Shown: positions 1 to 38,514 of the stretch, piece after piece
How positions within the stretch are numbered: position 1 is the first letter of the stretch
Layout: the number at the start of each line of letters is the position of its first letter
Assembly: GCA_002471805.1 (NCBI GenBank)
Contig: DKQR01000066.1
Coordinates: forward strand, 1-38,514
Direction of reading: 5' to 3'
Origin: Fidelibacterota bacterium UBA7303
GTDB taxonomy: Bacteria; Fidelibacterota; Marinisomatia; Marinisomatales; UBA1611
Length of the DNA stretch: 38,514 bases
Position numbers and translations under genes: made by a program
The notes under the pieces: generated by a model
Database searches by the model: none
What the model was told of the DNA's origin: nothing
What the model saw: the letters and a program-made list of their open reading frames with translations, nothing else

Positions 1-255
1 CCGCTGAACACGTTCATCATCATCATGGTAAACTGTTAGATTACACCCCGGCCACAGAATACCATCAAAGGTTTTTAATATCTCCAGAGTAGGTAACAGT
101 GTTGAATCGTCACTCGCATATAGAATGGTTGTTTGTGCATCCGGTATATGTTGAAATAACATTTTTTCATACAATTTTCCTGCCAGTGTCATACCGACTG
201 TATCAAATTGCAGCCTACTCTTTTCTGGATATCCGTCTATAATTAATAATTTCAT
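1..255 (-). CDS. Class I glutamine amidotransferase-like protein, N-terminal fragment (gene runs off the window start)
   Basis: This ORF is not in the ORF track because it is edge-truncated. The reverse complement from the ATG at 255-253 reads MKLLIIDGYPEKSRLQFDTVGMTLAGKLYEKMLFQHIPDAQTTILYASDDSTLLPTLEILKTFDGILWPGCNLTVYHDDDERVQR, with no stop down to position 1. The start directly abuts the stop (256-258) of the upstream HAD gene. The MKxLIIxx...DGIxxxGxxxxVYD layout resembles GATase1/GuaA-like N-termini, but the family call is from memory only. Confidence 0.4.
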   Translation of the reverse strand, partial: MKLLIIDGYPEKSRLQFDTVGMTLAGKLYEKMLFQHIPDAQTTILYASDDSTLLPTLEILKTFDGILWPGCNLTVYHDDDERVQR

Positions 256-1011
256 TTAGCTGCCTTTAATTTTTTCTAAAGCTTCGGATAAGCCCGAATA
301 ATCATTAAAGATTCCATCTGCTTTTGTATTTGCACTGCCTCTATCCACTGCGGCAATGCATAAAATAGCTTTCATGCCAAATTCATGGGGGCCCGCAATG
401 TCATTAGTCTCCCGATCACCAATATGGACAACTTCAGACGGAAAAAGATGCAATCCCTCCCAAGCATGTTGAAACATGGATTGATGCGGTTTTGAATGAC
501 CCACTTCATCTGAAAATGCGAATGTATCAAAATAGTCTAACAATCCTTCGTCTCTGAGCAATGTTCGTAACACACGCCCAGGACTAAATATAGCATCCGA
601 TATAATGCCCAATTGATAATGTTCGGATAATCGGGCGATGGCTTCATGCACACCTGTGACAAAGTCCGGGCGAAATACCAATTCCATTTCTTCATGAAGG
701 CGTACCAGTTCAATCATTTCATGTTCTGATAGCGATACATTTAATTTATCTAAAATTTGATTTAAACGATGGGCAACGGTCCTTGTTATATTATTATTGT
801 GCCAGTCATTTCTAAAATCAGAATCCACTTCATCATAAATATCAGAAACAGATTTAAAGGAAATATCAGTAAGTTTTGATGTAGCTGCATGAACTAATTC
901 TCGTCTTTCAACCAACTTTGTTGGACATCCTGCTTTTGCTCTTTTTGGTTCATCCGAATCATCGATTAAAACTGTATCCCACAAATCAAATGTGATTCCT
1001 TTTACAACCAT
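256..1011 (-). CDS. HAD-superfamily hydrolase (subfamily IA-like phosphatase/dehalogenase-type)
   Basis: This is a 251-aa ORF. HAD motif I is FDLWDTV at the N-terminus, motif II is IISDA, the motif III lysine lies in HSKP, and motif IV is GDRETNDI. There is a 0-nt gap to the upstream gene, which suggests translational coupling. Confidence 0.8.
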   Translation of the reverse strand: MVVKGITFDLWDTVLIDDSDEPKRAKAGCPTKLVERRELVHAATSKLTDISFKSVSDIYDEVDSDFRNDWHNNNITRTVAHRLNQILDKLNVSLSEHEMIELVRLHEEMELVFRPDFVTGVHEAIARLSEHYQLGIISDAIFSPGRVLRTLLRDEGLLDYFDTFAFSDEVGHSKPHQSMFQHAWEGLHLFPSEVVHIGDRETNDIAGPHEFGMKAILCIAAVDRGSANTKADGIFNDYSGLSEALEKIKGS

Positions 1012-2163
1012 TTAAATCAATCTTTCAAGAATGTCAATCACGTCTCCGGCCACCACTTTTCGAGAATTTGTTGGGCAGGATGGATCTGCCAGTGCGTATT
1101 TCTCAATCTTTTTTAAATCATTTGAGTCAATCTGAAAAGATTTTAAATCAGAAGGCAATTTTAATCGACGCAGCCAATTACTCATCATAGCAACAATTTC
1201 ATCTGCATCATTTTTAACACCCAAAACCGATCCGAGCGATGCGAGTTTTGCTCGAGCATTTTCATATTCTATATTATATTTTGTAGTTCCAATAAGAAGG
1301 GTCGCATTTGCCAAACCATGATGCAAGTCATAATGCACACCTAAAGCATGGGCGATAGCATGATTAACTCCGAGTCCTTTTTGAAAAGCGGTAGCCCCCA
1401 TGGAGGAGGCCATGAGCATATTTCCTCGAGCAGATATATTCTGGCCATTTACAACAGCACGTTCCAAATTTTTCACACATAATGCCATACCGCGCTGAGC
1501 AATGCCATCGGCAAATGGATGAAATGCATCCACCCAAAATGCTTCTAGATTATGAACAAATGCATCGACACCTGTGGCGGCCGTTAAACCGGCTGGAAGC
1601 CCAACAGTTAATTCCGGATCCAGAATGGCAATATCCGGCAACATGAAGGGTGAAAAAATAATGGTCTTCTTATTAGTGGCTTTTATTAAAATTACACTGC
1701 TTCGTCCCACTTCACTTCCAGTACCGGCAGTCGTTGGAACAGCATAAAAGGGCGGCATATTATTCTGAATCAAACAATCGCCACCCAAAGCATCATCATA
1801 TTGTTCTAAAGGGCCCTCATGTGTGGCCATCACTTTAATGGTTTTACCCACATCCATGGATGACCCGCCACCCAAAGCAACAATAAAGGTTGAACCACTT
1901 TCTTTATAAACGATGGTTCCAGCATATACATTTTCGCAGGTTGGATTAGACTTCACCTCGTTATAGGTTATAAGTTCAATCCCTGAATCAGTAAAAAGGT
2001 TACGAACCTTTTCAGGAATTCCCGCTGATTCCAGTCCTTGATCTGTTACCAGGAGTCCTTTAGAGCGCCCTGATTCCTTGATCATGGATGGCAATTCTTG
2101 AATCACGCCCGGCCCGTATTCTATACGTGTTGGATAAAAATAGCTGTGTCGCTGGTTTGGCAT
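1012..2163 (-). CDS. Iron-containing (group III) alcohol dehydrogenase
   Basis: This is a 383-aa ORF. It has the GGGSSMDVGK glycine-rich NAD motif and the His-rich metal-site region HAIAHALGVHYDLHHG. The N-terminus (PTRIEYGPGVIQELP) is typical of the Fe-ADH family. Confidence 0.85.
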   Translation of the reverse strand: MPNQRHSYFYPTRIEYGPGVIQELPSMIKESGRSKGLLVTDQGLESAGIPEKVRNLFTDSGIELITYNEVKSNPTCENVYAGTIVYKESGSTFIVALGGGSSMDVGKTIKVMATHEGPLEQYDDALGGDCLIQNNMPPFYAVPTTAGTGSEVGRSSVILIKATNKKTIIFSPFMLPDIAILDPELTVGLPAGLTAATGVDAFVHNLEAFWVDAFHPFADGIAQRGMALCVKNLERAVVNGQNISARGNMLMASSMGATAFQKGLGVNHAIAHALGVHYDLHHGLANATLLIGTTKYNIEYENARAKLASLGSVLGVKNDADEIVAMMSNWLRRLKLPSDLKSFQIDSNDLKKIEKYALADPSCPTNSRKVVAGDVIDILERLI

Positions 2164-2164
2164 C

Positions 2165-3568
2165 TTAATGTGTTTTATTTCTCAAATGATAGGATTTGGG
2201 TCGCGTTAATTGCTCAAAGCCAACTTGGGACAAGGAACAGCCACGACCGGAATCTTTTATGCCCGCCCAGGATAAATAGGGATCTAAATAATCACAGCGG
2301 TTCATAAAACATGTCCCTGTTTCAATATTGTTAGCAATTTGAATGGCTTCATCCTCATTTTCTGTCCAAACCGACGCGGTTAATCCATAGGGACTGTCAT
2401 TCATGAGTTGCAATGCTTCACCATCATTTTTTACAGGCATGATGCCCACCACTGGACCAAATGATTCATCCATCATAACATTCATGGAATGATTAACGTT
2501 GATTAATACTTGTGGCGGCAAATAATGCGGGCCCAATGATTGTCCGTTGAAATGATTCCAATCCAATAAGGGTTTAGCTCCAGATGAAACAGCCTGATCA
2601 ATATGGGATTTAACGAGACGAACACCACTTAATTTCGTCATAGGTCCCAATGTTATTTTTTCATCTGTGGGGTTTCCCAAAATATATTGATTCGTTAAAT
2701 CAACAAAACCATCGACAAATGATGAGAAATGATCTTCATGCACATAAATGCGTTCTATCCCGCAGCAAGATTGACCCGAATTGAAAAATGCCCCATCCAC
2801 CAAATTTTCGATCGCAAAATCAATATTAGCATCGGCACGTACATAGGCAGGATCTTTACCGCCCAATTCCAATCCAAGTCCAATAAATCGTTCAGATGCA
2901 ATACGCTGAATCACGTGCCCACCGGAAACAGAACCTGTAAAAGCCACAAAATCAATTCGATTATCTCGAACAACTTCAGCCGTTGATTCATGCGTTAAAT
3001 GAAGAAATTGAAATAATCCATCCGGGAGCCCTGCTTTATCAAATGCTTGTTTTAATCGTTCAGCGCATAAAGGTGTTTGAGTCGAATGTTTTAACACAAT
3101 TGCATTTCCGGCTAATAAGGCGGGGACCACAGTATTAACCGCAATTAAATAGGGATAATTCCATGCGGGTACCACAAATACAATACCCAATGGTTCTCGT
3201 TGAATAAATCGATTAAATCCATCCTTTTTGTCTATATGTATGTCTTTCAAAGCATTATCAGCCAACCGAATCATGCCCAAAGTCCGTTCTGCTGTACCGC
3301 GCACTTCTCCTGGAGCATAACGAATAGGTCGTCCCATTTGCCATGATAATTCTTCAGAAATCGCCTCCAATTTTGATGTGAATGCATCAACAAACTTTGT
3401 TACAACAATTTTTCGATCCTGAAGACCTGTGTGTTTCCATTCTTTTTGTATTTTTACCGCCTTTGTTAACATATTATCAATATCCTTTCCATCATGAAAG
3501 GGTCGTTCGATATAAACATTTTCATCGATGGGGGAAATCACTTTTAATCGTTGGTTTGAACCAGCCAT
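2165..3568 (-). CDS. NAD(P)-dependent aldehyde dehydrogenase family protein
   Basis: This is a 467-aa ORF. The catalytic Glu motif is LELGGKDP and the catalytic Cys motif is FFNSGQSCCGIERIYV. The FTGS cofactor motif is present as FTGSVSGG. Confidence 0.9.
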   Translation of the reverse strand: MAGSNQRLKVISPIDENVYIERPFHDGKDIDNMLTKAVKIQKEWKHTGLQDRKIVVTKFVDAFTSKLEAISEELSWQMGRPIRYAPGEVRGTAERTLGMIRLADNALKDIHIDKKDGFNRFIQREPLGIVFVVPAWNYPYLIAVNTVVPALLAGNAIVLKHSTQTPLCAERLKQAFDKAGLPDGLFQFLHLTHESTAEVVRDNRIDFVAFTGSVSGGHVIQRIASERFIGLGLELGGKDPAYVRADANIDFAIENLVDGAFFNSGQSCCGIERIYVHEDHFSSFVDGFVDLTNQYILGNPTDEKITLGPMTKLSGVRLVKSHIDQAVSSGAKPLLDWNHFNGQSLGPHYLPPQVLINVNHSMNVMMDESFGPVVGIMPVKNDGEALQLMNDSPYGLTASVWTENEDEAIQIANNIETGTCFMNRCDYLDPYLSWAGIKDSGRGCSLSQVGFEQLTRPKSYHLRNKTH

Positions 3569-4819
3569 TTATAAATCGGCCTTTCCTGTTTTATTTCGTA
3601 ACAAGATAAGAAATAAAAAGATAGCTGCTAAGACAGCTGACACTAAAAGAATGCTGAAAACGGTTCCTGCACCGGACGAATCTAAGATGGAACCCAATAT
3701 AAATTCCTGTACAACGGAACCTACAGCCCCTAATCCATTAATAATTCCGGCTGCAAATGCAGCACCGCGTAAAGTGCTAACTTCAATGGCCCCGGCTCCA
3801 GTCATGAGTGCGTCCGGCCCATACAAAGTGAAACCCACCAAAGCTAGACTTATTCCGAAATAAAGTAAACTCGCAGGTCCATACGTGTATAGCAGCATGG
3901 TGGAAGCAGTCATGGCTAAAATGAAATAAAAACTGATTTTTGCGCGCTTTCCAGAAAAGTATTTATCTGAAATAAATCCTGCTGCAATTACACCGAATGC
4001 ACCTGCGAAATCAAATGCCGTCGAAAGATAACCCGCATCATCCAGAGCAAGCCCGTAATCACGATAAAGAAGAAATGGGGTCCAGGACCAAAGGGCATAT
4101 CGAATGAATTTCACAAAAAAATAGAATCCTCCTACAAGTAAAATATTGGTCCAAATGGCAGAACTCCATCCTAAATCTCTCTGTACATTCTTTTCTATTA
4201 TGGATTTATTTTCACTGGAATCCACAAGCCCAAACCCAACATCTTCAGGTTTATTTCTTTGATTAAATAAAAAGAAAATCCAAACACCTAATAGAATAAT
4301 AGAGCCAGCCCAGAACGACCATTGAATACCCCATCTTGCCAATACCCAAGCTGCAAGTCCGCTGGCCAGCACACCGCCAATTTGATAATTTGTTGCCCAA
4401 AATCCCATAACCGTTCCACGTTCTTTTCGGCTAAACCACGGAGCCATGGCGGCCACATTATTAGACCATCCTGTGGATTGAGCGAAACCATTAATCATCA
4501 TTAACAATGAAAAGGTTATCCAGGAGTTCGTTATACCAAATAAAAAGTTAACCGCAATAGATACGGCCATTCCGAACAATAATAAGATTCGTGGCCCCCA
4601 CTTCGACCCAACCCAGCCCATAATAAATTGACCAATAGTATAGGCAACTAAATAGGCTGATCCAATGAACCCGAGTAAAGATGGATCCCAGGACAGTTCT
4701 TCAGCTAATGCTGGTTTGGCAATAAAGAATGGTTTTCGACAAAAATAAAATCCCGCATAGGATAACCATGTGGATGCGAAAATGCGATAACGCCATATTG
4801 ACTGAGGTGAATAAATCAT
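3569..4819 (-). CDS. MFS transporter, organophosphate:phosphate antiporter (GlpT/UhpC-like, OPA) family
   Basis: This is a 416-aa polytopic protein with about 12 hydrophobic segments. Its N-terminus, WLSYAGFYFCRKPFFIAKPAL...GFIGSAYLVAYTIGQFIMGWVGSKWGPR, parallels the GlpT/UhpC N-terminal signature as I remember it. It is the first gene of the minus-strand operon. Confidence 0.75.
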   Translation of the reverse strand: MIYSPQSIWRYRIFASTWLSYAGFYFCRKPFFIAKPALAEELSWDPSLLGFIGSAYLVAYTIGQFIMGWVGSKWGPRILLLFGMAVSIAVNFLFGITNSWITFSLLMMINGFAQSTGWSNNVAAMAPWFSRKERGTVMGFWATNYQIGGVLASGLAAWVLARWGIQWSFWAGSIILLGVWIFFLFNQRNKPEDVGFGLVDSSENKSIIEKNVQRDLGWSSAIWTNILLVGGFYFFVKFIRYALWSWTPFLLYRDYGLALDDAGYLSTAFDFAGAFGVIAAGFISDKYFSGKRAKISFYFILAMTASTMLLYTYGPASLLYFGISLALVGFTLYGPDALMTGAGAIEVSTLRGAAFAAGIINGLGAVGSVVQEFILGSILDSSGAGTVFSILLVSAVLAAIFLFLILLRNKTGKADL

Positions 4820-4917
4820 TCTTCAGTTTTACAAAGGAATAAACTGTTAATGTCGGAGAATGGGAAAATGTAAATCAAAAATCATAAGGGTTGAATATAT
4901 AATCTTAATTACATTAC

Positions 4918-4952
4918 CTGAACAGAATTAGATAAAATATTTTTATGTTCAG
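4918..4952. promoter_or_regulatory. Inverted repeat CTGAACA-N21-TGTTCAG in the divergent intergenic region
   Basis: CTGAACA at 4918-4924 and TGTTCAG at 4946-4952 are perfect 7-bp complements. The repeat ends 22 nt upstream of the ATG at 4975 and lies inside the 155-nt divergent promoter region (4820-4974). No function has been demonstrated. Confidence 0.2.
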
Positions 4953-4974
4953 CTTATTTTAACATATTGATTTA

Positions 4975-5562
4975 ATGACTATGAATGTAAAACAGAAAAC
5001 AGTTATCGGCTGGACGGCAGGCCTATCAATTGTATATGCGATCACGAGGTATCATTACTTCAAAGGTGTTCCTTTCCAACAATTTTTCCCTGATATATTG
5101 AATAAAGGACTCTCATTGGCTGCCATTTTATTAATCAGTCTTTTGCTTTCTGTTGGCCCTTTATCTCGCCAATTCCCAGATAAATTTAATAATCTTCAAT
5201 TGGGAAAAAGGTTATTTGGTTCATTGGGTTTTGTTTTTGCTTTTCTCCATTCATTGGTTTCAATCTACTTTTACAAACCAGATCATTATCCCAAGTTTTT
5301 CTCACTTGAGCATCTTAATGTTATAGGAAAATTTGTACTTTATTCCGGTGTAGTTTCCTTAATATTGTTAAGTATTGCATTTATGGTGTCATTTCCAAAA
5401 ATTCTAAATGTACGTCCTAATTATTTTTCAACAATCCCAGTTTATCGGTTTCGTAGGCTTAATTATTGGAGGTGGTCATGTGATTCCTATCGGTGCTCAG
5501 GGATGGTTTCATCCCTACTGTTGGCCGGGGTATTTAATTCCATTATGTATAACAGAAAGTAA
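4975..5562 (+). CDS. Polytopic membrane protein, ferric-reductase/MsrQ-like haem-b domain (weak call), apparently frameshifted near 5410-5430
   Basis: This is a 195-aa ORF. The first ~145 aa form four clear hydrophobic helices, one of which contains FAFLHSL. The last ~50 aa in this frame ([30 protein letters not shown]...) do not look like membrane protein. The next frame over 5408-5566 reads as a plausible fifth helix with a His, [37 protein letters not shown]. Confidence 0.5.
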
Positions 5563-5566
5563 AAAT

Positions 5567-7894
5567 ATGACACAATTATTATTCTTTCTTTTTTTTACCA
5601 AAACAGTGTTTGCACAAGTAAGTACCGAAAGGATACTTGAGCAACCATTAGAACCGCATCCAATTATTGAATTAAAGAATTGGGATGTATTCAATGGCGA
5701 AACCTCATTAGAGAATGCTCTTAATTTTCAGAATAATAATGGCTGGGAATCATGGACACTTAATACAAAATGGTGGGATGAGTATAATGTTAAATGGTTC
5801 CGGAGAAATGTGTCAATACCCGAATCATTTAGGGGGCAGGATGTTTTTCTCGAACTAAAAGTTGATAATAAAGGGATTGTTTATTTCAATGGTGAAAAAC
5901 TCATGAATGTTGCACGGCTTCAAGGGAAAAAATTGTTAATAAAAAATGCCAAAGGAAATGAAACTTTTACCATAGTAGTTCGCGGGGAAAAAACGGGGTA
6001 TTATGGCCAATTTTATCAAGCAGATATTGTAGCCTATCCACCTGGCTACAGCGATTTTTATTTTTATTTAAATTCGGTTGAAACATTAAGACCTTCCAGT
6101 CGAGGAATATCCATTGAAAAAGCAAAATGGAAAATGATGGCAGATGAGGGCGCCAGCCACCCTGATTTTGACGATTCACATTGGGTAACACGAGAAATCA
6201 GAGGTACTTGGAGGGGTGAATACAAACATGCGTGGTACCGTATGTCCATTAAACTTCCAGATGAAATTGATGGATTCCCTATTAATAGTAACCGTTTATT
6301 CATTCATGCTTACACAAATGACAAAGGTGAAATTTGGTATGAAGGACAAAAGCTACATGAATTCAGGGATAGTTCTGGGAATATTTTATTTGAGGTAAAT
6401 GGCACACCATCTAAAACGATCTCTTTTGCGATCAAAGCCATAAATGAAAGAAATATGGGTGAATTAAAAGATGTAAGAATTATTTCAAGTGAAGCATTAA
6501 GATTAGAATCCACTTATAAATCCATGCTCGAAAAACTCGAAAGATGGGATCGATATTTCCAAAGACATCCTGCTCCTAAAGAAGAATGGATATCCGTAGC
6601 GACTGTCACATTAAAAGAGACCATTGAATCAGATAAACCATTAGAGATTAAACTCAATCAGCTAGAATCGAAAATAGCTTCTCTGAATAATAAAATGGTA
6701 TCTCAACCCGTCTTTGTTGTTCCACCTTATTTACAAAATGTGCAAGATGATGGTATTACCATTATGTGGGAAACAGCCCTCCCATCTTTAGGCACGGTCT
6801 TATTTGGGAAACAGGATTTAAATCGTGCCATTCATGGTCAATATTCCCCTACTACAATTCATGAAATAACTTTAGTCGGATTGGATAGAAATACGCATTA
6901 TAACTATCGGGTGATTTCGGGTGATATGGCCAGCCCCATACAAACATTTAGAACAAAGAAAGATGACGGTATTCCATTTTCCTTTTCTGTGTATGGAGAT
7001 AATCGCAGTTATCCAAAAGTAGCGGAAAATGTTGTTAAAATGATGACACGTGAAAAGATTGATTTCATATGCAGTGTGGGTGATGTGGTTACTCGGGGAA
7101 TCAATTTATCTGAATGGGTGGACGATTATTTATATCCTCTGCGATGGATTGGTGGACAAGTTCCAACCTACATCTCTATTGGGAATCATGAGTATGGTGG
7201 CTATTGGGAAGTCGGAGAAGTTTATCCCTTTGAAGAGCGCGTGAATCATCCACTAACCTCAAATGGCAGTACGGAATATTGGTATTCATTCGATTATGGG
7301 AATGCCCATTTTGTATTCATAGATCCAAACAAAGGAGACGGACCAAAAGGGCGTCGCATACCGCCGGGAAGTCAACAATATGAATGGCTCAAACATGATT
7401 TAAAATCTGCACGAAGATCGTCCAAATGGACATTCGTTTTTTTCCATCAACCACCCTACTCGGAATGTTGGTCAGGCGGTTATTATGATGGAGAATATTA
7501 TTTGCGTGAAGAGATTGTACCTCTCATGGAACTCAATGGTGTAGATATTGTGTTCAGTGGCCATACTCATGATTACGAACGCGGTCTTCCCCATCCGCCC
7601 TATGATCCTGAAACGGGTTCAGGAAATAATGCAGCTTATATTATTACAGGCGGTGCAGGATCATTCTTGGATAATCATAAATATTATGAATGGGAACAAA
7701 TTGATATTCCGGACCATCCTGCACGACCCAACAGTAACGAATCAGACGAAGGCAAATATTATGAATACCATTATATTGTTATTAATATTGATGGAGATAT
7801 ATTAAAAGCAACCACGCAAAAAATGAACGGTGATGGGAGTTATGGAGGTGTCATGGATTCATTCGAATTGCACTATAATACATCCAATAAATAA
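5567..7894 (+). CDS. Secreted calcineurin-like metallophosphoesterase (purple-acid-phosphatase-like) with two N-terminal galactose-binding-like beta-sandwich repeats
   Basis: I place the start at ATG 5567, which gives the signal peptide [17 protein letters not shown]. The track ORF starts at 5408. The metallophosphatase motifs are present in order: [27 protein letters not shown] and GHTHDYER. They are preceded by a PAP N-terminal FN3-like segment ([20 protein letters not shown]). Confidence 0.85.
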
Positions 7895-7898
7895 AAGA

Positions 7899-9086
7899 AT
7901 GACATATTTAAACTATAATCGAAAATTAAAGATGGGGTTAGTTGGGGGTGGACCGGGAGCATTTATCGGCGATGTACATAGAAAAGCTGCAATTCTTGAC
8001 GGCGGTGTCAATCTTGTTTCAGGTACTTTTAGCCGGCACATTGAAAATTCAAAAGAGGCGGGCCAGACATATAATATAAATCCTGAGCGTGTATTTGATC
8101 ATCATGAAATAATGATACAAAATGAATTATCCCTGCCGGATGAAGATAGAATTGATTTTGTTGCCATAACAACACCTAACCAATCTCACTATTCCATTGC
8201 CATAGATTTTTTAGAAGCCGGTTTTCATGTGATGTGTGAAAAACCTATGACCTTTGATGTAAAAGAAGCTGTGAAACTTCAGGAAAAAGTCAGGGAGACC
8301 GAACTTGTATTTGGGTTGATGCATAATTATACCGGTTATCCCATGGTAAAGTTTGCCCGTGATATTGTGCGGAAAAAGGAATTAGGGAATATTCGGAAAA
8401 TTGTTGTTCAATACCCTCAAGGATGGTTGACCACACCCCTGGAAGAAACAGGACATATTCAAGCCGGCTGGCGTACCGACCCATCGCAAAGTGGTGGCGC
8501 AGGAAGCATGGGTGATATTGGGACCCATGCTGAGAATCTGTCGGAATATATTACTGGATTGACTATTTCTGATGTTTGTGCAGATCTTTCCATGTTTGTG
8601 AATGGAAGGAAATTAGACGATGACGGTAATTGTTTATTAAAGTTTAATAATGGAGCAAAAGGGTTGATTCATGTCAGCCAGATTGCATGTGGTGAAGAAA
8701 ATAATCTGGTCATTTGGGTTTATGGTGAAAAGAAAAGTTTAGAATGGCATCAAGAAACTCCAAATGAATTAATTATAAGAGATGGAAATGGGCCAAACCA
8801 GATTTGGCGACGAGGGAATGACTATGTTGCACAAATAAGTCCCGCCGCCGCACGGGCAACGCGATTACCATCCGGTCATCCGGAAGGGTTCCTTGAAGCA
8901 TTTGCAAATATTTATTTGAATTTCACGGATACAATTCGTTCACGATACTTAAATCAAACACCCACAGAAGCCATGTTGGATTTCCCAAATGTAAATGATG
9001 GTGTGCGGGGGATGCTTTTTATCGAAACAGTCTTAAAAAGTGCAAAGAGTGATCAAAAATGGACCAAAATTTTGACACATAAATAA
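7899..9086 (+). CDS. Gfo/Idh/MocA-family NAD(P)-dependent oxidoreductase (no export signal)
   Basis: I place the start at ATG 7899 (MTYLNYNRKLKMGLVGGGPGAFIGDVHRK), 4 nt after the previous stop. The track start at 7830 would overlap the upstream gene. The Rossmann motif GLVGGGPGAFIG and the family EKP motif (HVMCEKPMT) are both present. Confidence 0.85.
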   Translation: MTYLNYNRKLKMGLVGGGPGAFIGDVHRKAAILDGGVNLVSGTFSRHIENSKEAGQTYNINPERVFDHHEIMIQNELSLPDEDRIDFVAITTPNQSHYSIAIDFLEAGFHVMCEKPMTFDVKEAVKLQEKVRETELVFGLMHNYTGYPMVKFARDIVRKKELGNIRKIVVQYPQGWLTTPLEETGHIQAGWRTDPSQSGGAGSMGDIGTHAENLSEYITGLTISDVCADLSMFVNGRKLDDDGNCLLKFNNGAKGLIHVSQIACGEENNLVIWVYGEKKSLEWHQETPNELIIRDGNGPNQIWRRGNDYVAQISPAAARATRLPSGHPEGFLEAFANIYLNFTDTIRSRYLNQTPTEAMLDFPNVNDGVRGMLFIETVLKSAKSDQKWTKILTHK

Positions 9087-9099
9087 TGGGAGAATTTTC

Positions 9100-10092
9100 A
9101 TGTCAAGACCAGTAACATTATGCACAGGACAGTGGGCGGATTTGCCTGTAACCGTTCTGGCAGAAAAAGCATCATCTTGGGGTTATGATGGACTTGAACT
9201 TGCTTGTTGGGGCGATCACATGGACGTTGAAAAAGCCGCATCTGATCTCAATTATTGTGAAGAGCATCTTGAAAAATTAGCGAAGCACAATTTGAACGTT
9301 TATGCCATCAGTAATCATTTGGCAGGACAATTGGTTTGTGACCCGAATAATGATTCCCGCTCCGATTTATTTGCGCCAGATGATTGCGCAGGTGATGCAG
9401 AGAAAAAACGAGCCTGGGCTGTGGACAACATGAAAAAAACAGCTATGGCTGCGAAAAATTTAGGTATTGATGTTGTCAACGGATTCACTGGATCACCCAT
9501 CTGGCATTATTTCTATAGTTTTCCGCCTGTATCCAAACAAATGATTGATGATGGCTTTGGATATTTTGCTGAAATGTGGAATCCAATTCTGGACGTATTT
9601 GATGAATGCAGAGTTAAGTTTGCCTTGGAAGTGCACCCCACAGAAATTGCTTTTGATATTGTAACTGCTGATCGTGCTTTGGAAACTCTCAATAGAAGGG
9701 AAGCTTTTGGGTTCAATTTTGATCCAAGCCATCTGCATTGGCAAATGATTGACCCCATTACATTCATAAATGAATTCAAGGATAGGATTTATCACTGTCA
9801 TATGAAAGATACGGCTTTACAACTCGATGGACGTACAGGGATTCTTGGTTCTCACTTGGATTTTGGGCATCCGGAACGAGGTTGGGATTTCAGATCGCTT
9901 GGACGCGGAGATATCAATTTTGAAGATATTATCCGCACTTTTAATCATATTGGGTATAGTGGCCCATTATCCGTTGAGTGGGAAGACACAGGAATGGACC
10001 GTGAACACGGTGCGGCCGAAGCATGTGATTTTGTAAAACAATTGGACTTTCAACGATCAGAAGTAGCTTTTGATGCTGCTTTTGAAGAATAG
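9100..10092 (+). CDS. Sugar phosphate isomerase/epimerase (xylose-isomerase-like TIM barrel)
   Basis: This is a 330-aa ORF with the Shine-Dalgarno-like GGGAGA at 9088-9093. The segments GYDGLELACWGDH, ALEVHPTEIAFD, FNFDPSHLHWQ and SVEWED are typical metal-site strands of the AP_endonuc_2 / xylose-isomerase-like fold. Confidence 0.8.
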   Translation: MSRPVTLCTGQWADLPVTVLAEKASSWGYDGLELACWGDHMDVEKAASDLNYCEEHLEKLAKHNLNVYAISNHLAGQLVCDPNNDSRSDLFAPDDCAGDAEKKRAWAVDNMKKTAMAAKNLGIDVVNGFTGSPIWHYFYSFPPVSKQMIDDGFGYFAEMWNPILDVFDECRVKFALEVHPTEIAFDIVTADRALETLNRREAFGFNFDPSHLHWQMIDPITFINEFKDRIYHCHMKDTALQLDGRTGILGSHLDFGHPERGWDFRSLGRGDINFEDIIRTFNHIGYSGPLSVEWEDTGMDREHGAAEACDFVKQLDFQRSEVAFDAAFEE

Positions 10093-10101
10093 GGGCCAAT
10101 T

Positions 10102-11667
10102 ATGAATACTCATCAATCCCAGATCAATTCAAAATGGCTATTTAAAGCAAGTTTTATTGCTCTAATCGCAACATCATTTGCATTTGTGACACGTTTTGCT
10201 GTTCTAGCCGATTGGGGAAGACAGTTTAATTTGAGTAGTACGCAAATGGGAGAAATTGGCGGCGCCGGTGTTTGGCCATTTGCCATTAGCATTATTCTTT
10301 TCAGTTTGGTTGTTGACCGAATCGGATATGGAACGGCTATGGTATTTGCATTCATATGCCATATCGCATATGGTGTTATGGCTGTATTCTGGGCGCCGAA
10401 TGCAAACCCTGATCAAGCCTACGCTATTCTTTTCGGGGCCAGTGTTATTCTTGCGTTGGGGAATGGCACTGTAGAAGCAGTGATTAATCCAGTTGTGGCT
10501 ACGATGTTTGACCGAGACAAAACAAAGTGGTTGAATATTCTCCATGCCGGATGGCCCGCAGGTCTTGTGGGAGCCGGACTCATGACTATGGCTATGGGTG
10601 GAGCAGATTGGCGATATAAGGTTGGTTTGATCTTTATTCCAACTTTGGTCTATGGCGTCATGATATATAAACAAAAGTGGCCAGTACAGGAACGTGTTGC
10701 TGCAGGGGTTTCTTATATGGAAATGTTAAGGGAGTTTGGTATTCTCGCATCACTCCTGGTCATCCCCATTATCATACGCCAGATTGCAGTGGTATTCAAT
10801 CTACCATTGTCCACTGAAATCATTCTGGATGTGGCATTAATATTTGCTTTTTCCTATTCGATTTGGCCGGAAAAAGAAACCATTACACAATCGAAATTGT
10901 CCAGCTCCCTGGGAAGTCCAATGCTTTTTATTCTAATGTTAATTATGATGCCCTTGGCGACCACGGAAATTGGAACCGATGGCTGGATTACAGCCCTAAT
11001 GGAAAAAGCCATGGGTGATATTGGATTACCTGCTGTTACTGTTTTGGTGTATACCTCGGCAATTATGATGGTTCTACGGTTTTATGCTGGTCCTATTATT
11101 CATCGATTTAAACCGCTTGGGTTGTTAATAATTAGTTCCGGTGTGGCAGCAGTTGGTTTATTTCTATTATCTAAAAGCACAGGAATGACCATTTTATTTG
11201 TGGCAACATTTTATGGATTAGGGAAAACATTTTTCTGGCCAACTATGTTAGGCGTCGTGTCAGAACAGTGCCCCAAAGGTGGAGCATTGACCTTAAATGC
11301 CATTGGTGGTATGGGCATGCTGGCGGTTGGTGTTCTTGGAATGCCGTTCATTGGTTCACTGCAGGATAATGCTTCTTCTGAATTGCTGATGGAAAAAAAT
11401 CCTACCATTTATTCTCAAATTGTAGTGGAAAAGGATGGAATCTTTGGAGAATACAACGCAATTGACCAAGATAAAAAAACTGAGCTCAGTAACGAGAATC
11501 AATCAACAGTTAATATGATCGTTGATGAAGCCCGTCATGGTGCTTTGGCTTATATGGCTATCTTTCCTGTTATCATGCTTTTCAGTTACCTTGGTTTGAA
11601 TTTTTATTTTAAGTCTAAAGGGGGCTATGAACAAATAATCCTTAAGACAAATCAAGCCAATCCTTAA
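10102..11667 (+). CDS. MFS-type transporter (substrate unknown)
   Basis: This is a 521-aa protein with many hydrophobic helices on either side of a central loop. It sits inside the sugar-oxidation cluster. The family call is by overall architecture only. Confidence 0.6.
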   Translation: MNTHQSQINSKWLFKASFIALIATSFAFVTRFAVLADWGRQFNLSSTQMGEIGGAGVWPFAISIILFSLVVDRIGYGTAMVFAFICHIAYGVMAVFWAPNANPDQAYAILFGASVILALGNGTVEAVINPVVATMFDRDKTKWLNILHAGWPAGLVGAGLMTMAMGGADWRYKVGLIFIPTLVYGVMIYKQKWPVQERVAAGVSYMEMLREFGILASLLVIPIIIRQIAVVFNLPLSTEIILDVALIFAFSYSIWPEKETITQSKLSSSLGSPMLFILMLIMMPLATTEIGTDGWITALMEKAMGDIGLPAVTVLVYTSAIMMVLRFYAGPIIHRFKPLGLLIISSGVAAVGLFLLSKSTGMTILFVATFYGLGKTFFWPTMLGVVSEQCPKGGALTLNAIGGMGMLAVGVLGMPFIGSLQDNASSELLMEKNPTIYSQIVVEKDGIFGEYNAIDQDKKTELSNENQSTVNMIVDEARHGALAYMAIFPVIMLFSYLGLNFYFKSKGGYEQIILKTNQANP

Positions 11668-11682
11668 ACGACAGTTGACAGA

Positions 11683-12960
11683 TTGATTTCATATTTGGAA
11701 AAAACAGAATACTATTTACAAAACAACCTAATCCCCTTTTGGGCTAACAGGGTTGTAGAAAAAAAATATGGTGGATTTCAGACCAATTTTGACCGAAATG
11801 GAATCAGGACCAATGTCACCGAAAAATCATTTTTAGCCCAATGCCGCAGTCTTTTTACCATTTCTCATACAGTTCGATCTGGATATACTTGGCCAAATCA
11901 TGAACAAGCATTGGCCCAGGGGATTAAATTTCTTTTCAAATATTACCAGGACAAAAAGTACGGTGGCTATTACTGGATTGTGAATGAGGATGGATCTGTT
12001 CTTGATGATAATAAGATAATTTACGGTCACGCATTTCTCATTTATGGATTATCGGAGTTTGCATTATTAACCGGTGACGAGTCTGTAAAAACTGAAGCTA
12101 TCCGTGTGTTTGACTTTTTACAGAATAAAATAAAAGATCAAGAATATGGTGGCTATTTTGAACACTTCAATCGCCAATTTGAACCCATTAAAGCGCGAAA
12201 AGATATAGGCGTTTTTAAATCATTGGATGTGCACATGCATCTTATGGAAGCATTTACAACGTTATATGAATTAACGGGCGATGAAAAGCATCGGTTGGCC
12301 CTCGAAGAAATAAATACCCTTATTATTAATAAAATGATTCATAAGGAGACAGGAACGGGTATTTCCATGTTTACGCAAGATTGGTCCCCGATCGCAAATG
12401 TTGAATTGGAGACGGTTTGGGGCGCGGATCGTTTTGATGAAAATGGTAAATCCATTGATATTACGTCTTATGGCCATAATATTGAATTGACCTGGTTGTA
12501 TCTCCTTTCTCAAGATGTGCTTAAAATCCCCCGTGAGAAAAGCTGGGGTAAAATGGTGAAAATATATGAACATACTTACCAGAATGGGATCGATTGGATA
12601 AACGGTGGTTTATTTGTTGAAGGTGAAAAAAAAGGATCCGCCACTGAAACAAATAAAGAATTCTGGCAACAAGCCGAGGGAATGGTTGGATTTTTAGATG
12701 CCTATTTAATGACGGATGATGAAAAATATTTAGATGCTTTTAAAAATATCCACGATTTTGTATTTGAAAAAATGATCAACTGGGAACAAGGGGAATGGTT
12801 TGCTCTATTGGATCAAAAAGGAAACGTTATATGGGATTATATGGGGACCAGTTGGAAAACATTATACCATACCGTTCGAGGCATGTGTGAAATATCCAAC
12901 CGATTACGGAAAATCATTATAGAATTAAAAAACAAATCATTAGATAAAGTGATGGCATAA
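11683..12960 (+). CDS. AGE-family epimerase/isomerase (N-acylglucosamine 2-epimerase / cellobiose 2-epimerase / YihS-like)
   Basis: This is a 425-aa ORF with a TTG start at 11683. There is no upstream in-frame ATG and the next ATG codon in frame lies far downstream (HMHLMEAF). The N-terminus LIPFWANRVVEKKYGGFQTNFDRNG and the repeated YGGY/YGHAF/GGLF motifs are characteristic of the (alpha/alpha)6 AGE fold. Confidence 0.75.
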   Translation: MISYLEKTEYYLQNNLIPFWANRVVEKKYGGFQTNFDRNGIRTNVTEKSFLAQCRSLFTISHTVRSGYTWPNHEQALAQGIKFLFKYYQDKKYGGYYWIVNEDGSVLDDNKIIYGHAFLIYGLSEFALLTGDESVKTEAIRVFDFLQNKIKDQEYGGYFEHFNRQFEPIKARKDIGVFKSLDVHMHLMEAFTTLYELTGDEKHRLALEEINTLIINKMIHKETGTGISMFTQDWSPIANVELETVWGADRFDENGKSIDITSYGHNIELTWLYLLSQDVLKIPREKSWGKMVKIYEHTYQNGIDWINGGLFVEGEKKGSATETNKEFWQQAEGMVGFLDAYLMTDDEKYLDAFKNIHDFVFEKMINWEQGEWFALLDQKGNVIWDYMGTSWKTLYHTVRGMCEISNRLRKIIIELKNKSLDKVMA

Positions 12961-12976
12961 AAAACAGGAGAACATC

Positions 12977-14380
12977 ATGGAAGAACTCATAAAGAAAAAT
13001 GAAAAAAGTAGTCAAAGAATATCAAGAAGAGATTTTATAACCAAATCGTCTGCTGCCGCAGCCGCCTTTATGATTGTGCCGCGATATGTTTTGGGTGGAC
13101 CAGGTTATACCGCTCCAAGTGACAAAATTAATATAGCAGCCATCGGAGTTGGCGGTAAGGGAAGATCAGACATTGCTGCTGTCGCTACGGAAAATATCGT
13201 ATCCCTATGTGATGTGGATGAAGTAAAAATGTTTGATACAATAAAACGTGCCGGCGAATGGGCAGAAGAAAAAGGGTTGTCCGAAAATCCATTGACGAAA
13301 GTGCCGAGATACAAAGATTTTCGTGAAATGTTAGATAAACAAAAAGATATTGATGCAGTAACTGTCAGTACACCTGATCACTTCCATGCAGTCGCCGCCA
13401 TCACGGCTATCAAACAGGGGAAACATGCATTTGTCCAGAAGCCACTTACCTATTCTGTAGATGAAGCTAAAAAATTAAGCGCTGCTGCAAAAAAAGCCGG
13501 TGTTGTCACTCAGATGGGAAACCAAGGCCATGCAGGCGAAGGAATTCGACTCATTGGCGAATGGCTTAAAGATGATGCTATCGGTGAAGTTCGGGAAGTG
13601 CATTGCTGGACAAATAGACCAATTTGGGATACAGGCATGAATCGTCCTGCAGAAATACCATCTGTTCCACCCACATTGGATTGGGATCAATGGATTGGGC
13701 CTGCGCCTTTCAGACCTTATCATCCTGACTATGCACCATGGAGTTGGAGAGCATGGTGCGACTTTGGGACTGGTGCGTTAGGTGATATGGGTGCTCATAT
13801 TTTTGATATTCCCTATCACACATTAAAAATGGATCACCCCACATCTGTTTTTGCCAGTTCATCCAAATTTAATGGAGAATCTTGGCCGGTAGCATCCACC
13901 ATATATTACGAATTCCCACAACGGGGCTCACTACCCCCTGTAAAATTGACTTGGTACGATGGCGGCATCATGCCGCCTCGACCTGAAGGGATCGAACCGG
14001 GAAGACGCATGGGCGATGGCGATGGCGGTATCATGTTCTATGGTGATAAAGGAATGATTATGTGCGGTTGCTATGGTAGAAACCCAAGATTGGTTCCGGA
14101 AACAAGTATGAAGGAATATCAACGTCCGCCAAAAACACTGTCCAGATCTCCGGGAATACATGAGGAATGGGTCCAGTGCATTAAGGAAAGCAAGCAAGCC
14201 TCATCAAATTTTGATTATGCCGCCAGATTAACCAGCACTATGTTGTTGGGAAATATTGCCATCCGCATGGCGCCGAAAAGTACCAAATTAGAATGGGATG
14301 GAATAGCAGGTAAATTCACCAATATGGATGAAGCCAATGATTATCTTGGCCGTGAATATCGCGACGGCTGGAATTTGTAA
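12977..14380 (+). CDS. TAT-exported Gfo/Idh/MocA-family oxidoreductase (paralogue 1)
   Basis: This is a 467-aa ORF with the Shine-Dalgarno-like AGGAGA at 12966-12971. The twin-arginine signal is SRRDFITKSSAAAAAF, with the RR codons at 13025-13030. The Rossmann motif is IAAIGVGGKG and the family motif is FVQKPLT. Confidence 0.85.
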   Translation: MEELIKKNEKSSQRISRRDFITKSSAAAAAFMIVPRYVLGGPGYTAPSDKINIAAIGVGGKGRSDIAAVATENIVSLCDVDEVKMFDTIKRAGEWAEEKGLSENPLTKVPRYKDFREMLDKQKDIDAVTVSTPDHFHAVAAITAIKQGKHAFVQKPLTYSVDEAKKLSAAAKKAGVVTQMGNQGHAGEGIRLIGEWLKDDAIGEVREVHCWTNRPIWDTGMNRPAEIPSVPPTLDWDQWIGPAPFRPYHPDYAPWSWRAWCDFGTGALGDMGAHIFDIPYHTLKMDHPTSVFASSSKFNGESWPVASTIYYEFPQRGSLPPVKLTWYDGGIMPPRPEGIEPGRRMGDGDGGIMFYGDKGMIMCGCYGRNPRLVPETSMKEYQRPPKTLSRSPGIHEEWVQCIKESKQASSNFDYAARLTSTMLLGNIAIRMAPKSTKLEWDGIAGKFTNMDEANDYLGREYRDGWNL

Positions 14381-14400
14381 TACTAAAAAAAGGGTATACG

Positions 14401-15009
14401 ATGAATAATAAATATTTATTTGGTTTGATTGCAGCGATTGCAGTTGCGTTTGCTGCAAAAATGATGAATGCTCCATCTGGAAATGGTTGGATCTCATTGT
14501 TCAACGGGAAAGATCTAACAGGCTGGCGCGCCAGTGAAAGTGGAGATTTTCGTGTTGAAGATAGCGCCATTGTTGTGCGGGGGAAAAGGGCTCATTTATT
14601 TTCAGAAAAAGAATTCCAGAATTTTGAATTCAAATGTGAAATCATGACCCAATACGGCAGTAATTCCGGTCTATATTTTCATACCCAGTATGAAGAATCC
14701 TGGCCCAGTCGTGGGTATGAAGTCCAGGTGAATACGTCCCATGGAGATCCGGTGAAAAATGGCAGCCTTTGGGGTGTGGTGAGATCTTTTGACCCCATTG
14801 TCAAGGACAATGAATGGTTCACGCTGGAAGTCAAAGTGGATGGTAAACATGTGGTGACCAAAGTGAATGGGAAAGTTGTGGTGGATTATAATGAGTTAGA
14901 GGGTGTTACCGCTGGCCGGAGAATCGATAAAGGGTCCTTTGCGATCCAGGCTCATGATCCCAAAAGCGTTGTGCGTTACAGAAATATTATGGTTAAACCA
15001 TTTAATTAG
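14401..15009 (+). CDS. DUF1080 (3-keto-disaccharide hydrolase, PF06439-like) secreted protein
   Basis: This is a 202-aa ORF with the signal peptide MNNKYLFGLIAAIAVAFAAK. The segments GWISLFNGKDLTGWRA, FEFKCEIM..GSNSGLYFH, LEVKVDGKHVVTKVNGKVV and FAIQAHD match the DUF1080 concanavalin-like pattern. Confidence 0.8.
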   Translation: MNNKYLFGLIAAIAVAFAAKMMNAPSGNGWISLFNGKDLTGWRASESGDFRVEDSAIVVRGKRAHLFSEKEFQNFEFKCEIMTQYGSNSGLYFHTQYEESWPSRGYEVQVNTSHGDPVKNGSLWGVVRSFDPIVKDNEWFTLEVKVDGKHVVTKVNGKVVVDYNELEGVTAGRRIDKGSFAIQAHDPKSVVRYRNIMVKPFN

Positions 15010-15065
15010 TCGGCAATGAATACATCTGTGGTATCTAATTTCAAGATTCTAAAATTGGATATAAA

Positions 15066-16430
15066 TTGAACGAAAATGAGACAATTATGAATAAGAAAAA
15101 GGAAGACAAAATAACTCGAAGAGAATTTATGGGAAAAGCTGCTGCTACTGCTGCAGCATTTACCATTGTACCGCGCTACGTTTTGGGGGGGACCGAATAC
15201 ACTGCTCCAAGTGATAAACTGAATATTGCATGTGTGGGGATTGGCGGGAAAGGACATTCAGATGTGCATGGTGTAAGTTCTGAAAATATTTATGCACTGT
15301 GCGATGTTGATGATGTAAAAGCTGCAGAAACCTACAGGGATTTTCCTAAAGCAAAACGCTATACAGATTTCCGTAAAATGCTGGAAAAAGAAAAGGAAAT
15401 TGATGCTGTTACTGTTACTACGCCAGATCACAATCATGCTGTGGTTGCCATTGCAGCCATGGATCTGGGGAAGCATGTTTATGTGCAAAAACCTTTAACA
15501 CATACTGTAGAAGAAGCAAGGAAACTGGCAGAAAAAGCCAAAGAATATAATTTGGTAACACAGATGGGAAACCAAGGGCATGCCGGTGAAGGCGGACGGT
15601 TGATCAATGAATGGATTTGGGATGGTGCCATTGGTGATGTTTATGAAGTCCATGTCTGGACGAACCGACCCATTTGGCCACAGGGAATTATCAGACCCGA
15701 GACGATACCATCTGTTCCGTCTTCCTTAGACTGGAATCAATGGCTGGGACCGGCAAAGTGGAGACCTTATCACCCCGCTTATGCTCCTTTTGTCTGGCGA
15801 GGGTGGCTGGATTTTGGTACAGGTGCCCTGGGTGATATGGGAGCCCATTTAATTGATCATCCTTACTGGGCATTAAAGATGGAATATCCCGATACTGTGC
15901 AGGCAAGCTCCAGTCCGATTAACGATGAAACCTATCCAAACGCATCCATAGTAACATATGAATTTCCAGCAAGAGATAAGATGCCGCCAGTAAAAATGAT
16001 TTGGTACGATGGTGGATTAACACCACCCAGGCCCAAAGAGCTGGAACCGGGCCGGAAAATGGGCGATGGCGGGGGAGGAGTTTTGTTTGTGGGAACAAAG
16101 GGGAAAATGATGTGCAGTACATATGGGAATAATCCCCGTATCATTCCGGAAACAAAAATGAAAGAATACAAGAGACCTCCAAAATCCATACCAAGATCTT
16201 CTGGAATTAGGGAAGAATGGATTGAAGCCATAAAAGGCGGACCTGCAACCACATCCAATTTTGAATATGCATCAAAATTGACTGAAACTATGCTACTTGG
16301 ATGTATCGCATTACGGGTCGCTGACAAACGAACCATTCTCGAATGGGACGGGAATAAGGGACAGTTTACCAATTTGGATGAAGCCAATGCCTTCTTGCAT
16401 AAAGAATACAGGGATGGCTGGACACTTTAA
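15066..16430 (+). CDS. TAT-exported Gfo/Idh/MocA-family oxidoreductase (paralogue 2)
   Basis: The track ORF begins at TTG 15066. ATG 15087 ([25 protein letters not shown]) is an equally plausible start. The protein has a twin-arginine motif (TRREFMGK) and is collinear with the 12977-14380 product along its whole length. Confidence 0.85.
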
Positions 16431-16439
16431 AGGATAATT

Positions 16440-17786
16440 GTGGTTCAAAATAAAAACGCCAAAGTAATAAACCGGCGACAATTTATTAAAACCAGTACAG
16501 CTGCAGGGGCCAGTCTCATTTTGGCGCCTCATGTACTTAAAGGTGCTAAATCCTTTGGCGTAGATGACATTAATGTGGCATTATTAGGTGCTGGTGCCCA
16601 AGGACAAGTACTCATGAATGCCTGCCTGAAAATCCCGGGAATTCGGTTCAAAGCTGTCTGCGATATCTGGAAAGAATATAACCAGAAGCGGGTTTATCGT
16701 TTGTTGGGGAAATATGGTCATAAGTTGAATGCCTATGAAGATTATAGGGAAATGCTGGCAAATGAAAAAGATCTTGATGCTGTTATTGTAGCAACGCCTG
16801 ATTTCTGGCATGCAGAACATGCCACTGCCTGTCTCGAAGCGGGGCTGAATGTATATTGTGAAAAGGAAATGTCCAATACGCTTGAAGGAGCAAAGCAAAT
16901 TGTTCGGGCCGCGAAAAAAAGCGGGAAACTATTACAGGTTGGGCATCAACGGCGAAGCAATCCGCGATACATCCACTGTTATGAAAAATTAATCAAGGAA
17001 GCAAAAATATTAGGACATATTACAACGATTAACGGTCAGTGGAATCGCGCGGTGCAGCCCGATTTGGGCTGGCCGGAAAAATATGCCATTCCCCAACCTA
17101 GATTAGAACAATATGGTTTTCAATCCATGGCACAATTCAGAAACTGGCGTTGGTATAAAGGGTTCGGCGGCGGACCCATCGTTGATTTGGGTTCACACCA
17201 AATTGATATATTCAGTTGGTTTTTGGATGCGGTTCCATTATCCGTAATGGCATCCGGCGGCACCGATTATTATGATTCTCAAACTCATGAATGGTATGAT
17301 ACAGTCATGGCCATGTTTGAATACGATACACCAAAGGGATTGGTTCGTGCTTTTTACCAAACTATTACGACCAACAGCAATATGGGATATTTCGAAAATT
17401 TTATGGGTGACCAGGGTACATTGCAAATATCAGAATCAGCCGGTCGTGCAGGTATTTACCGGGAACAATCAGCTCCTCTATGGGACAAATGGGTGGATAA
17501 AAGCTTCCTGAATGCCCCGGCAGAAGAAAAAATACCTAATGTCAACGGGGCGGTATTGGATGTACGGGAAACTGTTGCACCACCAAAGTATGAATTGCCG
17601 GTTACCTTCAACGACCCCTACCATAAACCTCATTTGGAAAATTTCTTTAATTCCATTCGGGGTACGGATACATTGAATTGTCCGGCTGAAGTGGGCTATG
17701 AAACGGCTGTTGCTGTATTAAAAGTAAATGAAGCCGTTGAAAAAGCATCGCTTGTTAAATATGATAGAAATGAGTTTACACTGTAA
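16440..17786 (+). CDS. TAT-exported Gfo/Idh/MocA-family oxidoreductase (third, more divergent)
   Basis: This is a 448-aa ORF with a GTG start at 16440. The twin-arginine signal is NRRQFIKTSTAAGASLILAP, the Rossmann motif is VALLGAGAQGQ and the family motif is YCEKEMS. Confidence 0.8.
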   Translation: MVQNKNAKVINRRQFIKTSTAAGASLILAPHVLKGAKSFGVDDINVALLGAGAQGQVLMNACLKIPGIRFKAVCDIWKEYNQKRVYRLLGKYGHKLNAYEDYREMLANEKDLDAVIVATPDFWHAEHATACLEAGLNVYCEKEMSNTLEGAKQIVRAAKKSGKLLQVGHQRRSNPRYIHCYEKLIKEAKILGHITTINGQWNRAVQPDLGWPEKYAIPQPRLEQYGFQSMAQFRNWRWYKGFGGGPIVDLGSHQIDIFSWFLDAVPLSVMASGGTDYYDSQTHEWYDTVMAMFEYDTPKGLVRAFYQTITTNSNMGYFENFMGDQGTLQISESAGRAGIYREQSAPLWDKWVDKSFLNAPAEEKIPNVNGAVLDVRETVAPPKYELPVTFNDPYHKPHLENFFNSIRGTDTLNCPAEVGYETAVAVLKVNEAVEKASLVKYDRNEFTL

Positions 17787-17999
17787 CTGATAAAATCAAA
17801 TTCATTATATATAAAACCCAAGGCCTTTAAACAATTTAGATTTACAATAGGAAATTTGTCTGAAAATTAATCCATTATTATTTAAACAAAAAATAAGTAC
17901 CGAGTGTTTATTGGTAGTTCAAAAACAGAAGAAGAAAAAAGAAACATAAAATTCCATAACCTTGATATGATAACTTCAGTTGATTACTATGTAAAATCT

Positions 18000-18047
18000 A
18001 AAACGGTACCCAATTTTGTAGGGTATCGAATACGCTCCGAGACCGTT
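18000..18047 (+). other. Possible RNA structure (terminator/attenuator-like) in the leader of the cytochrome operon
   Basis: AAACGGT (18000-18006) pairs perfectly with ACCGTTT (18041-18047), and TGTTG follows the stem, continuing its 3' T run as TTTTGTTG (18045-18052). An inner hairpin, GGTACCC (18004-18010) with GGGTATC (18020-18026), forms 7 bp including one G-U. It competes for bases 18004-18006. I assessed this by hand folding only. Confidence 0.2.
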
Positions 18048-18082
18048 TTGTTGAGTGATTTTCAATTTCATGAATAAGAATT

Positions 18083-19963
18083 TTGTTTAAAATGGTGATG
18101 AACCAAAACAATAGAATAAAACTATTTTTTATTGGACTTATTTTTCTATTACAGGGGACCCTGTTTTCAGGAGAAGGAAAATTAGGAGATTCCCCTGATG
18201 GTAGCCGTCATCCAGCGGTTCATAAAATAAAATTAATGGACCACGATAGTTCTATCATTCATCTGTACGAACAGCCGCTTTTACCCTTTTCTACAGAAAT
18301 GACTTGTGGTGCCTGCCATAATTATCAATCAATTCGTTCCGGCTGGCATTTTAATGCTGGCAGTGCTGGGAATGATGGTCGTAATAGTCAACCGTGGATT
18401 TATTCCAATCCAAAAACATTGACTCAAATTCCGTTGAGTTATAGAAATTGGGACGGCACTTTCACACCGGAAGAAATTGGGATGTCCGTTTTTAAATTTA
18501 CACAATTATTCAATCGCCATCACCCCGGTGGAAGTGTGGGAGAGCAGGAAAAATTTTGGGATAAAAACAATATATTTCGTTGGAATGTGTCCGGGAAGGT
18601 GGAAGTGAACTGTTTGGTTTGCCATGATGTTGACCCGGCCAATGATCGCTCCCAATATGCAAGGCAACTTAAAAAACAAAATTTCCGTTGGGCTCCCGCC
18701 AGTACGGTATCCTTTGCTGATGTAAATGGTTCTGCGAAAGATATGCCGGATCATTATGATATTTATTATGGCTTAGCGCCGGATGAATCAAAATTCATTC
18801 CACCTGGCATTGATTATGATAAAAACATGTTCAATGAAAAAGATGAGGTCTTTTTTGATGTAACAAGAAATATCCCTAACAAAAATTGTTATTTCTGCCA
18901 TTCATCTATGATAGTTGATAAAAAACGATCTGAATTCTGGCAGCATGGCGAAGATGTTCATTTAAAGCGTGGAATGAATTGTGTTGATTGCCACCGGAAT
19001 GGATTGGACCACCAGATGGTACGGGGATATCCCAACGAATACAGAGATAGAAATTCACCAGAATTGTATGCTTTTTCCTGTGCGGGCTGCCATTTTCCCA
19101 ACAAAAATGATCAAAATATTTCACATAATAATCATGGACAAATTCCACAACATAAAGGACTACCCCCGATCCATTTCGATAGACTTTCCTGCACGGCATG
19201 TCATTCGGGAGAAATACCCGAAAGTGAATCGTTTTTTACAAAGACGTCCATGGCCCATGCACTGGGAACCCATGGAATCAATAAAGCAGACAGTACGCTG
19301 CCGCATATTATAACACCCGTATTTCAAAAAGATGACAATGGGAAAATCAGTCCGGTTAATATGGTATGGCCCTCTTTTTGGGGCTGGAAAAATGATGGCA
19401 ATATTTCTCCCATGAACCAAGACGGTTATGAATCGATAGTAAAAAATGTTTTATCAGAATTGCCATTAAATATAAATGGTTCATGGCCCGTTATCGAGGA
19501 AAATCAGATATCAGATATTTTAACATTATTTGCATCTCAAAAAAGTGAATCGACGCCCGTTTTTGTAAGTGGGGGAAAAGTGTATGTTCAAGATTCCAAT
19601 GGACTAAGATCGTTGGATAATCCAATTGCTGATCCATACGCATGGCCTATTGCCCACAATGTTCGTCCTGCAACTATGGCATTGGGCAGTGGCGGATGTA
19701 CAGATTGCCATAGTGTTGATTTACCATTTTATACCGGCATCATTACAGTTGATTCCCCCCTTAAAACCGATGATGCAATGATGGTTGATTTTCACAGTAA
19801 AAATTTGTTTGCGGCCCAAGTATTTTCAAATGCATTCATATTTAGACCCTGGCTTAAAGGCATTATTTATTTGTCGGTTGGCCTAATTCTTTCGATCTTA
19901 GCTTTATTTTTAATTAATGGGTTGGGAAAATGGATTGAATCAACCCAATTGGACGAGAATTAA
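18083..19963 (+). CDS. Heptahaem c-type cytochrome, secreted, with a C-terminal transmembrane anchor
   Basis: This is a 626-aa ORF with a TTG start at 18083; ATG 18092 is an alternative. There are seven CXXCH motifs, at 18305-18319, 18611-18625, 18887-18901, 18980-18994, 19079-19093, 19190-19204 and 19697-19711. These account for all 14 cysteines in the protein. The N-terminal signal peptide is RIKLFFIGLIFLLQGTLFSG and the C-terminal hydrophobic helix is GIIYLSVGLILSILALFLINGL. Confidence 0.85.
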   Translation: MFKMVMNQNNRIKLFFIGLIFLLQGTLFSGEGKLGDSPDGSRHPAVHKIKLMDHDSSIIHLYEQPLLPFSTEMTCGACHNYQSIRSGWHFNAGSAGNDGRNSQPWIYSNPKTLTQIPLSYRNWDGTFTPEEIGMSVFKFTQLFNRHHPGGSVGEQEKFWDKNNIFRWNVSGKVEVNCLVCHDVDPANDRSQYARQLKKQNFRWAPASTVSFADVNGSAKDMPDHYDIYYGLAPDESKFIPPGIDYDKNMFNEKDEVFFDVTRNIPNKNCYFCHSSMIVDKKRSEFWQHGEDVHLKRGMNCVDCHRNGLDHQMVRGYPNEYRDRNSPELYAFSCAGCHFPNKNDQNISHNNHGQIPQHKGLPPIHFDRLSCTACHSGEIPESESFFTKTSMAHALGTHGINKADSTLPHIITPVFQKDDNGKISPVNMVWPSFWGWKNDGNISPMNQDGYESIVKNVLSELPLNINGSWPVIEENQISDILTLFASQKSESTPVFVSGGKVYVQDSNGLRSLDNPIADPYAWPIAHNVRPATMALGSGGCTDCHSVDLPFYTGIITVDSPLKTDDAMMVDFHSKNLFAAQVFSNAFIFRPWLKGIIYLSVGLILSILALFLINGLGKWIESTQLDEN

Positions 19964-19966
19964 TTC

Positions 19967-20386
19967 ATGTTCAGCTCTAGAATAAATATGATTAATACCT
20001 TATGGTTCATCAGTTTTATTGGAATGGCAATCACAGGATTTTTTCCCCTTATCTTGGGTAATACCACTTTGAATGGCTGGTGGATGATTCTGCATGTATC
20101 CATCGCACCATTATTTTCTATTTTGCTGGCGATCGGGGCATTGCATTGCGCAAAAAAAATGGGAATTGATTTTAAAGATGCACCTGAAAGTAAGTTGAGC
20201 AGAATCATTTTTTGGTTCTTTTTGTTTCTATTTATCCCAAATGCATTATCCATTCTATTCAGTATGAATACATGGTTTGTATCATCCACTCAATATGTGT
20301 TTTTAGAAGTGCATTTTTATTCAGCAATAGGTATGTTATTATTGGTCGTACTTCATTTTAATTTTTCAAGAAAGAACAAAGGATAA
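19967..20386 (+). CDS. Small 4-TM membrane protein, candidate dihaem cytochrome b-type partner (DUF4405-like)
   Basis: This is a 139-aa ORF that starts 3 nt after the cytochrome stop. It has four hydrophobic helices. The protein has exactly four histidines (H43, H60, H116 and H130), all in helices 2 and 4. Their spacings are 17 and 14 residues, close to the 13-14 classically seen in bis-His haem-b bundles. Confidence 0.5.
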   Translation: MFSSRINMINTLWFISFIGMAITGFFPLILGNTTLNGWWMILHVSIAPLFSILLAIGALHCAKKMGIDFKDAPESKLSRIIFWFFLFLFIPNALSILFSMNTWFVSSTQYVFLEVHFYSAIGMLLLVVLHFNFSRKNKG

Positions 20387-20400
20387 TTAGGAATACACAT

Positions 20401-21078
20401 ATGAAACCCAGCTTTAGATATATAAAATATGTAGTAACAACACTCGTTTGGATAATAACCTTTCTTTTTTCTCAAGAATCAAAATTGGTTCCTATTAAAC
20501 TTGAATTGCCAAAACCCATGTTTATCGGAACACCCCAAAACCTAAATGTGAAAAATCTTCAAAAACCACTGGGCAAACCCAGACCGGCGTTTCTGGCCCC
20601 GGTCGGCACCAAAAATATCGCACTGGGAAAACCAATTTACAGTTCCGATGATTTTCCTGTGATTGGAGAAATAGAAATGATTACCGATGGCGATAAAAAT
20701 GCAGCTGAAGGTAGTTTTGTAGAATTGGGTCCATTCCTACAGGATGTGACGATTGATTTAGAGGAAAATTATAAAATATTTGCCATTGTTTTTTGGCATT
20801 ACCATAAACAGGCTCGGGTGTATTTTGATGTTGTGGTTCAAACAGCGGATAATAAGGATATGACAAAAAATATTCATACACTTTTTAATAATGATATGGA
20901 CAATTCGGCCGGATTTGGTGTAGGAAATGATATGCATTATGTGGAGACATCCGAAGGAAAACTCCTCGATGCCAAAGGTGTCACCGGGCGTTTTGTGAAA
21001 CTTTACAGCCGGGGCAACACCAACAACGATTTGAATCATTATATTGAAGTAGCTGTATACGGCCTTCCTTTGAAATGA
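20401..21078 (+). CDS. Secreted discoidin (F5/8 type C)-like carbohydrate-binding domain protein
   Basis: This is a 225-aa ORF with an AGGAA ribosome-binding site upstream. The N-terminal hydrophobic segment is VVTTLVWIITFLF. The segments NIALGKPIYSSD, MITDGDKNAAEGSFVELGP, VTIDLEENYKIFAIVFWHYH, GRFVKLYSRGNTNND and IEVAVYG follow the discoidin jelly-roll pattern. Confidence 0.6.
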   Translation: MKPSFRYIKYVVTTLVWIITFLFSQESKLVPIKLELPKPMFIGTPQNLNVKNLQKPLGKPRPAFLAPVGTKNIALGKPIYSSDDFPVIGEIEMITDGDKNAAEGSFVELGPFLQDVTIDLEENYKIFAIVFWHYHKQARVYFDVVVQTADNKDMTKNIHTLFNNDMDNSAGFGVGNDMHYVETSEGKLLDAKGVTGRFVKLYSRGNTNNDLNHYIEVAVYGLPLK

Positions 21079-22628
21079 TTTCCGATCGTTACGGAACGAC
21101 CATTGTTCTGTCGATTTTCATTATAGCGGGTTTTTTTCGCTTCACAGATCTCTCCAGCCGGCCTATGCATGGCGATGAAGCCATCAATGCAGTCAAACTT
21201 TCCGGTGTAGTTGAAACTGGCCAATTTGATTATAAACCAACCCAGCATCATGGACCGCTTTTATATTTTACGGGCTACTTGTTTTCAGCTTTCCATGGTT
21301 TGGATGGCATTCAGGATTTCAGTGAAGAGTTTCTCCGGAGTGTTACTGGTTTTGTAGGCATCCTGCTTTTATGGATTGGGTTCACTTTTAAAAAATCACT
21401 TCAGAATAATGTATTATATCTTGCTTTTGGGTTGATGGCTATTTCACCATCGTTGGTTTTTTATAGTCGGTTTTTTATCCATGAGATTATTATCGTTTTC
21501 TTCAGTTTAGGAATGATCGCAAGCGGATATCAATATTTGAAGACTGAAAAGTCGTTGTGGCTTGCATTGACTGGAGTGGCACTGGGATGTATGATATCTA
21601 CAAAGGAAACGTGGCCTCTATTTTTGATTGCTATGGGAAGTTCAGCCGCAATATTATACTTCCATAAAGGTGTAAAACGGCTTATTTCATTGAAACATGG
21701 TATAACAATTGCTGGGATTGCAGTGGCAACAACCTTCCTTTTTTATTCTGACTTCTTCCGGGATATAAATAACAGTACTGATGCCTTTCTGGCTTTCAAG
21801 CCATATCTGGAAAGAGTATCATCCGAAGGAATTCATAACCATCCCTGGTATTTTTACCTGAATATCATTTTCCCGCTTGGCCATTCCGGAAGTTGGCTGC
21901 ATCTGGGAGAGGGTTTACTCTTCTTAGTTTTTATCTTCAATTTGCCGCTGATGCTTCGTTCTGAAAAACAACCTATAACTATACAGTTTTTGTTTTGGTA
22001 TTCTTTGGTTCTATTATTTGTGTTTTCAGCAATTCCATACAAAACACCCTGGAACATTTTAGGTATCATGCCTGGAATGATTATTGTGTCTGCGAATACA
22101 ATTGTCAATCAAGTCTATAAATTGAATCAAAAAATATTGGGAAACATATTTATTGTTTTATTGGGTGGTTTACTTATGTTGCAGTCCTATTCCTATAATT
22201 TCAAGAATGAAGCCAATCCAGCAAATCCATACGTCTATGCTCATCCCACAAAGGATATTTTCACGATAGAAACTAAAATTCATGACATGGCTAATGTTTT
22301 AACTAATGAAATTGATTTTTCCGTTTTTGTCATGGCAACCGGGGATGACTATTGGCCCTTTCCGTGGTATTTACGGGATATGGATAATGTTGGCTATTGG
22401 AATCATGTTCCGCTAGATGTGGGATCAGCATCAGTTGTATTCGTTTCGTCTGACTTAACAGATAATTTAGTCAAAACAATTTATGAAAAGGCCGAACCTG
22501 GAATGTCATCCTTGCTCATTCCATTGTTTGATGAAATGATGGAACTTCGTCCCGGCGTTGAAATTAGCGGGTACATCAAAAAGGACGTTTATGATTTATA
22601 TGAGCGTTTAAGTTCACATGACGGATAA
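21075..22628 (+). CDS. Polytopic GT-C-fold glycosyltransferase (TIGR03663 / PMT_2 / ArnT-like)
   Basis: This is a 517-aa ORF that overlaps the upstream gene by 4 nt (ATGA). It has about 11 hydrophobic helices followed by a soluble C-terminal domain. The first extracytoplasmic loop carries RPMHGDEAINAV, an acidic DE motif typical of GT-C enzymes, followed by YKPTQHHGPLLYF. Confidence 0.65.
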   Translation: MISDRYGTTIVLSIFIIAGFFRFTDLSSRPMHGDEAINAVKLSGVVETGQFDYKPTQHHGPLLYFTGYLFSAFHGLDGIQDFSEEFLRSVTGFVGILLLWIGFTFKKSLQNNVLYLAFGLMAISPSLVFYSRFFIHEIIIVFFSLGMIASGYQYLKTEKSLWLALTGVALGCMISTKETWPLFLIAMGSSAAILYFHKGVKRLISLKHGITIAGIAVATTFLFYSDFFRDINNSTDAFLAFKPYLERVSSEGIHNHPWYFYLNIIFPLGHSGSWLHLGEGLLFLVFIFNLPLMLRSEKQPITIQFLFWYSLVLLFVFSAIPYKTPWNILGIMPGMIIVSANTIVNQVYKLNQKILGNIFIVLLGGLLMLQSYSYNFKNEANPANPYVYAHPTKDIFTIETKIHDMANVLTNEIDFSVFVMATGDDYWPFPWYLRDMDNVGYWNHVPLDVGSASVVFVSSDLTDNLVKTIYEKAEPGMSSLLIPLFDEMMELRPGVEISGYIKKDVYDLYERLSSHDG

Positions 22629-23526
22629 AATTGCTGTTCACGGAATTGATTCAAACTGGCTAGAGGAGCACGACATTCACCGGTTTTCCCATAAAGCCAT
22701 GGCAACAGTTTTCGATATATTGATTTATCATGATAACTATTCTTATGCCCTTCAGGCCGCAACGGAATCTTTTGCGCAATTAGATTTACTGGAGCAGGAT
22801 TTAAGCCGGTTTGTGGTAAACAGCGACATTTCCCGGATCAACCAGTTAAAGCCAGGAGAATCCACAGTAGTTGGAGTAGACTCTATGGAATGTTTAGTGA
22901 TTTGTCAGAGGCTTCAAAGCGAAACTAATGGCGCATTTAATCCCACCGTTGGGAAAGTCATTGATCGTTGGAAAAATGAAACTGAATCGGTAATTAATAT
23001 CAATGAAAATATTGGTAATCTGATTCTGGATTCAAAATCATATACAGTCACCTTAATTGATAATCCCATTTCCATTGATTTGGGTGGTATCGGCAAAGGA
23101 TATGCCTTAGATAAACTCAAAGTGACATTTCAGGAATGGGGTATTGAAACCATATTAATCAATAGCGGGAGGAGTACCTTTTTAGCCGTGGAAGCTCCGA
23201 AAGACGAAACAGGTTGGCCATTAACAATTTCCCATCCATCTGATAATAGTGAATTAAAACGAATTTCCTTAAATAAGAGTGCAATTGCCGGTTCTGGGAT
23301 AGAAAAAGGGAATCATATTGTTTCACCCTCAAATTATCAGCCGGTTCAAAACAGATTGGGTGCCTGGTCTGTGGCGAAAACAGGTGCGGAAGCAGATGCT
23401 CTTTCCACATCATTTATGATTATGAGCGAAAGGGAAATAATAGATTATATGAACCATCACCCGGATGTGGGTGGAATGGTTTTTGATGAAAAAGGAAGTA
23501 TGAGGAAATTTGGTACTTTCGAATAA
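22618..23526 (+). CDS. apbE: FAD:protein FMN transferase (ApbE family)
   Basis: This is a 302-aa ORF that overlaps the upstream gene by 11 nt. It has the ApbE hallmarks HKAMATVFDI, SDISRIN, NGAFNPTVG, DLGGIGKGYALDKL and AIAGSG. Confidence 0.85.
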   Translation: MTDKIAVHGIDSNWLEEHDIHRFSHKAMATVFDILIYHDNYSYALQAATESFAQLDLLEQDLSRFVVNSDISRINQLKPGESTVVGVDSMECLVICQRLQSETNGAFNPTVGKVIDRWKNETESVININENIGNLILDSKSYTVTLIDNPISIDLGGIGKGYALDKLKVTFQEWGIETILINSGRSTFLAVEAPKDETGWPLTISHPSDNSELKRISLNKSAIAGSGIEKGNHIVSPSNYQPVQNRLGAWSVAKTGAEADALSTSFMIMSEREIIDYMNHHPDVGGMVFDEKGSMRKFGTFE

Positions 23527-23534
23527 TAACTGAA

Positions 23535-24248
23535 TTAGATGGGAAATTTCAGTTTCCAACTATCTCGCAATACTTCCCATATCGTCGGAATAGAGGAAAG
23601 GCGGCTGTCTCGATCGCAGGTCCATTCAATGGGCATTTCCTTCATAGAAATATACTTTTCCTTTGCAAGTCTTAATATTTCGATTTCGAATAAGAATCCA
23701 TCAATCCGCCCTCTGCTGAATAAATCGCGAGCAATGATTCCATCATAAATCTTAAACCCGCACTGCGTATCGCTGAATCCCCAAATGGAAGGGAACAACA
23801 ATTTAGTGACTATCCTGAAAAGAATAGAAACCAGGCGACGATACCAGACCAATTGTTTACGAATAATGCTTTCTGGTAGATGGCGTGAGCCAAGAATAAT
23901 CTGGTGTTCATTATTCCGAATCATATCGATCCCTATGGTGATAAAATCTAATGCAACTGTTTTTCCACTATCTATGAACATGACAATATCACCTTTGGAT
24001 TCAAGAATGCCTTTCCGAACTGCATGGCCTTTTCCATAATGATCATTTTCTTTTAATATAACTAAACGAACATTGTCCGTTAAGGATGTTTCATTTGCTA
24101 TTTCAGACGTTCCATCCGTACTTCCATCATCCGATACAATTATTTCACCAGTGATGTTATTATTTGTTAAGTAATCGGAAAGGGAGGTGATATCTTCACT
24201 AATTTTTTCCGCTTCATTTAAAACGGGTATAATGATGGATAGATTCAT
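23535..24248 (-). CDS. Family 2 glycosyltransferase (polyprenyl-phosphate glycosyltransferase-like)
   Basis: This is a 237-aa ORF. The N-terminus LSIIIPVLNEAEKI and the segment VSDDGSTDGT are classic GT2 motifs, and the small size fits DPM/DPG-synthase-like enzymes. Its stop codon lies 8 nt from the stop of apbE on the other strand. Confidence 0.8.
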   Translation of the reverse strand: MNLSIIIPVLNEAEKISEDITSLSDYLTNNNITGEIIVSDDGSTDGTSEIANETSLTDNVRLVILKENDHYGKGHAVRKGILESKGDIVMFIDSGKTVALDFITIGIDMIRNNEHQIILGSRHLPESIIRKQLVWYRRLVSILFRIVTKLLFPSIWGFSDTQCGFKIYDGIIARDLFSRGRIDGFLFEIEILRLAKEKYISMKEMPIEWTCDRDSRLSSIPTIWEVLRDSWKLKFPI

Positions 24249-24405
24249 TGATATTTCACATCAATGGGGTTTATTACTGATTACTGTGTTCAATCAGTTT
24301 GAAGATTTTACCATAATCGAAAAATGCCCTGTTCATCCGGCAGTCCGCCCAAATCCTTTTTTATACCACGCAGGGAAATGCATTATTAAATTGAAATATT
24401 AACCC

Positions 24406-25803
24406 TTATTTATATGCTATATCCCAGGATCCGTCAGCAATAGGGATTGCCATTCGATTTGTTCCCATTTTATAGTTATGTACGGTAAGCCATTTTGATT
24501 TTTTTGAATCTGTAACTTCAATGGATTCGAGGACTTTTTTATTTATTGTTACAGGGAAGTGATGAGTTAACTTTTCCAATTTTAATGGTAATTCTTCTGG
24601 ATTGTATAGGTTTTTCATTTCCTCATATATCCATTTATCCACCCATAATTCCAACTCCCTTTTAAACATAGGGATTTGATCAATTCGTTTTTCTAATGCA
24701 GTCTTGGCCAGAAAATCATCTCGGATAAACCAGGCAATCTCTAAATTAAATTTTTCTTTCATAGCATTTTTATTACGATAGTCGTTTCGTAGTATTGAAA
24801 AATCAAACGAATTAACAAATTCTTTAACAGTTATTTCACCATTAATATAGGTTATAAGCGGTTTATTAAACTCATTTTCCACTATTGAATTAGATTGACT
24901 TTCTCTTAAATATTCGACAAATAATTTTGACTTTGCAGAATTATCATTTAGCCATGCCCAAACCACTTCAGATAGGATATTAAACGTTTCCGATTTTGTA
25001 CGTACATCTTTTGGAGTCATAAGCGAAGAAACATATTCTGTTGTGGCTGCAGAAAGTTTATTCTGGAATAAGATCTTTTTAAAAGAGGCTGATTTTGAAT
25101 GATATTCTGATTCTAAAACACCTGCTCTGCGAATATCTAATACTTGAAAAATCCAATATTTTTCACCAAAAAGAATTGGCAAAGAAACTTTATTAATAGG
25201 CAAGTCTCGGATTTTTTCCATTAGTTCAGGAGGTAGGTTAAGCCAGGACATATAACCTGTTTCAAATTGATCTGAAGTAAGATTGATATTAGAATTGTAG
25301 GAAATAATATTTTCAAGAAATAATTTAAATCCCACCTCATTAATATTTTTGTGTGCTCTATTTGCCATTTCCAAATTTTGTTCATTCCAATAACGTAGAT
25401 TGAAATCCACTTTACTTTTATTGATGGCATCTTTTATTTCATTTTCAGAGATTAAGATTGAATTGTTTATTTCTTCTTGGATAAGATATTCAATTAATAA
25501 ATCCTGAGTTAAATTTGCTTTTTTATTTTGGATACTTTTCTGCTTATGGATGTTTTTTGCATATCCATCTAATGATAGAAGTTTTTCATTGATCATGGCA
25601 GTAAGATAATTTCTTTTGGGATTCCCAACTGATTTTAAATGGGCAAATCCAAACTCATAATTGGCAAGAAATTCTTCAGATGTAATCACAGCTGGTCCAA
25701 TTTTCGCAACGATATTATTCCCGATATTTGTTTCCGCTAAAGGACTGCCACATTTAAGAAAAATAAGACATGAGAGAAATAAGAAATAGATTTTATTATT
25801 CAT
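24406..25803 (-). CDS. Secreted hypothetical protein with a SurA-N-terminal-like chaperone segment (function uncertain)
   Basis: I place the start at ATG 25803 (MNNKIYFLFLSCLIFLKCG, a signal peptide), 5 nt after the stop of the upstream gene. The track start at 25860 would overlap that gene. The segment VAKIGPAVITSEEFLANYE resembles SurA/PpiD N-terminal domains. I saw no rotamase motif. Confidence 0.35.
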   Translation of the reverse strand: MNNKIYFLFLSCLIFLKCGSPLAETNIGNNIVAKIGPAVITSEEFLANYEFGFAHLKSVGNPKRNYLTAMINEKLLSLDGYAKNIHKQKSIQNKKANLTQDLLIEYLIQEEINNSILISENEIKDAINKSKVDFNLRYWNEQNLEMANRAHKNINEVGFKLFLENIISYNSNINLTSDQFETGYMSWLNLPPELMEKIRDLPINKVSLPILFGEKYWIFQVLDIRRAGVLESEYHSKSASFKKILFQNKLSAATTEYVSSLMTPKDVRTKSETFNILSEVVWAWLNDNSAKSKLFVEYLRESQSNSIVENEFNKPLITYINGEITVKEFVNSFDFSILRNDYRNKNAMKEKFNLEIAWFIRDDFLAKTALEKRIDQIPMFKRELELWVDKWIYEEMKNLYNPEELPLKLEKLTHHFPVTINKKVLESIEVTDSKKSKWLTVHNYKMGTNRMAIPIADGSWDIAYK

Positions 25804-25808
25804 ATTAT

Positions 25809-26849
25809 TTAAAATACCAGCCCTAAAGAAATCCGTGATGTATAACCCAAAATGCCCCAATCTGCATAAGCGTAATCAAAACGCATAACCCACCGCTTTT
25901 GTAATAACATGTCAATTCCTACACCCAGTGTTAATCCATTTTCTGCATTTTCTTCAAACAGGTTATTATAACCTGAACGAACAAAAAACATATCCTTGAA
26001 TCCAAGCTCAACACCCAGATTAATACTTTCGGTTGTATTGGTAGGGTGCAAAACATCTGCTGTCGTTAGGAGGCTTCCAATCGAACCCAGTTTCTTTTTG
26101 TGTGAAATACCCGCTCTAAAAAGAATGGGCAATGGGTATGCATTTGTTTTGAATGTGCTGGGTATTCTATCTACATTTTCATTATCTTCATCAGGGTCAA
26201 CTGTTGTATCTAGATCACGACCAATGAGTTGTAATTCTGTCCCAAAATTGCTGATGCTCATCCCTATTTGCAGTCCATCAAGTCTAGATTGATAAAAAAT
26301 ACCTATATCTACTGCCCCGGCATTACCTCGAGAATTCCAAATTCTTTCCTCAATGTATTTTAGAGACAGACCAAATGAGAATCGGTCAGTAAGGGCCTTG
26401 GCAAGGGTTAAAGCCAGTGAGTAATCCCCCGCTGAATACATTTCTCCCGTTCCTTCGGGCCTGTTTACTGTTCGGACAGGCTGATCATCGTAATTTAGTC
26501 CTACATAATTAAATCCTATTGTTGATCTATAAATAGATAATGGAATAACAACACCAACAAAGTCGTGGCTGGAATTGATAAACCACTGATTGTGCATGAA
26601 CTCCACCTGAGTACCTTGCAACCAGACAATGTTGGCCGGATTGTAAGAGAGTGCAGCAGGACCATCTATTACAGATGTATAGGCACCACCCATACCCAAA
26701 GCTCTGGCGCTTACTCCAATTTCAAGAAAAGAAGCAGCTGTTGTACCTACGCCGGTTACTTTTGTTTCGAATTGCGCAGAAACAGGTCCTGCTGTAAAAA
26801 TTAGCATAGAAATAATGATAACTGAATGTTTACTCATATTATAATTCAA
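25809..26849 (-). CDS. PorV/PorQ-family outer-membrane beta-barrel protein
   Basis: This is a 346-aa ORF. A signal peptide is followed by AASFLEIGVSARALGMGGAYTSVIDGPAALSYNPANI, which matches the PorV-family N-terminal signature. The rest shows alternating beta-strand-like sequence, and the protein ends in an aromatic residue (LGLVF). Confidence 0.6.
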   Translation of the reverse strand: MNYNMSKHSVIIISMLIFTAGPVSAQFETKVTGVGTTAASFLEIGVSARALGMGGAYTSVIDGPAALSYNPANIVWLQGTQVEFMHNQWFINSSHDFVGVVIPLSIYRSTIGFNYVGLNYDDQPVRTVNRPEGTGEMYSAGDYSLALTLAKALTDRFSFGLSLKYIEERIWNSRGNAGAVDIGIFYQSRLDGLQIGMSISNFGTELQLIGRDLDTTVDPDEDNENVDRIPSTFKTNAYPLPILFRAGISHKKKLGSIGSLLTTADVLHPTNTTESINLGVELGFKDMFFVRSGYNNLFEENAENGLTLGVGIDMLLQKRWVMRFDYAYADWGILGYTSRISLGLVF

Positions 26850-26860
26850 TTATTAATATA

Positions 26861-29800
26861 TTACTTGATAACCGCAAAACGCCCTCTTTTAATTCCATAT
26901 TCAGGTGCATCAACTACATAGAAATAAATTCCATGAGATATTTCCAAACCATCCTTTGTTCGCAAATCCCAGCTTTCTCTCGAATTATTTTCGGTTGTAA
27001 AATGATCCAGTTGACGAACCAATTTTCCTGAAGCAGTAAAAATAAATATTTTGCAATCTTGGGGTAAATTGACAAAATCAATCCGACGGTCTCCCCGGCC
27101 TTCTTCCTGATTGATGACTTTACGCTCTAACGGGTTTACTGAAACATAGGGGTCCGGAACTACATAAATATTATCCATTTCTTTTTTGGCAACATTAGCA
27201 GCTATATAATTCCCTGAGACTTCAATTTCAAAAACATCATTTCTGTCAAATGGCTTGTTGGTTGTGATGGAGTAGATATCTCCACTCTGGGGAAGAGTCC
27301 TTGATGCTGAATCAGCATTGTCTGGATAAGTGAACAACCATTGCCATAAAAAGATTTCATCTTCAATATTATTTACAATTTTGATTTGATCGTTTTCTTT
27401 TAGATAAGGCCTGGTAGGGTCAGTTGGCCAGACAAGTGGAGTATAAATATAGTCAACCTGGAATTCTTCTTCAGAATTTGTTACATCCCAGATCTGAAAA
27501 TTTGTAACAGTGGGTAACGAAATTACGGATGTATCTGCTCCCACTTCACTAACGCGAATTTCATAATCCCGCCTTATCTGTAGACCTCCGTAATCACCCG
27601 TTATATCTGTGGCTGTTAATGAAGAAGTCCCCTGTATCCAGTTAGCCTCTTTCATCCCAGTACCATCATTATGCAGAATAATGTGGATTCCTTCATAAAT
27701 AAATTCTTCAGCCAAAGGGTTCGAATTCGGATCTGTCACTATACCCAGCAAACTATTTTCAGTGGTAGAATACAGTGACATTTGGGAAGTCTGCCCCGTA
27801 AAGTGAGTTGAATCATGCTGCTCAAAACTACCATCATCGTCAAATTGAAGACTGTATCTATAGCCATCCTTTATTTCATTTGGATTGTTGATTATTATTT
27901 CTATGGTCCCTGTCCCAATTCCGGAAACTTTTTCTATTTGAAAGTCTGGTATAACCCAACCAGCCGGTGTTTCTTCAGGAATAACAGCTACGGTATTTCT
28001 GTCGAAGGCAATTGCCCTTCCTAATGGATCAATTTGAATATTGGCACTGCATTCAGTGGGAGAAATATCACTCAAGTTCTGTAATTCTGAGAGGCTTGGA
28101 TAAAAAGATGAATGATGGCCTCGATCAACAGCAACAACAGCATAGTAATATGTCCGGCCATTGGTTACACTGGAATCCACGTAATAATGTTTTAAGTCAC
28201 TGTCAGTCCCCATATTGTATGAAACTCCCAAATCACTATCACTACCCATTTCACCACCAATGTTAACTGGATGAATTCCAGCTAAACCATTCTTAATGTC
28301 ATAAATCGCTTCAGGTTTAAATAGCAAAGGATTACCAAATGCATCTGTAATTGTTTTGATTTCTGTAAACGTTGGGTCGGTACTTTTATATACGTAATAC
28401 GCTTCGAAATCCTGGCCATAAATTGGGTCGCGGGATTTTTCTGCATTTTTATCCCAGGATAAAATTACTTTTTCATCATACCCGGCGGCTTTTACAATCG
28501 GAGTGCGAGGTGGTTTCGAAAAGCTGTAATCCATATCATAAATCATCTGCATGGTACGTTTATTTCGCAAAATATCATCCTGATCATTGCCAAACAGCAG
28601 TGCAATTGCATATCGATGTATCTTTTCATCCCCGGCGAATTCTACAAAACCGCTTCCATATGTCCAGGCGATATCCCGCTGGTATCCTGGTCGTATGGTA
28701 TATGTTCCAGGCTGTATTTCTACATCCCAATATTGCTCATCATCGGCCATTGTGTTATCTACATCGCGTAAATACCAGGATGTTAGTCCAACCTGGTCAG
28801 ATTCATCATTATCTGTAAATTCAAAATCGGGTTCCCCGATATCAGGGATACCATTAGCTTCTCCGATGTCAGGACCAGTATAATCATCATGATTAGGGCC
28901 CAATCCATCAGCCCCTAGATCGTCGTTCAATGGTTCAATATCTAATTCGCCGTTTTCATTAATATCTTCTCCGGGATCCAGTTCCAGATTGTAATTCAAA
29001 TCCTCACTGTCCCAAACACCATTATTATTTTCATCCTCCCATGCTGACCAGTCCCCATCATCGTCGATACCATTATTCTGGCTTTCATCTATCAAACCAT
29101 CCTCATCATTATCGATCCCATCGTTGGCTAAACCAGGACTTTCAAAGAAACCAAATCCAAAATAGCCGGTTGGTAATCCATTGTTAGCTATCCCGGTTCG
29201 ATTCCAGGCATACGTAATGTCGGATAAGTTATCAAAATCTGCATCATCACCACTGAGGGATCCACCCATATCAGGATCTACATACATTCCAACAATACAT
29301 TTATTCAGATCCTTGCCCTCGTTAGTAATATCATAAATCCCTATCAATATATCTTCCGCTAGCCTAGCACTCCATTGATACGTACGTACATCCACTTTTA
29401 TTCCCAGCCCTCTTCGACCATCGGGAAAATCCAATGAATCGCCTTCTATAGGGTAGTATTCAAACTCATCATTTTCCCTATCATCCATTGCGTAAAATGA
29501 TTCTTGATCTGCACGCATGTAGGCACCATATTCACCATTCCAGCGTCCAGCTCTTACACCGGGTCTTGCTTCACCAATTTCACGATCATCTCCCGGATAA
29601 GTTTGGGGAGGCCAATATTCCGGCCAGGTTTCCTTACGGTGACTAATGGCAAACCAGCCCACTTCATTTTGCATACTGATATCCAAAATGCCATTGCCAT
29701 TGAAATCCTCAGCCATCTGCAAAAGACCATCCCCCTCGCCTGAATCGAGAGTATTGGGGATTCCGTCTGTACCTACATCTTCATTTATTCCATAAATTTC

Positions 29801-30313
29801 CGGAACTTCATATGCTTCAGGCTGATCCATATTGAAATATTTTGGCAGGGGCATAAAAGCATAGAAATGAGATAAATCGTTTGATGCTTCGGCAGAAGAA
29901 CGTCGATAATTGTCTGAAATAATATGGATTGTATCTCCATGAGCATCTTCAACTTCTGCGGCAATAAAAAATACCGTTCCATGGATGTATGATATCTTTT
30001 TAGGACCCTTTGGCCAGGAAATAGTTGGACTGCCAGAGACATAATGGTGGGAAATAAGTCCGGAATTGGTAATTCCGCCCGTAATGAGATTTCCATCATG
30101 GATAGTATAACGTAAATATTTATCATGCCCCTCATCATCGGCAAATAACTTCCTATTTTTAAAATCCCGCATCTGACTTCGTGTGCCTTGCTGCTGATTT
30201 ATTAGATAATCATATTTGTCTTTTTCCTGCGCGAAAGATGGAAAAAAGAATAATAGAATAATTGTTATACCAAAAAAATAGCCTTTTAAAAAATTATGAT
30301 TATTATGTATCAT
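26861..30313 (-). CDS. 1150-aa secreted/surface protein with acidic Ca-binding-type repeats, an FN3-like module and a T9SS-type (FlgD-Ig-like) C-terminal sorting domain
   Basis: The signal peptide is GITIILLFFFPSFAQ. An Asp-rich block contains DNDEDGLIDESQNNGIDDDGDW. An FN3-like segment reads KVILSWDKNAEKSRDPIYGQDFEAYYVYKS. The C-terminal 65 aa, DCKIFIFTASGKLVRQL...WDLRTKDGLEISHGIYFYVVDA...RFAVIK, match the T9SS CTD / FlgD-Ig pattern. Confidence 0.75.
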   Translation of the reverse strand: MIHNNHNFLKGYFFGITIILLFFFPSFAQEKDKYDYLINQQQGTRSQMRDFKNRKLFADDEGHDKYLRYTIHDGNLITGGITNSGLISHHYVSGSPTISWPKGPKKISYIHGTVFFIAAEVEDAHGDTIHIISDNYRRSSAEASNDLSHFYAFMPLPKYFNMDQPEAYEVPEIYGINEDVGTDGIPNTLDSGEGDGLLQMAEDFNGNGILDISMQNEVGWFAISHRKETWPEYWPPQTYPGDDREIGEARPGVRAGRWNGEYGAYMRADQESFYAMDDRENDEFEYYPIEGDSLDFPDGRRGLGIKVDVRTYQWSARLAEDILIGIYDITNEGKDLNKCIVGMYVDPDMGGSLSGDDADFDNLSDITYAWNRTGIANNGLPTGYFGFGFFESPGLANDGIDNDEDGLIDESQNNGIDDDGDWSAWEDENNNGVWDSEDLNYNLELDPGEDINENGELDIEPLNDDLGADGLGPNHDDYTGPDIGEANGIPDIGEPDFEFTDNDESDQVGLTSWYLRDVDNTMADDEQYWDVEIQPGTYTIRPGYQRDIAWTYGSGFVEFAGDEKIHRYAIALLFGNDQDDILRNKRTMQMIYDMDYSFSKPPRTPIVKAAGYDEKVILSWDKNAEKSRDPIYGQDFEAYYVYKSTDPTFTEIKTITDAFGNPLLFKPEAIYDIKNGLAGIHPVNIGGEMGSDSDLGVSYNMGTDSDLKHYYVDSSVTNGRTYYYAVVAVDRGHHSSFYPSLSELQNLSDISPTECSANIQIDPLGRAIAFDRNTVAVIPEETPAGWVIPDFQIEKVSGIGTGTIEIIINNPNEIKDGYRYSLQFDDDGSFEQHDSTHFTGQTSQMSLYSTTENSLLGIVTDPNSNPLAEEFIYEGIHIILHNDGTGMKEANWIQGTSSLTATDITGDYGGLQIRRDYEIRVSEVGADTSVISLPTVTNFQIWDVTNSEEEFQVDYIYTPLVWPTDPTRPYLKENDQIKIVNNIEDEIFLWQWLFTYPDNADSASRTLPQSGDIYSITTNKPFDRNDVFEIEVSGNYIAANVAKKEMDNIYVVPDPYVSVNPLERKVINQEEGRGDRRIDFVNLPQDCKIFIFTASGKLVRQLDHFTTENNSRESWDLRTKDGLEISHGIYFYVVDAPEYGIKRGRFAVIK
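26864..27058 (-). other. T9SS-type C-terminal sorting domain coding segment of the 1150-aa protein
   Basis: This covers the last 65 codons. They fit the pattern (I/V)x(I/V)(F/Y)..xGxLVRxL...W(D/N)....G..(V/I)..G(I/V)YFY, and the protein ends in K. Confidence 0.6.
28790..29135 (-). other. Acidic DxDxDG-type (thrombospondin-type-3-like) calcium-binding repeat region within the 1150-aa protein
   Basis: The translation reads NDGIDNDEDGLIDESQNNGIDDDGDWSAWEDENNNGVWDSEDLNYNLELDPGEDINENGELDIEPLNDDLGADGLGPNHDDYTGPDIGEANGIPDIGEPDFEFTDNDESD. The coordinates are approximate, mapped from the GAT/GAC-rich antisense DNA. Confidence 0.5.
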
Positions 30314-30330
30314 ATAAATACACTCAATTA

Positions 30331-33213
30331 TCAGAACTTTATTTCTATTCCAATCTGGACTTTTCGAGGGGAAGAATAATAATCCGGTCTTACATTTACT
30401 TCTTCCATGGTAAAATGACCTTCCTGTTCAAGTCTCTCTTTATCCAGCGCCTCATTTTCCGGCAGTCTGGCTATTTGATCTGCTCTGCCGGTGGACGAGT
30501 GGACGGATTCATGATTAAGATGGTCTAACAAATTGTCTGTTTTAAAAAATATCACCGAATTGAAGTTTAGAAATTTTAAGTGTTTTTTTGCTTGAATATC
30601 TGCACTCCAGCGAATGGGTTTACGCCCTAAATTTCTGTATTCCCGCTCGGCAATATCATACCGTTCAACAAATGACGGGCCATATGGTGTACCACTATTT
30701 AAAAAGGATATGAGACCCACACTCCAATCATTTGAACGGCCTATATTTACATACAGGTTGAGTGTGTGGCGCTGATCCCAGTTCAATGGCAGTACTTTCC
30801 GCTCAACAAATTCCACATCTTCTCCGCCAATTTGTGTTGCTGTTTGAATGAGAAATAATGACTGTGGATCAGAAGAACTCCCATTAGCATATGAGAAAGT
30901 GTAATTAAGTCCTCCGGTCACTAAATCATCGCCTTGACTCAGTAATCCAATTGAAATGCCCTTTGTATTTCCGTGGTCTCGGTTGATAAACCGGTTATAT
31001 CCAACGGCATCGATGGTCGAAACACGTTCAATTCCTAGAAGGTTCCTAAAGTCCTTATAAAAGGCTGTAATGTCCATGGCAATGGAATTTGTAATCCCTT
31101 GCTGGATCCCGATTTCGTAGGCAACTGTTTTTTCCGCTTCCAAATTCGAGTTACCTAAAGTACGTCCTTCTAACTGGAGTTTGTTAAGGACATATAATGG
31201 TTCATTATACATATACTGAAACGCAGGCATTTGAAAGAAATGGCCGTAGGATGCATGAAATGCCCCCCGGTCAGAGATGGGGAAGGAGAGACCCAACCGA
31301 GGGCTGATTTGATATTTTGTGGATGCATCCTTCAGGTTTTGGGGTGACCCAAGATTTTTTGCTTCCGTACGCAGTTTGATTGGATAAACTTCGTTAGGAA
31401 GAAATGCATCCAGTCGGATTCCAGCATTAATAATGATTTCTCCCAATTCTATTTTATCTTGAATGAAGAGAGCCGCTTCCTGCGGTTCAATTGTATAATC
31501 ACGCCATAGGGTGTATTCCGAATCGGCAATAGCTACGTAACGAACTGTATCATAGATACTTTCCCAATCTTTCCAGTAGTCCGCTAAAGTGTCCCAATAA
31601 GCGTCAAACATATATTCATTACCGTCAAGGTCTGATTGATTGGGCCATTGGGAATTTTCCCAGATAGTTGTTTGTCGAACTCCCCGGGAATAGGTATTTA
31701 CCCTATGTTGTTTAAATTCAAATCCTGCCTTAATAAAATTCAGTCGGTTGATTTGCCAATTGATATCACCTTTAACAAGGAACAAATCCCGGTATCCTTT
31801 TCCATCTTTACCGGTGTAAAAGGCATCCGTATTTCCCAGTGAAAACCCGCTGGCGCTGGCACCTATGGGTTGAATGCCAGAATCACCAGGGTAAAATGCA
31901 ATTTTATTATCTTTACGGTAATAGGATTCACTATCATTATGTTGGTAGGAAAGGATGAGATTATAAAAGAAATCTTGTGCTGGGAAATGTTTGAAGGATA
32001 TAATATGAGATCCAGACCAACTGTTACTGGTTGATGCTCCGTCAGGTTGGTACCGGCGCCAACTATCACCACCATAACTGTGAGAAGATGACCCAAAGAA
32101 CTGGTAAATAAAGTTAACTTTTTCCGTTGGAAACCAAGATAACTTTGCGGTAAAGGAATTACTTTGGCCAGTTTGAAGTGGCCCCAGCGCCCCATCTCCT
32201 GTTTTCAGTGAATCGGGAATTAAAATACCCTGAGCAGCAGCATATTCTTCAGGATTGTGCTCCCGAAACCAGCGTTCATAGGCAGCAATCTTCCAACCAT
32301 CCAGGGTATTATAGCGGCGCTCATACCATTCCTTACTCTCCCAGTTATTTCTTCTACCGGAAATAAAAAAACCTAGATTATCAATAAGAAATGGTCCTGA
32401 TAAAGTAAATTGTTGATCACTTTCACTGAATGGGTTAAAATCATTTATACCGAGAAAAATTTCTGATTTGTTGCTGACCCAATCACCCATATATGTTTTA
32501 ATCGTTCCGTGGAATTCACGTTCAATACGTTTGGTAACAATGTTAATAATCCCTGATTGGGCTGAACCATATTCCGCATTGAAGGTCCCGCTAATCACTT
32601 CTAATTCTTCCACCATAGAATTTTCAACGGGAACATTATTGCCTCCACTTTGACTAAATGAATTTGTAACTGGAACACCATCAATGAGGTAAGCAACCTC
32701 CCGGGTACGGCCACCTCGAAAATGTAACCCCCCAGAATTGACCACACCGGGCTGTAGTGAGATAACTTCTGATATTTCTGTTACTGGCATCTGGTCAACA
32801 ATTTCAGAAGTTAATTTGGTAGATGAATGAGTACGGTCTCTTTCGATTACCGGTCGTTCGGCTTTCACAATAACTTCATTCAAGGCAACAGTCTCTTCGA
32901 TTAATTCCACATTTTGAGTTGTTGTGCGATCTACATGAACTTTTAGATATTTTATACGGTAAATTGCATATCCAATATAATGCACTTGCAATTCATAGGT
33001 GCCGGGGGGAACATTAATTATGCTGTAATAACCTTCTTCATCAGTCGTTGCGCCTAGAACTGTCCCTGCCAGTATAACATTTGCGTTAGTGAGGCTCCCA
33101 CCTGTAGCGGTATTTATGACTCTACCAGAAATTTTTCCCGTTGTTCCACCAAAAATCGGATAGGCACATACAATCAATACTAACAAAATATTATTGATAA
33201 GATTCTTTTTCAT
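30331..33213 (-). CDS. TonB-dependent outer-membrane receptor with an N-terminal CarboxypepD_reg-like domain
   Basis: This is a 960-aa ORF with a signal peptide. The CarboxypepD_reg segment is GKISGRVINTATGGSLTNANVILAGTVLGATTDEEGYYSIINVPPGTYELQV. The plug region contains EISEVISLQPGVV...HFRGGRTREVAYLIDGVPV. A long beta-barrel follows and ends in the aromatic terminus GIEIKF. Confidence 0.85.
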   Translation of the reverse strand: MKKNLINNILLVLIVCAYPIFGGTTGKISGRVINTATGGSLTNANVILAGTVLGATTDEEGYYSIINVPPGTYELQVHYIGYAIYRIKYLKVHVDRTTTQNVELIEETVALNEVIVKAERPVIERDRTHSSTKLTSEIVDQMPVTEISEVISLQPGVVNSGGLHFRGGRTREVAYLIDGVPVTNSFSQSGGNNVPVENSMVEELEVISGTFNAEYGSAQSGIINIVTKRIEREFHGTIKTYMGDWVSNKSEIFLGINDFNPFSESDQQFTLSGPFLIDNLGFFISGRRNNWESKEWYERRYNTLDGWKIAAYERWFREHNPEEYAAAQGILIPDSLKTGDGALGPLQTGQSNSFTAKLSWFPTEKVNFIYQFFGSSSHSYGGDSWRRYQPDGASTSNSWSGSHIISFKHFPAQDFFYNLILSYQHNDSESYYRKDNKIAFYPGDSGIQPIGASASGFSLGNTDAFYTGKDGKGYRDLFLVKGDINWQINRLNFIKAGFEFKQHRVNTYSRGVRQTTIWENSQWPNQSDLDGNEYMFDAYWDTLADYWKDWESIYDTVRYVAIADSEYTLWRDYTIEPQEAALFIQDKIELGEIIINAGIRLDAFLPNEVYPIKLRTEAKNLGSPQNLKDASTKYQISPRLGLSFPISDRGAFHASYGHFFQMPAFQYMYNEPLYVLNKLQLEGRTLGNSNLEAEKTVAYEIGIQQGITNSIAMDITAFYKDFRNLLGIERVSTIDAVGYNRFINRDHGNTKGISIGLLSQGDDLVTGGLNYTFSYANGSSSDPQSLFLIQTATQIGGEDVEFVERKVLPLNWDQRHTLNLYVNIGRSNDWSVGLISFLNSGTPYGPSFVERYDIAEREYRNLGRKPIRWSADIQAKKHLKFLNFNSVIFFKTDNLLDHLNHESVHSSTGRADQIARLPENEALDKERLEQEGHFTMEEVNVRPDYYSSPRKVQIGIEIKF

Positions 33214-33270
33214 GCCTTGGTGCTCACAGATAAATATTAATTAATTCTATTCATATTCATAATTATCAAT

Positions 33271-35085
33271 TTATTTTTCATCCTTTACGCAACGAAAGCC
33301 AACTTTATACCCTACGATTTTTGAATCAGGAGGCAGGTAATAACGGTGTGCACAACGAAAAAAGCTGCGATTATTAAACTCTGCACCACCACGAATCACT
33401 TTATATTTTTCACCATATGCGGGATTGGAAACATTATTTCCAGAATAGGGATTATACCAGCTGGATGTCCATTCCCATACATTTCCTGCCATGTCCAAAC
33501 AACCGTATGGACTTGCCCCTGGTGACACCTTTCCCACCGGTGATGCATCATCCCAGGCGGTCATCGTAACATCCCAATAATTACCCCAGGGGAAAATCCG
33601 TCCATCAGTACCCCGGGCTGCTTTTTCCCACTCTTCTTCATTAGGCAAACGTTTGCCTGCCCATGTAGCATAGGCATCGGCTTGCTCCCAGGTGACCAAA
33701 GCAGGATTAATTTCTTTCCCTTCCGGAAAAGTAAAACTTGAATCAAAATTTTTGTACTCATCATTGGTCACTTCAAATTTGTCAATCCAAAAACCCGTTA
33801 ACAATACTTCGTGTTGAGGACTTTCATCTTTATCACCCATATCACTGCCCATAATAAATGCCCCTGCAGGAACGAATACCATTTTTTCATTTTTAATTTC
33901 AGGCTTATTTAATTTTCCATCTGCGGTGATAAATCCATGGTAGCGTCCAAACCAGTATGCCCAAAGAAACTTTCGCGGTGATGACTGCCAGTAAGCTAAC
34001 AAGCGGACAGGACCGGATGTTGATCTCATAAAGGTAACACGCTTATTTTTTGTTATTTCAAATTGATTCAGATCATTTAATGTGTTCTGATCGATGGATT
34101 GCGATCCAGGATATAAAGCTTGGCGAATAAAATCATATTCGGCATGGTTTGCATCTTTTAATAAGATCCAGTGTCTTTCAAGGGAAGAACGGTAATGTTC
34201 TAGGATAATTGGATCATGCTCATATTTATGAAGCATTCGCAGTGCATCAATGGCAAGTCCGTCATCACTGCGATTAATTGCGTACTTTGGTGATACGACT
34301 TTTGCTAAAGCGGCCTCTTCATGGAATTTAAATTCATTAATCAGCTGATTATATTTAACAGCATATTTTTCCTGACGCGTTATATGGTGGGCAATTTTAA
34401 GATTGCTCAAAGACAATAAGGCATTCAATGATTCATGAGGAATGTTCGGACTGAGGTTGCCCCATAAAGTCATTTTCCCATCAACATCAATGATACGCAT
34501 ATCATTATTAAGGATCCGGCTCATCACCCGATCCACTGCTTTCATGATTTTATTTTTCTCCACATCATCTGCAATAAAATCATAGTAGTCGGTCAGCCCA
34601 ATGATCCAACCGTTAAGCTGATCCACGCTCAAATCACCGAGCCAGCGATAGTCAGGCATAACGATTGACTGATGCCATTCATGGGGGAAGAAGAATGCTT
34701 CTTCATCAATGGTTGGGTTGATGCTGTGCTTAAACGCCCGTGCAATAACTCCGGGCGTACCAGTGACTTTTTCAAGTCTTAATAAAGCATGCATTGACTT
34801 TTGTGCATTCTGCTTAGCTAGATTATCACCGGTGGCTGCATAACGAAAACATTCAGCGGTTACATATCGTCCTGTATTAAAACAGAAATCTTCCTGAGTT
34901 GATGCATCGAACTCTTTTGGACCTTCAACCACCTGAATAATTGTAGGTACAAGCTGGCCTTCCCGCATATGGTCGCGCTGGATGATTTTTTCAAAACGCA
35001 ATGCTTTCTGAGTCAGGGATTCCTGAGCAGTGACTCTAGTAATAAAGGAAATAATTGCTAAAAGAAGAAAAAATGTGTTTTTCAT
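33271..35085 (-). CDS. Secreted two-domain protein: unknown ~390-aa N-terminal domain fused to an FGE-sulfatase (SUMF1/EgtB/PvdO-family) domain
   Basis: This is a 604-aa ORF with the Shine-Dalgarno-like AAGGTGA at 35090-35096 (minus strand) and the signal peptide FFLLLAIISFITRVTAQ. The C-terminal ~200 aa contain MVFVPAGAFIMGS, ESPQHEV, FWIDKFEVTNDEY, WAGKRLPNEEEWEKAARG, FPWGN, GNVWEWTSSWY and VIRGGA...RCAHRY. These are hallmarks of the FGE-sulfatase fold. Confidence 0.75.
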   Translation of the reverse strand: MKNTFFLLLAIISFITRVTAQESLTQKALRFEKIIQRDHMREGQLVPTIIQVVEGPKEFDASTQEDFCFNTGRYVTAECFRYAATGDNLAKQNAQKSMHALLRLEKVTGTPGVIARAFKHSINPTIDEEAFFFPHEWHQSIVMPDYRWLGDLSVDQLNGWIIGLTDYYDFIADDVEKNKIMKAVDRVMSRILNNDMRIIDVDGKMTLWGNLSPNIPHESLNALLSLSNLKIAHHITRQEKYAVKYNQLINEFKFHEEAALAKVVSPKYAINRSDDGLAIDALRMLHKYEHDPIILEHYRSSLERHWILLKDANHAEYDFIRQALYPGSQSIDQNTLNDLNQFEITKNKRVTFMRSTSGPVRLLAYWQSSPRKFLWAYWFGRYHGFITADGKLNKPEIKNEKMVFVPAGAFIMGSDMGDKDESPQHEVLLTGFWIDKFEVTNDEYKNFDSSFTFPEGKEINPALVTWEQADAYATWAGKRLPNEEEWEKAARGTDGRIFPWGNYWDVTMTAWDDASPVGKVSPGASPYGCLDMAGNVWEWTSSWYNPYSGNNVSNPAYGEKYKVIRGGAEFNNRSFFRCAHRYYLPPDSKIVGYKVGFRCVKDEK

Positions 35086-35235
35086 ATTCTCACCTTATAT
35101 ATCGACTTTAATAAATACCCTATAATTATTCCAGCTTATAGAATTGTGCATGAAAAGGATTATAATTATTTGGCATTATTTATTTACGATATTCTTTGGT
35201 CACTTTTTTAACCACTTTCTAATTTCTTAATATTG

Positions 35236-36501
35236 CTAATTCGAATTCATTTTAGATGGAGCAGGTGATTGTTTTATTAATTGTATCGCTTCCTTTATAT
35301 ATATTTCACCCGTTTTTTCACCAAGGCCGGTTTGAGTGACGTAATTATATATTTTGAAGCTATTCCAATCTACTTTTGATAAAATATATCCATAAGCATC
35401 ATTGGTTAAACCGAATAAAATATTGTGTTTTCCATTCATGTTTCGTTTTAAAAAATACCCGATGTTTGGCATTGCTTCCCCCGGGATTGTCAAAATTTGA
35501 GCATTACCTATATTAATCAAATTGATGCGTGTTTGAACTCTTTTCTCATTGTAGATACCAGACAATACAGGCGATTGATTTATTATGGAAAGTATCATTT
35601 CTGATTCAATTGGTAATGAAACATCTCTCCACCCACAAAATATCCTGGGGTTGATCTGCTTCGGAGCATCCCGGATAATCCGAAGTGCCTCATCTGCAAG
35701 AAGGTGACCGATCCGTATACACTCATTCCAAGTCCGGATATCTTTTCCATCCGGTCCTCTGACATCTGCGGTAACCATACCTCCTTGTGCACTATTCATA
35801 AATATTCCTGTTCCACCTCCTTTCATTTCTAATCGATCATAGAGAGGGCCGATTAGATCAGGACTAAGGATATTTTGGCCATCTCCGAGGACCTCTGGAT
35901 GAATTGCATAATTAACCAGCGTGGCTAATGGCACCCCTTCAGAGGTAATTGCTTGAATTATGTGACATCGCGGATCATAGAGTTCATCCGCATAGGAATT
36001 ATATGCAATTTTTCCATAAGCTTCCCCGCTTGCGATTTTTAAAGACACAGGTTCTAGTCGTTTTACAGCTTCCAAAATAGCCTGCGCCGTTTTAGTACAA
36101 ACGAATTCCAAGTATTCAAGATCGGCAGAAGTGCCGCCATCCCCATCGGGAAAGCCGTAGCAATCTGGAGCACTGTGAGTATGTGTTGCTCCTATTAATA
36201 TATTTTCTGGTGGTATTGATGAAACATCCTTACGAACCTTGTCTCCCAATGCACGGGGAAACCCAAGAAAATCTGTACTTACAATTGCTATTCGTGTAAT
36301 GCTATCATCTAAAACGAATGCCCGTACTGTTAAATCACCCTTTTTATTATTTACAGGACGTGATGGTCCTACACCGCCGGACACAGGGAGTAATGGGTCA
36401 GGTGTAACAATTTTTACTGCCATACCTGCTCGAAATTCAGCATGTGCTGACACACATAAGAATAATAAAAAATAAAAGATAATATTGATGCACGTCTTCA
36501 T
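35236..36501 (-). CDS. Secreted hydrolase resembling the neutral/alkaline ceramidase N-terminal domain family
   Basis: I place the start at ATG 36501 (MKTCINIIFYFLLFLCVSAHA, a signal peptide). The track start at 36552 overlaps the upstream gene. The segment FRAGMAVKIVTPDP...GDLTVRAFVLDD..RIAIVSTDFLGF...ILIGATHTHSAPD follows the ceramidase_alk-like pattern. The family call is from memory. Confidence 0.5.
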   Translation of the reverse strand: MKTCINIIFYFLLFLCVSAHAEFRAGMAVKIVTPDPLLPVSGGVGPSRPVNNKKGDLTVRAFVLDDSITRIAIVSTDFLGFPRALGDKVRKDVSSIPPENILIGATHTHSAPDCYGFPDGDGGTSADLEYLEFVCTKTAQAILEAVKRLEPVSLKIASGEAYGKIAYNSYADELYDPRCHIIQAITSEGVPLATLVNYAIHPEVLGDGQNILSPDLIGPLYDRLEMKGGGTGIFMNSAQGGMVTADVRGPDGKDIRTWNECIRIGHLLADEALRIIRDAPKQINPRIFCGWRDVSLPIESEMILSIINQSPVLSGIYNEKRVQTRINLINIGNAQILTIPGEAMPNIGYFLKRNMNGKHNILFGLTNDAYGYILSKVDWNSFKIYNYVTQTGLGEKTGEIYIKEAIQLIKQSPAPSKMNSN

Positions 36502-36548
36502 ATAATTATACAAAATATGTAATTGGTAACCACAACTACAAGACTTAA

Positions 36549-37964
36549 TCAAGGAAGATAATTATCATTAATAAAAATAACGAATATTTGGGTAAAGGCT
36601 TTCCCGGATTTTTCATCTGGAATATTTCTGTTATAAGCAATCGTTCTACCATCATGACTCCAAACCAATGCTGATGGTTTTGGTTGAGTAGGTGAGGTTA
36701 TTTTTTTCCAGGATTTATCTTTTACATTAGTAATCACAATTGAATTATTCCAAAGAAAACAAACGTGGGTACCGTCCGGGTGCCAGCGAACCCCTGATTG
36801 TACCGGATTGTCAAATGAAGTTAATTGCCTAGGGTTATCGCCTAGAGGAGACATAAGAAAAACCTGATCAATTCCATTTTTATCTTTGGCAAGATATGCG
36901 ATTGTAGTTCCCCCTGGGTTAGAACGGACGATTCCGCTGCAGCCAGGGAAAGGGGAACTGGCGGTAAAAGTAAGACGGCGCTGAAGAGTGCCTTTAGGCG
37001 GCATGGGCATAATATCCTTGGTCCCAGACAGAGGTCCAAAAGGACCGGGATTAGTCAGATCAGCAGGAATATCCACAATGAATAGTTCTTTTACATTTTT
37101 TCTACCAGTGGAAAGAACTGTGCCTAGAAATGCGCGACTCAACTGCATCGTTCCATCCGGCTTTTTATAACCATATTTCCCAACCCAACTATCATCTGCG
37201 GCGTGGCTGATCTCATCCGAACCGGGACCGGGTTCAGATGTTACACGTACGACTAAAGCAGACGTACCGGCACCGGAAAAATTTCCCCTGTCATTTTCTC
37301 CACTGATATAAACCGGGTGATTCATTTTTGTAACGCCGATGGTTCGCAAATTATATTTCTTTCCCTTATCTGCCATGACAGCATCATTATATGTAAATCC
37401 AATCCATTGACCGTCTCCGCTGAATTCATGACGATGCGTACCACCTCGTAATGCGCCGGAAGTAAATGGAAAAAGGACATCCCTTGCATCAGTTACAATA
37501 GGATGTGTCGGATTATCTTCATCTACCAGCATTCCAAATCGTCTCCATTTTTCGTATGGTTTATCTCTGGAATGATTTAGTAATCCGTGTATAAAAATAA
37601 TTTTATTTTCTATCGGGTGATAACTAACAGCTCCTGTCCCTGGCCCGGTTTCGCTTGCACCAGGTGCGCTGTAAATTGTGACTATTTCTTTTGTACTAAT
37701 ATTGACTTTTTCAATGGTTTTTCCCGTGCGAATACCACCATTATTGGTGCGGGTATCATATACCAGCCACATATTATCTGGGGAAAAATTATCATTGTTA
37801 TCCAGACTATGATTATAAGGAGAAAAAGTAATTTGAGTTTCACTGAACGGATAATTGGTTTGCATACATCCGTTTAATAAAAAACCTAATATAATGGGAA
37901 TAAAAAAGTACACCTTTTCTCCATTCGCTTTTAATTTGAGTGGTAATAATAAAATAAACACCAA
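36549..37964 (-). CDS. DUF3748 (E. coli YidR-like) beta-propeller protein, probably a lipoprotein or secreted
   Basis: This is a 471-aa track ORF with a TTG start at 37964. The segment ITFSPYNHSLDNNDNFSPDNMWLVYDTRTNNGGIRTGKTIEKVNISTKEIVTIYSA closely parallels the YidR N-terminus as I remember it. The TTG at 37964 overlaps the divergent ATG by 1 nt, so an internal GTG at 37913 (MYFFIPIILGFLLNGC) may be the real start. Confidence 0.6.
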   Translation of the reverse strand: MVFILLLPLKLKANGEKVYFFIPIILGFLLNGCMQTNYPFSETQITFSPYNHSLDNNDNFSPDNMWLVYDTRTNNGGIRTGKTIEKVNISTKEIVTIYSAPGASETGPGTGAVSYHPIENKIIFIHGLLNHSRDKPYEKWRRFGMLVDEDNPTHPIVTDARDVLFPFTSGALRGGTHRHEFSGDGQWIGFTYNDAVMADKGKKYNLRTIGVTKMNHPVYISGENDRGNFSGAGTSALVVRVTSEPGPGSDEISHAADDSWVGKYGYKKPDGTMQLSRAFLGTVLSTGRKNVKELFIVDIPADLTNPGPFGPLSGTKDIMPMPPKGTLQRRLTFTASSPFPGCSGIVRSNPGGTTIAYLAKDKNGIDQVFLMSPLGDNPRQLTSFDNPVQSGVRWHPDGTHVCFLWNNSIVITNVKDKSWKKITSPTQPKPSALVWSHDGRTIAYNRNIPDEKSGKAFTQIFVIFINDNYLP

Positions 37965-38514
37965 TGGATAACCAACAATTTCGAGGCATTATTCCACCCA
38001 TGGTTACCCCACTAAAAGGGTGGGATACATTAGACCAGGATGGAATGGTGCGCCTGATAGACCATATTTTGTCTGGAGGCGTTCACGGACTTTTTCTATT
38101 GGGGACAACGGGGGAAGCGCCCAGCTTGAGTCACCGTTTGAGAAAAGAGATTGTCCAAAGGGCATTGGACCAGATAAAAGAAAGAATACCAGTTTTGGTC
38201 GGAATCACAGATACATCTTTTGATGAATCAATTAATTTAGCAGAATACGCCGCAGAAAAAGGAGCCAGTGCAGTGGTATTGGCTCCTCCATATTATTTTC
38301 CAGCGGGTCAACTGGAATTACTGGAATACCTTGAACATTTGGTTCCTCGACTTCCATTACCTTTATTCTTGTACAATATGCCTACCCATACTAAGTTATT
38401 TTTTGAACCTGAAACAGTAAAAGCTGCATCCGAAATCCCGGGTGTCATTGGATTAAAAGATAGTTCTGCCAATATGGTTTATTTCCACCAGCTGCAACAG
38501 ATATTTAAGGATCA
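37964..38514 (+). CDS. Dihydrodipicolinate synthase/N-acetylneuraminate lyase-family class I aldolase, N-terminal 183 codons (runs off the window end)
   Basis: This ORF is not in the ORF track because it is edge-truncated. From ATG 37964 it reads MDNQQFRGIIPPMVTPLKGWDTLDQDGMVRLIDHILSGGVHGLFLLGTTGEAPSLSHRLRKEIV...LYNMPTHTKLFFEPETVKAASEIPGVIGLKDSSANMVYF. It contains the family signatures GTTGE and the Schiff-base lysine motif IGLKDSS. The track ORF at 38020-38223 is in a different frame. Confidence 0.85.
   Translation, partial: MDNQQFRGIIPPMVTPLKGWDTLDQDGMVRLIDHILSGGVHGLFLLGTTGEAPSLSHRLRKEIVQRALDQIKERIPVLVGITDTSFDESINLAEYAAEKGASAVVLAPPYYFPAGQLELLEYLEHLVPRLPLPLFLYNMPTHTKLFFEPETVKAASEIPGVIGLKDSSANMVYFHQLQQIFKD

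Follow-up and report, generated by a model that had tools for sequence, protein, structure and literature searches.

The window analyzed here, a 38,514-nucleotide stretch of a Fidelibacterota bacterium UBA7303 contig (DKQR01000066.1), contains a + strand array of 13 genes, in which three genes for Gfo/Idh/MocA dehydrogenases with TAT signals (12977-14380, 15066-16430, and 16440-17786) lie 5' of a cytochrome c gene. A Pfam scan of 23 window ORFs spanning 2165-26849, together with motif and transmembrane (TM) checks, recovered all of the gene features of the initial annotation where it had placed them, including the tail-anchored heptahaem cytochrome (7 CxxCH, TM 589-607) that it had described as the next + strand gene after 17786. 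The features are listed below, with the four genes from 7830 to 12960 given as context only.

7830-9086, + strand: Gfo0, cytoplasmic Gfo/Idh/MocA oxidoreductase (Pfam GFO_IDH_MocA N- and C-terminal domains)
9100-10092, + strand: xylose-isomerase-like TIM-barrel protein without a signal peptide (Pfam AP_endonuc_2, E 4.7e-39)
10102-11667, + strand: MFS transporter (Pfam MFS_1; 11 TM-like segments)
11683-12960, + strand: N-acylglucosamine 2-epimerase-family protein (Pfam GlcNAc_2-epim, E 4.4e-51)
12977-14380, + strand: Gfo1, TAT BT2158-type glycoside 3-dehydrogenase homologue (Pfam GFO_IDH_MocA and C2 domain; SRRDFI)
14401-15009, + strand: secreted DUF1080/3-keto-disaccharide hydrolase (Pfam PF06439, E 1.3e-43; N-terminal hydrophobic signal)
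15066-16430, + strand: Gfo2, TAT BT2158-type glycoside 3-dehydrogenase homologue (Pfam domains; TRREFM)
16440-17786, + strand: Gfo3, TAT Gfo/Idh/MocA dehydrogenase of a distinct and highly conserved subfamily (RRQFI; Pfam TAT_signal)
17787-18082, no strand: AT-rich spacer, 27% GC, lineage-specific
18083-19963, + strand: periplasmic heptahaem cytochrome c, Sec-type and anchored in the membrane at its C terminus (7 CxxCH; TM 589-607)
19967-20386, + strand: candidate 4-TM FdnI-like cytochrome b (family-profile match to FdnI, 1kqf_C)
20401-21078, + strand: p225, N-terminally anchored periplasmic protein with an F5/8-type-C-like domain (weak Pfam F5_F8_type_C_2 match)
21075-22628, + strand: GT-C glycosyltransferase-like membrane protein, TIGR03663/Agl23, PMT_2 (NCBIfam TIGR03663; Pfam PMT, PMT_2)
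22618-23526, + strand: ApbE-family FAD:protein FMN transferase, cytoplasmic (Pfam ApbE, E 1.2e-42)
23535-24248, - strand: GT2 glycosyltransferase, polyprenyl-phosphate sugar synthase-like, convergent with the array (Pfam Glycos_transf_2)

All three TAT ORFs have the N- and C-terminal Pfam GFO_IDH_MocA domains, with PF01408 at 62 to 74 bits in Gfo1 to Gfo3 and PF19051, PF22725, or PF02894 in addition, all above Pfam thresholds. Twin-arginine motifs are present in Gfo1 (SRRDFI), Gfo2 (TRREFM), and Gfo3 (RRQFI), for which the NCBIfam TAT_signal model gives 18.7, 18.8, and 20.4 bits, respectively, at a cutoff of 16.7. The gene for the DUF1080 protein is placed between those for Gfo1 and Gfo2. An RR motif and a TAT signal are absent from Gfo0, whose top NCBIfam match is levoglucosan dehydrogenase (110 bits, far under the cutoff of that model), and this protein is a cytoplasmic branch of the sugar island.

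The spacer at 17787-18082 is the sole gap of more than 56 bp in the array. We found no terminator-like site on the + strand of this 296-bp gap, in agreement with the earlier observation that no convincing terminator follows 17786, and the gap has no significant RNA structure signal (z = 0.48) and no Rfam match. The spacer is conserved in one related locus only (L081, 94% identity), and relatives with 84% Gfo3 identity have a gap of ~20 bp at this position. The spacer is lineage-specific, and an internal promoter may lie within its AT-rich sequence.

Dehydrogenase subfamilies and their linkage to the cytochrome

Gfo1 and Gfo2 match the NCBIfam BT_2158_fam model (NF058561) over their full length, with 508 and 553 bits, respectively. 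Gfo3 gives 90 bits only, in the N-terminal half, and the equivalog cutoff of 750 bits is reached by none of the three. As judged by sequence, Gfo1 and Gfo2 are BT2158-type glycoside 3-dehydrogenases, and Gfo3, which is 27 to 28% identical to them, forms a separate subfamily outside the BT2158 family. For the bound NAD of BT2158-type enzymes, recycling by 3-keto-sugars is favored (PMC8121099; bioRxiv 10.1101/2024.03.25.586180), and for Gfo1 and Gfo2 the published mechanism is still recycling by sugar ping-pong.

Gfo3 keeps a complete NAD-binding and catalytic set (GxGxxG, Asp75, TPD..His124, Glu-Lys142, and Asp249-x-Gly-x-His253), with EKE instead of EKP as the catalytic lysine motif. In 10 Gfo3 sequences sampled across phyla, we found no variation at G50/G52/G55, D75, E141-K142, D249, and H253, residues that Gfo0, Gfo1, and Gfo2 share, or at the RR motif of Gfo3. 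Gfo3 has the TAT signal and may carry a tightly bound, non-exchangeable NAD(P) through the TAT system. Its best PDB sequence matches are DgpA and GFOR, with GH109 among the matches too. Median identity across phyla is 66% for Gfo3, 43% for cytochrome c, and 28% for cytochrome b.

Of 67 species-level genome loci containing the cytochrome, 65 had a Gfo3 orthologue as the immediate 5' neighbor in the same orientation and the remaining two had one within 1.2 kb, with naive gaps in the forward synteny loci of -59 to +257 bp, mostly 0 to 100 bp. The labels of these loci include Neomarinimicrobiota (Marinimicrobia), Calditrichota, KSB1, Bacteroidota, Ignavibacteriae, Planctomycetota, Omnitrophota, and Acidobacteriota. 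Conversely, the cytochrome is directly downstream of Gfo3 in 57 of 74 metagenome loci found by Gfo3 alignment; in L104, it follows a second Gfo3 paralogue. Co-occurrence, which the initial annotation had proposed to test, exceeds chance: among 80 species-level genome loci, which are phylogenetically non-independent but carry at least 8 phylum-level labels, a Gfo3-type gene occupies the slot directly 5' of the cytochrome in 62 of 77 cases, versus 6 of 996 other slots (Fisher p = 8.5e-79). The 160 loci are the best-scoring matches, so these percentages hold for the family core rather than its fringe. Among the more distant and the fused cytochromes, those of L161/L162 and L168 have a Gfo protein with the same Pfam domain set encoded directly upstream.

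BT2158-type dehydrogenase genes occur near the cytochrome in 29 of 46 loci, a looser linkage than that of Gfo3, and genes for DUF1080 hydrolases lie 5' of Gfo3 in 23 of 46. The co-localization that had been proposed for the TAT-Gfo genes as a group is strong for Gfo3 and does not extend to Gfo1 and Gfo2 as conserved partners. On this comparative evidence, the third gene, Gfo3, is the sole conserved dehydrogenase partner of the cytochrome.

The cytochromes and the accessory genes

The 626-aa product of 18083-19963 has exactly 7 CxxCH motifs, a Sec-type hydrophobic stretch at its N terminus, and one TM segment near its C terminus (589-607), where AF2 predicts a helix at 575-625. The 7 CxxCH and 8 extra, non-motif histidines are all invariant in 113 cytochrome sequences, so there are enough ligands for seven bis-His electron-transfer haems, and 129 of 141 family representatives have 7 CxxCH. 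This family comprises 494 clusters (50% identity) at E <= 1e-30. We found no PDB relative of the cytochrome by sequence or fold: the best match in a profile search is a local one to NrfA (E 0.013), and Foldseek with the confident AF2 model (pLDDT 83, pTM 0.82) gave a best E of 0.07 with a TM score below 0.1. The Pfam models above threshold are Cytochrome_C7 (32.2 versus 24.8) and Cytochrom_c3_2 (28.0 versus 25), which cover ~50 to 90 residues around the haem motifs. The NrfB-like, NapC/NirT, and MtrC-domain Pfam models were below cutoff, and all NCBIfam matches were far under cutoff. Membership in the NrfB, NapC/NirT, cytochrome c7/c3, MtrC, and NrfA families was rejected, with matches that are short or sub-threshold and no fold match.

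The 139-aa product of the next gene, 19967-20386, has 4 histidines and, by hydropathy, 4 TM segments (8-26, 37-55, 77-95, and 110-128). On its own, this protein reaches no Pfam threshold (PF01292, E 9.1; DUF4405, E 0.45), and a profile of 18 family sequences matches FdnI (1kqf_C) over its full length with an E value of 7.2e-5. In this alignment, His116 and His130 correspond to FdnI His155 and His169. The residues invariant in the family, His43 (TM2) and His116 (TM4), make up its sole invariant haem-b site and coincide with the periplasmic-side haem ligands of FdnI (His57/His155), His43 falling within one helical turn of His57 and His116 exactly on His155. For the cytoplasmic-side haem (FdnI His18/His169), the TM1 histidine is absent, and an equivalent of His130 is found in 11 of 18 aligned sequences (~60%). 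The gene follows cytochrome c in 76 of 77 loci and is fused to it in L067; across 50%-identity family representatives, at least 47 of 150, about a third, are fusions. In L163, the protein in this slot matches Pfam Ni_hydr_CYTB (PF01292). The remote homology to FdnI, the L163 match, and the frequent fusion all support the earlier designation of a candidate cytochrome b, and the 4-TM protein is probably a remote cytochrome b of the FdnI type.

The genes for p225, GT-C, ApbE, and GT2 are conserved accessory genes. The p225 gene is within 9 kb downstream of the cytochrome in 37 of 48 loci, and the genes for GT-C (TIGR03663, 187 bits versus a cutoff of 126), ApbE, and GT2 are found in 37, 40, and 28 of the 48, respectively. 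GT2 has weak NCBIfam matches to the ArnC, PpgS, and AglJ types. The ApbE protein scores 146.7 bits with PF02424 and keeps the motifs of its family. ApbE systems are recognized by an extracytosolic enzyme (signal peptide or lipobox) and a neighbor with an [S/T]GA[S/T] motif (Meheust 2021). A signal peptide is absent from 44 of 45 ApbE orthologues, and also in L163 and L166, and we found no [ST]GA[ST] flavinylation motif in the conserved neighbor families (Gfo3, cytochrome c, cytochrome b, p225, and GT-C); at the only SGGT-like site, Thr275 is not conserved. A canonical extracytosolic ApbE system was therefore rejected. A covalently bound FMN, as hinted at by the conserved ApbE of the cytoplasm, would be a lead to how the two-electron hydride of bound NAD(P)H is divided into single electrons, but no target site for flavinylation by ApbE was found in the neighboring proteins.

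A proposed dehydrogenase:quinone oxidoreductase

The presence of Gfo3 adjoining the cytochromes in dozens of species and at least 8 lineages points to an undescribed respiratory complex. We propose, with a probability of roughly 0.6, that Gfo3 and the two cytochromes c and b together make up a single dehydrogenase:quinone oxidoreductase, bound to the membrane and facing the periplasm. The basis of this reading is comparative genomics throughout (gene content, motifs, conserved synteny, fusions, and remote homology), from which we infer complex formation, the direction of electron flow, the substrate, and the quinone acceptor. Gfo3 would fold round its nicotinamide cofactor in the cytoplasm, be exported by the TAT system, and oxidize a sugar or glycoside hydroxyl in the periplasm, most likely to a keto-sugar, like its relatives BT2158, DgpA, and GFOR. 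It would then dock onto the tail-anchored cytochrome, which would serve as an electron wire, and electrons would move along its seven bis-His haems c and on to a haem b near the periplasmic face (His43, His116) of cytochrome b, the putative haem b/quinone-site subunit, and from there to (mena)quinone. We found no precedent for electron donation from a tightly bound NAD(P)H into a chain of haems, and no two-to-one-electron converter (flavin, Fe-S, or other) could be assigned in the Gfo3 module.

These genes could also be co-regulated neighbors only, with all three TAT-Gfo enzymes either recycling their bound NAD(P) through ping-pong with sugars and keto-sugars or working as redox-neutral, NAD-dependent glycosidases like GH109, and the cytochrome pair serving a different redox function in the periplasm. 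Ping-pong is the published mechanism of the nearest characterized relatives, and the PDB matches of Gfo3 (DgpA and GFOR at the top, GH109 also appearing) fit this reading. In addition, p225 comes directly after Gfo3, with GT-C and ApbE behind it, in the close relatives L084-L086 (73 to 75% Gfo3 identity), where no cytochrome or DoxX was found nearby; one distant cytochrome has no Gfo neighbor (L164), and another has an FGE-sulfatase-family protein in place of Gfo (L166). In the window, the AT-rich spacer parts the two blocks and could give the second its own promoter. The spacer and these loci also count against a complex, as do the recycling of NAD(P) through sugar co-substrates in GFOR, DgpA, and BT2158/AL3 and, for the 139-aa protein, the Pfam scores under threshold and the single invariant haem-b site. 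What a mere neighborhood leaves unexplained is same-strand adjacency, with gaps mostly <100 bp, across at least 8 phylum-level lineages, and a redox-neutral enzyme would have no need of a membrane redox partner. It also leaves unexplained the cytochrome-less loci L108, L123, L150, and L153, in which a DoxX/DoxD-family membrane protein lies directly after Gfo3, exactly in the cytochrome slot. DoxX/DoxD is the family of a subunit of thiosulfate:quinone oxidoreductase (DoxDA), and its replacement of the cytochrome pair speaks for a complex and is consistent with a quinone-directed membrane partner; the window, unlike those loci, has no DoxX/DoxD, and the role of DoxX outside TQO is poorly defined. 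We consider it fairly unlikely that the genes are neighbors only.

The complex may instead be real and its substrate biosynthetic: GT2 would make a lipid-linked or envelope glycan that the Agl23/ArnT/PMT-like GT-C handles and Gfo3 oxidizes, with p225 as target or adaptor and the cytochromes disposing of electrons, comparable to the oxidation steps of the Ara4N and decaprenyl-arabinose pathways. The accessory genes follow the module in 28 to 40 of 48 loci and stay with Gfo3 where the cytochrome is missing (L084-L086, L108, L115, and L123), and GT2 weakly resembles polyprenyl-phosphate sugar synthases. However, the genes 5' of Gfo3 are of catabolic type, with ThuA proteins, permeases, and a sugar kinase besides the BT2158-type (29 of 46) and DUF1080 (23 of 46) genes, and the fused-cytochrome loci L161 and L162, which have Gfo3, have no GT cassette in the 6 kb and 0.6 kb downstream, respectively, which makes a biosynthetic substrate quite unlikely.

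Reversed flow, in which electrons would pass from quinol through cytochrome b and the haems c to the NAD(P)+ of Gfo3, Gfo3 would reduce 3-keto-sugars released by DUF1080, and the module would be an electron source and not a sink, is very unlikely: 3-ketoglucose does have to be reduced in the 3-keto-glycoside pathway and haem chains are reversible in principle, but electrons from menaquinol (about -75 mV) would have to move strongly uphill to reach NAD(P)+ (about -320 mV) or a ketone/alcohol couple (near -200 to -300 mV), and BT2158-type enzymes already reduce 3-ketoglucose with their own bound NADH.

Relation to known systems

The proposed dehydrogenase:quinone oxidoreductase resembles formate dehydrogenase-N (FdnGHI) and [NiFe]-hydrogenase-1 (HyaABC) in combining a TAT catalytic subunit, a tail-anchored wire, and a 4-TM FdnI/HyaC-type cytochrome b. 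In contrast to these enzymes, its catalytic subunit would be a nicotinoprotein of the Gfo/Idh/MocA family instead of a Mo-bisPGD or NiFe protein, and its wire a 626-aa heptahaem cytochrome c, Sec-exported rather than TAT co-exported, in place of a 4x[4Fe-4S] protein. Unlike in FdnI, invariance is confined to the haem b ligands on the periplasmic side, and the His18 equivalent is missing.

The route from periplasmic sugar or glycoside oxidation to a membrane-bound multihaem cytochrome c and the respiratory chain is shared with direct-electron-transfer (DET) FAD-dependent sugar dehydrogenases, namely FAD-GDH of Burkholderia, fructose dehydrogenase of Gluconobacter, and LacABC of Caulobacter. Burkholderia FAD-GDH is a gamma-alpha-beta enzyme, and in DET complexes a GMC-type subunit with FAD and 3Fe-4S is joined by a trihaem cytochrome and by a small subunit that acts as a TAT "hitch-hiker." The module here differs from them in NAD(P), TAT on the catalytic subunit, 7 haems, and a separate cytochrome b. 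A DET-type FAD-dependent complex was rejected, with no GMC/FAD domain or small-subunit gene in the 23 Pfam-scanned ORFs (2165-26849). The Caulobacter LacABC glucoside 3-dehydrogenase makes 3-keto-glycosides, and its pathway has the BT2156-59-like downstream genes in common (PMC8121099; PMC6719666).

The sugar genes of the window resemble those of the BT2156-BT2160/AL1-AL5 pathway of oxidative glycoside cleavage (Liu 2021; Nasseri 2024): Gfo1 and Gfo2 are strong homologues of BT2158, the DUF1080 protein is a BT2157 homologue, the window likewise encodes a TIM-barrel protein and a cytoplasmic Gfo, and GT2 and GT39 genes flank the Alistipes cluster too. Unlike the locus here, the Bacteroides and Alistipes pathway has no cytochrome partner and uses 3-ketoglucose to recycle its NAD. 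In the argument of Liu et al. [quoted passage not shown] Zymomonas GFOR and the C-glycoside 3-oxidoreductase DgpA have the same fold and catalytic motifs, and GFOR is TAT-exported with tightly bound NADP, but in both of them the hydride goes to a second sugar (ping-pong) and there is no protein redox partner. Nicotinoproteins of the mycofactocin system have a non-exchangeable NAD and need a dedicated redox mediator, which in turn is linked to respiration (PMC3023750; PMC11778925); unlike the module here, that system is cytoplasmic, with a peptide-derived small-molecule carrier and no cytochromes c.

The initial annotation had regarded the coupling of such enzymes to the quinone pool as undescribed; the idea is not entirely new, and the part of this claim that stands is that no such electron partner is identified in the literature searched. 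What re-oxidizes TAT-Gfo enzymes in the periplasm is a question raised in the literature (PMC8121099; Nasseri et al.), and the proposed complex would answer it. If this reading is true, sugar oxidation in the periplasm would feed the quinone pool, and the module would be a respiratory outlet for the adjacent 3-keto-glycoside pathway (Gfo1, DUF1080, and Gfo2), which it could serve either by direct substrate oxidation or by regenerating the keto-sugar hydride acceptor for BT2158-type enzymes.

A 13-gene array with one spacer

The region is part of an array of 13 genes on the + strand (7830-23526), which a convergent gene follows. Near-identical Gfo3 proteins in the database are labelled Candidatus (Neo)marinimicrobiota.

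Order of the array, 5' to 3'
7830-9086 (+), Gfo0, cytoplasmic Gfo/Idh/MocA protein
(+), TIM-barrel protein
(+), MFS transporter
(+), AGE-family epimerase
12977-14380 (+), Gfo1, TAT-signal dehydrogenase
(+), DUF1080 / 3-keto-disaccharide hydrolase
15066-16430 (+), Gfo2, TAT-signal dehydrogenase
16440-17786 (+), Gfo3, TAT-signal dehydrogenase
17787-18082, spacer of 296 bp
18083-19963 (+), heptahaem cytochrome c
19967-20386 (+), 139-aa protein with four transmembrane segments (4-TM)
20401-21078 (+), p225, N-anchored, F5/8-type-C-like
21075-22628 (+), TIGR03663/Agl23-type GT-C protein
22618-23526 (+), ApbE flavin transferase
23535-24248 (-), convergent GT2

The initial annotation had described three TAT-exported dehydrogenases and a tail-anchored heptahaem cytochrome, with no convincing terminator after position 17786. 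We found all three TAT motifs, and the cytochrome, with seven CxxCH motifs, has a signal at its N terminus and an anchor at its C terminus; the small protein that follows it has four TM segments and four His. A terminator scan also agreed, finding no terminator on the + strand of 17787-18082. This spacer is the sole exception to the intergenic distances in the array, which are -11 to 56 bp. It has 27% GC and is lineage-specific, being 94% identical in one related locus (L081), and in relatives with 84% Gfo3 identity the gap between Gfo3 and the cytochrome is ~20 bp. RNA folding gave no stable structure in the spacer, and it contains no Rfam element and has no repeat copy elsewhere in the window. 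The spacer may be an acquired internal promoter region, and operon continuity across it is plausible in this lineage. At the front of the block of + strand genes, an open reading frame (ORF) at 4975-5562 that overlaps the start of an 828-aa metallophosphatase ORF encodes a 195-aa membrane protein with a weak Ferric_reduct (MsrQ/YedZ-like haem b) match.

Neighborhoods of the cytochrome and of Gfo3 in other genomes

A 90%-clustered database contains 1793 relatives of the cytochrome (E <= 1e-3), and those that bear a name among the 120 matches listed are called hypothetical proteins. A pattern scan, limited to a single genome for each species, identified at least 552 species with a cytochrome relative. 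We took the best 80 loci, called their ORFs, and classed these against the window proteins.

Phylum labels of the best 80 cytochrome loci (number of loci)
Planctomycetota-type, 40
Unclassified, 11
Calditrichota, 10
Bacteroidota / Cytophagia, 9
Neomarinimicrobiota, 3
Omnitrophota, 2
Acidobacteriota, 2
KSB1, 1
Ignavibacteriae, 1
'Deferribacteres', 1

A Gfo3-type gene lies immediately 5' of the cytochrome, on the same strand, in 65 of the 67 loci with at least 1.4 kb of upstream DNA, and in the remaining 2 it lies within 1.2 kb of the cytochrome. A Gfo3-type gene fills the position next to the cytochrome on its 5' side in 62/77 cases versus 6/996 for other slots, 148 of which carry some Gfo-family gene (Fisher p = 8.5e-79, a value that overstates independence since the loci are mutually related). 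Despite this kinship, the retention of Gfo3-cytochrome adjacency across phyla is the relevant signal. The co-localization of TAT-Gfo genes with the cytochrome, which the initial annotation had put forward as a check, holds for Gfo3, while linkage to genes of the Gfo1/DUF1080/Gfo2 chemistry is frequent but looser, with BT2158-type genes within 6.5 kb upstream in 29/46 loci and DUF1080 genes in 23/46. Polysaccharide-degrading Bacteroidota, Planctomycetota, Marinimicrobia, and their relatives are very rich in TAT-exported Gfo/Idh/MocA enzymes, and at E <= 1e-100 the Gfo3 subfamily alone comprises at least 5850 clusters of 90% identity. Recurrent members of the neighborhoods are ThuA-domain proteins and an FGGY-like kinase, and in Planctomycetota-type loci of the 46-locus set an NCS1-family permease (Transp_cyt_pur) is found directly 3' of cytochrome b (e.g., 12674-14059 in L051).

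At the fringe of the family, one cytochrome relative has no Gfo partner (L164), and in another locus (L166, 955-5738) an FGE-sulfatase-family protein, not Gfo3, precedes a distant cytochrome member, with ApbE divergent upstream. Periplasmic enzymes other than Gfo3 may thus also be served by the pair of cytochromes.

Using the Gfo3 alignment as the query, we obtained 80 metagenome loci, 74 of them with at least 400 bp downstream. The cytochrome is directly 3' of Gfo3 in 57 of these 74, and in one locus (L104) it comes after a second Gfo3 paralogue. Four cytochrome-less loci (L108 1866-2351, L123 7227-7712, L150 7291-7794, and L153 3058-3603) have a DoxX/DoxD-family membrane protein directly after Gfo3 (Pfam E 8e-5 to 3e-9), and in three others (L084-L086) p225, GT-C, and ApbE follow Gfo3 directly. 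DoxX/DoxD is the family of a thiosulfate:quinone oxidoreductase subunit, and its position after Gfo3 looks like a swap of membrane partner. Occupation of this slot by either the cytochrome c/b pair or a different membrane protein whose family is associated with quinones is expected if Gfo3 delivers electrons to the membrane.

In most loci the redox module is followed by p225, GT-C, and the convergent GT2, as at 20401-24248, a cassette that suggests periplasmic glycosylation of some target. Its conservation motivates a rival view of the substrate of Gfo3, namely, a lipid-linked or envelope glycan. GT2 and GT39 genes also flank the AL1-AL5 cluster of Alistipes (Nasseri et al.).

Properties of the dehydrogenases and the cytochromes

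By sequence, Gfo3 stands apart from the other two dehydrogenases. The NCBIfam BT_2158 model ('glycoside 3-dehydrogenase') matches Gfo1 and Gfo2 from end to end with 508 and 553 bits, below the equivalog cutoff of 750 bits, and Gfo1, DUF1080, and Gfo2 represent known oxidative glycoside-cleavage chemistry. Gfo3, which has 27-28% identity with the other two, matches the same model with only 90 bits, over the Rossmann half only. It keeps the family motifs (GxGxxG, Asp75, TPD..His124, Glu-Lys142, and Asp249..His253), and its twin arginines are invariant. We also found a conserved, subfamily-specific insertion of roughly 50-60 residues (about residues 340-400) and three invariant cysteines (Cys74, Cys140, and Cys414), of which Cys140 and Cys414 are absent from Gfo1 and Gfo2. 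The insertion and the cysteines could form a docking element or a metal site.

The cytochrome forms a compact family: at E <= 1e-30, 1.84 billion representatives yield 494 50%-identity clusters. Seven CxxCH motifs are present in 129 of the 141 representatives of at least 580 residues, and an alignment of 113 sequences shows no variation in these seven motifs or in eight other His. With the eight extra His, all seven haems could have bis-His ligation, as is characteristic of a wire and not of a catalytic haem. An enzymatic role for the cytochrome, like that of NrfA or HAO, is not supported, since all seven haems can be bis-His and the resemblance to NrfA is a weak local match only. An AF2 model built from the 113-sequence alignment is confident (pLDDT 83, pTM 0.82); one built from 14 sequences was unusable (pLDDT 44). 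A sequence-profile search of the PDB found no relative of the cytochrome, and a Foldseek comparison of the confident model to the PDB returned only noise, leaving the fold unclassified.

The 139-aa protein alone had no Pfam or NCBIfam match, and a homologue search with it returned close relatives only. However, a cross-phylum profile of 18 sequences of its family matched FdnI of formate dehydrogenase-N (1kqf_C) over the whole length (E 7.2e-5). In this alignment, His116 corresponds to FdnI His155 and His130 to His169, and His43 lies within one turn of His57. Neither His43 nor His116 varies, and the positive-inside rule places them at the ends of TM2 and TM4 that face the periplasm. A cytoplasmic-side haem is doubtful because there is no equivalent of His18 and the conservation of His130 is only partial. 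A family HMM detected the small membrane protein 3' of the cytochrome in 76/77 loci, and the protein in this slot of a distant locus (L163) carries a Pfam Ni_hydr_CYTB assignment. In L067 (9830-12376) the small-protein domain is joined to the cytochrome at the C terminus of the latter, and c-b fusions account for at least 47 of the top 150 family representatives at 50% identity (e.g., P0276, P0277, P0280, and P0284), while fusions of the cytochrome with Gfo3, p225, GT-C, or ApbE were absent from the 150 cytochrome representatives. The FdnI match, the Ni_hydr_CYTB assignment, and the fusions all point to a predicted cytochrome b, strengthening what had initially been put forward as a candidate. 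The natural c-b fusions would be convenient single-gene constructs for experiments.

A putative dehydrogenase:quinone oxidoreductase

We propose, with a probability of about 0.6, that Gfo3, cytochrome c, and cytochrome b form a periplasmic sugar/glycoside dehydrogenase:quinone oxidoreductase. TAT-exported Gfo3 would be the catalytic subunit, the tail-anchored cytochrome the periplasmic wire, and the FdnI-type 4-TM cytochrome b the component at the membrane. Formate dehydrogenase-N and hydrogenase-1 likewise combine a TAT catalytic subunit, a tail-anchored wire, and a 4-TM FdnI-type cytochrome b; unlike them, the module described here has a nicotinoprotein and a haem-c wire substituted in. The closest functional analogues are sugar dehydrogenase complexes that depend on FAD and have multihaem cytochrome subunits, the LacABC glucoside 3-dehydrogenase among them. 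It is this shared architecture, together with the analogy to the FAD-dependent complexes, that leads us to read the three proteins as a quinone oxidoreductase.

A flavin or a comparable converter is normally required to pass the hydride of bound NAD(P)H to one-electron haems. In 40/48 loci the module comes with an ApbE flavin transferase, which in some loci (L026, L049, L072, and L163) lies directly after cytochrome b; it stays with Gfo3 where the cytochrome is missing and with the cytochrome pair where Gfo3 is replaced (L166). Unusually, 44 of 45 ApbE orthologues have no signal peptide, so that the protein is predicted to be cytoplasmic.

Signal-less ApbE genes
22618-23526 (+), window
4096-5076, distant locus L163
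955-1887, fringe locus L166

Only Gfo3 among the module proteins would fold in the cytoplasm, making it the logical ApbE target. The [S/T]GA[S/T] flavinylation motif is absent from every conserved neighbor family, and with neither signal peptide nor recognizable substrate this ApbE is an 'orphan'. An SGGT site in Gfo3 was rejected as the target, as Thr275 is Ile, Val, or Leu in ApbE-bearing orthologues. The text of the flavinylation survey of Meheust et al. names no Gfo enzymes, multihaem cytochromes, or DUF4405, and that survey was restricted to clusters in which an ApbE, FMN-binding, DUF2271, or DUF3570 gene was predicted to encode a signal peptide or a lipidation site.

An extended version of our proposal, which we consider unlikely in its entirety, makes Gfo3 the first of a new respiratory 'nicotinoprotein' dehydrogenase class. 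Gfo3 would be loaded with NAD(P) in the cytoplasm and receive covalent FMN from the signal-less ApbE at a non-canonical site before TAT export, electrons would pass from NAD(P)H through FMN, seven haems c, and haem b to quinone, and the complex would re-oxidize many BT2158-type periplasmic dehydrogenases via a diffusible sugar/keto-sugar couple. If so, oxidative (non-Koshland) glycan cleavage would be respiratory and energy-yielding in marine and sediment bacteria.

Two recent studies of oxidative glycoside cleavage left open how the bound nicotinamide cofactor is re-oxidized in a compartment without free NAD(P). A sugar co-substrate has been proposed for BT2158 (Liu et al., PMC8121099), and recycling by 3-ketoglucose has been shown by Nasseri et al., who mention cytochromes merely as a possibility. 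The initial annotation's statement that such coupling is undescribed for this enzyme family stands insofar as the full-text literature searched, with most subscription journals outside its coverage, nowhere describes a module that combines a Gfo/Idh/MocA enzyme, a multihaem cytochrome, and a cytochrome b; it goes too far in that cytochromes had already been named. The analysis also defines an uncharacterized multihaem cytochrome fold without a solved relative, an FdnI-like minimal cytochrome b, and an orphan cytoplasmic ApbE. A dedicated, phylum-spanning cytochrome c/cytochrome b partner offers a concrete and testable answer to periplasmic cofactor re-oxidation and, if the proposal is true, part of the glycan oxidation in oxygen-minimum-zone and sediment bacteria would feed the quinone pool straight from the periplasm.

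What the first reader, a model, noticed from the sequence alone, without database searches (positions are those of the whole stretch)
18083..24248. Operon of heptahaem cytochrome c, His-rich 4-TM protein, discoidin lectin, GT-C glycosyltransferase and ApbE, with a convergent GT2: candidate undescribed periplasmic redox/glycosylation module
**Seen in sequence:** five co-directional genes are packed as one unit. The gaps are 3 and 14 nt, followed by a 4-nt ATGA overlap and an 11-nt overlap.
- Gene 1 encodes a 626-aa secreted protein with seven CXXCH motifs and a C-terminal TM anchor.
- Gene 2 encodes a 139-aa four-helix membrane protein whose only four histidines lie in helices 2 and 4.
- Gene 3 encodes a 225-aa secreted discoidin-like beta-sandwich.
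- Gene 4 encodes a 517-aa polytopic GT-C enzyme of the TIGR03663/PMT_2 type, with HGDEA in loop 1.
- Gene 5 encodes ApbE (DLGGIGKGYALD).
- A small GT2 gene converges on the operon end, with only 8 nt between the stop codons.

**Established knowledge:** ApbE covalently flavinylates extracytoplasmic redox proteins. GT-C enzymes consume polyprenyl-phosphate sugars of the kind that small GT2 enzymes make. Multihaem c plus dihaem b pairs form quinone-linked electron modules.

**Inference:** the combination does not match the Nrf, Otr, Hao, Mtr/Omc, Nap, Nos, Nqr/Rnf or Cyc2 layouts I know. It looks like a membrane-anchored periplasmic electron-transfer module. Its assembly or targeting appears to involve glycosylation, lectin binding and covalent flavin.
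Basis: partly seen in the sequence, partly recalled or inferred. Interest (0 to 1): 0.85.

Follow-up and report, generated by a model that had tools for sequence, protein, structure and literature searches.

The report
Cytochrome-wired periplasmic sugar dehydrogenase gene cluster
A gene cluster conserved across at least eight bacterial phyla pairs an exported NAD-type sugar dehydrogenase with a membrane-anchored seven-haem cytochrome, a small b-type cytochrome, a flavin-attaching enzyme and a sugar-lipid glycosylation set; it may show how periplasmic sugar oxidation feeds the respiratory chain.

Summary
The synteny is conserved in 80 genome loci from at least eight phyla.

A Tat-signal Gfo/Idh/MocA dehydrogenase (GFO3, 16440-17786) lies directly upstream of the cytochrome in every locus with enough upstream sequence. 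The 4-TM protein is an FdnI/cytochrome b561-type protein with only one invariant His pair. The 225-aa protein has a CBM32/discoidin fold. The neighbourhood encodes the periplasmic 3-keto-glycoside pathway.

Best reading (about 0.5): a three-part periplasmic dehydrogenase built like formate dehydrogenase-N. GFO3 oxidises a sugar, and electrons pass through the heptahaem cytochrome and the b cytochrome to quinone. This would re-oxidise the non-exchangeable NADH of such enzymes, an open question in that field.

Unresolved: this ApbE has no signal peptide, so it is predicted to be cytoplasmic. No cluster protein carries the canonical flavinylation motif. The role of the discoidin / GT-C / GT2 block is inferred only. 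I found no published description. The cytochrome matches no characterised family or solved fold.

The parts
16440..17786 (+).
   Evidence: PF01408 2.7e-20, GFO C-terminal domains, and a TAT_signal hit at 22.1 bits, just under the 22.7 cut-off. RR.F, GxGxxG, EKE, and GGGP..DLGSHQID are invariant. An orthologue at 50-85% identity lies directly upstream of the cytochrome in 72/80 loci; the other 8 have less than 1.3 kb of upstream sequence. It scores only 90 bits against BT_2158_fam, so it is a separate subfamily.
17787..18097 (.). AT-rich spacer between GFO3 and the cytochrome gene; lineage-specific (other loci show gaps of 0 to about 400 nt in tblastn coordinates, three with inserted ORFs)
   Evidence: 98% identical in the close relative L084. 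No Rfam hit. Local hairpin not significant (z -1.47). Promoter-like matches are at chance level.
18083..19963 (+). CYT7: secreted heptahaem cytochrome c with a C-terminal membrane anchor (probable true start ATG 18098, 621 aa)
   Evidence: Seven invariant CXXCH motifs plus eight further invariant His residues. TM helix at 593-611. The family has 318 clusters at E<=1e-30. No characterised family or solved fold matches.
19967..20386 (+). TM4: four-helix b-type cytochrome of the cytochrome b561 / FdnI type, the proposed quinone-side subunit
   Evidence: 22 of 25 orthologues hit PF01292 (best 2.9e-10). An orthologue hits formate-DH gamma TIGR01583 at 6.8e-10. Only H43 and H116 are invariant. By the positive-inside rule both lie near the periplasmic face (inference).
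20401..21078 (+). DISC: secreted or lipoprotein CBM32/discoidin-fold protein with a conserved Pro-rich N-terminal arm
   Evidence: Foldseek finds 120 PDB hits at E<=0.001, with CBM32 modules at the top. It is 57-83% identical across phyla. The family has more than 8000 proteins. T44 is invariant and T70 nearly invariant in the arm. Lipoboxes and S/T/P-rich linkers occur in other phyla.
21075..22628 (+). GTC: polytopic GT-C protein, TIGR03663 (Agl23) / PMT_2 type
   Evidence: TIGR03663 at 187 bits against a cut-off of 126; PMT 2.7e-10. 'RPmH.DEA' in loop 1 is conserved in more than 85% of 43 sequences.
22618..23526 (+). ApbE-family FAD:protein FMN transferase without any export signal (predicted cytoplasmic)
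   Evidence: PF02424 1.2e-42. It aligns over most of its length to the V. cholerae and T. maritima enzymes. It has no hydrophobic segment. All 44 cluster orthologues have hydrophilic N-termini.
23535..24248 (-). GT2: small soluble family-2 glycosyltransferase of the polyprenyl-phosphate-sugar-synthase type, convergent
   Evidence: PF00535 3.2e-20. NCBIfam hits over most of its length to PpgS and AglJ type enzymes, all below cut-off. It is convergent in nearly all loci that have it.
7830..16430 (+). Upstream context, the periplasmic 3-keto-glycoside pathway: GFO (7830-9086), xylose-isomerase-like TIM barrel (9100-10092), MFS (10102-11667), GlcNAc-2-epimerase-like (11683-12960), GFO1 (12977-14380), DUF1080 3-keto-disaccharide hydrolase (14401-15009), GFO2 (15066-16430)
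   Evidence: Pfam. GFO1 and GFO2 score 508 and 553 bits over nearly the whole length against BT_2158_fam glycoside 3-dehydrogenase. The same gene types flank the cluster in other phyla.

Best explanation
The core is a three-subunit periplasmic dehydrogenase laid out like formate dehydrogenase-N or [NiFe] hydrogenase-1.
- GFO3 is a Tat-exported Gfo/Idh/MocA enzyme that carries its NAD(P) with it. It oxidises a sugar or glycoside hydroxyl.
- The reducing equivalents leave through the seven bis-His haems of CYT7, which is held at the membrane by one C-terminal helix.
- They then pass to the periplasm-side haem of the FdnI-like four-helix cytochrome b (TM4), and from there to the quinone pool.

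This gives the non-exchangeable NADH of periplasmic glycoside dehydrogenases a respiratory sink. Without it the enzyme must reduce a keto-sugar to recycle its cofactor.

The second block (DISC, GT-C, ApbE, convergent GT2) is read as maturation or accessory machinery.
- ApbE supplies a covalent FMN that would bridge two-electron hydride chemistry and one-electron haems. Because this ApbE is predicted to be cytoplasmic, the only cluster protein it could modify before export is the Tat substrate GFO3.
- GT2 plus the Agl23-like GT-C make and use a polyprenyl-phosphate hexose at the periplasmic face. The most likely acceptor is the Pro-rich arm of the CBM32-like lipoprotein DISC, which would act as a glycan-binding or docking subunit.

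Shown: the gene families, topology signals, conserved residues and synteny. Inferred: the direction of electron flow, physical complex formation, the substrate, the flavinylation target and the glycosylation acceptor.
For: Synteny:
- 80 loci come from Planctomycetota (40), Bacteroidota (11), Calditrichota (9), KSB1 (3), Neomarinimicrobiota (3), Omnitrophota (2), Acidobacteriota (2), Ignavibacteriae (1) and others.
- A GFO3 orthologue lies directly upstream of CYT7 in 72/80 loci, and the remaining 8 contigs are cut short.
- A TM4 homologue follows CYT7 in at least 68 of 71 loci with enough downstream sequence.
- Among 44 loci with at least 10 kb downstream, ApbE is present in 35, GT-C in 32, DISC in 31 and GT2 in 26.
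- Four loci have the minimal order GFO3-CYT7-TM4-ApbE.
- Independent gene calls and Pfam marks agree.

Families:
- GFO3 keeps the Tat motif, the Rossmann GxGxxG, EKE and D-x-x-x-H.
- TM4 is PF01292 / FdnI-like with one invariant His pair.
- CYT7 has seven invariant CXXCH motifs and eight further invariant His residues, enough for all-bis-His electron-transfer haems.

Context:
- BT2158-like glycoside 3-dehydrogenases, a DUF1080 3-keto-glycoside hydrolase and a TIM-barrel lyase lie upstream.
- Permeases, an FGGY kinase and an aldolase are inserted in other phyla.

Literature:
[quoted passage not shown] Cytochromes were suggested as possible re-oxidants, but none was identified.
- TIGR03663/Agl23 works with the GT2 Agl22 on hexose-P-dolichol.
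- Cytoplasmic ApbEs exist.
Against: - No biochemical or expression data exist.
- No canonical ApbE motif occurs in GFO3 or any other cluster protein (0 of 84 GFO3-type ORFs, 80 CYT7, 71 TM4, 45 DISC), so the flavin step has no identified site.
- No flavinylated Gfo/Idh/MocA protein turned up in the flavinylation papers read here.
- Direct NADH-to-haem transfer without flavin would be unusual.
- About a quarter of loci with 10 kb downstream lack the DISC/GT-C block nearby, so it may not be obligatory.
- Only one haem site is conserved in TM4, which weakens the parallel with dihaem FdnI.
- The AF2 model of CYT7 is poor in the haem core (pLDDT below 50 at 270-376). The absence of a PDB fold match is therefore weak evidence of novelty.
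- Complex formation was not modelled.
Confidence: 0.5

Rival explanations
1. Same complex, opposite direction. Quinol-derived electrons flow through TM4 and CYT7 into GFO3, which reduces its bound NAD+ and then a periplasmic keto-sugar. This could be a reductive reset for glycoside dehydrogenases, or a keto-sugar respiratory sink in fermenting anaerobes.
For: Many carriers come from lineages I know as mainly anaerobic: Sedimentisphaerales, Omnitrophota, KSB1, Calditrichota (the physiology is own knowledge). The 3-keto-glycoside pathway needs both an oxidising and a reducing half-reaction. The architecture itself is direction-neutral.
Against: By standard potentials (own knowledge), menaquinol to NAD+ is uphill. 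The pathway already regenerates NAD+ by reducing 3-keto-glucose, so the limiting state reported is the reduced enzyme.
Confidence: 0.12
2. An envelope-glycan biosynthetic system. GT2 makes a polyprenyl-phosphate hexose and the Agl23-like GT-C flips or transfers it. GFO3 then oxidises the lipid- or protein-linked sugar in the periplasm and passes the electrons to the quinone pool, as DprE1 does with decaprenyl-phosphoribose. DISC binds the product.
For: GT2 plus TIGR03663 parallels Agl22/Agl23, which work on hexose-P-dolichol. The DISC, GT-C, ApbE, GT2 block is conserved as a unit, including once in inverted orientation (L052). An Alistipes fosmid carrying the 3-keto-glycoside genes also holds GT2 and GT39 genes. 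The DprE1 precedent is own knowledge.
Against: The flanking genes are catabolic: 3-keto-glycoside hydrolases and lyases, permeases, an FGGY kinase and an aldolase. Four loci keep GFO3-CYT7-TM4-ApbE without the glycosylation genes nearby.
Confidence: 0.12
3. Two independent units lie side by side. One is a redox trio (GFO3-CYT7-TM4). The other is a separate envelope-glycosylation and flavinylation operon (DISC, GT-C, ApbE, GT2) whose targets are elsewhere in the genome.
For: Variable insertions of 0-9 kb separate the two blocks. 9-13 of 44 loci lack block-2 genes within 10 kb. A tandem-DISC gene sits away from any such cluster in L081. There is no flavinylation motif in block 1.
Against: The two blocks stay close across at least six phyla despite rearrangement. 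ApbE alone stays attached to the trio in four minimal loci. An ApbE predicted to be cytoplasmic cannot serve the usual periplasmic substrates such as NqrC or RnfG.
Confidence: 0.15

Closest known systems
Formate dehydrogenase-N (FdnGHI) and [NiFe] hydrogenase-1 (HyaABC) type periplasmic dehydrogenases
   Same: A Tat-exported catalytic subunit. An electron-transfer subunit anchored by one C-terminal TM helix. A four-helix PF01292 cytochrome b. H116 and H130 in the window protein are 14 residues apart, the spacing I recall for the two helix-IV His ligands of FdnI (own knowledge, not checked here).
   Different: The catalytic subunit is an NAD-type Gfo/Idh/MocA enzyme, not a Mo or NiFe enzyme. 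The wire is a heptahaem c-type cytochrome instead of a 4x[4Fe-4S] protein. Only the periplasm-side His pair of the b subunit is conserved.
Periplasmic 3-keto-glycoside pathway (B. thetaiotaomicron BT2156-2159; Alistipes AL1-AL5)
   Same: Tat-signal Gfo/Idh/MocA dehydrogenase with non-exchangeable NAD, a DUF1080 hydrolase/hydratase and a TIM-barrel lyase are all encoded next to the cluster.
   Different: The known pathway is redox-neutral and has no cytochromes. GFO3 is a distinct subfamily (90 bits against 508-553 for GFO1/GFO2). The known pathway has no ApbE or CBM32-like protein; GT2 and GT39 genes lie on the Alistipes fosmid but are not part of the five described genes.
Cytochrome c-linked sugar dehydrogenases (glucoside 3-dehydrogenase LacABC; FAD-dependent fructose/gluconate dehydrogenases with a trihaem subunit)
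   Same: Periplasmic sugar oxidation is coupled through a c-type cytochrome subunit to the respiratory chain (and own knowledge).
   Different: Those enzymes use an FAD GMC-type catalytic subunit. No GMC protein is present here. The haem count, membrane anchoring and b-type partner all differ.
ApbE-dependent extracytosolic flavinylated electron-transfer systems (Meheust 2021; Huang 2024)
   Same: An apbE gene is clustered with a membrane cytochrome and extracytosolic redox proteins.
   Different: ApbE here lacks an export signal. No FMN-bind, DUF2271 or NqrB/RnfD domain and no D-x-x-[ST]-G-A-[ST] motif is present. The membrane partner is PF01292 rather than DUF4405, PepSY or MsrQ, with only marginal DUF4405 hits in 3 of 25 members.
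Agl22/Agl23 of Haloarcula hispanica (GT2 hexose-P-dolichol synthase plus TIGR03663 protein)
   Same: A small GT2 is paired with a TIGR03663 GT-C-fold membrane protein.
   Different: The present system is bacterial. It is embedded in a redox and catabolic cluster, and it keeps the PMT-like H.DEA loop-1 motif, which suggests transferase activity. No N-glycosylation genes lie nearby.

Membership tests
Gfo/Idh/MocA NAD(P)-dependent oxidoreductases (GFO3) | N-terminal Rossmann domain with GxGxxG, an EKP-type motif, and a C-terminal domain with the catalytic D-x-x-x-H | tested here: met
   PF01408 2.7e-20 and PF02894/PF22725. G50/G52/G55, E141-K-E, and D249..H253 are invariant or nearly so. The closest PDB entries are DgpA, GFOR and inositol dehydrogenases.
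BT_2158-type glycoside 3-dehydrogenase (NF058561) | Full-length match above the curated cut-off (750 bits) | tested here: not met
   GFO3 scores 90.5 bits, over the N-terminal 272 residues only. The neighbours GFO1 and GFO2 score 508 and 553 bits.
Tat-exported cofactor-containing periplasmic enzymes | Twin-arginine signal peptide | tested here: met
   R12 R13 x F15 is invariant in 24 orthologues. The PF10518 hit scores 22.1 bits, just under the 22.7 cut-off. Export itself was not tested.
Characterised multihaem cytochrome families (NrfA/B/H, Hao/Otr octahaem, MtrC/OmcA, ExtM/N, methanogenesis heptahaem) | Family HMM above cut-off, or a shared fold | tested here: not met
   The best NCBIfam scores are 12-21 bits against cut-offs of 40-800. 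Pfam hits are only generic c3/c7 haem-motif matches over residues 263-377. A profile search against PDB finds only 50-100-residue matches to nitrite reductases, at E 0.003-0.04. Foldseek finds no hit at E<=0.001 (the model is of moderate quality).
Prokaryotic cytochrome b561 / FdnI / HyaC family (PF01292) | Four TM helices with His ligands for two b haems | tested here: inconclusive
   22 of 25 orthologues hit PF01292 (best 2.9e-10), but the window protein itself does not. Only one His pair (H43, H116) is invariant. TIGR01583 scores 39 bits against a cut-off of 116.
ApbE FAD:protein FMN transferase | ApbE domain with the conserved FAD/Mg-site motifs | tested here: met
   PF02424 at 146.7 bits. 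D.G..GKGya.D, HIi.p and Da.sTa are conserved in more than 85% of 45 sequences. It aligns to 6nxi and 1vrm. Activity was not tested.
ApbE-flavinylated extracytosolic electron-transfer systems | A secreted or lipoprotein ApbE plus a substrate bearing D-x-x-[ST]-G-A-[ST] in an FMN-bind, DUF2271 or NqrB/RnfD domain | tested here: not met
   No signal peptide or TM helix in 44 cluster orthologues. The motif is absent from all cluster proteins in 80 loci and from all six frames of the window. No such domains are found.
GT-C glycosyltransferase, TIGR03663 (Agl23) / PMT_2 | Family HMM above cut-off, a polytopic membrane protein, and an acidic motif in the first extracytoplasmic loop | tested here: met
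   187.1 bits against 126.25. Multiple hydrophobic helices. R29-P-M-H-x-D-E-A is conserved in more than 85% of sequences. Transferase versus flippase activity is not testable here.
CBM32 / discoidin (F5/8 type C) carbohydrate-binding modules | Beta-sandwich fold; Pfam PF00754/PF22633 above the gathering score; a sugar-binding loop site | tested here: inconclusive
   The fold is met: Foldseek E 2e-6, probability 1.00, TM 0.68 to 4zy9, with 120 hits at E<=0.001. Pfam scores are below cut-off (18.5 and 15.2 bits). The model pLDDT is 69.5 with disordered loops. Ligand binding was not tested.
Polyprenyl-phosphate glycosyl synthases (GT2; DPM1/ArnC/PpgS/Agl22 type) | GT-A GT2 domain with a DxD motif; match to an equivalog model above cut-off | tested here: inconclusive
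   PF00535 at 73 bits; 'ddgs.d' and 'DsG' motifs are conserved. The PpgS (37.8 bits) and AglJ (34.5 bits) alignments cover most of the protein, but all are far below cut-offs.

The most novel reading that the evidence does not exclude
The four-gene block is a new way of installing a periplasmic flavin. The ApbE, predicted to be cytoplasmic, would transfer FMN from FAD onto a hydroxyl of a polyprenyl-phosphate hexose made by the GT2, not onto a protein threonine. The Agl23-like GT-C would then flip this flavin-sugar-lipid and transfer it to an invariant threonine (T44 or T70) on the Pro-rich arm of the CBM32-like lipoprotein DISC. DISC would become a swinging-arm flavin carrier between the NADH of GFO3 and the first haem of CYT7.

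This one idea would account for four observations: the ApbE has no export signal, the canonical motif is absent everywhere, the order DISC, GT-C, ApbE, GT2 is conserved, and DISC is unusually conserved (57-83% identity across phyla). There is no direct evidence for it. The four minimal loci that keep ApbE without the other three genes nearby argue mildly against it.
Probability: 0.06. Interest if true: 0.95.

Novelty: new variant of a known kind. Interest (0 to 1): 0.72.

Why it matters
**The open question.** Periplasmic Tat-exported Gfo/Idh/MocA enzymes were recently shown to drive a broad-specificity, non-Koshland route of glycoside breakdown. They also occur as many paralogues in the loci examined here from Planctomycetota, Bacteroidota, Calditrichota and Marinimicrobia. 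Their NAD cannot exchange, and the authors of that work left open how the reduced enzyme is re-oxidised in vivo. They named cytochromes as a possibility.

**What this cluster offers.** It is a concrete and testable candidate: a dedicated dehydrogenase, heptahaem cytochrome and cytochrome b unit. It is present in at least 498 species-level genomes, and near-identical copies are common in marine metagenomes. If it works as proposed, sugar oxidation in the periplasm would feed the respiratory chain directly. That would matter for carbon and energy budgets of abundant uncultured marine and sediment bacteria.

**Further puzzles.**
- An ApbE predicted to be cytoplasmic with no recognisable substrate motif.
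- A bacterial Agl22/Agl23-like pair tied to a redox module.

Tried and rejected
1. **Known multihaem families** (Nrf, Otr, Hao, Mtr, Ext, methanogenesis heptahaem). Rejected: scores are far below cut-offs and there is no fold hit.
2. **TM4 as DUF4405**, the flavinylation-associated cytochrome of Huang 2024. Only 3 of 25 members gave marginal hits, against 22 of 25 for PF01292.
3. **Search for a flavinylation site.** The regex D..[ST]G[AS][ST] was run over all ORFs of 80 loci and over six frames of the window. It found none in cluster proteins; the only three hits were in unrelated ORFs of other loci. Weaker candidates in GFO3 are S-G-G-T275, which is T in only 49 of 70, D-V-R-E-[T/S]378 and I-S331-E. 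None resembles the motif.
4. **An upstream start giving ApbE a signal peptide.** Excluded: the ORF already begins at the first start codon after a stop.
5. **Promoter and terminator scan.** Promoter-like matches are at chance level; terminator-like sites exceed the shuffles (16 against 7.8) but give no clear transcript boundary.
6. **RNA element in the GFO3-CYT7 spacer.** No Rfam hit and the fold is not significant.
7. **Literature searches.** Six searches combined ApbE, Gfo/MocA, multihaem, DUF1080, 3-ketoglycoside and Marinimicrobia. None described the cluster. The library lacks most subscription papers.
8. **A cultured carrier.** The top 120 hits for CYT7, DISC and GFO3 are all from MAGs or metagenomes.

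Full report
**1. Observation**

The ORF list reproduces the finding exactly.
- CYT7 18083-19963 (626 aa)
- TM4 19967-20386 (139 aa)
- DISC 20401-21078 (225 aa)
- GT-C 21075-22628 (517 aa)
- ApbE 22618-23526 (302 aa)
- GT2 23535-24248, minus strand (237 aa)

The gaps of 3 and 14 nt, the ATGA overlap, the 11-nt overlap and the 8 nt between convergent stops were read directly.

Family assignments:
- ApbE: PF02424, 1.2e-42.
- GT-C: TIGR03663 at 187 bits (cut-off 126), plus PMT and PMT_2.
- GT2: PF00535, 3.2e-20.
- Cytochrome: only generic multihaem motif hits.
- 139-aa protein: nothing.
- 225-aa protein: sub-threshold F5/8-type-C hits.

Two small corrections apply. Gene callers on near-identical contigs, and the alignment, place the cytochrome start at ATG 18098, giving 621 aa. 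The four histidines of the 139-aa protein are present, but only two are conserved.

**2. Conservation and the missing partner**

The cytochrome has 1793 homologues at 90% clustering, all labelled hypothetical. It has 318 clusters at E<=1e-30 among 1.84 billion representatives. A scan of one genome per species found at least 498 relatives, and the best 80 loci were kept. They come from:
- Planctomycetota: 40
- Bacteroidota: 11
- Calditrichota: 9
- KSB1: 3
- Neomarinimicrobiota: 3
- Omnitrophota: 2
- Acidobacteriota: 2
- Ignavibacteriae: 1
- labelled Deferribacteres: 1
- unclassified: 8

A tblastn of the window's proteins against these loci, together with ORF maps, shows a near-invariant order:

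[BT2158-like GFO / DUF1080] - GFO3 - CYT7 - TM4 - (0-9 kb of variable sugar-catabolic genes) - DISC - GT-C - ApbE - GT2 (convergent)

- **GFO3** (window 16440-17786) was not in the finding. Its orthologue is 50-85% identical and sits directly upstream of the cytochrome in 72/80 loci. The other eight contigs have less than 1.3 kb of upstream sequence.
- **TM4** homologues follow the cytochrome in at least 68 of 71 loci with enough sequence.
- **Block 2.** Among 44 loci with at least 10 kb downstream, ApbE is present in 35, GT-C in 32, DISC in 31 and GT2 in 26.
- **Minimal form.** Four loci (L024, L048, L049, L071) have GFO3-CYT7-TM4-ApbE.
- **Independent checks.** Gene calls with precomputed Pfam marks give the same picture in L082, L083 (Calditrichota) and L084/L085, which are near-identical to the window.

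**3. The parts**

*GFO3.* It is a Gfo/Idh/MocA protein with a twin-arginine motif (RR.F invariant), a Rossmann GxGxxG, EKE, and the GGGP..DLGSHQID catalytic motif. Its nearest solved relatives are DgpA, glucose-fructose oxidoreductase and inositol dehydrogenases. They match only in the Rossmann domain and the catalytic motif. Against the NCBIfam model for BT2158-type glycoside 3-dehydrogenases it scores 90 bits, whereas its neighbours GFO1 and GFO2 score 508 and 553. It is therefore a separate and very conserved subfamily, with at least 6117 proteins at E<=1e-50, all carrying only generic names. Copies 96-100% identical occur in Tara and ENA marine metagenomes.

*CYT7.* It has seven invariant CXXCH motifs and eight further invariant histidines, enough for bis-His ligation of every haem. 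That suggests an electron wire rather than a catalytic haem (inference). It has a signal-like N-terminus and one C-terminal TM helix. The AF2 model has mean pLDDT 75.5, but the haem core at 270-376 is below 50. It has no PDB match at E<=0.001. A family profile finds only 50-100-residue matches to nitrite reductases, at E 0.003-0.04.

*TM4.*
- 22 of 25 orthologues hit PF01292, prokaryotic cytochrome b561 (best 2.9e-10).
- One orthologue hits formate-dehydrogenase gamma TIGR01583 at 6.8e-10.
- Only H43 (helix 2) and H116 (helix 4) are invariant. By the positive-inside rule both lie near the periplasmic face.
- H60 and H130 of the window protein are not conserved, even in other Marinimicrobia.
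- Most orthologues are 200-250 aa and have an extra N-terminal helix.

*DISC.* Its AF2 model (pLDDT 69.5) matches CBM32/discoidin modules (E 2e-6, TM 0.68, 120 hits at E<=0.001). It is 57-83% identical across phyla. The family exceeds 8000 proteins and includes tandem-duplicated forms. A conserved Pro-rich arm (LPKPMF.GTP...NLEKPLGKPRPPFLAP.GT.N) precedes the sandwich. In other phyla it is a lipoprotein with long S/T/P-rich linkers.

*GT-C and GT2.* The GT-C protein keeps 'RPmH.DEA' in loop 1, which resembles the Asp-Glu loop-1 motif of PMT enzymes as I recall it (the PMT motif is own knowledge). TIGR03663 is Agl23. In Haloarcula hispanica, Agl23 works with the GT2 Agl22 on hexose-phosphate-dolichol, and the purified protein translocates lipid-linked glycans. 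The small, TM-less GT2 here resembles polyprenyl-phosphate sugar synthases, but all scores are below the model cut-offs.

*ApbE.* It aligns over most of its length to solved FMN transferases and keeps their conserved motifs. It has no hydrophobic segment, and its ORF already begins at the first possible start. All 44 cluster orthologues begin with a short hydrophilic stretch followed directly by the ApbE domain. This ApbE is therefore predicted to be cytoplasmic. Such enzymes are known, for example in Klebsiella.

**4. Context**

Upstream in the window lie:
- another GFO
- a xylose-isomerase-like TIM barrel
- an MFS transporter
- a GlcNAc-2-epimerase-like protein
- GFO1
- a DUF1080 3-keto-disaccharide hydrolase (1.3e-43)
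- GFO2

In other phyla the genes inserted between TM4 and DISC are an NCS1-like permease, an MFS transporter, an FGGY kinase, a DeoC-type aldolase, a xylose-isomerase-like protein and further GFOs. Lyase-hydratase fusions precede GFO3 in L082 and L083.

These are the components of the periplasmic 3-keto-glycoside pathway. [quoted passage not shown] **5. Mechanism proposed**

The trio has the layout of formate dehydrogenase-N and hydrogenase-1: a Tat-exported catalytic subunit, an electron-transfer subunit with a C-terminal anchor, and a PMF-family-PF01292 cytochrome b. I propose the following path:

sugar or glycoside oxidation by GFO3, then (flavin?), then the seven haems of CYT7, then the P-side haem b of TM4, then quinone.

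Family membership, topology signals and synteny are shown. The direction of flow, complex formation and the substrate are inferred.

A two-electron to one-electron converter is expected between NADH and haem, and ApbE is the obvious supplier. Because this ApbE is predicted to be cytoplasmic, the only cluster protein it could modify before export is the Tat substrate GFO3. This is unproven. The canonical motif D-x-x-[ST]-G-A-[ST] is absent from all cluster proteins in 80 loci and from the whole window. The conserved Ser/Thr positions in GFO3 do not resemble it.

GT2 plus GT-C most simply provide and use a polyprenyl-phosphate hexose at the periplasmic face. DISC is translationally coupled to GT-C. 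It carries an invariant Thr44 and a nearly invariant Thr70 in its Pro-rich arm, and S/T/P-rich linkers in other phyla. That makes it the best acceptor candidate and a possible glycan-binding or docking subunit (inference).

**6. Rivals**

The rivals are:
- reverse electron flow
- a DprE1-like biosynthetic oxidation of a lipid-linked sugar
- mere adjacency of two independent units

Each is listed with evidence in the rivals section. The catabolic neighbourhood and the four minimal loci that keep ApbE with the trio favour the main reading. The variable spacing, and the absence of block 2 from about a quarter of the loci, keep the adjacency rival alive.

**7. Comparison and novelty**

Six full-text searches found no description of this cluster. 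The two surveys of ApbE-associated clusters do not mention Gfo/Idh/MocA or glycosyltransferase partners. The search is limited, because the library lacks most subscription journals.

In architecture this is a new variant of a known kind, a periplasmic dehydrogenase:quinone oxidoreductase. It has an unprecedented catalytic subunit type and an uncharacterised cytochrome family. It also has an accessory block that fits no described flavinylation or glycosylation system.

**8. Verdict**

Interest is 0.72.

Noticed in passing
window 17787-18097: A spacer of about 310 nt, AT-rich, separates GFO3 from the cytochrome gene in this lineage. In the other loci the gap is mostly under 400 nt in tblastn coordinates (about 20 nt in two other Marinimicrobia), apart from three with inserted ORFs. 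It is 98% identical in the close relative L084. There is no Rfam hit and the local hairpin is not significant (z -1.47). It may hold an internal promoter.
   Followed up: partly
window 18083-18098: The cytochrome ORF as listed starts at TTG 18083. Homologues, and gene callers on near-identical contigs, start at ATG 18098 (MNQNN..., 621 aa).
   Followed up: yes
window 25809-26849 (-) and 26861-30313 (-): Downstream on the opposite strand lie a PorV/PorQ-family type IX secretion protein (172 bits, cut-off 90) and an 1150-aa protein with no family hit. A 484-aa protein with a weak PPIase-like hit lies at 24406-25860. These suggest a T9SS cargo or outer-membrane locus.
   Followed up: partly
window 5408-7894 (+): An 828-aa metallophosphoesterase / purple-acid-phosphatase-like protein has N-terminal jelly-roll / galactose-binding-like domains. 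It heads the co-directional run of sugar-pathway genes.
   Followed up: no
L082 205-2361; L083 8538-9983: In other phyla the gene just upstream of GFO3 is a fusion of the xylose-isomerase-like TIM barrel (AP_endonuc_2) with a DUF1080 3-keto-disaccharide hydrolase domain. This joins the lyase and hydratase steps of the 3-keto-glycoside pathway in one protein.
   Followed up: no
P0121-P0158; L081 10001-11461: Tandem-duplicated DISC proteins of 420-545 aa exist, mostly in Planctomycetota. One (L081, Phycisphaerales) lies away from any cytochrome cluster, near CODH/ACS genes and downstream of an unannotated 510-aa ORF.
   Followed up: partly
L018 12941-14326; L082 8146-9603 and similar: In Planctomycetota a conserved 440-485-aa membrane protein is inserted between TM4 and DISC. 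It has no Pfam hit and is weakly NCS1 (allantoin/cytosine permease)-like. Its substrate is unknown.
   Followed up: partly
literature: bioRxiv 10.1101/2024.03.25.586180, Fig. 3a legend: The Alistipes fosmid P1C11, from which the 3-keto-glycoside pathway was characterised, also carries GT2 and GT39 (PMT-type GT-C) genes. This echoes the GT2 / GT-C association seen here.
   Followed up: no
window 16440-17786: Dozens of 96-100% identical GFO3 sequences occur in Tara Oceans and ENA marine assemblies. The window therefore derives from an abundant marine Neomarinimicrobiota (SAR406) population.
   Followed up: partly

Follow-up and report, generated by a model that had tools for sequence, protein, structure and literature searches.

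The locus studied here raises the question of what a TonB-dependent transporter (TBDT) does with a giant secreted protein and a PorV-like barrel encoded directly behind it. It lies on a contig of 38,514 nucleotides from Fidelibacterota bacterium UBA7303 (DKQR01000066.1), which is called the window below. The four ORFs are all on the minus strand (Table 1), the last one spanning 24406-25860, and are separated by 17, 11 and 5 nt provided that gene 4 begins at the ATG at 25803; with this start we reproduced the gaps reported in the first-pass annotation, and its four genes were confirmed as TBDT, secreted giant protein, PorV/PorQ-family barrel and SurA/PrsA-like chaperone. No SusD-like family was found among the ORFs scanned (23.5-38 kb of the window), as had been noted before, and no core T9SS genes were seen in the window or its flanks. 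The reading that we favour, at a probability of roughly 0.5, is that the locus is a conserved outer-membrane nutrient-capture module in which a giant protein anchored by its C-terminal domain (CTD) feeds the TBDT, the substrate likely bearing organophosphorus.

Table 1. Features of the locus and of the window, with positions in the window.
Feature	Coordinates	Strand	Basis or remark
TonB-dependent transporter, 960 aa	30331..33213	-	Signal peptide, CarboxypepD_reg aa 28-116, Plug aa 125-221, beta-barrel
Giant secreted protein, 1150 aa, conserved partner of transporter	26861..30313	-	Homologue search, AlphaFold
N-domain of giant protein, aa 60-600	28514..30136	-	Beta-sandwich with long insertions; most conserved part
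Acidic D/N/G-rich loops, aa 395-510, insertion in N-domain	28784..29131	-	Motif types DxDxDG, NxNG, DDxG, repeated
FN3-like beta-sandwich, aa 601-740	28094..28513	-	Beta strands in model; top Foldseek matches are fibronectin type III chains
Variable beta-sandwich region, aa 741-1035	27209..28093	-	41% identity vs 64-70% in rest of protein
Divergent T9SS-type CTD, beta-sandwich, aa 1077-1150	26864..27085	-	Profile, PDB and hhalign matches
PorV/PorQ-family outer-membrane barrel, 346 aa, proposed cognate anchor of giant CTD	25809..26849	-	NF033709
SurA/PrsA-like parvulin-type chaperone, 465 aa	24406..25803	-	Homologue and family profiles
FGE-sulfatase-fold secreted protein, 604 aa	33271..35085	-	Domain C-terminal; Pfam FGE-sulfatase E 1.8e-43
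GlpT/PgtP/UhpC-like organophosphate:phosphate antiporter family MFS	3569..4819	-	About 20 kb from module

Synteny was analysed in 45 non-redundant loci, each of at least 12 kb, which span Marinimicrobia, Ignavibacteria, Calditrichota and KSB1. The order TBDT, giant protein, PorV-like barrel is found throughout (45/45, 45/45 and 44/45 loci, respectively; 39-84% identity), so that the synteny across several FCB phyla on which the earlier interpretation had been staked does exist, and because it recurs in 45 non-redundant loci, this gene order is more than chance. The transporter orthologues (51-82% identical) are the first gene of the triad in every case, and in 44 of the 45 loci the gene that immediately follows the giant gene encodes the barrel, which is also the arrangement of barrel and cargo genes in porU-porV and sprB-sprF. 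Within seven loci compared, the triad proteins are similarly conserved (49-82%) and the chaperone more loosely (24-60%); the latter is encoded in 29/45 loci, next to the triad or separated from it by a few genes on its downstream side. Three distant paralogous triads repeat the fixed adjacency and order. Distant triads of this kind adjoin GH2 or LacI genes, so that the architecture seems to serve as a general platform. We found no published description of such a module in the literature; it is conserved and uncharacterised in marine Marinimicrobia and related phyla.

The same arrangement could arise from co-regulation only, the giant protein being ordinary T9SS cargo (an adhesin or polymer binder) with a private PorV-like shuttle, and the transporter working alone within a shared regulon. 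Genes for other T9SS cargo, namely LamG/phosphatase, LTD and PPC proteins that carry Por_Secre_tail, are interspersed in these loci, and one of the giant protein's distant paralogues has neither transporter nor barrel next to it. We nevertheless consider this explanation unlikely, as the adjacency and order fixed in 45/45 loci and in the three distant triads are tighter than those of the other cargo genes or of the chaperone.

The transporter scores above the Pfam gathering score for each of CarbopepD_reg_2, CarboxypepD_reg, Plug and TonB_dep_Rec_b-barrel and carries a candidate TonB box, 'EVIVKAE'. Membership in the SusC/RagA family can be ruled out, TIGR04056 matching only aa 27-229 with 55 bits (cutoff 368). 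The module resembles the SusCD PULs of Bacteroidota in placing a CarboxypepD_reg-type TBDT gene beside that of a large partner exposed at the surface, in having catabolic genes in the vicinity, and in that its paralogous versions keep company with different enzyme sets (GH2, LacI). It differs from them in the transporter family and in having no SusD; moreover, where SusCD systems have an alpha-helical lipoprotein, the partner here is an all-beta protein of 1150 aa ending in a T9SS-like CTD, and the obligatory third gene encodes a PorV-family barrel.

A homologue search with the giant protein returned 743 sequences; the best 120 of these are 50-97% identical, come from Marinimicrobia, Ignavibacteria, Calditrichaeota and KSB1, and with one exception (119/120) cover at least 94% of the query. 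None of the Pfam and NCBIfam profiles was matched above threshold, the sole match being a weak one to CHU_C (aa 1083-1136, E 0.0076). In the full-length AlphaFold model (pLDDT 75.9) the FN3-like module, proposed earlier, was borne out, Foldseek also matching FN3 chains, and the variable region is well folded (pLDDT 80-90). The N-domain, 64-70% identical across the 45 orthologues, was modelled separately (pLDDT 81.8, pTM 0.85); its best Foldseek matches are N-terminal beta-sandwich regions of GH94 phosphorylases, along with GH65, GH116, polysaccharide lyases and mutarotase, all of them weak (best E 3e-4, TM-scores 0.2-0.3), which lends weak support to a β-supersandwich-like fold. Its acidic loops, taken for calcium-binding repeats in the first-pass annotation, are plain in the sequence, are 70% identical among orthologues, with many D, E, N and G positions invariant, and appear as coil in the model (pLDDT 55-75); they look calcium-binding. 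As no recognised catalytic domain was found by profiles, in the AlphaFold model or by Foldseek, and as Foldseek returned weak matches to beta-sandwich parts of glycan-active enzymes as well as to FN3 and beta-sandwich domains, the giant protein may be a binder rather than a catalyst.

The CTD of the giant protein lies below every curated threshold of the Pfam and NCBIfam profiles; the orthologue CTDs match CHU_C in 30/42 and FlgD_ig in 20/42 cases, likewise sub-threshold (best E 1.3e-5). Its only sequence matches in the PDB, both weak, are the CTDs of PorU (6za2, E 0.067) and PorZ (5m11, E 0.33). Comparison by hhalign with genuine Por_Secre_tail CTDs from cargo encoded nearby gave 69% probability (E 4.3e-5), and a distantly related paralogue bears Pfam Por_Secre_tail. 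The T9SS-type CTD named in the earlier annotation is backed by these matches, though by no curated threshold. T9SS-type cargo genes share contigs with the module in these lineages, and many Por sorting-domain proteins have been reported from SAR406 genomes (PMC5596340).

The barrel clearly exceeds the cutoff of the NCBIfam PorV_fam profile NF033709 (172.3 bits, cutoff 90) and falls under the equivalog cutoffs for PorQ (82 vs 220), PorV2 (76 vs 325) and PorV (55 vs 250); its only PDB sequence match is F. johnsoniae PorV (6h3i_F, E 0.0016). A FadL-family identity, set beforehand as fatal to the original idea, is ruled out by these scores against a weak Toluene_X match (E 0.008), and the barrel belongs to the PorV/PorQ family. 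PorU and PorZ are the two T9SS proteins whose CTD is kept, bound to PorV and PorQ, and cognate PorV-like barrels hold an uncleaved CTD in PorZ/PorQ, PorU/PorV and type B cargo with PorP/SprF (PMC10202324). Since the giant tail weakly resembles only these two retained CTDs in the PDB, a dedicated PorV-like anchor would fit it. The earlier proposal of such a carrier or anchor agrees with barrel family, adjacency and the CTD matches, sub-threshold as the latter are. In contrast to the known attachment pairs, the giant protein has no C25 protease domain, beta-propellers or PorU/PorZ model match, the barrel stays under the equivalog cutoffs, and the pair is welded to a TBDT gene.

These likenesses also bear on a reading of the locus as an export or attachment device, in which the TBDT would secrete, or the giant protein and barrel would form a PorU/PorV- or PorZ/PorQ-like complex serving the co-located CTD phosphatases. 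Myxococcus Oar is a TonB-dependent barrel acting in secretion, and some orthologous transporters match the Oar-like Pfam family OMP_b-brl_4. The porU-porV likeness extends to the length of about 1150 aa, the CTD matches to PorU and PorZ only, the PorV-family gene directly downstream and the high conservation; PorZ ranks third in the Foldseek search with the giant protein, and CTD cargo genes adjoin the module. Yet the giant protein matches neither the Peptidase_C25/PorU nor the PorZ family, its model contains no beta-propeller, its only invariant cysteine sits in the CTD, the Plug of the transporter is of the standard kind and is accompanied by a TonB-box-like motif, and the neighbours are catabolic or uptake genes (PhnWX, GlpT-like, glycerol-3-phosphate oxidase) rather than T9SS core genes, which leaves this explanation little room. 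Similarly improbable is a FadL-type role of the barrel, in which hydrophobic products (such as fatty acids or lysolipids from phospholipids) would pass through it as a channel, with the TBDT taking the polar head-group polymer and the giant protein binding lipid or polymer at the surface: PorV is a member of the FadL superfamily (PMC12578637), Toluene_X matches weakly, the paralogous barrels match UPF0164, and lipid head-group salvage would suit the glycerol-phosphate and phosphonate genes and the ceramidase-like neighbour, but the barrel is firmly PorV/PorQ by sequence, PorV is its sole solved relative, and its gene always follows one ending in a CTD-like domain.

For the nutrient-capture module we propose that the giant protein would be exported by Sec and then by a T9SS-type route via its divergent CTD, which would stay uncleaved on the dedicated barrel encoded downstream, like PorU on PorV and PorZ on PorQ, and thereby fix the protein on the cell surface. 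Its acidic-loop/supersandwich N-domain and FN3 module would capture a macromolecular substrate, and this or its fragments would be passed to the TBDT encoded upstream, without a SusD partner. The idea that the giant protein is a T9SS-delivered transporter partner with its own PorV-like anchor is partly supported: synteny and barrel identity hold up, while the CTD is sub-threshold and the 'PUL-like' label does not carry over. In TbpA/TbpB and HmuR/HmuY a surface lipoprotein captures the ligand for the TBDT of the same operon; the combination of a surface capture protein and a TBDT in one operon is proposed here too, except that anchoring would be by a CTD on a separate beta-barrel instead of a lipid. 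The chaperone may aid folding and assembly of the large outer-membrane and surface proteins. By itself it shows only a weak Rotamase_2 match (E 0.007), whereas its homologues match Rotamase_2 in 18/19 and SurA_N_2 or SurA_N_3 in 9/19 cases, and the family profile matches Cbf2, PrsA and SurA structures (E 2e-6 to 1e-5), in agreement with the SurA-N-like segment described before. Many homologues have N-terminal lipobox-like cysteines, and the protein is probably a lipoprotein or signal-anchored.

As to the substrate, at least one organophosphorus gene occurs in 34/45 loci, a raw count with no genome-wide background to compare. The set comprised purple-acid-phosphatase-like metallophosphatase (often with Por_Secre_tail), PhoD, phosphodiesterase, PhnW, PhnX, DUF5690, GlpT-like MFS, glycerol-3-phosphate oxidase-like enzyme and GlpK; neighbouring PhnW and PhnX score 477 bits (cutoff 296) and 343 bits (cutoff 220). 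Phosphatases, phosphonate and glycerol-phosphate genes, not carbohydrate-active enzymes, are thus the recurrent neighbours of the orthogroup, GH2 and LacI genes standing only by the distant paralogous triads, and 'PUL-like' is misleading for it. What this orthogroup takes up most likely carries organophosphorus; a phosphodiester-linked polymer, a polymer decorated with phosphonate or a lipid head-group would be examples. If so, the module would be a counterpart, with a partner delivered by the T9SS, of the 'phosphate utilisation systems' of Flavobacterium. As far as the part of their description drawn on here extends, PUSI-IV combine outer-membrane transporters with phosphomonoesterases, phosphodiesterases, phosphonate genes and inner-membrane organophosphate transporters, a phosphorus neighbourhood like that of the 34 loci; PUSIII joins a TBDT to two T9SS-domain proteins and includes a lipoprotein, FI, and the partners in PusCD systems are lipoproteins of the SusD-like kind (Lidbury et al., 2020, PMC8115612). 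That part of the account names no PorV-like barrel or giant conserved partner, and it shows induction by low phosphate in Flavobacterium.

The lineage to which the window belongs (81-84% relatives) has no phosphorus gene closer than 10 kb to the module; unlike in Flavobacterium, the window's GlpT-like MFS and metallophosphatase genes are about 17-21 kb away, and the phosphorus link is weak there. The MFS protein matches TIGR00881 (E 1e-60) and glpT (E 3e-50), both NCBIfam models under their cutoffs, and falls into BLAST cluster 5 together with the triad-adjacent MFS gene of 15/45 loci. Upstream neighbours in this lineage encode DUF3748, ceramidase-like and FGE-sulfatase-domain proteins. The FGE-sulfatase-fold gene, 57 nt upstream of the transporter gene, is confined to the six nearest Marinimicrobia loci (cluster 23) and is possibly a lineage-specific member of the operon.

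In this superphylum, a TonB-dependent transporter operates together with a ligand-binding protein at the cell surface, examples being SusCD and the Pus systems that Flavobacterium induces at low phosphate (PMC8115612). Type IX secretion (T9SS) proteins that retain their C-terminal domain (CTD) stay attached to their cognate PorV-like barrel, as in PorU/PorV, PorZ/PorQ and type B cargo with PorP/SprF (PMC10202324). The most economical mechanism for the module in the window combines these two principles. The giant protein would be exported via a T9SS-type route, its CTD would stay bound to a private PorV paralogue, and its acidic-loop/supersandwich and FN3 domains may capture substrate for the adjacent transporter, while a SurA/PrsA-like protein might assist assembly. 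We assign a probability of about one half to this whole reading, in which a T9SS-delivered, barrel-anchored giant protein captures substrate for the neighbouring transporter. What is observed is the identity of the genes, their order, their spread and their neighbours; secretion by a T9SS, retention of the CTD, a contact between giant protein and transporter, and the substrate are inferred. Such a module would work like SusCD and the phosphate utilisation systems (PUS) of Flavobacterium without being a member of the former or, probably, of the latter. The first-pass annotation had proposed a PUL-like uptake system built on T9SS parts, with a giant protein and its own PorV-like carrier or anchor; this interpretation is partly supported, since its gene architecture stands and it survived two of its three refutation tests, namely synteny in relatives and the family of the barrel.

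The gaps of 17, 11 and 5 nt reported between the four minus-strand genes are reproduced if the ATG at 25803 is taken as the start of the fourth. The first gene had been read as a CarboxypepD_reg-type TonB-dependent transporter, and CarbopepD_reg_2, CarboxypepD_reg, Plug (42.7 bits, cutoff 23.9) and TonB_dep_Rec_b-barrel (80.5 bits, cutoff 27) each exceed their Pfam thresholds in the protein. The SusC/RagA model TIGR04056 reaches only 55.2 bits (cutoff 368) and aligns to the N-terminal ~200 aa alone. As the first reading had also stated, a SusD-like gene is absent: the SusD family was found neither among the flanking ORFs scanned in the window nor among the called genes of related loci. In contrast to a SusCD PUL, the module therefore has neither a full-length SusC match nor an adjacent SusD-like gene.

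Coordinates of the four module genes and of the other annotated features in the window
Feature	Position	Strand	Remark
Transporter ORF, 960 aa	30331-33213	-	
Giant protein ORF, 1150 aa	26861-30313	-	
PorV-like barrel ORF, 346 aa	25809-26849	-	
Fourth ORF (chaperone)	24406-25860	-	alternative start ATG at 25803
HAD hydrolase, iron-type alcohol dehydrogenase, aldehyde dehydrogenase, MFS cluster (four genes)	256-4819	-	
828-aa protein, Pur_ac_phosph_N + Metallophos	5408-7894	+	
Four Gfo/Idh/MocA oxidoreductases and associated genes	7830-17786	+	
626-aa protein, several CxxCH motifs	18083-19963	+	weak multihaem cytochrome matches
604-aa secreted protein, C-terminal 200 aa = FGE-sulfatase fold	33271-35085	-	
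DUF3748 beta-propeller-like protein and 438-aa protein	35236-37964	-	

Loci of the window's orthogroup were collected by individual homologue look-ups together with a metagenome scan, and our own ORF calls were clustered over 93 loci. The breadth of the set comes from the metagenome scan with alignment; a single-protein scan of genome contigs gave two loci. Collapsed at 90% identity, the set contains 45 loci with at least 12 kb of sequence each: all 45 carry the transporter, 44 the PorV-like barrel and 29 the chaperone. MAGs with the module include JABIHN01 (Neomarinimicrobiota SI053_bin69), GCA_050117315 (Ignavibacteria) and GCA_041665525. The order transporter, giant protein, barrel is kept in nearly every locus not cut by a contig end, and the chaperone gene follows either directly after the barrel or after one to three T9SS-type cargo genes. 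Taken together, conserved presence and order place the synteny well beyond chance. In the seven loci compared across phyla, the three core proteins are 49-82% identical, a conservation that suffices for a clean genomic marker, and the chaperones 24-60%.

Close linkage of this kind would also arise if transporter and giant protein were co-regulated without physical contact, a reading that we consider unlikely. Promoter and terminator predictions lie at the level expected from shuffled sequence (58 against 53.4 and 15 against 12.1, respectively), so that operon boundaries cannot be inferred from them, and across 57 loci no common regulatory motif ahead of the transporter gene was accepted. GGAATGG, the sole enriched 7-mer 5' of the transporter in these 57 loci, falls within upstream coding sequence and was rejected as regulatory because it encodes WEW of the FGE domain and WNG of CTDs.

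A library-wide search with the N-domain of the giant protein returned 539 clusters (50% identity), most of whose proteins are 1000-1300 aa long. Five distant paralogues were looked up: three stand in a transporter, paralogue, PorV-like arrangement, a fourth lacks the transporter/barrel pair, and the contig of the fifth is too short to show neighbours. A GH2 enzyme gene follows one of these paralogous triads and a LacI regulator gene precedes one. Together, the 539 clusters and the three triads indicate that the architecture is a diversified platform, of which the window's orthogroup forms a single conserved branch. In 84%-identical relatives (loci L012-L014 and L018, at about 20377-23447), a second transporter paralogue of 995 aa from the same BLAST cluster lies ~6 kb downstream of the triad and is followed by a protein of >768 aa, which suggests tandem arrays of such systems. 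On the JGI metagenome contig Ga0208411_1000402 (L015), the giant protein is 100% identical to that of the window and its gene stands in the same flanking order; this contig probably comes from the same population or is the source contig itself.

The giant protein matches no Pfam or NCBIfam family over threshold. Among its 743 homologues, the best 120 listed are 50-97% identical, 119 of these 120 with at least 94% query coverage, and the homologues stem from Marinimicrobia, Ignavibacteria, Calditrichaeota, KSB1 and MAGs labelled 'Bacteroidota'. AlphaFold models of the full-length protein (pLDDT 75.9) and of the N-domain alone (pLDDT 81.8, pTM 0.85) predict that a signal peptide leads via a disordered linker into an N-domain (aa 60-600) folded as a large beta-sandwich interrupted by acidic D/N/G loops. 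Next comes an FN3-like domain, in agreement with the module noted in the first reading, then a series of beta-sandwiches that varies more (41% identity; the rest of the protein is at 64-70%) and, after a conserved linker, a C-terminal beta-sandwich at aa 1077-1148. Foldseek with the whole model was uninformative, returning only generic FN3 and macroglobulin chains at TM <0.1, and the N-domain was therefore modelled separately. Its matches are weak (best E-value 3e-4, TM-scores 0.2-0.3) and comprise GH94 phosphorylases, GH65, GH116, polysaccharide lyases and a mutarotase; the common part may be read as the beta-supersandwich domains of those enzymes. No catalytic domain of a recognised kind was found in the giant protein, which favours a role in binding over an enzymatic one.

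Judged from profile comparisons, the CTD of the giant protein appears to be T9SS-like but divergent. In the window's protein, CHU_C reaches 16.8 bits (cutoff 27); among 42 orthologues it is matched in 30 (best E-value 8e-4) and FlgD_ig in 20 (best E-value 1.3e-5), all under gathering scores. Aligned by hhalign to genuine Por_Secre_tail domains from cargo proteins of the neighbourhood, the CTD gives 69% probability (E 4.3e-5), and Pfam Por_Secre_tail is present outright in one distant paralogue. Genuine Por_Secre_tail proteins share contigs with the module in related loci, and SAR406 genomes encode many Por sorting-domain proteins (PMC5596340), observations that lend indirect support to a putative core T9SS in the carrier genomes. 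The DNA covered comprised the 38.5-kb window and 10-kb flanks of related loci, in which no core T9SS gene was seen.

The only PDB matches of the giant protein family profile, both weak, are the CTDs of PorU (E 0.067) and PorZ (E 0.33), and these matches, together with length and gene order, had prompted us to consider the protein a PorU or PorZ orthologue. Neither a Peptidase C25-like domain nor two beta-propellers are matched in Pfam or NCBIfam, and the models contain beta-sandwiches only; orthology was thus rejected for want of a C25 domain, a beta-propeller and a family match, and the likeness to PorU and PorZ is limited to the CTD. We regard an export or attachment role of the module, whether Oar-like or PorU/PorZ-like, as improbable.

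The barrel belongs to the PorV/PorQ family, as first annotated: NCBIfam NF033709 scores 172.3 bits (cutoff 90), aligning aa 36-346 over model positions 1-326, and its sole PDB sequence match is F. johnsoniae PorV (6h3i_F, E 0.0016). With the equivalog set NF033710, NF033711 and NF052325, it scores 54.7 for PorV (cutoff 250), 81.9 bits for PorQ (cutoff 220) and 76.1 bits for PorV2 (cutoff 325), and so is a distinct branch of the family, orthologous to none of the three. A Toluene_X match is marginal, and a FadL identity was rejected on these scores. A role as FadL-like lipid channel is improbable. A BamG-type role was likewise discarded, as the NCBIfam match (E 9e-5) spans only ~30 residues, and the mention of 'PorV2' in PMC10994853 proved a typographic artefact.

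For the fourth protein, the SurA-N-like segment initially reported is supported at the level of the family. The window's chaperone alone reaches a sub-threshold 17.5 bits for Rotamase_2 (cutoff 27); among 19 homologues, Rotamase_2 is matched in 18 and SurA_N_2 or SurA_N_3 in nine, and the family profile retrieves the structures of Cbf2, PrsA and SurA (E 2e-6 to 1e-5). At family level these matches assign it to the SurA/PrsA/PpiD parvulin-type chaperones. Many of the module's SurA-like proteins (L009, L012, L016, L021, L057, L058 and others from relatives; 25740-25803 in the window) start with a lipobox-like cysteine and acidic residues (CDD, CDK, CSDEQ), which recalls the Bacteroidota surface-lipoprotein export signal. 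In Bacteroidota, prolyl isomerases exposed at the surface are part of the BAM complex (PMC12578637), and by analogy the module's chaperone might act outside the cell.

Carbohydrate-active enzymes are not among the recurrent neighbours in the orthogroup's related loci. Those that recur include metallophosphatases that resemble purple acid phosphatases and often bear LamG and Por_Secre_tail domains, PhoD and phosphodiesterases of type I, PhnW (477 bits, cutoff 296), PhnX (343 bits, cutoff 220), DUF5690, GlpT/PgtP-like MFS transporters, glycerol-3-phosphate oxidase- or dehydrogenase-like enzymes, GlpK and DeoR regulators. By a strict count, in which the phosphatase domain was verified by jackhmmer, at least one phosphorus gene occurs in 34 of the 45 loci, a raw frequency taken without genome-wide background. 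The window's nearest relatives are among the exceptions; their upstream genes encode DUF3748, a ceramidase-like protein and an FGE-sulfatase-domain protein. Compared with PUS (Lidbury 2020), the co-localisation with phosphorus genes thus holds for the orthogroup at that frequency, but not within 10 kb of the module in these relatives. The window's own GlpT-like MFS and metallophosphatase genes lie about 17-21 kb from the module. Overall, the link is strong for the orthogroup yet weak for this locus. For this orthogroup the term PUL-like misleads, and a phosphorus-bearing substrate is more likely than a plain glycan.

To our knowledge, SusD is lacking in the Marinimicrobia (SAR406), Ignavibacteria and Calditrichota, abundant degraders with many TonB-dependent transporters. 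We tentatively suggest that the non-Bacteroidia FCB phyla (here Marinimicrobia, Ignavibacteria, Calditrichota and KSB1) may possess an undescribed class of TonB-dependent uptake complex, a functional counterpart of SusCD whose T9SS-delivered capture subunit would be coupled via a dedicated PorV paralogue to the transporter. It would comprise many diversified paralogous systems, of which one ancient and highly conserved orthogroup would scavenge organophosphorus polymers. No published description of the triad was found in the full-text literature on PorV, TonB-dependent transporters and these phyla. If correct, the role of the PorV family would reach beyond secretion shuttling and the first three of these phyla would gain a testable model of substrate capture; for the orthogroup, it would mean that organic phosphorus is acquired by an unrecognised route in the interior of the ocean and in sediments.

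Several other genes of the window deserve mention. Upstream of the module and on its strand, the DUF3748 and 438-aa genes are syntenic in the closest relatives, the latter protein with a weak neutral-ceramidase N-terminal match (E 6e-5). The gene of the 604-aa FGE-fold protein, 57 nt upstream of the transporter, occurs only in the closest Marinimicrobia relatives; the N-terminal ~390 aa of its product match no known family, and the FGE-sulfatase fold is also used by GldK/PorK and GldJ. In the HAD hydrolase cluster, the alcohol dehydrogenase best matches 4-hydroxybutyrate dehydrogenase, under cutoff, the aldehyde dehydrogenase is of the succinic-semialdehyde type, and the MFS protein belongs to the GlpT/PgtP-like organophosphate antiporter family, a homologue of which flanks the triad in 15 of the 45 loci. 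The 828-aa metallophosphatase has an N-terminal jelly-roll resembling glycosidase accessory domains and, unlike the triad-adjacent phosphatases of other phyla, carries no T9SS tail. Three of the four Gfo/Idh/MocA oxidoreductases bear RRxF twin-arginine-like leaders and, with a xylose-isomerase-like TIM barrel, an MFS protein, a GlcNAc-2-epimerase-like protein and a 3-keto-disaccharide hydrolase (DUF1080), this gene set looks like an oxidative glycoside-cleavage pathway. The CxxCH protein shows weak c7, c3 and MtrC-like matches, and the gene of a small membrane protein comes after it.
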